Source: Candidatus Thorarchaeota archaeon (GTDB taxonomy: Archaea > Asgardarchaeota > Thorarchaeia > Thorarchaeales > Thorarchaeaceae). From it: a stretch of DNA of 22,323 nucleotides. A program made the translations under genes and the position numbers. Where the stretch lies: NCBI GenBank assembly GCA_046758445.1, contig JBHIAE010000047.1, forward strand, positions 1 to 22,323, written 5' to 3'. This document shows, piece after piece, positions 1-22,323 of this stretch; within the stretch, counting starts at the first letter, position 1, and the number at the start of each line of letters is the position of its first letter. The notes beneath the pieces are model-generated. The model was not told where the DNA came from. It worked only from the letters and a program-made list of their open reading frames with translations, and did not search any database.

Positions 1-1344
1 ATAGTCCTCATAGATGTCAAGACTGCTGGAGCATCAGGGGACATGTTCCTTTCCGCATTGGTCAGCCTGTTTGGAGAAGAGAATGCCCTTCTCCCAGTGA
101 CCGCTAGCCTTCTGATACACGACCCATCTCTGAGGGTCCGCTTTATACCGAAGACAGAACACGGTCACTCTGGTATGACTGTTGAACTAACAAGTGACCC
201 CGGCATACGTTATGATTCGAACTCTCTGAAGGAAATTGTGTCTTCAGTTTCCGATGAGCTGGAGCTCTCCAAGGCCGCCACGAAGATTGCAGAGAAGGCG
301 CTGAACGAACTACTGGAGGCGGAATCCCGCGCTCACGAAACCCCGGTAGAGAAGCTCCACCTCCATGAAACAGGAGCTGTAGACACCGTTCTTGACATTG
401 TTGGAACAGCCTTTTTGCTGGAGAAGGCAGAACTGCTCGATGATACGAAGTTCATAGCGACACATGTAGCCGTTGGCACAGGCACAATTCAGACTGAACA
501 AGGCGAAATGGAGGTGCCTGTTCCAGCTGTTGCGGAGATTCTGGTTGCACATGACGTTCCATTCATCATGGGTGCTGCGGAAACTGAGGTCTTGACACCC
601 ACGGGTGCGGCACTTCTTGTGACTCTCGCTGATGAATACGTCGAGTCAGTAGAAGGCTTTGTGACAAAACGTCAAGGCATAGCCTTTGGTCATAGAGATC
701 TGGGCGAGATTCCCAACAGCATGAGGATTGCTGTAGGCGAGTTTGCCGAGGAGCGCGAAGACGAACCAATTCCTGCTAAGAAGGAGCCAAAGAAGAAGGC
801 ACCTCCCAGGAAGAAACCGGCCAAGAAGAAACCCGGGCCCTCCAAAGAAGAGGAGCGACTCGATATGGCTGAAAGATGGAGTTCTGACGAAGTGGTTGTG
901 ATTGAAACCAATGTCGATGACATAGATGGAGAAGCCATAGGCACTCTGTTCGATGCGCTTCTGTCAGAGGGTCTTGCATATGATGTAGTGATGATTCCGG
1001 CTTATGGGAAGAAGAATCGTCCATGCTATGTCATCAAGGTGATCGCGGCAAAGGCCGGTCTCAAGAGCATAGCAGCCATAATGATCAGACATCTTGGGAC
1101 ACTGGGGATTCGTTATACGACGTGGGACAGACTCAAGGCGGCGCGCGAGAGTCTGGTCTGCAAGCTTGAGATTCAGGGTAGAGAGTTCATGGTACGAGTG
1201 AAGGTTTCTCGCGGCATAGATGGCAGTATAATCAACATCAAGCCTGAAGCCGACGATGTGATGAAAGTGTCAAAGGAAACTGGAATTCCAGTTCGTGAAC
1301 TCAAGCCAAGGATTGCGATGCAGGCTCACGCAATCACTGAATAG
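1..1344 (+). CDS. larC: LarC-family nickel-pincer cofactor biosynthesis (nickel insertion) protein, 5'-truncated by the window edge
   Basis: Frame is open from base 1 (IVLIDVKTAGASGDMFLSAL, matching the LarC N-terminal D..SG.SGDM.LGAL motif), so the true start lies upstream of the window and not at 43. Also HLHETGAVDTVLDIVG (HFHEVG-like), E..TPTGAA, ETNVDD, GKKNRP, TLGIR and KPEADD (KPEYED-like) motifs. Confidence 0.9.
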   Translation: MVLIDVKTAGASGDMFLSALVSLFGEENALLPVTASLLIHDPSLRVRFIPKTEHGHSGMTVELTSDPGIRYDSNSLKEIVSSVSDELELSKAATKIAEKALNELLEAESRAHETPVEKLHLHETGAVDTVLDIVGTAFLLEKAELLDDTKFIATHVAVGTGTIQTEQGEMEVPVPAVAEILVAHDVPFIMGAAETEVLTPTGAALLVTLADEYVESVEGFVTKRQGIAFGHRDLGEIPNSMRIAVGEFAEEREDEPIPAKKEPKKKAPPRKKPAKKKPGPSKEEERLDMAERWSSDEVVVIETNVDDIDGEAIGTLFDALLSEGLAYDVVMIPAYGKKNRPCYVIKVIAAKAGLKSIAAIMIRHLGTLGIRYTTWDRLKAARESLVCKLEIQGREFMVRVKVSRGIDGSIINIKPEADDVMKVSKETGIPVRELKPRIAMQAHAITE

Positions 1345-1362
1345 ACCGATTTTGATTTGTCT

Positions 1363-3639
1363 TCATTGTGTCGAAACCTGCACGAGTTTCGCTGGTTTCT
1401 CCTTGATATCGAAGTCCTTGAGATACTGATGAGGCACTAGGTTCTCAAAGGCCCTGCTGCAGAGATTTGCATAAGCCTCAGGATCATACCTTGTTGTATC
1501 ATCAAAGAGCTCCACCGCTTTGACCCGTCGCATTGGACTCTCCGACTCCGCACTCACTAGGACATAACGCACCTTCTGTCCTGCATGAAGCTCTCTGCCG
1601 CTCTCCACCAATTGGTGTGCAACTATGGCCGCCCTAGACATGGCCCGGTATTCGTGCGGCTCACGCGTCAAACGTGTATGTAGAATCAGATCCCTCATGT
1701 CCACATCTCCTTTGTACAACTTCTCAATGTAATCATGACACACAAGATGTGCTTCGGGTATCTTCTCTATGAACTCGGTCTTGTTGCGAGCGCGTGCAAA
1801 TGTCTTAATCATCGCCATTTGGCAGTCACCCACATAGAGGCATGTGTCTCGTCGTCTGGTTTCTATACCGCGAGTCTTGATGCCCCCATTGGCATAGACT
1901 CCATAGTATCGGTTTAGCGGCGCAATAGAGGGATGCAGTCGCGATGACGGGATTACCATCCATCTATAGACACCCTTGGGGGACATCGTGATGTCGACCG
2001 CATCAGAAACTCTCTGACAGAACTCAACGACTCTGCCATATTTCGGTTCCCCATTCGATCTCATCCATACCGAGTCAACAATACCATGTATCAACTCAAA
2101 ACCCATCTCTTCGCCAATCTCTTGAGTTGTCAGGAGTACATCTCGTGCAAGTGCCGTGACAGCCGTGTGTGCCTCCACTCGCCCAAATCTTGCGTTCTTG
2201 AAACCAAGATAGCCAAAGCACGACACCAGCACCCCCTTCAGTGTGTTCTCCATCAATCTGTACTTCTTGGCATCATGCCCCTTCTCAATCTGTTTCTTGA
2301 ACTCCCGACGCTTCTTCACGACCAGTTCGAGCGACTCTGAAACAATGCTCCTCTTTCTCGTGCATAGCCGAAATGGCATCTCTGGAACCCTGATACAGTA
2401 CTTCTCATCATATGGACAGTCTTCAAGTGTGCAGATTGTCTCCGGACTGATGTTTCGGTTCACCATCAGAGTGGGGTACATTGAGGAAAAGTCGCACTCT
2501 GCGATGTTCTCGTAGATGTCCGGTTTCGGTTGGAGAATAAGTCCTCCGCGGTCAACGGCGGCCAGTTCATTCACAGACTTCAGGAACTCGGGATTTCGCT
2601 TCACTGGCGGTATCAGAATGTGCCTCTTGTAGGCATTATAGTACTGTACTGCTGCATTGACACTGCCTATTGACATCCTTGCGACTCTCTGAGGCTGTGC
2701 AAATGCCAGTCTACAGCCCTCGACGACTCCCGCCATTCCGGATGGTGAGTAGTAGAGGCTCCCCGATCGGTCAATATGGATACGCCCATTGAACATGACT
2801 TGGTTGCCTGCTCTGTAGACAATCTGGTTGTACTGCCAGAATGACTTTGGCTCGCGATGCACAACCTTCAGAGGAGTTCCATCACGTGACATCACGAGAT
2901 TCACTCCATTCAGCTTTGCTCGTAGAGTCAGATATCTGAAGAGACTCTCGTCGCCGCCTCGACTCACAATCACGTCCGGATCGATTCCGTCAATAGTCCG
3001 TTGAAACTCGAGTAGAATCTCCTTCTCACTCTCACCTTCTATTCGGATAGTCAGTCCCCTGTGGTAGATGTCTATGTGGTGTATCTTGTCATCTATTCTG
3101 GGGAAGACCTGTCGGGTGTCAACGAACACCTCAAACCCAATCTCTTCCAGGTCGGGAATCTCATACTCGGAATCCTCTCGGCTGTCAAGACATCGTATCT
3201 GGGTGACAGTGCTGTCATCCAGCTCGAACTCAACTCTCCCAAATGGGAAGATCTCCTCGTTGATGAAGAACTGCTGCACTGGGTCTATGTCCGCGTGGAA
3301 CACGGTCGTTCCCGGTATTCTCTCTAGATCCCTTGCCACCTCCCAGAGCGCATCTGGTGTGGTAAAGACCTGCAACACTCGGCTCATCTCATCATCATAG
3401 ACACTGACATACTTCTTGACAAACTTCGTTTCAGTCACTCTTTGATGCGTGCGTACGGCCCTGAAGACATCTGTATCAGTCCACTCAAGTCCCTTCATCT
3501 GTTCGCTACTGACAAAGACTGATGGATTGAAGTTTCGATACAAGTAACCCCGAGTCTTTCCATTGGTCTTAATCCAAAGGGTCAGAGCCTGGTTTCTGTG
3601 GTTCACACTGGCATCAAGAAGCCATCCGACCTGTCTCAT
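1363..3639 (-). CDS. polB2: Family B DNA polymerase, archaeal PolB2/Dpo2 type (degenerate exonuclease, variant motif C)
   Basis: 758 aa; motif A DFSSMYP, motif B KGVLVSCFGYLG (V in place of the canonical N), motif C HGIVDS in place of YGDTDS, KTRGIETRRRD; no recognisable Exo I/II/III acidic residues; adjacent small partner gene typical of PolB2 loci. Confidence 0.9.
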   Translation of the reverse strand: MRQVGWLLDASVNHRNQALTLWIKTNGKTRGYLYRNFNPSVFVSSEQMKGLEWTDTDVFRAVRTHQRVTETKFVKKYVSVYDDEMSRVLQVFTTPDALWEVARDLERIPGTTVFHADIDPVQQFFINEEIFPFGRVEFELDDSTVTQIRCLDSREDSEYEIPDLEEIGFEVFVDTRQVFPRIDDKIHHIDIYHRGLTIRIEGESEKEILLEFQRTIDGIDPDVIVSRGGDESLFRYLTLRAKLNGVNLVMSRDGTPLKVVHREPKSFWQYNQIVYRAGNQVMFNGRIHIDRSGSLYYSPSGMAGVVEGCRLAFAQPQRVARMSIGSVNAAVQYYNAYKRHILIPPVKRNPEFLKSVNELAAVDRGGLILQPKPDIYENIAECDFSSMYPTLMVNRNISPETICTLEDCPYDEKYCIRVPEMPFRLCTRKRSIVSESLELVVKKRREFKKQIEKGHDAKKYRLMENTLKGVLVSCFGYLGFKNARFGRVEAHTAVTALARDVLLTTQEIGEEMGFELIHGIVDSVWMRSNGEPKYGRVVEFCQRVSDAVDITMSPKGVYRWMVIPSSRLHPSIAPLNRYYGVYANGGIKTRGIETRRRDTCLYVGDCQMAMIKTFARARNKTEFIEKIPEAHLVCHDYIEKLYKGDVDMRDLILHTRLTREPHEYRAMSRAAIVAHQLVESGRELHAGQKVRYVLVSAESESPMRRVKAVELFDDTTRYDPEAYANLCSRAFENLVPHQYLKDFDIKEKPAKLVQVSTQ

Positions 3640-3923
3640 CAGGTCCCCTTCTCCTGAGCTCTTTTCTCAAGCTCATTGAGCCTCCGCTGGAGTTCGTCGA
3701 CTTTCTTGAGCAGCTCTGCCACTGTCGAAACAAGAGCCACTTCCATGACTCGTGGCGTGACTATCATAGTGCCAGCATCGGCGTACTCTCGGGCATAGTC
3801 AAAGACGCGATCAAGTACTTCTCTATTTTGAGGCTTGAGTACTCTTCGGAATCCCTTCCATCTTGTTTCTTCAAGTCTAATGGAATCGCGAAAAGTGCGC
3901 GCGGTCCGACCGATTCCAATCAT
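3639..3923 (-). CDS. Small PolB2-associated helical protein (arCOG07300-like)
   Basis: 94 aa with GRT..tFR....E..RW..FRR.L....RE..DR.F.YAR..A.AG pattern characteristic of the small gene upstream of polB2; its TGA overlaps the polB2 ATG by 1 nt (translational coupling). Confidence 0.8.
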   Translation of the reverse strand: MIGIGRTARTFRDSIRLEETRWKGFRRVLKPQNREVLDRVFDYAREYADAGTMIVTPRVMEVALVSTVAELLKKVDELQRRLNELEKRAQEKGT

Positions 3924-4115
3924 CTCCTATCAGTTTCTGGGTGGCGTGGCAAATGTCTTGCCCTCACAGTTTCACATCAGAGATTGTAGGTCTTGCGGAA
4001 CGCAATTGTCTGATTTAGGGAACAGGTGTAAGGGGGACGGAGTTCCGAAAGTAAGAACCAACCTCTCGAACGGAACCGCCTGTGATGTCTCGGAGCGCAT
4101 CAGAATCAAGGTCTA

Positions 4116-4367
4116 TCAACCATCCAAGCTTGCTCGGTAGACCCGTGACCGAGAGGCCAGAAGGATGCCACAGATGAATAGGGCTGCGCCCAACAATGTA
4201 TAGATCCACCAGTTGGAGGGGAAGACGATTGCGAGAGCGGGTGTGTATATAATGAGACTCGCTCCGGTCCCAGCTAGCACGAGGCCTACAAGAAGCAATA
4301 TTACAGACTTCCTATCCTCAGGAATCCTTGTTCGTTCTGGTAGCAGAGTTCCCAATGCTAATACCAC
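4116..4367 (-). CDS. Small membrane protein of unknown function (2-3 TM helices); start uncertain
   Basis: Hydrophobic segments VILLLVGLVLAGTGASLIIY and WWIYTLLGAALFICGILLA with a basic C-terminus; the frame continues hydrophobically upstream of the GTG up to an in-frame TAA at 4398-4400. Confidence 0.55.
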   Translation of the reverse strand: MVLALGTLLPERTRIPEDRKSVILLLVGLVLAGTGASLIIYTPALAIVFPSNWWIYTLLGAALFICGILLASRSRVYRASLDG

Positions 4368-4450
4368 CAGTACGAGTCCTAGTGCGAAAGCACAACATTA
4401 TGAGCAGAGTAACCAGGAAGACTTCTTGGAGATACTATGGAACATATCGG

Positions 4451-4464
4451 TTAAATATCGATAT
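4451..4464 (+). promoter_or_regulatory. Putative TATA box for aor overlapped by a 10-bp palindrome
   Basis: TTAAATAT at 4451-4458, about 40-50 nt upstream of the aor ATG; palindrome ATATCGATAT at 4455-4464; SD-like GGAGGT at 4485-4490. Confidence 0.4.
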
Positions 4465-4499
4465 CCACATACATTGTGACGTTGGGAGGTATCGAAGAG

Positions 4500-6287
4500 A
4501 TGAGTAAGATTCTGCGCGTAAATATGAGTGATATGAGTCATAAATGGGAAGATGTTCCCTCCAAATACGAAACCTTGGCTGGAAGGGCGTTCACTTCCGC
4601 TGTTATCAGCGCAGAGGTGGAGCCAACATGCCACCCTCTGCGCGAGAATAACAAATTCGTCATTTCCCCGGGCCTACTCGCCGGCACAGTTGCGCCATCA
4701 TCAGGGCGACTCAGTGTGGGAGGCAAGTCGCCTCTCACAGGAGGCATCAAGGAGGCGAACGCAGGTGGTCTCACCGCTACCAAGCTCGGCCGATTGGGTA
4801 TCCGAGGAGTCGTGGTTGAGGGGATGCCCAAGAGTGACGATTGGTACAGCATTATCATCGGACAGAACAAGTGCGAGATAGCCAAGACTAACGAATACGC
4901 GGGCATCAGCCTTTACGAATTGATTGGGAAGGTCTGGAAAGACTACGAAGGCAAACCCGGAATCATCGGTTGTGGATTAGCTGGACAACGACTGCTCAAG
5001 GGATCTGGTGTTTTCGGCAACAATGTACAGAACTCGGATCCAGGCCGCTACGCTGGTAGAGGAGGCCTCGGTGCGGTACTAGGCTCAAAACGGGTTGTGG
5101 CAGTAATCAGTGATGACAAGGGGGGTGCGCGTCCAGAGCCCAAGGACAAGAAGATGTTCGACACCGGCCGCAAGAAGCTTGTGGAGGCACTTGCCATACA
5201 CGCAGTCACAGGCAGGGAGAAGGACGACGAGGGAAAGCTGTTTGGCGGCCTAGCGAACTACGGGACAAATATCCTGCAAAACATCATGAGTGAGGCCGGA
5301 GGTCTCCCCACCAGAGGGTTCAGCTCCGGGCGCTTTGAGAATGCGGCCAAGATATCAGGTGAGGCAGTTCATGCTCTTGTTGACGAAACAAGAGAGAAGT
5401 TTGGTGACAAGGCCGAAGGGCAATACGCCCATTCTTGTCACCCGGGCTGTGTCATGAAATGCTCCAATGTAGTGCCGTACAAGGACACAGGTAAGGCTCA
5501 TGTTTCTCCTCTTGAATATGAGTCTGCATGGGCACTTGGTTCCAATCTTGACATCGGCGTACTTCATGATGTGGCTGAGCTGAATCGACTATGCAACGAT
5601 TTGGGCCTGGACACAATCGAAGCAGGAAACACAATCGCCATGTTCATGGAAGGCGGAGTCATACCGTTTGGAGATGGACCAGCTGCGATTGAACTCTTGA
5701 AGGCGGCATACGATCCTGACTCGGTTCGCGGAAAGCTCGTTTGCTCAGGGGCCCAGGCAGCTGGTGAGGCTCTAGGAGTCACTCGCATTCCTGTGGTGAA
5801 AGGACAGTCGTTGCCTGCCTATGATCCTCGTCCAATCCGTGGAATAGGCGTGACCTACGCGACCACACCGATGGGGGCGGATCATACTGCTGGCTACACG
5901 ATTGCCGCGGAGATCCTCGGAATCAAGGGCGAGGTCACAGATCCACGTGCATTGGACAAGTCAGAACTCTCACGAGCCTTCCAGGCAACAACTGCATACA
6001 TCGACTCCACTGGCTACTGCCTATTCATAGCGTTCTGCATATTGGACGACGATGATGGATTCGCTGGAATGACCGACTCTGTGAATGGATTCCTTGGCAA
6101 GAAGATCGACGTGACTGAGTATGGTACAGATATCCTGAAGAACGAGCGTGACTTCAACAAGCGAGCTGGTTTCACAAACGAAGACGACAGACTTCCGGAG
6201 TTCTTCCATACAGAACCGCTTCCTCCTCATAACTCCGTGTTCGAGGTCAGTAATGAGGAGCTAGACAAGGTTTACGAAAACATGTGA
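4500..6287 (+). CDS. aor: Aldehyde:ferredoxin oxidoreductase family (W/Mo-bis-pterin, 4Fe-4S)
   Basis: N-terminus MSKILRVNM (ATG 4500 follows GGAGGT; preferred over GTG 4476), KSPLTGGIKEANAGG, GRGGLGAVLGSK, CHPGCVMKC, EYES, CNDLGLDTI, GADH, DSTGYCLF, DDRLPEFF motifs. Confidence 0.93.
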   Translation: MSKILRVNMSDMSHKWEDVPSKYETLAGRAFTSAVISAEVEPTCHPLRENNKFVISPGLLAGTVAPSSGRLSVGGKSPLTGGIKEANAGGLTATKLGRLGIRGVVVEGMPKSDDWYSIIIGQNKCEIAKTNEYAGISLYELIGKVWKDYEGKPGIIGCGLAGQRLLKGSGVFGNNVQNSDPGRYAGRGGLGAVLGSKRVVAVISDDKGGARPEPKDKKMFDTGRKKLVEALAIHAVTGREKDDEGKLFGGLANYGTNILQNIMSEAGGLPTRGFSSGRFENAAKISGEAVHALVDETREKFGDKAEGQYAHSCHPGCVMKCSNVVPYKDTGKAHVSPLEYESAWALGSNLDIGVLHDVAELNRLCNDLGLDTIEAGNTIAMFMEGGVIPFGDGPAAIELLKAAYDPDSVRGKLVCSGAQAAGEALGVTRIPVVKGQSLPAYDPRPIRGIGVTYATTPMGADHTAGYTIAAEILGIKGEVTDPRALDKSELSRAFQATTAYIDSTGYCLFIAFCILDDDDGFAGMTDSVNGFLGKKIDVTEYGTDILKNERDFNKRAGFTNEDDRLPEFFHTEPLPPHNSVFEVSNEELDKVYENM

Positions 6288-6297
6288 AGACCAGTAT

Positions 6298-6331
6298 CAG
6301 GGGGCTCAGGCTCCCTGTTCCATCTTTTTTT
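6298..6331 (+). terminator. Hairpin plus T-tract terminator after aor
   Basis: CAGGGGGC-TCAG-GCTCCCTG stem-loop (6298-6317, one G-U pair) followed by a T7 run at 6325-6331, starting 10 nt after the aor stop. Confidence 0.7.
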
Positions 6332-6382
6332 CTGGGTCCGAAATGAGATACCTTATCTGGCCTAGGCAGGTCACTGATTACA

Positions 6383-6691
6383 ATGATTCGAATCCATCTC
6401 TATGGCTGCTTGCGCGAACTTGTCATTGGCAGTCGCCCTGACGAGGATACTGTTCTAGAACGGAAGACTGTTCCAGGTGAAACCTTCCAAGAACTTGTCA
6501 TGCGTCTAGGCTTGAGTCTTGACGAGATGGGCGATTGTTTCATCAATGGCACACTTGCGAAGCCCGAGGATCCCGTACCAGATGGTGCCCGAGTTGGTCT
6601 CTTTCCCTTCAACATGGTTCTTCTTTGTGGCGGGCAGCACCTGAAAGGGCACGGATACACGAAGACTAATCCTGATGTTGACTACTACTAG
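6383..6691 (+). CDS. MoaD/ThiS-like ubiquitin-fold protein with internal GG and C-terminal extension
   Basis: Beta-grasp signature (IRIHLYGCLRE...GETFQELV..LGL.....FING......V.DGARVGLFP); GG is followed by 18 further residues. Confidence 0.75.
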   Translation: MIRIHLYGCLRELVIGSRPDEDTVLERKTVPGETFQELVMRLGLSLDEMGDCFINGTLAKPEDPVPDGARVGLFPFNMVLLCGGQHLKGHGYTKTNPDVDYY

Positions 6692-6699
6692 GTGGTTGT

Positions 6700-6942
6700 A
6701 TGAAAGTCAATGTGAAGCTTTATGCAACGCTGCAGAAGCTTGCACCCCCCGAGGTTGAGATTGGAGAGGCGTTTGCTGTCGAAATAGACGGGAGCACCAT
6801 CCTCGATTTGTTGAAGCAACTTGGTATCGAGGAAGAGCAGGCTCGCATAGTCATGCTAAATGGTATTCGAGTCAACGACATGTCACAGGAACTCGAATCG
6901 GACGATCTTGTTGTCATGTTTCCTCCGATAGGCGGGGGCTGA
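6700..6942 (+). CDS. moaD: MoaD/ThiS family sulfur carrier (SAMP-like)
   Basis: 80 aa; MKVNVKLYATL...TILDLLKQLGI....IVMLNG....DLVVMFPPIGGG with canonical C-terminal GG; SD-like AGGTGG upstream; typical neighbour of aor. Confidence 0.9.
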   Translation: MKVNVKLYATLQKLAPPEVEIGEAFAVEIDGSTILDLLKQLGIEEEQARIVMLNGIRVNDMSQELESDDLVVMFPPIGGG

Positions 6943-7020
6943 CAGGTCCACAAGGAACGTCTGCTACACATTCATGTTGCAACTCAGCTATGGGCTCCTG
7001 AGGCTAGGAGATTCCCCAAG

Positions 7021-7227
7021 ATGACACAATCTTCAGAATCGCCTCCTCCTGTTGCTGACTTTGATGCGGCTATGTATATGGATATCATGAGAGAAGACCC
7101 GCCGCTGAAGAGGTACGTATCGAGGGGCGACATGCGGGACTCAATCGACATTCCAGGTCCACACGACGAGGTTGACCTTGCAGTCTTCAGAGTGGTGTGC
7201 TACCGCGAAAAGCTTGTTCGCGCTTGA
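7021..7227 (+). CDS. Hypothetical small acidic protein
   Basis: 68-aa ORF with protein-like composition and an upstream AGGAGA; fills the gap between moaD and a convergent ORF; no recognisable motif. Confidence 0.35.
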   Translation: MTQSSESPPPVADFDAAMYMDIMREDPPLKRYVSRGDMRDSIDIPGPHDEVDLAVFRVVCYREKLVRA

Positions 7228-7631
7228 AGGTCATTCAGGCTTTCGGCATCTATCTTCCCGAATGCATTTAGGAACTCGACGTCAAGCCCAATGACTGACT
7301 CGAGCCCCAGGATGCTGATGAAACCATCTCGAATCTTTCCAGGCCGTAATCCCCAGCAAGTGATCTCATCTCCGACGGCTTGAGGATTCCTACGAAGCTC
7401 CTCTTCTAAGAAGACCCTTTTGTCGTAGGATTTCGTTTTGTAAGGTACATTGTAGCCTACCGTCTTGAAAGGGATGGAATTGATCTCTTCTGCTACACTG
7501 GGCCATCCTCTTCTTCTGATGCGTGCATCTACATCTCTATGAAGCTTTTCGTATGCCCTCAAGCGCAGCAGCTTATCTAGCCCCTCTTCTTCATGCATAG
7601 TACTCCAATAGTCGTGTCGGTCTGTGGCCAC
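7200..7631 (-). CDS. Hypothetical protein (start uncertain)
   Basis: 143-aa ORF with charged, globular-like composition; no recognisable family; may start at the internal Met (MHEEEG). Confidence 0.5.
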   Translation of the reverse strand: MATDRHDYWSTMHEEEGLDKLLRLRAYEKLHRDVDARIRRRGWPSVAEEINSIPFKTVGYNVPYKTKSYDKRVFLEEELRRNPQAVGDEITCWGLRPGKIRDGFISILGLESVIGLDVEFLNAFGKIDAESLNDLQARTSFSR

Positions 7632-7837
7632 TAATCCTAGCGCGCAGTTCTACCCATCTTCATCCCTACTCATGAGAGTCCGGAAACAAGGGCGGCGGTT
7701 TCTGGACTAGTCAGGCCAGATGCTTGGAACCCCATCAATTGTGGCTTTTGTGGGACACAACCGTCCGTCCAAGGGAATAAAGCTGAGGCGGACAGTCATC
7801 CGAGACTAATTCCTGCTCGGACTCAACTCATCTTGCA

Positions 7838-8479
7838 CTATACGGCCTTCAAAGCGCGACTCGCCAAGAACGAGCTGATGACCCCCAACATTTCATGGGG
7901 CTGATAGAAGATCGAGTTCCTGTCATATAGAAGGCGAATGCTGGCTGGGAACTCTTCATCTTCGTCCTCAAATATGAGCAGAACTCTTACTCGCGGCAGG
8001 AATGGGACTTCAAACCCTGCATCGCCGTAGTCAACTCTCTTGGCACCAAGACGCTCCAGACCTTGGAACAGTTCCGCCCTATTCTCCAGGAAGGCTGTGG
8101 TCATGACCTTGATGTCCTCCTCATCGAAGGAGAACCTACACGCCCATGAGCCACTGAGCGCGTTGAACTTGACCCATTCGTTTGTCACGCCCTCGTCTTT
8201 GGCCTTGCTGTAATAATAGAGGAATGGAACAAGTCGATTGATGCTGACTTTGGCATCCGCAAGTGTATCTAGGGCTTCACCGGTTCCAAGGTTCACTCTG
8301 ATACCAAGGATGTTCACATGCTTACCGTTGACGCCAAGCCGATCCCTTATGGTCTTGATATCTTCCCCGAAGTTCTCCCAGTTCCAGAAGGCCGAGCTCG
8401 TGTCGAACTCTTCGATATTGAACCTGGCCGCAAGCTCACGTGCGATGCTCATCCAGTACTCAAGAATGTCGTCCGCCAT
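7838..8479 (-). CDS. DUF3786-like protein
   Basis: C-terminal pattern EWVKF..L.G....F.......LGA.....GD......FLPRV.V.L......DEEFPA...LLYD.....Y...E recognised as DUF3786, a family often found near corrinoid/ACS genes. Confidence 0.75.
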   Translation of the reverse strand: MADDILEYWMSIARELAARFNIEEFDTSSAFWNWENFGEDIKTIRDRLGVNGKHVNILGIRVNLGTGEALDTLADAKVSINRLVPFLYYYSKAKDEGVTNEWVKFNALSGSWACRFSFDEEDIKVMTTAFLENRAELFQGLERLGAKRVDYGDAGFEVPFLPRVRVLLIFEDEDEEFPASIRLLYDRNSIFYQPHEMLGVISSFLASRALKAV

Positions 8480-8632
8480 TCCAGCTCAGAATTCATGTCC
8501 ATTAGCTACCTTTCACTCTTTCTCTATGTACAGAGAGCACAAGCGAATCTGATCATCTAATCGGCATAGACTCAAATAGAGGAAACGTAAAGTACCGCTC
8601 AACTCACCAGATAGAGGCCAGGCGGTCTAATA

Positions 8633-9199
8633 ATGGTCACTGCACTCTTCAAGGTCGTTCTCATGGGTGATGGGTCGGTCGGAAAGACAAGCCTTAGGCG
8701 TACATACATGGGAGAAGGTTTCAGAGCCAACTACATGATAACAATAGGCGCCGATTTCGCAGTGAAGAAGATGGAACTAGCGGGAGGACACGACGTAAGC
8801 ATTCAGATCTGGGATCTGGCAGGGCAAGAGCATTTCAAGAGTGTCCGTTCCACTTTCTACAAAGGTGCCCAAGGAACACTCGCAGTCTACTCAACAGTTG
8901 AACGTTCTTCCTTCGATAACATTCCCCACTGGCTGGAAGAATGTTGGACAAATGCAGGCAAGAAGATACCTGTCGTTCTCATTGGCAACAAGATTGACCT
9001 GCGTGACCAGTTCAAGGACAACCCTGTCATGCAACAGACTATTGTCACAACTGAAGAAGGCCAGGCACTTGCGAAGAGAATTGAGGACCGTGGAGTTCAA
9101 ACGAGCTTCCTTGAAACGTCTGCAAAGACAGGTACGAATGTAGAGGCCGCATTCTTGGAACTTGCGATAAAGATACTAGAGGCCGGTGGACTAACCTGA
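8633..9199 (+). CDS. Rab-like small GTPase (Ras superfamily, eukaryotic signature protein)
   Basis: G1 GDGSVGKTS, G2/RabF1 TIGADF, G3 WDLAGQ, RabF3/F4-like HFKSV/FYKGA, G4 NKID, G5 ETSAK; no C-terminal prenylation Cys. Confidence 0.95.
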   Translation: MVTALFKVVLMGDGSVGKTSLRRTYMGEGFRANYMITIGADFAVKKMELAGGHDVSIQIWDLAGQEHFKSVRSTFYKGAQGTLAVYSTVERSSFDNIPHWLEECWTNAGKKIPVVLIGNKIDLRDQFKDNPVMQQTIVTTEEGQALAKRIEDRGVQTSFLETSAKTGTNVEAAFLELAIKILEAGGLT

Positions 9200-9221
9200 T
9201 TACTCTCTAGGCGGCTTAAAC

Positions 9222-9611
9222 ATGTCACTGGGTGACTTCCTGTTTCCTCAAGTAGAACTAAAGCTAGTGATTTCTCATTCCTTTGAGACTGATATCGAGT
9301 CTGTTCGCAACAAGGCGTCCAAGGAGTTTCAGAAGCTTGCTGCGAGGATTTCGTTGAGCAAAGGTAATCTACAACGACTTGGACTGGGAGAGGGTGACGC
9401 CGTGAGTGTCGAGTCAATGAGCGGGAGAATTGTGGTTCATGCAATCCCTGATGACAAGTTGGCGGACGACGTAGCAGTCATGCCTCGGTCGCCGTGGGCT
9501 CTCTCCCTTGTTGCCGTGCCTTCAGACGGGGCACCTGTCCAACTTCACGATATCCAAGTAACAGTCACAAAGAGCGAGGACAAGGTCACTTCTTTCGACT
9601 CGATCCTCTAG
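9222..9611 (+). CDS. fwdD: FwdD/FmdD-like molybdopterin-dinucleotide-binding domain protein (divergent)
   Basis: 129 aa, the typical FwdD size; L..LGL.EGD.V.V.S..G..VV.A and P..PWA patterns; lies in the fwdF/fwdG/fwdB neighbourhood. Confidence 0.72.
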   Translation: MSLGDFLFPQVELKLVISHSFETDIESVRNKASKEFQKLAARISLSKGNLQRLGLGEGDAVSVESMSGRIVVHAIPDDKLADDVAVMPRSPWALSLVAVPSDGAPVQLHDIQVTVTKSEDKVTSFDSIL

Positions 9612-10944
9612 TTTCGTTGAACCTCTCAACTACTTCTTTCACTCGCCCCTTCTCGAGTTGTAGCTGAAGTTGAGGATCATTTCTGAGAAGGTCTCTGAGC
9701 GCCTGAGCAGCCTTCATTGCCTGCTTGCGTGCTCCATCCTCAGAGCTCCAAGCCTGTTCTTCCTTAATCCTGACTTGTACCTTCTCACGAATCTTCACCA
9801 CAATGCTCCGCTCAAAGAGACCGCTGGGATCAGGCTCTATGCCAATAACAGCATCAAAGAACAGTCCTCTCGCCTTCTCCCACTTTCGTGCACGTTCGAG
9901 CTCCTCGATATTGTATCCCTCGCGTTTCACTTTGAGAACATCATAGGGACAGGAGTGTTCACATGCACCACAGTAGATGCAGTTGTCGTCGTAGACTGCA
10001 AGCTTCTCAGCTGTGCCCGTAGGATAGATTGACTTCGTTGGGCATATGTTGAAGCAGTTGTTGCAGCCCGTGGGGTCACACTTCTCAAGGTTATTGACGA
10101 TCACTTCCCCAGAGAATGGCTTGGTAACAGTGAGCGCTTCGAACGGACAAATGATGCCACAGAGGCCACATTTCACACATGTTTCATTATCGTGATGGAG
10201 TTGCCCGGTTATCTCAATCTCGCCTATCGTTCGTGGAGTTGACTTTGTGCATTCAACCTCAATTGCTTCATCTGGACATATCTTGGCGCAAAGGCCGCAG
10301 TAGTCACATTCTTCCTCTATGACCTTGATGGCAATCGCAGGTCTGAACTCAGGAGGCTCAGCGGAGTCAGACCAATAGATCTTGATAGCCTTCGGACATA
10401 GCAGCTCACACAGTCCACAGTAAGAGCACTTGTCCTCATCCACCCGAATGCGACCCTCTGCCGACTCTTCGCCCTCATAGATGACAATGTCCTTCTTCTT
10501 GCTTACATTGATATCCACGCTAAGTGATTCCGTTGGACAGACCTTGGCACATAGAAGACACGGGGCGCATTTCTCTTCGTCAATCTCGTGTGTGCCATCA
10601 ATGCGGTTGAACTCATTCACTGCACCTTCGCCCTCGTACGAAGCGTCAAAGGCTCTGAAGACACATGCCGAATCGCAAAGGCCGCAAAACGTGCATAGCT
10701 CTGGATCCACGTTCACAAGTGGTGCATTTTCAATACGCCCAGCGGCAGTCTCCGCAACAGGACCGAGTGTGATTGCCTCCCATGGACATGGCAGGCACAG
10801 GCTGCAACCCACGCACTTCTCGATCTTGTAGTCCAGAGTCTTTTTGAGAAGTGAAGTTTTCCAGACAAACTTCACAGTACCGTCAACAAGGTCCATGGAA
10901 ACGACAGGGTTCTCTCCGATTGTGATGTCATGTCGTTCCATCAT
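9586..10944 (-). CDS. fwdF: FwdF/FmdF-like polyferredoxin (8 predicted [4Fe-4S] motifs)
   Basis: Eight ferredoxin motifs: CVGCSLCLPCP, CTFCGLCDSAC, CAPCLLCAKVCP, CSYCGLCELLCP, CDYCGLCAKICP, CVKCGLCGIICP, CDPTGCNNCFNICP, CIYCGACEHSCP; starts 1 nt after the hdrA stop. Confidence 0.82.
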   Translation of the reverse strand: MMERHDITIGENPVVSMDLVDGTVKFVWKTSLLKKTLDYKIEKCVGCSLCLPCPWEAITLGPVAETAAGRIENAPLVNVDPELCTFCGLCDSACVFRAFDASYEGEGAVNEFNRIDGTHEIDEEKCAPCLLCAKVCPTESLSVDINVSKKKDIVIYEGEESAEGRIRVDEDKCSYCGLCELLCPKAIKIYWSDSAEPPEFRPAIAIKVIEEECDYCGLCAKICPDEAIEVECTKSTPRTIGEIEITGQLHHDNETCVKCGLCGIICPFEALTVTKPFSGEVIVNNLEKCDPTGCNNCFNICPTKSIYPTGTAEKLAVYDDNCIYCGACEHSCPYDVLKVKREGYNIEELERARKWEKARGLFFDAVIGIEPDPSGLFERSIVVKIREKVQVRIKEEQAWSSEDGARKQAMKAAQALRDLLRNDPQLQLQLEKGRVKEVVERFNETRGSSRKK

Positions 10945-10945
10945 T

Positions 10946-13390
10946 TCATCCTCCAGTCGTCCCTTTTGCTCCCGAAGTCTGAACTCTTGTGCTTCTCTCT
11001 ACCATTTCCATACCTAGTGGCCCCAGCTTGGTCACTAGATTGACAAAGTCATTGACCTGTTCGGCGAACTGGTCTGCCTCAGATGCTGAAACACTTCCAA
11101 AGAAGAGGCGTCGTCCATCAATTCCTGCCGCCTCTAGGGCCTCCCCAAGATTGGCTGTCCTACTCATAGCGTATCTGGCACCTGACCGATAGTGACAGTC
11201 TTGAACATGGCAACCCATGACTGCCACTCCGTCCGCACCCTCAGCAAAGGCAGTCAAGAGGGTTTCTGCATTGATACGCCCGGTGCAGGGGACTTGGATA
11301 GGGACGAGGTTAGGGGGATATTTGATTCTGGAGGTGCCTGCCCTGTCAGCAGCGTTGTATGCACACCATCTGCACAGGTAGCCCACAATCGCAGGTCTGA
11401 CCGGGTTGCTCACGACAGCAGTCTTAGTAGCATTAAGCAGTTGCTCTGTCGTAAGGCATGGCAGATCCAGCGCGCCCGACGGACAGGCGGCTGCGCATGC
11501 GCCGCAACCTCTACAGGCTGCTAGACTGATCTGAGGATACTTCTCATGGTCAAAACTGATGGCGTTGGGTGTGCATATTCTCTCACAGAGACGACAGCTT
11601 ATACACAGATCTTCATCAAATGACGGTACGCATGCCTCCGTAATTACGGTACCACTTGTCAGTAGTGTCTTCGCTTTGGACGCAGCAAGACCTGCATGAG
11701 CCACTGTGTCTGCTATGTCTTTAGGTCCCTGAGCGACTCCGGCAAGAAAGACGCCCTTGGTAACAGTGGTACTCGGACCCAGCTTTGGATGTTGTTCCAG
11801 AAAGAATCCGTTTTCATCAAGCGGCGCTCTGAAGAGGTTGGAGATCTCAGCGTTGCCTGGCTCGGAGTCCATGCCCACCATGAGTACAACAAGATCGGTC
11901 TCCATCTCGAGCTGCCTCCTCAGCAGTGTGTCTTCTGCACGTACCGTAGTGTCACCAGACAATGGATCCCGAACGACCTCGCCTATGTTGCCTCGAATGA
12001 AGTTGATGCGATGTTCCTTGGCTGCTCTTTCGTATAGCTCTTCTTGACCCTTTCCGAAAGTCCTCATGTCCGTGTAGAACACGTATGCCTCACAATCAGG
12101 AATCTGTTCCTTGATCTGAACGACCTCTTTGACTGCTGCTGTACAGCAGACCCGGCTGCAGTAGGGTCTCCCAAACCTTTCGGATCGACTTCCGACACAA
12201 AGAGCAAAGACAACGCGTTTTGGTGGTTCTCCATTTGATGGACGTACAAGTCTTCCCCCACTCGGGCCTCCTGGATTAAGCAGCCTCTCTAGTTCAACAG
12301 AAGTGATTACATCAGGGTTCTGTCCATAACCGAGTTCCTCAACGATGCTTGGATTAAACGGTTTGAAACCGGTTGCCAAGACAACGGCACCAAACTCAAT
12401 CGTCTCGGTCACGTCGACTTCATCATATCTGAGTGACTTGGGCTCGCATACTCCTGCACAGGACTGGCATCCAATGCAATTCTCGCTGTCGATAAAAGGT
12501 GCTAGGGGTACAGCATCTACTAGAGGTCTCACCATGGCCTTTCTGTCTCCAAGCCCATAGTTGTACTCATCAGGCACGTCCACGGGGCAAACCTCGATGC
12601 ACCTGTTGCAGCCCGTGCAGGTATCGATGTCTACGAACCTAGCGTTTTGCCTCAAGGTCACCCTGTAGTTTCCTACTCCTCCCCTAACGCCAAGAACGTC
12701 AGTCAAGGTCATTATTCGAATCTTGGGGTGCCTAGCCACCCTTGTCATCATTGGCCCAAGGATACAGATGCCACAGTCGAAGGTCGGGAACAGCTTGTCC
12801 CACTTTGCCATGTGCCCACCCAAGAAGCCCTCCTTCTCCACGATGACAGTTTCGACCCCGGCGTCCGCCATCTCGACCGCTGCAGTCATTCCTGCGACAC
12901 CTCCGCCGATGACAAGGCCTCTCTGAACAACAGGAATAGTATGAGCCTGAATTACCTGGGATGCGCCCACATTGGCCAATCCTGTGTCTATTATGGCTGC
13001 AGCCTTTGCAGTCGCAGAGGCAGGATCATCATAGTGGACCCAGCTACACTGTTCCCTAATGTTTGCCATATGGAGATGACCAGGGTCAATTCCTGCTTCT
13101 CTCACAGCATCGGAAAAGAGTTCCCAGTGGAGGCCAGGTGAACAACCTGCAATGACCACTCTCTCGGCTTTGCTCTTCTTGATAGCCCCAACCAGGTCGT
13201 AGACTCCTTGCTCTGAGCAGAGATGGTCGTCTACCTCAACTAGGGCAATCTTCATTGATTCATACTTCTTTCTGAGAAACTCAACATCGATGGTATCGGC
13301 GACGTTCGAGCCGCATCGGCACAGGAAGACTGCAGTTCTATCATCTTCCTTCTTCTTCCTGCCTTTCTTCTTGCGACTCACTGTTTCCAC
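10946..13390 (-). CDS. hdrA: Heterodisulfide reductase subunit A fused to a C-terminal MvhD ([2Fe-2S]) domain
   Basis: CRCGSN/HLCS/GCSP/NIREQCSWVH N-terminal domain, FAD motif IGGGVAG, FPTFDCGICIL, inserted ferredoxin pair, CVGSR..YCSRVCC, GVAQGPKDI, C-terminal ferredoxin pair, then MvhD motifs CRWCAYNAAD, VPCTGR, GADGV..MGCH..DCHY, SASEA..F. Confidence 0.95.
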   Translation of the reverse strand: METVSRKKKGRKKKEDDRTAVFLCRCGSNVADTIDVEFLRKKYESMKIALVEVDDHLCSEQGVYDLVGAIKKSKAERVVIAGCSPGLHWELFSDAVREAGIDPGHLHMANIREQCSWVHYDDPASATAKAAAIIDTGLANVGASQVIQAHTIPVVQRGLVIGGGVAGMTAAVEMADAGVETVIVEKEGFLGGHMAKWDKLFPTFDCGICILGPMMTRVARHPKIRIMTLTDVLGVRGGVGNYRVTLRQNARFVDIDTCTGCNRCIEVCPVDVPDEYNYGLGDRKAMVRPLVDAVPLAPFIDSENCIGCQSCAGVCEPKSLRYDEVDVTETIEFGAVVLATGFKPFNPSIVEELGYGQNPDVITSVELERLLNPGGPSGGRLVRPSNGEPPKRVVFALCVGSRSERFGRPYCSRVCCTAAVKEVVQIKEQIPDCEAYVFYTDMRTFGKGQEELYERAAKEHRINFIRGNIGEVVRDPLSGDTTVRAEDTLLRRQLEMETDLVVLMVGMDSEPGNAEISNLFRAPLDENGFFLEQHPKLGPSTTVTKGVFLAGVAQGPKDIADTVAHAGLAASKAKTLLTSGTVITEACVPSFDEDLCISCRLCERICTPNAISFDHEKYPQISLAACRGCGACAAACPSGALDLPCLTTEQLLNATKTAVVSNPVRPAIVGYLCRWCAYNAADRAGTSRIKYPPNLVPIQVPCTGRINAETLLTAFAEGADGVAVMGCHVQDCHYRSGARYAMSRTANLGEALEAAGIDGRRLFFGSVSASEADQFAEQVNDFVNLVTKLGPLGMEMVERSTRVQTSGAKGTTGG

Positions 13391-13404
13391 CTAGGCGTAT
13401 CGAA

Positions 13405-13518
13405 AGATAATGATGTCCTGATTATCTGATTGTTTGTGTTACTCGGGTCGTTCAACTTGTCCCGGTTCATCTGATTGAGTATAAGTGTGACCATTGGGGA
13501 TTTGTGCCATCTGCACAA
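13405..13518. promoter_or_regulatory. Divergent promoter region with two inverted repeats (candidate operators)
   Basis: AGATAAT-N9-ATTATCT (13405-13427) and TTGTGC-N5-GCACAA (13502-13518) in the 223-nt gap between divergent hdrA and fwdG-like genes. Confidence 0.4.
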
Positions 13519-13613
13519 GTGCACCCACCGGATGATTCTTGTGGAAATAAGGAAGACTTGCCCTTGTAGTTCGGCGAATCGCTCCAGAGCAAGTACATGG
13601 GAGACACATCAAG

Positions 13614-14072
13614 TTGAAACTGAACCCTATGGAGTTGTACAACCTACTTCCAAAGACCAACTGCAGGCTTTGTGAACCAAAGACATGCATGGCCTTTGCC
13701 ACAAAGCTGGCCTTGGGAGATGTGTTGCCTGATGACTGTCCCCCTCTTCTCGAGCCCGGATTCGAAACGAACCTCTCTAAGATTCGAAACATGGTAGCTC
13801 CTCTCCAGTCGACAGAAACCACTGGGATCAGACTGGAGGAAGACAAGTGCACAGGTTGTGGTAACTGTGTTGTCGTCTGTCCAGTTGATGTCGCCGCAGA
13901 ACCGCCGACGAGCGTAGGAAAAGCCGCAATGAGTGAGGCAACGGTCTTCAGAGTGGAGAATGGTATCTCGAAGATAATCAACCTAGAGAAGTGCCGACGT
14001 TTTCCGCCGGACAGGCTAAACTGTCGAGTCTGTGAGCAATACTGCTGCACTGATGCAATAGAGATCTGGTAG
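13614..14072 (+). CDS. fwdG: FwdG-like ferredoxin with N-terminal FeS (RnfB/CdhE-type) domain
   Basis: LPKTNCRLCEPKTCMAFA...DCPPL FeS domain plus CTGCGNCVVVCP and C......NCRVCEQYC dicluster; directly upstream of fwdB. Start is TTG 13614 or ATG 13629. Confidence 0.7.
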   Translation: MKLNPMELYNLLPKTNCRLCEPKTCMAFATKLALGDVLPDDCPPLLEPGFETNLSKIRNMVAPLQSTETTGIRLEEDKCTGCGNCVVVCPVDVAAEPPTSVGKAAMSEATVFRVENGISKIINLEKCRRFPPDRLNCRVCEQYCCTDAIEIW

Positions 14073-14081
14073 GTGAACCAC

Positions 14082-15371
14082 ATGGAGGAGATGGTCTGTA
14101 CTGGATGTTCCCTGTTGTGTGATGACGTAGCTGCTTCAGAAGAAGGCGGTGTAGTAAGTTCGCTTGGGTTCTGTCGATTGGGACATGTGCACTTGGAGTC
14201 AGCAGCCGAGCATGCTGAAGCATCGGGTGTAGTTCGTGAGGGCAAGAAGCTGAACACTGTATCAGTGAATGATGCCATTACAAAGGCTGCAGACATGCTG
14301 GTTTCAGGTGAGCGCGTTCTACTCTATGGATGGTCACACTCTACAGATGAAACCGTAGAGGAAGGACTTGACCTGGCCACTACACTCGGAGGCTTCTTCG
14401 ACAGCAATGCTAGCATGGCTATGGCCCAGTCACTATCTCATGAGATTCACTCCATGAAGTTGGGTATCGACCTTGAATATGTTCGGAACAATGGTGAGTT
14501 TGTGATCTACTGGGGTTCAGACCCGACTGAGAGTAGTCACAGGCACCCAAGTAGATTTGCTGTTCTGCCAAGAGGTGAGAAGATACCGGAGGGTATTGAG
14601 AGCAGGACCATTGGTGTAGTTGACATCCGGGAAACAGAGACTATGAAGATGGCAAATCACCGGATCATCATTCCTTCCGGGTCTGACGCCGAGCTTCTCA
14701 ATGCGATATCTGCAGAGGTATCCGGCGATTCTTCTATCACCGGGCCAGTGGCCGGAGTGGCACCAACTGAGCTACTTGGCCTTGTGAGAGGACTCCAGAA
14801 GTCAGACTGTACTGTCATCTTCTATGGCACAGGGATCATGAACTCGAAGCATTTTGGAAGCAATCTGGACAGTCTGTCTGGACTAGTGAAGGCTCTCAGA
14901 AGATCTGGTAAGGAGGCATATGCACTCCCAATGTCACATGACAGCAACATCATGGGTGCAATCAAGACTTCCAATGATGCTACAGGATCGCCTGCAACAT
15001 TTGACTATGCATCTGGAAGTCCCGGTGCCAGTTCCAACTCAACTGCCCTTCAGAAACTAGTCGCAGGGGAGTTTGATTCTTCCCTCGTGGTAGGATGCGA
15101 TTCATTGGCAGAAATGCCTGGTCCAGCAGCAAGGGCACTGGCCAGCACGAACCTAGTATATGTGGGTCGGCCAGGAGGACTCACAGAGAGGAAGGCGGCC
15201 GTGTCAATCTTCACTACCGAGGACATATTGACTGGCGCAGGGACGATGCACAGGTCTGACTTCGTGGAGGTTGGGATGAAGTCTTTGGGCACTCGCATAA
15301 AGGGACCTTTGACGCAGCTAGAGGCTCTTAAGAAGATTCACGAGAAGGTCCGCCAGGGTAGCAAGGAGTAA
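14082..15371 (+). CDS. fwdB: FwdB/FmdB-like formylmethanofuran dehydrogenase subunit B homologue, predicted catalytically inactive
   Basis: CTGCSLLCDD...CRLG Fe-S motif, LLYGWS, V.N....VIYWG.DP....RH.SRF, VVDIRET.T...A, GT.HR.D motifs. ATG 14082 lies 5 nt after SD-like AGGTGA (ORF track start GTG 14073). The metal-ligand Cys is absent. Confidence 0.88.
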   Translation: MEEMVCTGCSLLCDDVAASEEGGVVSSLGFCRLGHVHLESAAEHAEASGVVREGKKLNTVSVNDAITKAADMLVSGERVLLYGWSHSTDETVEEGLDLATTLGGFFDSNASMAMAQSLSHEIHSMKLGIDLEYVRNNGEFVIYWGSDPTESSHRHPSRFAVLPRGEKIPEGIESRTIGVVDIRETETMKMANHRIIIPSGSDAELLNAISAEVSGDSSITGPVAGVAPTELLGLVRGLQKSDCTVIFYGTGIMNSKHFGSNLDSLSGLVKALRRSGKEAYALPMSHDSNIMGAIKTSNDATGSPATFDYASGSPGASSNSTALQKLVAGEFDSSLVVGCDSLAEMPGPAARALASTNLVYVGRPGGLTERKAAVSIFTTEDILTGAGTMHRSDFVEVGMKSLGTRIKGPLTQLEALKKIHEKVRQGSKE

Positions 15372-15392
15372 CAATCTTGGAGTCGAAACACA

Positions 15393-16190
15393 ATGAAGAT
15401 CGCAGTCGCTGGTAAAGGTGGAGTAGGCAAGACAACAGTCGCTGGAACTCTGGCAAGATTGCTGGGACAAGATGGCCTCAAGATCCTTGCTGTTGATGCT
15501 GACCCAAGCTACACGCTTTGGTCTGCACTTGGCATTCCTGCTGAGGAGGCGGAGAAGATTGTTCCATTGACTGACAATGAAGAGCTCTTGCAGGAGCGTA
15601 TGGAGATTGAGGGTGCGGGTTCATACAGGAGCATCTTCAAGCTGAACCCAAAGGTCGACGACCTTGCAGATAAGTTTGCAATTCAGGGTCCGGACAATGT
15701 GACGTTGCTGGTGGCTGGTACTGTTGACGTTGGTGATCAAGGGTGCATGTGCCCGTCAGCAACACTACTCAAGGCATTAATGCGTCATCTCGTTCTTGGA
15801 AGTGACGAAGCATTCGTGATGGACATGGATGCAGGCGTAGAGAATCTCGGTCGAGGAACCACCAGGGGAATTGACGCACTCTTAGTAGTCGCAGAACCAG
15901 GTCGAAGGTCTCTGAACATCCTGTCCAAGATAAAGAAACTCGCAACAGACATCGATGTGGGTCGGATACTTGCCGTAGGCAACAAGGTAGACGGTCCAGA
16001 GGATGAGGACATGATTCGACAGAGAGTTGAGGCTGAAGGGATATCACTCCTCGGTTTGGTCCCACTGGACAACTCTGTCAAAGAAGCAGACAGGAAGGGA
16101 ATAGCGCCGATTGACCTAGACCCGAACTCTACCGGGATGGTCGCTCTGCGCGACATCAAGGACCGCCTCGTCCAGGAAGTCGCAGTCTGA
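15393..16190 (+). CDS. cooC: CooC/AcsF nickel-insertion ATPase for CODH/ACS
   Basis: MKIAVAGKGGVGKTT deviant Walker A, VDADP, GCMCP Ni-binding CxC, DMDAGVENLGRG, VGNK; directly upstream of cdhA. Confidence 0.92.
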   Translation: MKIAVAGKGGVGKTTVAGTLARLLGQDGLKILAVDADPSYTLWSALGIPAEEAEKIVPLTDNEELLQERMEIEGAGSYRSIFKLNPKVDDLADKFAIQGPDNVTLLVAGTVDVGDQGCMCPSATLLKALMRHLVLGSDEAFVMDMDAGVENLGRGTTRGIDALLVVAEPGRRSLNILSKIKKLATDIDVGRILAVGNKVDGPEDEDMIRQRVEAEGISLLGLVPLDNSVKEADRKGIAPIDLDPNSTGMVALRDIKDRLVQEVAV

Positions 16191-16283
16191 AGGCCCAAGA
16201 CTATGGTTACATCCTGAAACATTTCGTTTATCTGCGGTTAACGACTGACCTAGCTCAGTTCTGGTAACTTTCGTGGCCGATTC

Positions 16284-16297
16284 ATAAGCTTATTATG
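16284..16297 (+). promoter_or_regulatory. Putative internal promoter (TATA-like) upstream of cdhA
   Basis: AT-rich TTATTAT overlapping palindrome ATAAGCTTAT (16284-16293), about 50 nt upstream of the cdhA ATG in a 154-nt intergenic gap. Confidence 0.35.
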
Positions 16298-16344
16298 CTA
16301 CAACTGGTGACGCGAGAGTACGAGCCACAGGGTTTGAATGCAAT

Positions 16345-18687
16345 ATGAAGAAGAAGGTACACTTCAAAGCTGATGAAGCTAGGACAGGCCTAGGCGTATT
16401 CAAGAACCTAGAAGTCAGCATCGGCACTATTGTCGATGACGAGTGGGATGCGCCAATGGGTCCAACCCCTTTGCCTGGACCTACTGCTCTCCGCTCGTGG
16501 GACCACAAACTTCTATCCAGATATCATCCATCCTATATGCCGTATTGTCAGGTCTGTTGCTTATGCACTTTCGGAAAATGCGATCTCACTGGCGACAAGA
16601 AGGGTGCATGCGGACTGAACATGAAAGGTCAACAGGCCCGGATTGTTCTCACTGCCGCTAACATGGGCTGCTCAGCACACCTTGCACATGCACGACATCT
16701 TGTAGATCATTTGACAGGAGAATATGGCCCCGGCGCAGAACTGATTCAGGGACCGGGGACGGAGATTCATGCTCCTGTTTCACGTCTTGTCACAGGAATG
16801 CGTCCTAGGACCCTTCAAGATGCAGGTGTAATCTTGGACTATTGCGAAACGCAGCTAGCTCACACACTGTCTGCTACAGCAACTGGACAAGAAGGAAGTT
16901 GGCTGGACTTTGAGAGCAAAGTGCTCCATACCGGAATGATCGACCAGTTGAGTATGGAGATTGCTGACTTAGCTCAGGTGTCAACTCTGGGCTTCCCCCA
17001 GGCCGACCCTGATGCACCTCTGGTCGAAGCTGGCTTGGGGATGATGGACAAGAAGAAAGCTGGCATCTTGGCGATAGGGCACAATGTTTTGTATGCTGCA
17101 TCAGTAACCGACTACATTACTGAGAATGATCTTAATGATAAGGTCGAATTGGGGGGAATCTGCTGCACAGCTTGGGACATAACTCGACGCGACGCTAGTG
17201 CCAAGGTCATCGGACCAATCTCATATCAACTCAGATTTGTAAGAAGTGGCATGGCTGATGTCATAATCGTCGATGCACAATGCATCCGAACCGATATCGT
17301 TGAGGAAGCTCAAAAGGTCAAGGCCGTTGTCATATCCACTACTGACAAATCTGTACTCGGATTACCTGACAGGACAGATGATCCTGTCGATGAAATTGCA
17401 GAAGACTTGGTTTCCTACAGAAGCCCTGGTGCTCACATAGCCGACACACGCAAGGTTGGTGAAGTTGCTGCCAAAGTGGCGATAGCTCTTCATCCGATAA
17501 GAAAGAAGAAGAGGATTCTGCCGAGCAAGGCGAAGATCAAGAAGATGGCCGAATCCTGCAAGAAATGCATGGAGTGTGTTAGGAGCTGTCCAAATGACCA
17601 GCCTGTTCAGGAAGCCGTTCTTGCAGCCGCGGTTGGCAATTATGAGCCTCTCAGAGAAGTATACCATAATTGCATTGGCTGTGCACGCTGTGAATCTGCC
17701 TGTCCTAATGAGTACGATCTCCATGGCTGGATGGTAGTAGCAGCAATGGACGAATGCAAGAATGAGAAGTATGTTCTCCGAACTGGGCGAGGAGCAATAC
17801 AGGATACAGAGATTCGGAGTGTTGGTCAGCCAATTGTGTTTGGTGAGATACCTGGAGTCATTGCTCATGTTGGCTGCGCCAACTATCCCGGTGGGGGAAA
17901 AGATGTACACGACATGGCAGAGGAGTTTGCGAAGAGAAGATACATCATTGTCACATCCGGCTGCGCAGCAATGTCGGCAGGGCAAGTGAAGGATGAGAAT
18001 GGGCAGTCTATTTATGAACGCCGCGGAGGCGCTTTCGATGCGGGAAATGTAGTTAATGTTGGCTCATGCGTTTCGAATTCGCATATTGCAGGCGCCGCCA
18101 TCAAGATTGCCGCTATTTTCGCAAAAAGGAATTTGCGAGGCAACTACGCAGAGATTGCAGACTATATTCACAACCGAGTTGGCGCTGTGGGTATCTCATG
18201 GGGCGCCATGTCACAGAAAGCTGCGTCAATTGCAGCTGGATTCTGGAGGCTCGGAGTGCCTGTGATAGTTGGCCCTCATGGATCCAAGTATCGTAGAATG
18301 CTTCTTGGAAGAGCCGACAGAGAGAAGGATTGGGTTGTCTGGGACGCCCGTACGGGTGAACGAATGCAGACCGCCCCTGGTCCAGAACATCTCTTCTATG
18401 CAGCTGAAACCGTGGATGAAGCCAATGTGTTGACTGCAAAGCTCTGTCTAAGACCCAATGACACCAGCAAAGGTCGCTCAATCAAGCTGAGTCACTATAT
18501 AGACATCCATGAGAAATCTTATGGCTACTTCCCAGAAGATGTCTGGACTTACATCAGACGTGATTCTGACATTCCAATCACTCTGAAGGACAAGATACTG
18601 GCTCAGATGAAGGAGAACAAATGGAAGGAGCGGAAGATTCCAGACCCGACGCTCCTCAAGGAGCAGGTAATTGGAGGTGGTGCCTAA
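16345..18687 (+). CDS. cdhA: CO dehydrogenase/acetyl-CoA synthase (ACDS) alpha subunit
   Basis: PMGPTP.P, CQVCCLCTFGKC..GACG, GHN, GICCT, DAQC, two extra ferredoxin motifs (CKKCMECVRSCP, CIGCARCESACP), GCANY, SGC, GSCVSN, WGAMSQKA, PDPT C-terminus. Confidence 0.97.
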   Translation: MKKKVHFKADEARTGLGVFKNLEVSIGTIVDDEWDAPMGPTPLPGPTALRSWDHKLLSRYHPSYMPYCQVCCLCTFGKCDLTGDKKGACGLNMKGQQARIVLTAANMGCSAHLAHARHLVDHLTGEYGPGAELIQGPGTEIHAPVSRLVTGMRPRTLQDAGVILDYCETQLAHTLSATATGQEGSWLDFESKVLHTGMIDQLSMEIADLAQVSTLGFPQADPDAPLVEAGLGMMDKKKAGILAIGHNVLYAASVTDYITENDLNDKVELGGICCTAWDITRRDASAKVIGPISYQLRFVRSGMADVIIVDAQCIRTDIVEEAQKVKAVVISTTDKSVLGLPDRTDDPVDEIAEDLVSYRSPGAHIADTRKVGEVAAKVAIALHPIRKKKRILPSKAKIKKMAESCKKCMECVRSCPNDQPVQEAVLAAAVGNYEPLREVYHNCIGCARCESACPNEYDLHGWMVVAAMDECKNEKYVLRTGRGAIQDTEIRSVGQPIVFGEIPGVIAHVGCANYPGGGKDVHDMAEEFAKRRYIIVTSGCAAMSAGQVKDENGQSIYERRGGAFDAGNVVNVGSCVSNSHIAGAAIKIAAIFAKRNLRGNYAEIADYIHNRVGAVGISWGAMSQKAASIAAGFWRLGVPVIVGPHGSKYRRMLLGRADREKDWVVWDARTGERMQTAPGPEHLFYAAETVDEANVLTAKLCLRPNDTSKGRSIKLSHYIDIHEKSYGYFPEDVWTYIRRDSDIPITLKDKILAQMKENKWKERKIPDPTLLKEQVIGGGA

Positions 18688-19232
18688 TGGTCATGCGACC
18701 AGTTCCATGGCAGACAGGTGAGATATGCGGTCCAGAGAGTGCAAAGTCCCTCACGAAAGCCACTCAACTTCAGAGATCTTTCAGACAGACAAAGAAACCA
18801 CTGCTGATTGTGGGATCTGAAGCTGTCAATGAGAAGCACAATGAGGGCGACATGATTGACTATGCGATTGCATTGTCAAAAGCTGGGAAGATGCCTGTTA
18901 TTGCTACCGGAGGTGCAATCAAGGCTTTTATCAGCAAGGGCTTTGGGGGTGCAAAGTCCATGGGTGCTATGGAATTAGCACTCTACCTCCAAGACGAAAC
19001 ATGGACAGGCCCTCAAGAGAAGGGCCCTCACGACCTTGTCCTCGTGTATGGAATCCCATACTATATGCAGTGGACACTGTTATCCGCAACAATGAACTTC
19101 GGGACCCACTTGACGACAATCTCCCTGGCGCGCCACTATCAACCACATGCAGATTGGTCTTTCCCGAACATGAAGGAGAAGCAGTGGCACGAGATTCTAG
19201 ATGAGATTCTAGAGTTTGTAGGAGGAAAGTAG
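18687..19232 (+). CDS. cdhB: ACDS epsilon subunit
   Basis: PWQ.....GP, KKPLLIVG, L.D..W.G....G.HDLV...G.PYY....LS, QPHADWSFPN; ATG 18687 overlaps the cdhA TAA (TAATG) and follows GGAGGTGG, so it is preferred over 18621. Confidence 0.93.
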   Translation: MVMRPVPWQTGEICGPESAKSLTKATQLQRSFRQTKKPLLIVGSEAVNEKHNEGDMIDYAIALSKAGKMPVIATGGAIKAFISKGFGGAKSMGAMELALYLQDETWTGPQEKGPHDLVLVYGIPYYMQWTLLSATMNFGTHLTTISLARHYQPHADWSFPNMKEKQWHEILDEILEFVGGK

Positions 19233-19233
19233 A

Positions 19234-20643
19234 ATGTCTTTCGAAGATATCCCGGTAGACGTAGGCGTCGTCTACGAAGGTGAACGAGTAAGAGGCAAAG
19301 ACATGTTTGTCGAGCTCGGTGGACCAAAGATAGAGAAGAAGTTCGAGTTGGCACTGGCACGTGAGATGGACCAGATTGACGATGAGAAGGTCACCATTAT
19401 TGGGCCAGATCTCAAGGACATGGATGAAGGAAGCTACCATCCCTTTGGCATTCTTGTTGAGGTGGCCGGAGAAGACATCGAGCCAGATCTCGAAGGTGTT
19501 GTCGAGCGGCGAATCCACGAGTACGTGAACTTCGTAGAAGGCATGATGCACCTCAACCAGAGATACGACATCTGGATCCGCCTCAGCAAGAGGTCCTACG
19601 GTAAGGGCTTCAACACCTTGGAACACCTGGGGAAAGTCCTGATTCGACTCTTCAAGAGCGAGATGAATATCATCGAGAAGATACAGGTTACGTTCTTGAC
19701 CGACCCCGAGAAGGTCGCCGAACGATACGATGAAGCCATCAACAGGTACAATGAGCGAGATGCGAGAGCGAGAGGTCTCAGTGACGCCGACGTGGATACA
19801 TTCTACGGCTGTTCTCTCTGCCAGTCATTTGCTCCGACTCACGTGTGCATGATAACTCCTCAGAGGTATGCGAACTGTGGGGCAATCAGTTGGTTTGACG
19901 GACGAGCAGCTGCGCGCGTTGATCCTAAAGGACCCCTGTATGCCATTCCAAAGGGTGACGTAATAGACGAATTTCGTGGTGAGTACACTGGAGTGAATCA
20001 GGTCTATGCTGAGAAGTCGCTCGGGAAGGTGACATCTGTGGCTCTCTATAGTGCATTTGAGAAACCCCACACAAGCTGCGGCTGCTTTGAAGCCATAGCA
20101 TTCGTGATCCCGGAAGTGGACGGACTTGGAGTTGTTCACAGAGACTTCAAAGGCGAGACTGTCAACGGACTTCCCTTCTCTAGCATGGCTGACTCCACGG
20201 CCGGAGGTCGCCAGGTACCGGGCTTCCACGGTCTCTCGATTGAGTACATGAGGTCCCCACGATTTCTACAAGTTGATGGTGGGTGGAATAGGATTGTCTG
20301 GTTGCCAGACTCAGTGAAGCAGCGTGTCTATGAATTCATGCCGGAGGACATCCGTGACAAGATTCCGACAGAGAATGAGGTCATGTCAATTGCAGACCTT
20401 AAGACATACTTGAAGCAGGAGAATCATCCAGTCGTAGAACGCTGGGTGGAACTGGAAGAAGAGGAAACGACGGCTCTTGCGGAAGTCGCTGAGGGTAGTC
20501 AAGACTACGTCACTGTTCCTGGAGACCTGACTGCAATGGTGGGCGGTGTCGGTGGAGGTCTTGAGATCATCTTCAAGAACGCGAAGATATACGCCGAGAA
20601 AGTCATCATTCGCAAGACAGGCAAGGGTGACAAGAAGAAATGA
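19234..20643 (+). CDS. cdhC: ACDS beta subunit (acetyl-CoA synthase)
   Basis: YEGERVR...ELGG, ERRIH...EG.MHLNQR, A-cluster ligands CSLCQSFAPTHVC...CGA and HTSCGCFE, GGWNRIVWLP, C-terminal IIFKNAKIYAEKVII. Confidence 0.97.
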   Translation: MSFEDIPVDVGVVYEGERVRGKDMFVELGGPKIEKKFELALAREMDQIDDEKVTIIGPDLKDMDEGSYHPFGILVEVAGEDIEPDLEGVVERRIHEYVNFVEGMMHLNQRYDIWIRLSKRSYGKGFNTLEHLGKVLIRLFKSEMNIIEKIQVTFLTDPEKVAERYDEAINRYNERDARARGLSDADVDTFYGCSLCQSFAPTHVCMITPQRYANCGAISWFDGRAAARVDPKGPLYAIPKGDVIDEFRGEYTGVNQVYAEKSLGKVTSVALYSAFEKPHTSCGCFEAIAFVIPEVDGLGVVHRDFKGETVNGLPFSSMADSTAGGRQVPGFHGLSIEYMRSPRFLQVDGGWNRIVWLPDSVKQRVYEFMPEDIRDKIPTENEVMSIADLKTYLKQENHPVVERWVELEEEETTALAEVAEGSQDYVTVPGDLTAMVGGVGGGLEIIFKNAKIYAEKVIIRKTGKGDKKK

Positions 20644-21833
20644 CATCAGAGGATGACGAGAGAGGACAATCATTGGACGACATCTTCGGCGATTTCGCTG
20701 AGCTCGAGCTGGAGAATGTTTCCATTGAGGTCGATGAGCTGAGGATTGCTCTTCGTCCCATGGTCCAGAGAATGGCACAGGCAGCAGCTAGGGCTGCGAT
20801 AGAGATGCCGAAGTCCCTAATACCTTCCTCATTCAAGGCCCCCCTCGGTGAGTATCCCGGAACAATCCGTGAGATCACCATCGGAGCCACAAAGAAGGAC
20901 GGTGGGTCTCGAAGCAACTCTGTGACAATCGGGGGGCACACGGCACCAGCCTGGGATCTGTTCCAGTCGCCCCCCAAGAACCTACCGGTGATTGCCGCTG
21001 ACGTCTTCGATATGCCAATCTCCCTCGCAAAGGCCGTGAAGACACACTACAGGGAAGTAATGGAGGACCCTGCAGAGTGGGCAAGGCTCTGTGTTGACAA
21101 GTTTGGTGCAGACCTCATTACAATACATTTGATCAGCACAGATCGACAGATTCGTGACACATCCCCTGGAGAAGCTGCAAAGACTGTTGAGGAAGTGCTT
21201 CAGGCTGTGAAGGTGCCAGTGCTCATTGGTTCAGCGGGAGACCCGGAGAAGGATGGACCAGTCTTGGCAAAGGCCGCAGAGGTCTGCGAGGGTGAGAGGA
21301 CACTGCTTTGTTCAGCGACTGTGGATGTCTATGAACCAGTTGCTCAGGCGGCCAAGAAGCATGATCAGGTAGTCCTCTCTTGGACATCACTTGATATCAA
21401 TCAGCAGAAGGAGTTGAACCGTAGGCTCATAGACTGGCTTAGACCTGATCAGATCGTGATTGATCCGACGACCGCGGCCCTAGGCTATGGTCTCGAGTAT
21501 GCCTTCACGATGATGCAGAGAATGCGGTTGGCAGGCCTTCTTGGCGATGAGGAGCTACAGTACCCGATTAGCTCTGGCACTACGAATGCATGGGCCGCCA
21601 GAGAGGCATGGCTGAAGGCACCGGAGCTCGGTCCACGAGAGCTGAGAGGTCCCATCTGGGAGAGCGTCACAGCACTTTCCTTGCTACTCGCTGGTAACGA
21701 TTTGTTCATGATGATGCACCCTGCAGCCATTAAGACAGTACACGACCTGGTAGGCTGGTTGCGCGAACGACGACCAATCCCCGGTGAGGAGTATGCAGAC
21801 TGGACTATGATGTCCATTCCGGAGGAAACGTGA
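20640..21833 (+). CDS. cdhD: ACDS delta subunit (corrinoid Fe-S protein small subunit)
   Basis: IGAT..DGG.R...VTIGG, FGADLITIHLISTD, G.PEKD, DINQQKELNR, DPTTAALGYGLEY, AWAAREAW, MMMHP; ATGA overlap with cdhC. Confidence 0.96.
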   Translation: MTSEDDERGQSLDDIFGDFAELELENVSIEVDELRIALRPMVQRMAQAAARAAIEMPKSLIPSSFKAPLGEYPGTIREITIGATKKDGGSRSNSVTIGGHTAPAWDLFQSPPKNLPVIAADVFDMPISLAKAVKTHYREVMEDPAEWARLCVDKFGADLITIHLISTDRQIRDTSPGEAAKTVEEVLQAVKVPVLIGSAGDPEKDGPVLAKAAEVCEGERTLLCSATVDVYEPVAQAAKKHDQVVLSWTSLDINQQKELNRRLIDWLRPDQIVIDPTTAALGYGLEYAFTMMQRMRLAGLLGDEELQYPISSGTTNAWAAREAWLKAPELGPRELRGPIWESVTALSLLLAGNDLFMMMHPAAIKTVHDLVGWLRERRPIPGEEYADWTMMSIPEET

Positions 21834-22323
21834 TGGTAAAGCTTGCAGGTCCCTTGGACATCTATCCACTTCTCCCAGGCACCAACTGCGAGCTGTGCGG
21901 AGAAGCTAACTGCATGGCATTCGCAACCAAACTTGCGGAGTATACTGTGAAACTGTCTGCGTGCACCCCACTCTTTGAGGAAACTCAATACGCCAAGAAG
22001 CTGACCAGGCTGGAGGATCTGATTCGTCCAGCCGTCCGAGAAGTAACAATCGGTGTTGGTGCGAAAGCAGCGTCGATAGGCGGGAAGCTGGTTCTCTACA
22101 GACACGACCTACGATACACGAATCCAGTTGCCTTCTTCATTGACATTGCCGACAATCTTGACTCGGAGGCGTTGTCACAGAGGGTCAAGGCAATCGAGGA
22201 ATGGACTTACGTATACATCGGACAGAATCTACGGTTGGACGGCATAGCCCTGAGAGGCGTATCGCAGGACCCCAAGACATTCGCCAAGGCAGCAAAGCAG
22301 GTGTCCAAGCTTACAGACTGGCC
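21833..22323 (+). CDS. cdhE: ACDS gamma subunit (corrinoid Fe-S protein large subunit), 3'-truncated by the window edge
   Basis: Not in the ORF track (no stop in window). ATG 21833 overlaps the cdhD TGA; translation MVKLAGPLDIYPLLPGTNCELCGEANCMAFATKLAEY...ACTPL...PAVREVTIG...IGGKLVLYRHD...NP. Confidence 0.95.
   Translation, partial: MVKLAGPLDIYPLLPGTNCELCGEANCMAFATKLAEYTVKLSACTPLFEETQYAKKLTRLEDLIRPAVREVTIGVGAKAASIGGKLVLYRHDLRYTNPVAFFIDIADNLDSEALSQRVKAIEEWTYVYIGQNLRLDGIALRGVSQDPKTFAKAAKQVSKLTDW

Follow-up and report, generated by a model that had tools for sequence, protein, structure and literature searches.

A FwdB homolog without catalytic residues in an HdrA-linked redox module inherited with CODH/ACS in Thorarchaeota

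What does a FwdB without its catalytic residues do when it is encoded together with HdrA-MvhD, FwdF and FwdG, upstream of the CODH/ACS genes? We considered this question in a 22,323 nt window, the whole stretch of Candidatus Thorarchaeota DNA that was analyzed. The loss of catalytic residues and the site beside the acetyl-CoA synthase genes together suggest that this gene set probably moves low-potential electrons for carbon fixation.

Organization of the module and its neighbors

The module is arranged on both sides of a divergent intergenic region (13391..13628, from ORF coordinates and sequence), a spacer of about 223-238 bp depending on the start of the long fwdG. Leftward, on the reverse strand, are genes that encode an 814 residue HdrA-MvhD fusion (10946..13390) and a 452 residue FwdF-type polyferredoxin (9586..10944), with the single base 10945 between the stop codon of hdrA-mvhD and the start of fwdF, the 1-nt gap described in the original prediction. 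A forward-strand gene (9222..9611) convergent to fwdF, and overlapping its 3' end by 26 nt, encodes a degenerate FwdD-like beta-barrel cap (129 aa) that we call FwdD*. Rightward, on the forward strand, are a long FwdG (13614..14072; 147-152 aa, its likely start being the ATG at 13629); a 432 residue FwdB paralog, FwdB* (14073..15371), whose gene abuts fwdG with a 0-nt gap; and, starting 21 nt 3' of fwdB*, a CooC-type Ni-insertion ATPase (15393..16190; Pfam CbiA/ParA/NifH-type P-loop). The ACDS genes follow in the same orientation: CdhA, the CODH alpha subunit (16345..18687; full length, TIGR00314 1073 bits against a cut-off of 781); CdhB, the epsilon subunit (18621..19232; Pfam CO_dh 8.5e-24); CdhC, the acetyl-CoA synthase beta subunit (19234..20643; Pfam CdhC 3.4e-64, ACS_CODH_B_C 8.4e-78); CdhD, the delta subunit (20640..21833; Pfam CdhD 1.4e-63); and CdhE, the gamma (corrinoid Fe-S) subunit (21830..22323; Pfam FeS 1.8e-11, CdhD 2.7e-22), of which the contig end leaves the 5' part alone. 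The upstream neighbor of the module is a reverse-strand DUF3786 gene (7838..8479; Pfam DUF3786 2.8e-24), which takes up the corresponding position in most Thorarchaeota loci.

ORF coordinates and Pfam/NCBIfam matches agree with the genes and positions first predicted, as does the gene content with the predicted absence of hdrB, hdrC, mvhA/G, fwdA and fwdC from the window. Two suggested features fared less well: the pair of additional ferredoxin motifs in CdhA is no special feature but part of the standard archaeal model for this subunit (TIGR00314), and the AOR named as a possible partner is non-syntenic, since relatives (L030/L031) run from PolB straight to DUF3786.

The HdrA part of the fusion is full length, with all cluster motifs and the FAD domain (PDB 5ODC_A, E 7.7e-176, residues 15-652), and carries a C-terminal MvhD [2Fe-2S] domain (Pfam FlpD 1.3e-43; MvhD chains match residues 665-794); its NCBIfam HdrA2 score of 880 bits is under the cut-off of 1100. 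The translation of fwdF shows eight CxxCxxCxxxC(P) [4Fe-4S] motifs, and the protein ends in a charged extension of about 95 aa. It matches PDB 5T5I_F (E 3.9e-47, residues 29-358), scores 223 bits against NCBIfam FwdF (under the cut-off of 375), and has no FwdF-like counterpart elsewhere in the genome. The 'FwdG' designation holds for the C-terminal half of the long FwdG, a FwdG-type 2x[4Fe-4S] ferredoxin (PDB 9SFI_U 7.3e-11, 5T5I_G 8.3e-8), but this is a two-domain protein whose N-terminal ~60 residues form a PF04060 [4Fe-4S] domain of the kind that begins CdhE/CFeSP/RnfB (Pfam FeS 5.4e-11 plus Fer4; ACDS gamma N-terminus, E 3.4e-16; CFeSP 2H9A_A residues 3-48). It resembles the N-terminus of the window's own CdhE (BLASTP E 1e-14). 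Fwd sets of Methanothrix and Jordarchaeia likewise include a long FwdG with this domain, so the protein is no adaptor peculiar to ACDS.

Conservation and inheritance with CODH/ACS

A synteny survey bore out the conservation of gene order: 31 intact Thorarchaeota loci (L025-L055) and 17 Hermodarchaeota loci share the same module order to contig limits, with cooC directly 3' of the FwdB* gene in both groups. Across Thorarchaeota, FwdF and HdrA-MvhD are 62-95% and 65-95% identical to the window's copies, respectively. Rearranged modules lie beside cdh in Baldrarchaeota (L079, in an operon that also carries hdrC and hdrB) and in Thermoproteota (Kor3 L071, B14_G2 L059 and Bathyarchaeia L077), and their FwdB retains the Cys-His pair except in one Bathyarchaeia contig. 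Across two phyla, at least four different gene arrangements show the link to cdh; other Thermoproteota relatives of the module (L067, L074, L081) have no cdh within 10 kb.

In Thorarchaeota the module is inherited along with CODH/ACS. FwdB*, FwdF and CdhC are all found only in the same 5 of 16 Thor-family genera (g1, g3, g6, g9, g12), and a tally by genome gives 36 with all three, 37 with none and 13 mixed. The mixed genomes are incomplete MAGs (estimated completeness up to 87%), except for one single-contig chromosome (G369), which lacks CdhC and has HdrA-MvhD and FwdB* truncated, with fwdF 130 kb away. Five genomes from three other genera (g2, g7, g13) contain a canonical fwdD-B-A operon (61-65% identity), and neither FwdF nor CdhC was found in any genome of these genera, indicating that the module travels with CODH/ACS and not with normal Fwd. 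Genes held in one block are expected to be co-inherited, and related genomes are non-independent samples. In a phylum-wide sample, each family with a FwdF-like gene also has CdhC. CODH/ACS can, however, do without the module, because in the largest Asgard family sampled (f22) CdhC is present in 116 of 135 genomes and a FwdF-like gene in 0 (E 1e-60).

This last observation also fits a reading in which the module is a generic ferredoxin-level Hdr complex, using soluble ferredoxin together with F420, or with a disulfide via HdrBC encoded elsewhere, and lies beside cdh through a shared Wood-Ljungdahl regulon without being wired directly to ACDS. The Thermoproteota copies that do not adjoin cdh are likewise in its favor, as are the genome's HdrA2-HdrC-HdrB operon and its roughly 17 CCG-domain proteins. 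F420 is probably in use, because a Mer gene is present, and HdrA2 of Methanosarcina acetivorans oxidizes F420H2 (PMC5296606). We nonetheless consider a generic complex possible but rather unlikely, given the repeated link to cdh in different arrangements and phyla, the lack of the module in all Thor-family genera without CODH/ACS, including those with the methyl-branch enzyme Fwd, and its broken state in G369, the sole complete Thorarchaeota chromosome without cdh.

Lost catalytic residues and retained cluster motifs

Alignment of FwdB* to PDB 5T5I_B confirms the predicted combination of missing catalytic residues and intact Fe-S motifs. SVCHGPS is replaced by SMAMAQS (Cys118 to Ala, His119 to Met) and PMRGHYN by PMSHDSN (Arg288 to Ser), while all four [4Fe-4S] cysteines (C9, C12, C16, C34) are retained in alignments to 8RJA_B and 5T5I_B; a clade-wide motif table shows these cysteines to be invariant where Cys118, His119 and Arg288 are replaced. 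FwdB* scores 267.8 bits against TIGR03129 (under the cut-off of 327.8), and its AlphaFold2 model (pTM 0.80) matches FwdB structures with a Foldseek TM of 0.87, FhcB and NuoG being the next best matches. The residues replacing Cys-His in Thorarchaeota (AM, GL, GP, GA and others) vary freely, as expected without constraint; in Hermodarchaeota there is a Glu at the ligand position. Out of 60 reference columns, each at least 90% conserved among Cys-His FwdBs, 36 are retained in Thorarchaeota and 48 in Hermodarchaeota, the 24 gone from the former including a deletion near residue 307-311. Because many conserved columns survive (WG..P, R157/H158, D184/R186, G252/G254, R394/D396), loss of the pterin can be called no more than probable. 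FwdD* (Pfam Molydop_binding E 2.6e-9; 41 bits against NCBIfam FwdD, where the cut-off is 175) has decayed in the same two lineages: the pterin-cap motifs RTxEQG, PWAN and LKG are degraded in Thorarchaeota and Hermodarchaeota and kept in the Bathyarchaeia, Kor and Baldrarchaeota relatives.

The persistence of the whole fold and of so many FwdB columns could instead mean that FwdB*D* is still an enzyme, with a Mo/W-pterin that has no protein ligand (or a Glu ligand in Hermodarchaeota) and a reaction that feeds or drains HdrA. MopB enzymes without an amino-acid metal ligand are known (AioA, the arsenite oxidase, and IdrA; table in PMC10100899), and the HdrA-linked FwdB clade never has Arg288, even where Cys-His is kept, so its chemistry may always have differed from CO2 reduction. 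Free variation at the ligand position, the loss of conserved columns, the decay of the FwdD cap in step, and independent second losses of the cysteine in a Bathyarchaeia lineage (L077, which reads YY) and other type-2 lineages all weigh against catalysis, which we judge improbable.

Slightly more doubtful again is the idea that the HdrA-FwdF-FwdG wire serves a canonical FwdABCD from other loci, the arrangement of the Hdr-Fwd supercomplexes of methanogens, with FwdB*D* as a vestige. A complete canonical Fwd set of the kind that the original prediction had allowed for does exist (fwdD-B-A on C27/C32; fwdC with mch and ftr on C2), and neither FwdF nor FwdG is encoded at these loci, the window's FwdF being the genome's only one. 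The genera g2, g7 and g13, however, have the operon and no FwdF, so this set does not explain FwdF and FwdG, and FwdB* and FwdD* are conserved across the Thorarchaeota and Hermodarchaeota radiation with intact Fe-S motifs, unlike a vestige. Still less credible is a decaying remnant without present function: catalytic residues are gone, the Thorarchaeota stem branch is long (0.71) and one genome has a broken copy, but frames stay open and Fe-S cysteines and gene order persist in five Thor-family genera, in Hermodarchaeota and beyond, and the identities of FwdF and HdrA-MvhD across Thorarchaeota given above likewise speak against it.

Known relatives and a proposed role

The architecture had been predicted to be undescribed, a claim that does not wholly stand in view of a parent form in Methanonezhaarchaeia and of parts already named in Methanosarcina. 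A 'Fwd-Hdr' cluster of FwdBD, FwdF, FwdG and HdrABC was reported in 2025 in Methanonezhaarchaeia strain YNP3N (Kohtz et al., Sci Adv, PMC12700198), with a proposed electronic coupling of FwdBD to Hdr; as here, it is a second FwdBD set apart from the catalytic FwdABCD operon, and in Baldrarchaeota L079 a single operon unites all seven of these genes, hdrC and hdrB among them. In that methanogen FwdBD is taken to be an active formate-oxidizing site feeding heterodisulfide and ferredoxin reduction (PMC12700198), whereas the Thorarchaeota module has no metal ligand, His or Arg, has hdrBC outside the cluster in a genome where no McrA was found, and is fixed upstream of cooC-cdhABCDE.

In M. acetivorans, an HdrA-MvhD fusion and a polyferredoxin form an operon (hdrA1-pfd in PMC2838876, hdrA2 in PMC5296606) whose transcript is more abundant on acetate, the condition in which CODH/ACS provides the electrons (PMC2838876, PMC5296606). 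Electrons from CODH/ACS reach HdrA2B2C2, and the recombinant polyferredoxin was inactive (PMC5296606). The same organism has a FwdG-FwdB-FwdD set without FwdA or FwdC (fwdG2B2D2, PMC2838876), an order found with long FwdG in the Methanothrix loci we fetched. The two Methanosarcina sets differ from the Thorarchaeota module in lying at separate loci unlinked to cdh, and FwdB2 retains the ligand cysteine (Methanothrix relatives read CQG). In the solved methanogen Hdr-Fmd/Fwd supercomplexes (PDB 7BKB, 9SFI, 9SW6; PMC13580544, PMC13518236), bifurcated low-potential electrons pass from HdrA through the polyferredoxin to FwdB. Their HdrA, MvhD, FmdF/FwdF, FwdG, FwdB and FwdD are each homologous to a window protein; unlike the Thorarchaeota module, they have an active W/Mo site together with HdrBC, FwdA/C and either Mvh or Fdh as donor, and Asgard FmdF groups were termed uncharacterized and not expected to share these architectures (PMC13580544, PMC13518236).

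Structural subunits with a FwdB/MopB fold and no Mo/W ligand are known in FhcB of the Fhc complex (PDB 6S6Y), the NuoG C-terminal domain, and the 'Molybdop' protein of hdrABC-mvhD-fdhB clusters in ANME-2/3 and Methanosarcinales (PMC12054007). Their clades and partners are not those of FwdB*, which keeps the [4Fe-4S] site at its N-terminus as well as FwdG, FwdD and FwdF as partners and which presumably lacks a pterin.

Most likely, judging from sequence, the module moves low-potential electrons for carbon fixation. For the more specific proposal that it is dedicated to CODH/ACS, carrying such electrons between the HdrA flavin and CdhA with FwdB*D* as a scaffold, we put the chances at about even. 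In its favor, the usual partners of MvhD are missing: searches of the genome (92.7% complete) turned up neither a [NiFe] hydrogenase large subunit above cut-off nor an FrhB/FdhB domain, and McrA was not found either. The ancestor would have been a 'Fwd-Hdr' type complex, with HdrA connected via FwdF and FwdG to the metal site of FwdBD, which was lost as an active site in the Thorarchaeota and Hermodarchaeota lineage. In the resulting five-protein redox module (HdrA-MvhD, 8-cluster FwdF, 3-cluster long FwdG, FwdB*, FwdD*), FwdB*D* would most likely hold FwdG and FwdF on HdrA and contribute one [4Fe-4S] cluster, comparable to FhcB and the NuoG C-terminal domain. Across a putative contact with ACDS, flow could run either way: electrons derived from bifurcation could be supplied for CO2 reduction to CO, or carbonyl-derived electrons could pass to HdrA, as from CODH/ACS to HdrA2B2C2 in Methanosarcina. 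Candidates for the mid-potential partner include F420, a disulfide via hdrBC encoded elsewhere, or another carrier. Two things are new here: the catalytically stripped form of this complex, and the fixed way in which it is linked to cooC-cdhABCDE in Asgard archaea that are not methanogenic.

Gene content of the module and its conservation

The window belongs to a genome assembled from a hydrothermal-vent metagenome (a search of sequencing runs listed three DNA runs from one vent study, perhaps the source sample, and no RNA run), and close homologues of its proteins carry the names Candidatus Thorarchaeota or Promethearchaeota. Beginning from the contig start, an ORF listing with Pfam and NCBIfam scans gives genes for a LarC-like protein (1-1344); PolB (1363-3639, reverse strand); AOR (4476-6287); two small MoaD-like ORFs (6383-6691 and 6700-6942); a DUF3786 protein (7838-8479, reverse); a Ras-family small GTPase (8633-9199, forward; Pfam Ras, E 6.4e-48); a FwdD-like protein (9222-9611, forward); a FwdF-like polyferredoxin (9586-10944, reverse); an HdrA-MvhD fusion (10946-13390, reverse); a long FwdG, an Fe-S protein of 152 residues (13614-14072, forward); a FwdB-like protein (14073-15371, forward); CooC (15393-16190); and, downstream of CooC up to the contig end, CdhA, B, C, D and the 5' start of CdhE. 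The gene content of the original prediction was therefore correct. HdrB and HdrC are not encoded in the window. The five module proteins (HdrA-MvhD, FwdF, FwdG, FwdB, FwdD) are encoded adjacently both here and in relatives; a single base separates the hdrA-mvhD stop from the fwdF start, and the long fwdG abuts the fwdB-like gene without a gap, with cooC 21 nt further on. All five subunits of the archaeal CODH/ACS (ACDS) are present; Pfam scans identify CdhB, C, D and E, the last of them truncated where the contig ends. CdhA is full length (1073 bits against a cut-off of 781), and its ferredoxin-like insert, once put forward as a special trait, is part of the standard CdhA model.

Relatives were sampled by searching 400 genomes of the phylum with the FwdB-like protein, flanks included, and by running an alignment of the clade as a pattern scan against 185,579 species genomes, which combined gave about 100 loci. 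Gene order is conserved: all 31 intact Thorarchaeota loci (L025-L055) share genes, order and orientation within reach of each contig, and the same order recurs in 17 Hermodarchaeota loci, where unrelated genes separate fwdF from hdrA and cooC from cdhA. Baldrarchaeota locus L079 encodes, in one co-directional operon, long FwdG, FwdB, HdrA-MvhD, FwdF, FwdD, an HdrC-like ferredoxin, a CCG-domain HdrB, CooC, CdhA and CdhB; in the Thermoproteota loci L059 and L071 (the latter from lineage Kor3) cdhDCBA directly adjoins FwdD and the rest of the module; and the Bathyarchaeia contig L077 carries long FwdG and FwdB, then CdhA, B and C. No cdh gene lies within 10 kb of the module in Bathyarchaeia loci L067, L074 and L081. 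Jordarchaeia have a long FwdG and a Cys-His FwdB inside a fwdD-fwdA-fwdG-fwdB operon, and Methanothrix has its long FwdG and FwdB in a fwdG-fwdB-fwdD set.

Nearly all Thorarchaeota loci have a conserved DUF3786 gene upstream of the module (58-75% identity). The GTPase gene, 22 nt upstream of the FwdD-like gene on the same strand, is at this place restricted to loci of the genus to which the window belongs (L025, L026, L030, L031, L034, L036, L055); other Thorarchaeota genera have the interval from DUF3786 to FwdD without it. This genome alone has AOR, also proposed as electron sink or source, and the two small ORFs placed between PolB and DUF3786; the close relatives L030 and L031 run from PolB directly to DUF3786, lacking all three genes, which look like a recent insertion, and AOR was set aside as a partner. 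Between fwdF and hdrA-mvhD, some Hermodarchaeota loci (L076:3655-6803, L063:4684-6066) hold one or two ORFs of 456-565 aa without a Pfam match, whose Atlas look-alikes are of beta-propeller or cell-surface type (best score 0.92); those of L076 (456 and 565 aa) were rejected as redox partners.

Redox subunits and the altered FwdB and FwdD

Residues 15-652 of HdrA-MvhD align to the HdrA of PDB 5ODC (E 7.7e-176), in an alignment that keeps the cysteine motifs for cluster binding in register, and residues 665-794 align to MvhD chains. Against the HdrA2-type model NF040770 the fusion aligns over model positions 1-776 of 777 and scores 880 bits, below the 1100 cut-off; a second HdrA2-like copy, on contig C1, scores 1015 bits. 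Judged from these alignments, the flavoprotein appears to have all the features of a bifurcating HdrA. FwdF contains eight CxxCxxCxxxC(P) [4Fe-4S] motifs; its residues 29-358 align to 5T5I_F (E 3.9e-47) and are followed by about 95 charged residues, and it scores 223 bits on NF042909, below the cut-off of 375. An apparent in-frame TAG in fwdF of four genomes (G368, G369, G378, G379) was merely an earlier stop through which the aligner had read. The long FwdG has two domains, of which residues 71-148 match FwdG (9SFI_U, E 7.3e-11; 5T5I_G, E 8.3e-8) and residues 1-65 form a PF04060 Fe-S domain like that at the N-terminus of CdhE/CFeSP and RnfB. This N-terminal part matches the window's own CdhE N-terminus (E 1e-14). 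The idea that it is an ACDS-specific mimic of the CdhE domain is weakened by the two-domain FwdG that accompanies FwdB in Methanothrix, Jordarchaeia and others.

The FwdB-like protein scores 267.8 bits on TIGR03129, below the cut-off of 327.8, and the genome's other FwdB, on contig C27, scores 545. Alignment to 5T5I_B and 8RJA_B shows SVCHGPS replaced by SMAMAQS and PMRGHYN by PMSHDSN, such that Cys118, His119 and Arg288 become Ala, Met and Ser; the gene holds no in-frame TGA, as checked for a Sec ligand. All three residues are missing across the whole Thorarchaeota and Hermodarchaeota clade, the ligand position holding G or A plus a variable next residue in the former and EY in the latter, and the [4Fe-4S] cysteines C9, C12, C16 and C34 are invariant everywhere in the set compared. 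Loss of the catalytic residues with retention of every Fe-S motif, as first read from the window, thus extends clade-wide. An AlphaFold2 model (pLDDT 76.6, pTM 0.80) retains the MopB/FwdB fold, with TM 0.87 to FwdB structures (8RJA_B, 5T5I, 7BKB_H), after which its best structural matches are FhcB and NuoG, known cofactor-less relatives of this fold. The FwdD cap motifs RTxEQG, PWAN and LKG have decayed in parallel, in Thorarchaeota and Hermodarchaeota only, in an alignment from which the canonical FwdD row, read in a wrong frame, was left out.

This pattern fits loss of the catalytic site and probably of the pterin, of which the decayed FwdD motifs and the lost FwdB columns are indirect signs: of the 60 columns at least 90% conserved in 16 Cys-His FwdBs, Thorarchaeota keep 36 (24 lost) and Hermodarchaeota 48. 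Because many conserved columns survive, the loss of the pterin is no more than probable. In metabolic reconstructions of these lineages, the gene of about 430 aa labelled 'formylmethanofuran dehydrogenase subunit B' by JGI or 'hypothetical protein' by NCBI should not be taken for a CO2 reductase.

The altered forms belong to a wider subfamily. FwdBs paired with a long FwdG carry the N-terminal motif CTGCSLLCDD, and canonical FwdBs CPFCGCLCDD; Arg288 is missing from all of these type-2 FwdBs (L059-L103, Methanothrix and Jordarchaeia included), which read PM[S/A/V]GHYN where canonical FwdBs read PMRGHYN. The chemistry of the whole subfamily may therefore differ from canonical CO2 reduction. Methanothrix copies have CQG in place of CHG. 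In a maximum-likelihood FwdB tree the HdrA-linked forms are one clade (SH-aLRT 100), within which Thorarchaeota and Hermodarchaeota form a sister pair (98) surrounded by the Cys-His forms from Bathyarchaeia, Kor3 and Baldrarchaeota. Bathyarchaeia contig L077 (CAZAJK010000052.1, 3-7169) encodes its long FwdG and FwdB about 650 nt upstream of cdhABC, and this FwdB has YY at the Cys-His position, an independent loss of the metal ligand outside Asgard archaea.

Canonical Fwd, CODH/ACS and the distribution of the module

A rival reading is that FwdF and FwdG serve an ordinary Fwd encoded elsewhere. The genome (92.7% complete) does contain the canonical FwdB as part of a fwdD-fwdB-fwdA operon that contig ends interrupt (the starts of C27 and C32), and FwdC on contig C2 next to mch and ftr. 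Canonical fwdA is split over the two contig ends, its N-terminal 184 aa at C27:1-554 and its C-terminal 296 aa at C32:1-891, where the contigs probably join. On contig C1, hdrC and hdrB come after the second HdrA2-like fusion; the genome also has additional HdrA paralogues, some 17 CCG-domain proteins, five MvhD domains and Mer (444 bits). With the queries used, this 92.7%-complete genome yielded no FwdF-like gene besides the window's copy, no [NiFe] hydrogenase large subunit over cut-off, no FrhB/FdhB domain and no McrA. By this inventory a complete normal Fwd is present, methanogenesis is improbable for the organism, and the usual donor modules docking on MvhD were not found.

The complete canonical Fwd that the original prediction had named among its challenges thus exists, but FwdF does not accompany it. 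Five genomes of genera g2, g7 and g13 of the Thorarchaeota family have the canonical fwdD-B-A operon (61-65% identity), and FwdF and CdhC are absent from every genome of those genera. Across the family (86 genomes, 16 genera), tables for the FwdB-like protein, FwdF and CdhC each confine the gene to genera g1, g3, g6, g9 and g12; all three are present in 36 genomes and absent from 37, and 13 are mixed. The mixed genomes are incomplete MAGs (at most 87% estimated completeness), except G369, a complete single-contig chromosome.

In G369 (locus L057, CP070658.1, 7669-11056) CdhC is absent, HdrA-MvhD is cut to residues 15-499, the FwdB-like protein ends near residue 186, an intact long FwdG lies between these two remnants, and fwdF is 130 kb from the rest; here a missing cdh goes with a broken module. 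Module and cdh occupy one block, however, so joint loss is expected, and related genomes are not independent of one another. In the phylum sample, all families with a FwdF-like gene also hold CdhC. Of the 135 genomes in f22, the largest family, 116 have CdhC and not one has FwdF. The module is therefore a lineage-specific accessory of CODH/ACS-bearing archaea, not one required by the enzyme.

Candidate electron path and related systems

Structures of Hdr-Fmd/Fwd complexes trace the low-potential branch from HdrA via the polyferredoxin and FwdG to the FwdB cluster and on to the W/Mo site (PDB 7BKB, 9SFI, 9SW6; PMC13580544, PMC13518236). The genes inherited here with cooC-cdhABCDE encode the HdrA flavoprotein and the clusters of FwdF (8), long FwdG (3) and the FwdB-like protein (1). 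With the W/Mo site gone, the FwdB- and FwdD-like proteins would act as scaffold and relay, and the HdrA-FwdF-FwdG wire would exchange electrons with another partner, for which CODH/ACS is the only conserved candidate. Flow could run either way: bifurcation might drive reduction of CO2 to CO, or carbonyl-derived electrons might pass to HdrA. The latter has a parallel in M. acetivorans, in which HdrA2B2C2 receives electrons from CODH/ACS via ferredoxin (PMC5296606) and a polyferredoxin gene next to an HdrA-MvhD fusion gene is induced on acetate (PMC5296606; PMC2838876). Because Mer is present and no FrhB-type module was found, F420 at the fused HdrA is a plausible mid-potential partner, by analogy with what has been shown for HdrA2.

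What the original prediction observed is confirmed and its interpretation is partly supported: the comparative evidence is strong, and the direct wire to ACDS is a putative further step. In its fullest form, the module would dock on ACDS as an Hdr-(pseudo-Fwd)-CODH/ACS supercomplex in which a protein-bound Fe-S wire lets flavin-based bifurcation at HdrA drive reduction of CO2 to CO at the C-cluster, or the reverse, without free ferredoxin. We offer this form as a speculative and rather unlikely one.

The parent architecture was reported in December 2025 from Methanonezhaarchaeia YNP3N, a methanogen in culture, as a 'Fwd-Hdr' cluster whose FwdBD was read as a formate-oxidising donor (PMC12700198). 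The window's cluster lacks hdrC-hdrB, which follows the other HdrA2-like gene on C1 and is present in the Baldrarchaeota version. In Methanosarcina a FwdG-FwdB-FwdD set and hdrA-pfd have already been named (PMC2838876), and a MopB protein without Cys118 occurs in hdrABC-mvhD-fdhB clusters of ANME and Methanosarcinales (PMC12054007). A review of supercomplex diversity treats FmdF groups outside Class I methanogens, Methanomicrobiales and Methanocellales as uncharacterised, and derives the Methanomicrobiales FmdF from Asgard archaea or Bathyarchaeales. A literature search turned up no description of the catalytically stripped form or of its cdh link in Asgard archaea, although one may still exist.

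For non-methanogenic Wood-Ljungdahl archaea (Thorarchaeota, Hermodarchaeota, Bathyarchaeia, Korarchaeia), a conserved HdrA-polyferredoxin module inherited with cdh is a concrete, testable candidate for the source or the sink of the very low-potential electrons of CODH/ACS. The unexplained Methanosarcinales genes fwdG2B2D2 and hdrA-pfd fit in with it as well. If the supercomplex is real, it would be the carbonyl-branch counterpart of the methanogen Hdr-Fwd machine, in non-methanogenic Asgard archaea and Bathyarchaeia.

What the first reader, a model, noticed from the sequence alone, without database searches (positions are those of the whole stretch)
14082..15371. FwdB homologue that has lost its W/Mo ligand and active-site residues but kept its [4Fe-4S] cysteines
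Seen: where canonical FwdB reads D-N-T-A-S-V-C-H-G-P-S, this protein reads D-S-N-A-S-M-A-M-A-Q-S. Codon GCT (Ala) at 14418-14420 replaces the metal-ligating Cys/Sec and ATG (Met) replaces the adjacent His. The PMRGHYN motif has become PMSHDSN (14928-14948), losing Arg and His. The N-terminal CxxCxxxC...C cluster motif is intact and the ORF is full length without stops or frameshifts, so it does not look like a decaying pseudogene. Established: Cys118/His119/Arg288/His290 form the CO2-reducing site in methanogen FwdB, and methylotroph FhcB is a known cofactor-less derivative. Inference: an archaeal pseudo-enzyme FwdB acting as scaffold or electron-wire terminus, or part of an Fhc-like complex that hydrolyses or condenses formyl-methanofuran with free formate. 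Automatic annotation would wrongly credit this locus with CO2 reduction.
Basis: partly seen in the sequence, partly recalled or inferred. Interest (0 to 1): 0.8.

Follow-up and report, generated by a model that had tools for sequence, protein, structure and literature searches.

The report
Catalytically stripped FwdB beside CODH/ACS
This Asgard (Thorarchaeota-type) archaeon has a second, well-conserved copy of the CO2-reducing subunit FwdB that lacks its metal ligand and catalytic residues but keeps its iron-sulfur cluster; it is inherited with an HdrA/polyferredoxin gene set and the acetyl-CoA synthase genes, so it is more likely an electron relay or scaffold than a CO2 reductase.

Summary
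Ala-Met (14418-14423) replaces Cys-His, and PMSHDSN (14928-14948) replaces PMRGHYN. The four [4Fe-4S] cysteines are intact.

It is not a lesion or a sequencing error.
- All 120 closest homologues (48-88% identity, Thorarchaeota-type MAGs) lack the Cys: Gly 115, Ala 2, Ser 2.
- dN/dS is 0.06-0.14.
- The AlphaFold model is a confident FwdB fold.
- A canonical fwdD-fwdB-fwdA operon lies elsewhere in the genome, with single fwdC and ftr genes.

The gene sits in a conserved island: DUF3786 | FwdD-like | polyferredoxin <- HdrA2-MvhD | FeS protein -> FwdB-like -> CooC -> cdhABCDE. The island is shared by Thor- and Hermodarchaeota genomes. Within the family, FwdB-like, FwdD-like and CdhC occur in the same five genera. 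Canonical FwdB also occurs in genomes without CdhC.

My best reading (about 0.6) is a non-catalytic remnant of Fwd that relays or scaffolds electron transfer between HdrA2/polyferredoxin and CODH/ACS. Context does not support the Fhc-like alternative. Loss of the pterin cofactor is inferred, not shown, because several nucleotide-binding-type motifs and the FwdD partner are retained.

Dead MopB subunits and Fwd-Hdr clusters are already known, so I rate this a new variant of a known kind. This scan has noted the same module before on other Thor, Hermod and Baldr DNA.

The parts
14082..15371 (+). FwdB-like paralogue (429 aa, P0001). The [4Fe-4S] cysteines C6/C9/C13/C31 are kept. The Cys-His ligand pair and the Arg/His of PMRGHYN are replaced.
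   Evidence: (TIGR03129 267.9 bits, below the 327.8 cut-off)
14418..14423 (+). Codons GCT ATG (Ala113-Met114) at the positions of the W/Mo-ligating Cys and the adjacent His of canonical FwdB.
   Evidence: ligand column across 120 homologues is G115/A2/S2 with no Cys
14928..14948 (+). PMSHDSN in place of PMRGHYN (Arg and His lost).
13629..14072 (+). Fe-S protein, about 147 aa from the internal Met. It has an RnfB/CdhE-type N-terminal Fe-S domain (PF04060) and a 2x[4Fe-4S] ferredoxin domain, making it a FwdG-like partner. It is translationally coupled to the FwdB-like gene.
   Evidence: dN/dS 0.01-0.03; the same FeS->fwdB pairing occurs inside a complete fwd operon in L053
10946..13390 (-). HdrA2-type flavoprotein fused to an MvhD/FlpD domain (814 aa), divergent from the FeS/FwdB-like operon.
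   Evidence: (NF040770 880 bits; PF02662 1.3e-43)
9586..10944 (-). FwdF-like polyferredoxin (452 aa, 33 Cys). It has six full CxxCxxCxxxC motifs plus two variant ones, which implies about eight clusters. It lies directly downstream of hdrA2.
   Evidence: (NF042909 222.8 bits)
9222..9611 (+). FwdD-like protein (129 aa, PF01568). The canonical LTSGRTLKQG motif is replaced by VISHSFETD.
   Evidence: dN/dS 0.05-0.09; same genus distribution as CdhC
15393..16190 (+). CooC-type P-loop ATPase (nickel insertion for CODH), directly downstream of the FwdB-like gene.
16345..22321 (+). cdhA, cdhB, cdhC, cdhD and the start of cdhE (archaeal CODH/ACS). Same strand and apparently the same operon.
7838..8479 (-). 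DUF3786 protein, conserved at the edge of the island in the Thor-type (f1) loci only; no match in the Hermod loci.

Best explanation
The gene encodes a non-catalytic descendant of FwdB. It keeps the FwdB fold and the N-terminal [4Fe-4S] cluster but no longer has the Cys ligand or the His/Arg/His residues that reduce CO2.

It works with a degenerate FwdD-like cap, a FwdG-like Fe-S protein, a FwdF-like polyferredoxin and an HdrA2-MvhD flavoprotein. These correspond to the electron-wiring subunits of the methanogen Hdr-Fwd machinery, without the catalytic FwdA/FwdC and without the metal site.

The module is encoded in and around the CODH/ACS operon and is inherited with it. It most likely relays or scaffolds low-potential electron transfer between HdrA2/polyferredoxin and CODH/ACS, rather than making formyl-methanofuran.

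Shown: residue loss, clade-wide conservation, purifying selection, fold, synteny, co-occurrence, and a separate canonical Fwd.

Inferred: loss of the pterin cofactor, physical complex formation, direction of electron flow, and contact with CODH/ACS.
For: Residues:
- Ligand and catalytic residues are replaced in the window.
- The same holds in all 120 closest homologues, while the four Fe-S Cys are invariant.
- PF00384 is not detected in P0001 even at E<=1, whereas the canonical paralogue hits it at 4.7e-10.
- The FwdD-like partner has lost the TSGR motif in every locus examined.

Selection and fold:
- dN/dS is 0.06-0.14, against 0.03 for canonical FwbB-type genes, i.e. canonical FwdB, in the same genome pairs. 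This is similar to the non-catalytic CdhB subunit at 0.09-0.14.
- AlphaFold mean pLDDT is 86, and TM-score to FwdB 5T5I/8RJA/7BKB is 0.86-0.89.

Context:
- The order FwdD-like | polyFd | HdrA2 | FeS | FwdB-like | CooC | Cdh is conserved in 11 Thor-type and 5 Hermod-type loci.
- In locus L052, FeS-FwdB-HdrA2-polyFd form a single operon next to CooC-CdhA.

Phyletic pattern in the family:
- FwdB-like against CdhC: 31 genomes with both, 35 with neither, 9 discordant. All discordant genomes are 62-84% complete.
- FwdD-like occurs in the same five genera.
- 19 genomes have canonical FwdB but neither CdhC nor the paralogue.

Own genome:
- It has a canonical fwdD-fwdB-fwdA operon and single fwdC and ftr genes elsewhere.

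Precedents:
- FhcB acts as a scaffold (PMC6926001).
- A non-catalytic Molybdop protein accompanies type II HdrA (PMC12054007).
- The hdrA-mvhD/polyferredoxin operon of M. acetivorans is upregulated on acetate (PMC5296606).
Against: - No contact between the module and CODH/ACS is shown. Operon membership and co-occurrence are the only link.
- Cofactor loss is not demonstrated. The Thor clade keeps 32 of 73 canonical-invariant columns. These include WGxxP, VDxR, FxGxG, D340 and R391/D393, all invariant in the 30-sequence alignment of the clade. In MopB enzymes such motifs usually contact the guanine dinucleotides; this attribution is from my own knowledge and was not tested here.
- The ligand column is a conserved Gly (115 of 120), which is not what a freely drifting site would show.
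- A FwdD-like cap is retained under purifying selection, unlike in the Fhc complex.
- Arsenite oxidase shows that a Mo-bisPGD enzyme can work without a protein ligand (my own knowledge).
- No hdrB or hdrC lies in the island, so the third branch of any bifurcation is unknown.
Confidence: 0.6

Rival explanations
1. The protein still binds a W/Mo-bis-pyranopterin cofactor, held by the retained nucleotide-binding motifs and the FwdD-like cap, with no protein ligand to the metal. It would catalyse a reaction other than CO2 reduction, using electrons from HdrA2/polyferredoxin.
For: - Polar residues are invariant at canonical-invariant positions (D181, R183, D340, R391, D393, WGxxP, FxGxG) across the clade.
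- The ligand column is a conserved Gly in 115 of 120 homologues.
- The FwdD-like partner is under purifying selection.
- The nearest relatives in the tree keep Cys-His and sit in the same HdrA2/polyferredoxin context.
Against: - The FwdD-like protein has lost the TSGR motif in all loci.
- PF00384 is no longer detectable.
- The His, Arg and His positions vary within the clade (L/P/S/A/V/M; F/A/Y/W/S; E/Q/D/H), which argues against a defined active site.
- The loop around canonical residues 300-325 is deleted in about half of the clade.
- The evolutionary rate is 2-3 times that of the canonical copy.
Confidence: 0.17
2. It is an alternative B subunit that joins the genome's single FwdA/FwdC (and Ftr) to form an Fhc-like complex. 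That complex would hydrolyse or form formyl-methanofuran using free formate.
For: It is homologous to FwdB, and FhcB is a precedent. Most genomes with the paralogue also give a second, canonical-level FwdB match, so FwdA/FwdC partners could be available; their presence was checked only in the window's own genome.
Against: - No fwdA, fwdC or ftr lies in the island, and the genome has only one copy of each.
- The paralogue tracks CdhC, not Fwd. Nineteen genomes have canonical FwdB without it.
- It keeps the Fe-S domain and the FwdD partner, both of which FhcB lost.
- It is operon-linked to HdrA2 and the polyferredoxin in relatives.
Confidence: 0.07
3. It is an assembly or maturation factor for CODH/ACS, for example an Fe-S or Ni cluster chaperone platform working with CooC, rather than part of a steady-state electron path.
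For: It lies immediately upstream of cooC in the cdh operon in all Thor-type loci examined and in one Hermod locus; in most Hermod loci about 1 kb intervenes. It co-occurs with CdhC.
Against: - Its conserved partners are electron-transfer proteins: a polyferredoxin with about eight clusters, an HdrA2 flavoprotein and a three-cluster Fe-S protein.
- In L052 it shares an operon with hdrA2, and cooC is separate.
- I know of no MopB-fold maturation factor.
Confidence: 0.06

Closest known systems
FwdB/FmdB, catalytic subunit of formylmethanofuran dehydrogenase (PDB 5T5I_B, 8RJA_B, 7BKB_H)
   Same: Same fold (TM-score 0.86-0.89, 22-28% identity), same length, and the same N-terminal four-Cys [4Fe-4S] motif. 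It has FwdD-, FwdF- and FwdG-like partners.
   Different: No Cys/Sec ligand and no His119, Arg288 or His290 equivalents. It scores below the TIGR03129 cut-off. It is not clustered with fwdA or fwdC, and it tracks CODH/ACS instead.
'Fwd-Hdr' gene cluster of Methanonezhaarchaeia strain YNP3N (FwdBD + FwdF + FwdG with HdrABC; PMC12700198), and the Asgard/TACK Cys-containing, Arg-less FwdB relatives (e.g. locus L052)
   Same: A second FwdB/D set with FwdF and FwdG co-located with HdrA, separate from the catalytic FwdABCD. The nearest tree neighbours of the Thor/Hermod clade are of the Cys-keeping, Arg-less type, and locus L052 has FeS-FwdB-HdrA2-polyFd in one operon.
   Different: Here the metal ligand is gone, no hdrB or hdrC lies in the island, and the set is merged with the cdh operon. 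The formate-oxidising role proposed for YNP3N would need the metal site.
Methanosarcinales fwdG2B2D2 cluster and hdrA(-mvhD)-polyferredoxin operon (PMC2838876, PMC5296606)
   Same: A G-B-D set without A or C, and an HdrA-MvhD fusion paired with a polyferredoxin. The polyferredoxin operon is upregulated during acetotrophic, CODH/ACS-dependent growth.
   Different: Methanosarcinales proteins of this type read C-Q/L and PMVGHYN, so they keep the Cys, and they form a separate clade with 100% support. That these proteins are the FwdB2 of fwdG2B2D2 is my inference. Their two gene sets lie at separate loci and are not in the cdh operon.
FhcB of the formyltransferase/hydrolase complex (PDB 6S6Y; PMC6926001)
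   Same: An FwdB-derived subunit with the ligand Cys, His and Arg replaced, acting as a scaffold.
   Different: FhcB lacks the Fe-S domain and the FwdD partner, and it sits in fhcBADC. Structurally it is more distant (TMq 0.67). It is bacterial and belongs to aerobic methylotrophs.
Non-catalytic 'Molybdop' protein in type II HdrA-MvhD-FdhB clusters of ANME-2/3 and Methanosarcinaceae (PMC12054007)
   Same: A Cys-less MopB-family protein associated with HdrA and proposed to be structural.
   Different: The paper places that clade close to FdhG and FhcB, and it is paired with FdhB. The protein here is of FwdB lineage, is paired with FwdD/F/G-like proteins, and is tied to CODH/ACS.

Membership tests
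FwdB/FmdB (TIGR03129, catalytic subunit) | N-terminal CxxCxxxC...C [4Fe-4S] motif | tested here: met
   C6, C9, C13 and C31 are present and invariant in homologues.
FwdB/FmdB (TIGR03129, catalytic subunit) | MopB/FwdB three-domain fold | tested here: met
   AlphaFold pLDDT 86, pTM 0.87; TM-score 0.86-0.89 to 5T5I_B, 8RJA_B and 7BKB_H.
FwdB/FmdB (TIGR03129, catalytic subunit) | Cys or Sec ligand to W/Mo (Cys118 in M. wolfeii) | tested here: not met
   Ala113 (GCT 14418-14420). The clade column is G115/A2/S2. There is no in-frame stop, so it is not Sec.
FwdB/FmdB (TIGR03129, catalytic subunit) | Catalytic His119, Arg288 and His290 | tested here: not met
   Met114, Ser285 and Asp287. These positions vary within the clade.
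FwdB/FmdB (TIGR03129, catalytic subunit) | Score above the curated family cut-off | tested here: not met
   267.9 bits against a cut-off of 327.8. The canonical copy on contig C27 scores 545 bits.
FwdB/FmdB (TIGR03129, catalytic subunit) | Gene clustered with fwdA and fwdC | tested here: not met
   Neither is in the window. Single fwdA (C27/C32) and fwdC (C2) lie elsewhere.
FwdB/FmdB (TIGR03129, catalytic subunit) | Bound W/Mo-bis-pyranopterin guanine dinucleotide | not testable with these tools
The sequence evidence is mixed.
FhcB (formyltransferase/hydrolase scaffold) | Loss of the N-terminal Fe-S domain and of the FwdD partner | tested here: not met
   The Fe-S Cys are kept. A FwdD-like gene is conserved and co-inherited. 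FhcB features are taken from PMC6926001.
FhcB (formyltransferase/hydrolase scaffold) | Clustered with fhcA, fhcC and fhcD (ftr) | tested here: not met
   The neighbours are the FeS protein, CooC, Cdh, HdrA2 and the polyferredoxin.
Hdr-Fwd type electron-bifurcating gene sets (Fwd-Hdr cluster of YNP3N; Hdr-Fmd supercomplexes) | FwdB, D, F and G homologues co-located with HdrA | tested here: met
   All five are within 9222-15371, and the order is conserved in 16 loci.
Hdr-Fwd type electron-bifurcating gene sets (Fwd-Hdr cluster of YNP3N; Hdr-Fmd supercomplexes) | HdrB/HdrC in the set and a metal-bearing FwdB as electron sink or source | tested here: not met
   No CCG-domain gene is in the window, although 34 CCG-domain matches in roughly 19 genes occur elsewhere in the genome. 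The FwdB ligand is absent.
Methanosarcinales FwdB2 (fwdG2B2D2) | Same orthologous clade and same site pattern (C-Q/L, PMVGHYN) | tested here: not met
   They form a separate clade with 100% support and keep the Cys. Assigning these proteins to fwdG2B2D2 is an inference.

The most novel reading that the evidence does not exclude
HdrA2-MvhD, the eight-cluster polyferredoxin, the FwdG-like Fe-S protein and the dead FwdB/FwdD pair form a physical supercomplex with CODH/ACS. This complex passes bifurcated low-potential electrons directly into CO2 reduction to CO or into corrinoid activation, or takes them from CO oxidation, without free ferredoxin. It would be a CODH/ACS counterpart of the methanogen Hdr-Fmd supercomplex, in non-methanogenic Asgard archaea.
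Probability: 0.25. Interest if true: 0.85.

Novelty: new variant of a known kind. Interest (0 to 1): 0.58.

Why it matters
- Annotation. Metabolic reconstructions of Thor- and Hermodarchaeota count FwdB homologues as CO2-reducing steps of the Wood-Ljungdahl pathway. JGI names homologues of this paralogue as FwdB. It should not be counted as a second CO2 reductase.
- Energetics. The conserved, co-inherited HdrA2/polyferredoxin/Fwd-remnant module beside CODH/ACS points to an uncharacterised way of supplying or removing low-potential electrons at acetyl-CoA synthase. This bears on how close archaeal relatives of eukaryotes conserve energy in the absence of a detected [NiFe] hydrogenase.
- Evolution. 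It gives a graded natural series for how a pterin enzyme turns into a redox scaffold: canonical FwdB, then Arg-less forms that keep the Cys, then the Glu-Tyr (Hermod) and Gly (Thor) forms.

Tried and rejected
I obtained synteny through the genome search and the fetch from genomes instead.
- The 285-aa minus-strand ORF at 13439-14296 looked conserved in tblastn. It is the shadow of the plus-strand Fe-S gene, which has PF04060 and Fer4 hits while the minus ORF has none.
- I examined G242, which has a partial FwdB-like hit and no CdhC, as a possible natural loss. The locus contains 515 N, so the truncation is an assembly gap.
- I tried to use FhcB as a control for how many canonical-invariant columns a known cofactor-less protein keeps. 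FhcB was never among the printed PDB alignments, so the control was not done.
- Pocket inspection was not possible because model coordinates are not exposed.
- I rejected a hidden selenocysteine or sequencing error. There is no in-frame stop, and the same motif occurs in an independent MAG.
- I rejected orthology with the Methanosarcinales FwdB2-type proteins on the tree.
- Literature searches for this paralogue in Asgard archaea found no description. The nearest is a remark that some FwdB-family hits lack the Cys (PMC10100899; searches).
Full report
**Observation**

The ORF 14082-15371 (+) translates to a 429-aa protein (P0001) without stops. The reported codons are exact.
- GCT ATG at 14418-23 encodes Ala113-Met114 within D-S-N-A-S-M-A-M-A-Q-S.
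- CCA ATG TCA CAT GAC AGC AAC at 14928-48 encodes PMSHDSN.

HMMER alignments to solved FwdB chains (8RJA_B 4.9e-45, 5T5I_B 2.3e-43) place these residues opposite the ...SVCHGPS and PMRGHYN motifs. The genome's own canonical FwdB reads DNTSSVCHGPT and PMRGHYN. The four [4Fe-4S] cysteines are present. NCBIfam TIGR03129 covers the protein end to end but scores 267.9 bits, below its cut-off of 327.8. Pfam finds nothing at the default threshold.

**Organism and second copy**

The window is contig C47 of a 3.25-Mb MAG that is 93% complete. The closest homologues are named Thorarchaeota or Promethearchaeota MAG proteins.

The same genome has a canonical FwdB (545 bits) in a fwdD-fwdB-fwdA operon at the end of contig C27.
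- fwdA continues on contig C32.
- Single fwdC and ftr genes lie on C2.

No second FwdA or FwdC was found. No [NiFe] hydrogenase large subunit was found either.

**Not a lesion**

Among the 120 best homologues (48-88% identity), the ligand column is Gly 115, Ala 2, Ser 2 and never Cys. The Arg column is F/A/Y/W/S. The four Fe-S cysteines are conserved wherever the N-terminus is present. A separate MAG protein, 88% identical, has the same Ala-Met variant.

Pairwise Nei-Gojobori dN/dS for the paralogue is 0.06-0.14 where dS is unsaturated. For comparison:

| Gene | dN/dS |
|---|---|
| FwdB-like paralogue | 0.06-0.14 |
| Canonical FwdB, same genome pairs | 0.03 |
| HdrA2 | 0.02-0.04 |
| CdhB (non-catalytic subunit) | 0.09-0.14 |

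The gene is therefore constrained but evolves 2-3 times faster than the catalytic copy.

An AlphaFold2 model built on a 30-sequence alignment is confident (pLDDT 86, pTM 0.87). It matches FwdB structures at TM-score 0.86-0.89. FhcB is more distant at TMq 0.67.

**Surroundings**

A 285-aa minus-strand ORF overlaps the start of the gene, but it is a shadow. The real gene there is on the plus strand (about 13629-14072). It encodes an Fe-S protein with an RnfB/CdhE-type N-terminal cluster domain (PF04060) and a two-cluster ferredoxin domain. Its TAG stop lies 9 nt before the FwdB-like ATG, with a GGTGA between them.

Downstream, on the same strand, come a CooC-type ATPase and cdhA, cdhB, cdhC, cdhD and cdhE.

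Divergently transcribed are two genes:
- an HdrA2-type flavoprotein fused to MvhD (NF040770, 880 bits);
- directly after it, a FwdF-like polyferredoxin with about eight cluster motifs.

Convergent with that is a 129-aa FwdD-like protein (PF01568, 2.6e-9). A DUF3786 protein lies further upstream.

**Conservation of the island**

tblastn of the window's proteins against 18 fetched loci gives the same order: FwdD-like | polyFd | HdrA2 | FeS | FwdB-like | CooC | CdhABCDE. This holds in 11 loci of the window's family. It also holds, with insertions, in 5 loci of a second family. Record titles name that family Hermodarchaeota.

In a third family (locus L052), FeS-FwdB-HdrA2-polyFd form a single operon beside CooC-CdhA, and there the FwdB keeps Cys-His.

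In a fourth family (locus L053), the same kind of Fe-S gene sits between fwdA and a Cys-His fwdB (498 bits) in a full fwdD-fwdA-FeS-fwdB operon. The FeS->FwdB pair is therefore an Asgard version of FwdG-FwdB that was duplicated.

**Phyletic pattern**

In the window's family, the paralogue, the FwdD-like protein and CdhC are found in the same five genera (g1, g2, g9, g14, g15). They were not found in the other eleven genera.

Genome by genome, FwdB-like against CdhC gives 31 with both, 35 with neither and 9 discordant. All discordant genomes are 62-84% complete and belong to genera that otherwise carry both. Nineteen genomes, several 95-99% complete, have canonical FwdB but neither CdhC nor the paralogue.

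The genomes are related, so these counts are descriptive and not a statistical test. The paralogue follows CODH/ACS, not Fwd.

**Phylogeny**

A whole-library phmmer search found 727 relatives. Many FwdB-family representatives lack the Cys.

Trees under LG+G4 and LG+C20 PMSF give the same picture.
- The Thor forms (Gly/Ala) and the Hermod forms (Glu-Tyr at the Cys-His positions, PM..YCN) form one clade with 98-99% SH-aLRT support.
- Its nearest neighbours are TACK and Asgard proteins that keep Cys-His but lack Arg288.
- Methanosarcinales proteins reading C-Q/L and PMVGHYN form a separate clade with 100% support. They are probably the FwdB2 of the named fwdG2B2D2 cluster (PMC2838876).
- Canonical Cys-His/Arg-His proteins, including this genome's other copy, lie elsewhere in the tree.
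- Cys loss also occurred independently in Helarchaeota-labelled proteins and in a Bathyarchaeota form.

**Is the pterin cofactor gone?**

This is inferred, not shown.

Evidence for loss:
- The ligand and catalytic residues are gone.
- PF00384 is undetectable at E<=1, although the canonical copy hits it.
- The FwdD-like partner has lost the LTSGRTLKQG motif in every locus, and GPWAN has become GPWAL.
- The former active-site positions vary within the clade.
- A loop around canonical residues 300-325 is deleted in about half of the clade.

Evidence against loss:
- 32 of 73 canonical-invariant columns are kept. These include WGxxP, VDxR, FxGxG, D340 and R391/D393, all invariant in the 30-sequence clade alignment.
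- The ligand column is a conserved Gly.
- FwdD-like is under purifying selection (dN/dS 0.05-0.09).
- The most invariant stretch of the clade (residues 148-175) coincides with the least confident part of the model. That pattern would fit a partner or ligand interface.

I could not inspect the pocket because coordinates are not exposed. I also could not run the FhcB control.

**Mechanism**

The retained parts correspond to the electron-wiring subunits of Fwd: F, G, the Fe-S domain of B, and D as its cap. They are joined to HdrA-MvhD.

In the methanogen Hdr-Fmd/Fwd supercomplexes of the literature, a polyferredoxin carries bifurcated low-potential electrons from HdrA to the FwdB metal site.

In this island the metal site is missing, and the genes are merged with the cdh operon and co-inherited with it. 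The most economical reading is that the FwdB/FwdD remnant is a docking and relay piece of an HdrA2/polyferredoxin complex whose partner is CODH/ACS.

In M. acetivorans the hdrA-mvhD/polyferredoxin operon is upregulated during acetotrophic growth, and HdrA2B2C2 takes electrons from CODH/ACS via ferredoxin (PMC5296606). This gives an independent functional link between the two systems.

The direction of flow, the third redox partner (no hdrB or hdrC is in the island; 34 CCG-domain matches occur elsewhere) and any physical contact with CODH/ACS remain unknown.

**Comparison with known systems and novelty**

Cofactor-less or non-catalytic MopB subunits are established.
- FhcB is one (PMC6926001).
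- Nqo3 is another, and Wells et al. remark that some FwdB-family hits lack the Cys (PMC10100899).
- An HdrA-associated Molybdop clade, which the paper places close to FdhG and FhcB, is a third (PMC12054007).

A second FwdBD-FwdF-FwdG set beside Hdr was described in a cultured Methanonezhaarchaeia strain, where it was proposed to oxidise formate (PMC12700198).

The present protein differs from FhcB because it keeps the Fe-S domain and a FwdD partner. It differs from the YNP3N and Methanosarcinales forms because the metal ligand is lost. It differs from all of them in its fusion with the CODH/ACS operon.

I found no paper describing this paralogue in Asgard archaea. Earlier notes of this scan describe the same module on other Thor, Hermod and Baldr genomes. 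I used two of their leads (fwdG2B2D2 and Kohtz et al.) and checked both against the papers and my own tree.

**Verdict**

I rate it a new variant of a known kind, with interest 0.58.

Noticed in passing
window 13439-14296 (-): This 285-aa ORF overlaps the FwdB-like start and looks conserved in tblastn. It has no family hit and is the antisense shadow of the plus-strand Fe-S gene at 13629-14072. Gene callers could pick the wrong strand here.
   Followed up: yes
L047-L051 (Hermodarchaeota loci), FwdB-like genes: The Hermod forms have Glu-Tyr at the Cys-His positions. They also carry a Cys one residue before the final Asn of the PM....N motif (PMVAYCN) in four of the five loci; L047 reads PLISHSN. 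They keep 48 of 73 canonical-invariant columns, more than the Thor forms. Whether Glu or this Cys could serve as a substitute ligand is open.
   Followed up: partly
P0299, P0336 (Helarchaeota-labelled) and P0130/P0275 (Bathyarchaeota-labelled): These are further FwdB-family proteins without the ligand Cys (T-T/T-I and G-Y). They lie in clades separate from the Thor/Hermod one, so the ligand has been lost several times independently in archaea.
   Followed up: partly
window 7838-8479 (-) and 8633-9199 (+): A DUF3786 protein is conserved at the edge of the island in all Thor-type loci. A small GTPase lies between it and the FwdD-like gene, but only in the closest relatives (86-89% identity).
   Followed up: partly
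window 4476-6287 (+), 6383-6691 (+), 6700-6942 (+): An aldehyde:ferredoxin oxidoreductase-family protein (603 aa) is followed by two small MoaD/ThiS-like proteins. The first of these is only weakly ThiS-like.
   Followed up: no
G000 contigs C1 (162-170 kb) and C24 (17-21 kb): Several further HdrA paralogues occur here. Some matches are interrupted by in-frame TGA or TAG, which may mark selenocysteine sites or breaks. CCG-domain (HdrB/D-like) genes are nearby.
   Followed up: no
G000 C27:3-554 and C32:7-843: The single canonical fwdA is split across two contig ends. This looks like an assembly break, not a broken gene.
   Followed up: partly
P0001 residues 148-175 (window about 14523-14606): The stretch P-x-E-S-S-H-R-H-P-S-R-F-A-V-L-P-R-G-E-K-I-P-E-G-I-E-S-R is the most invariant part of the clade. 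It coincides with the lowest model confidence (pLDDT 55-64). This may mark a partner or ligand interface.
   Followed up: no
L036, L038, L039, L041-L045, about 1 kb downstream of cdhE: A second, distant CooC-like ATPase (about 30% identity to the first) follows the cdh operon in relatives. The window ends before that point.
   Followed up: no
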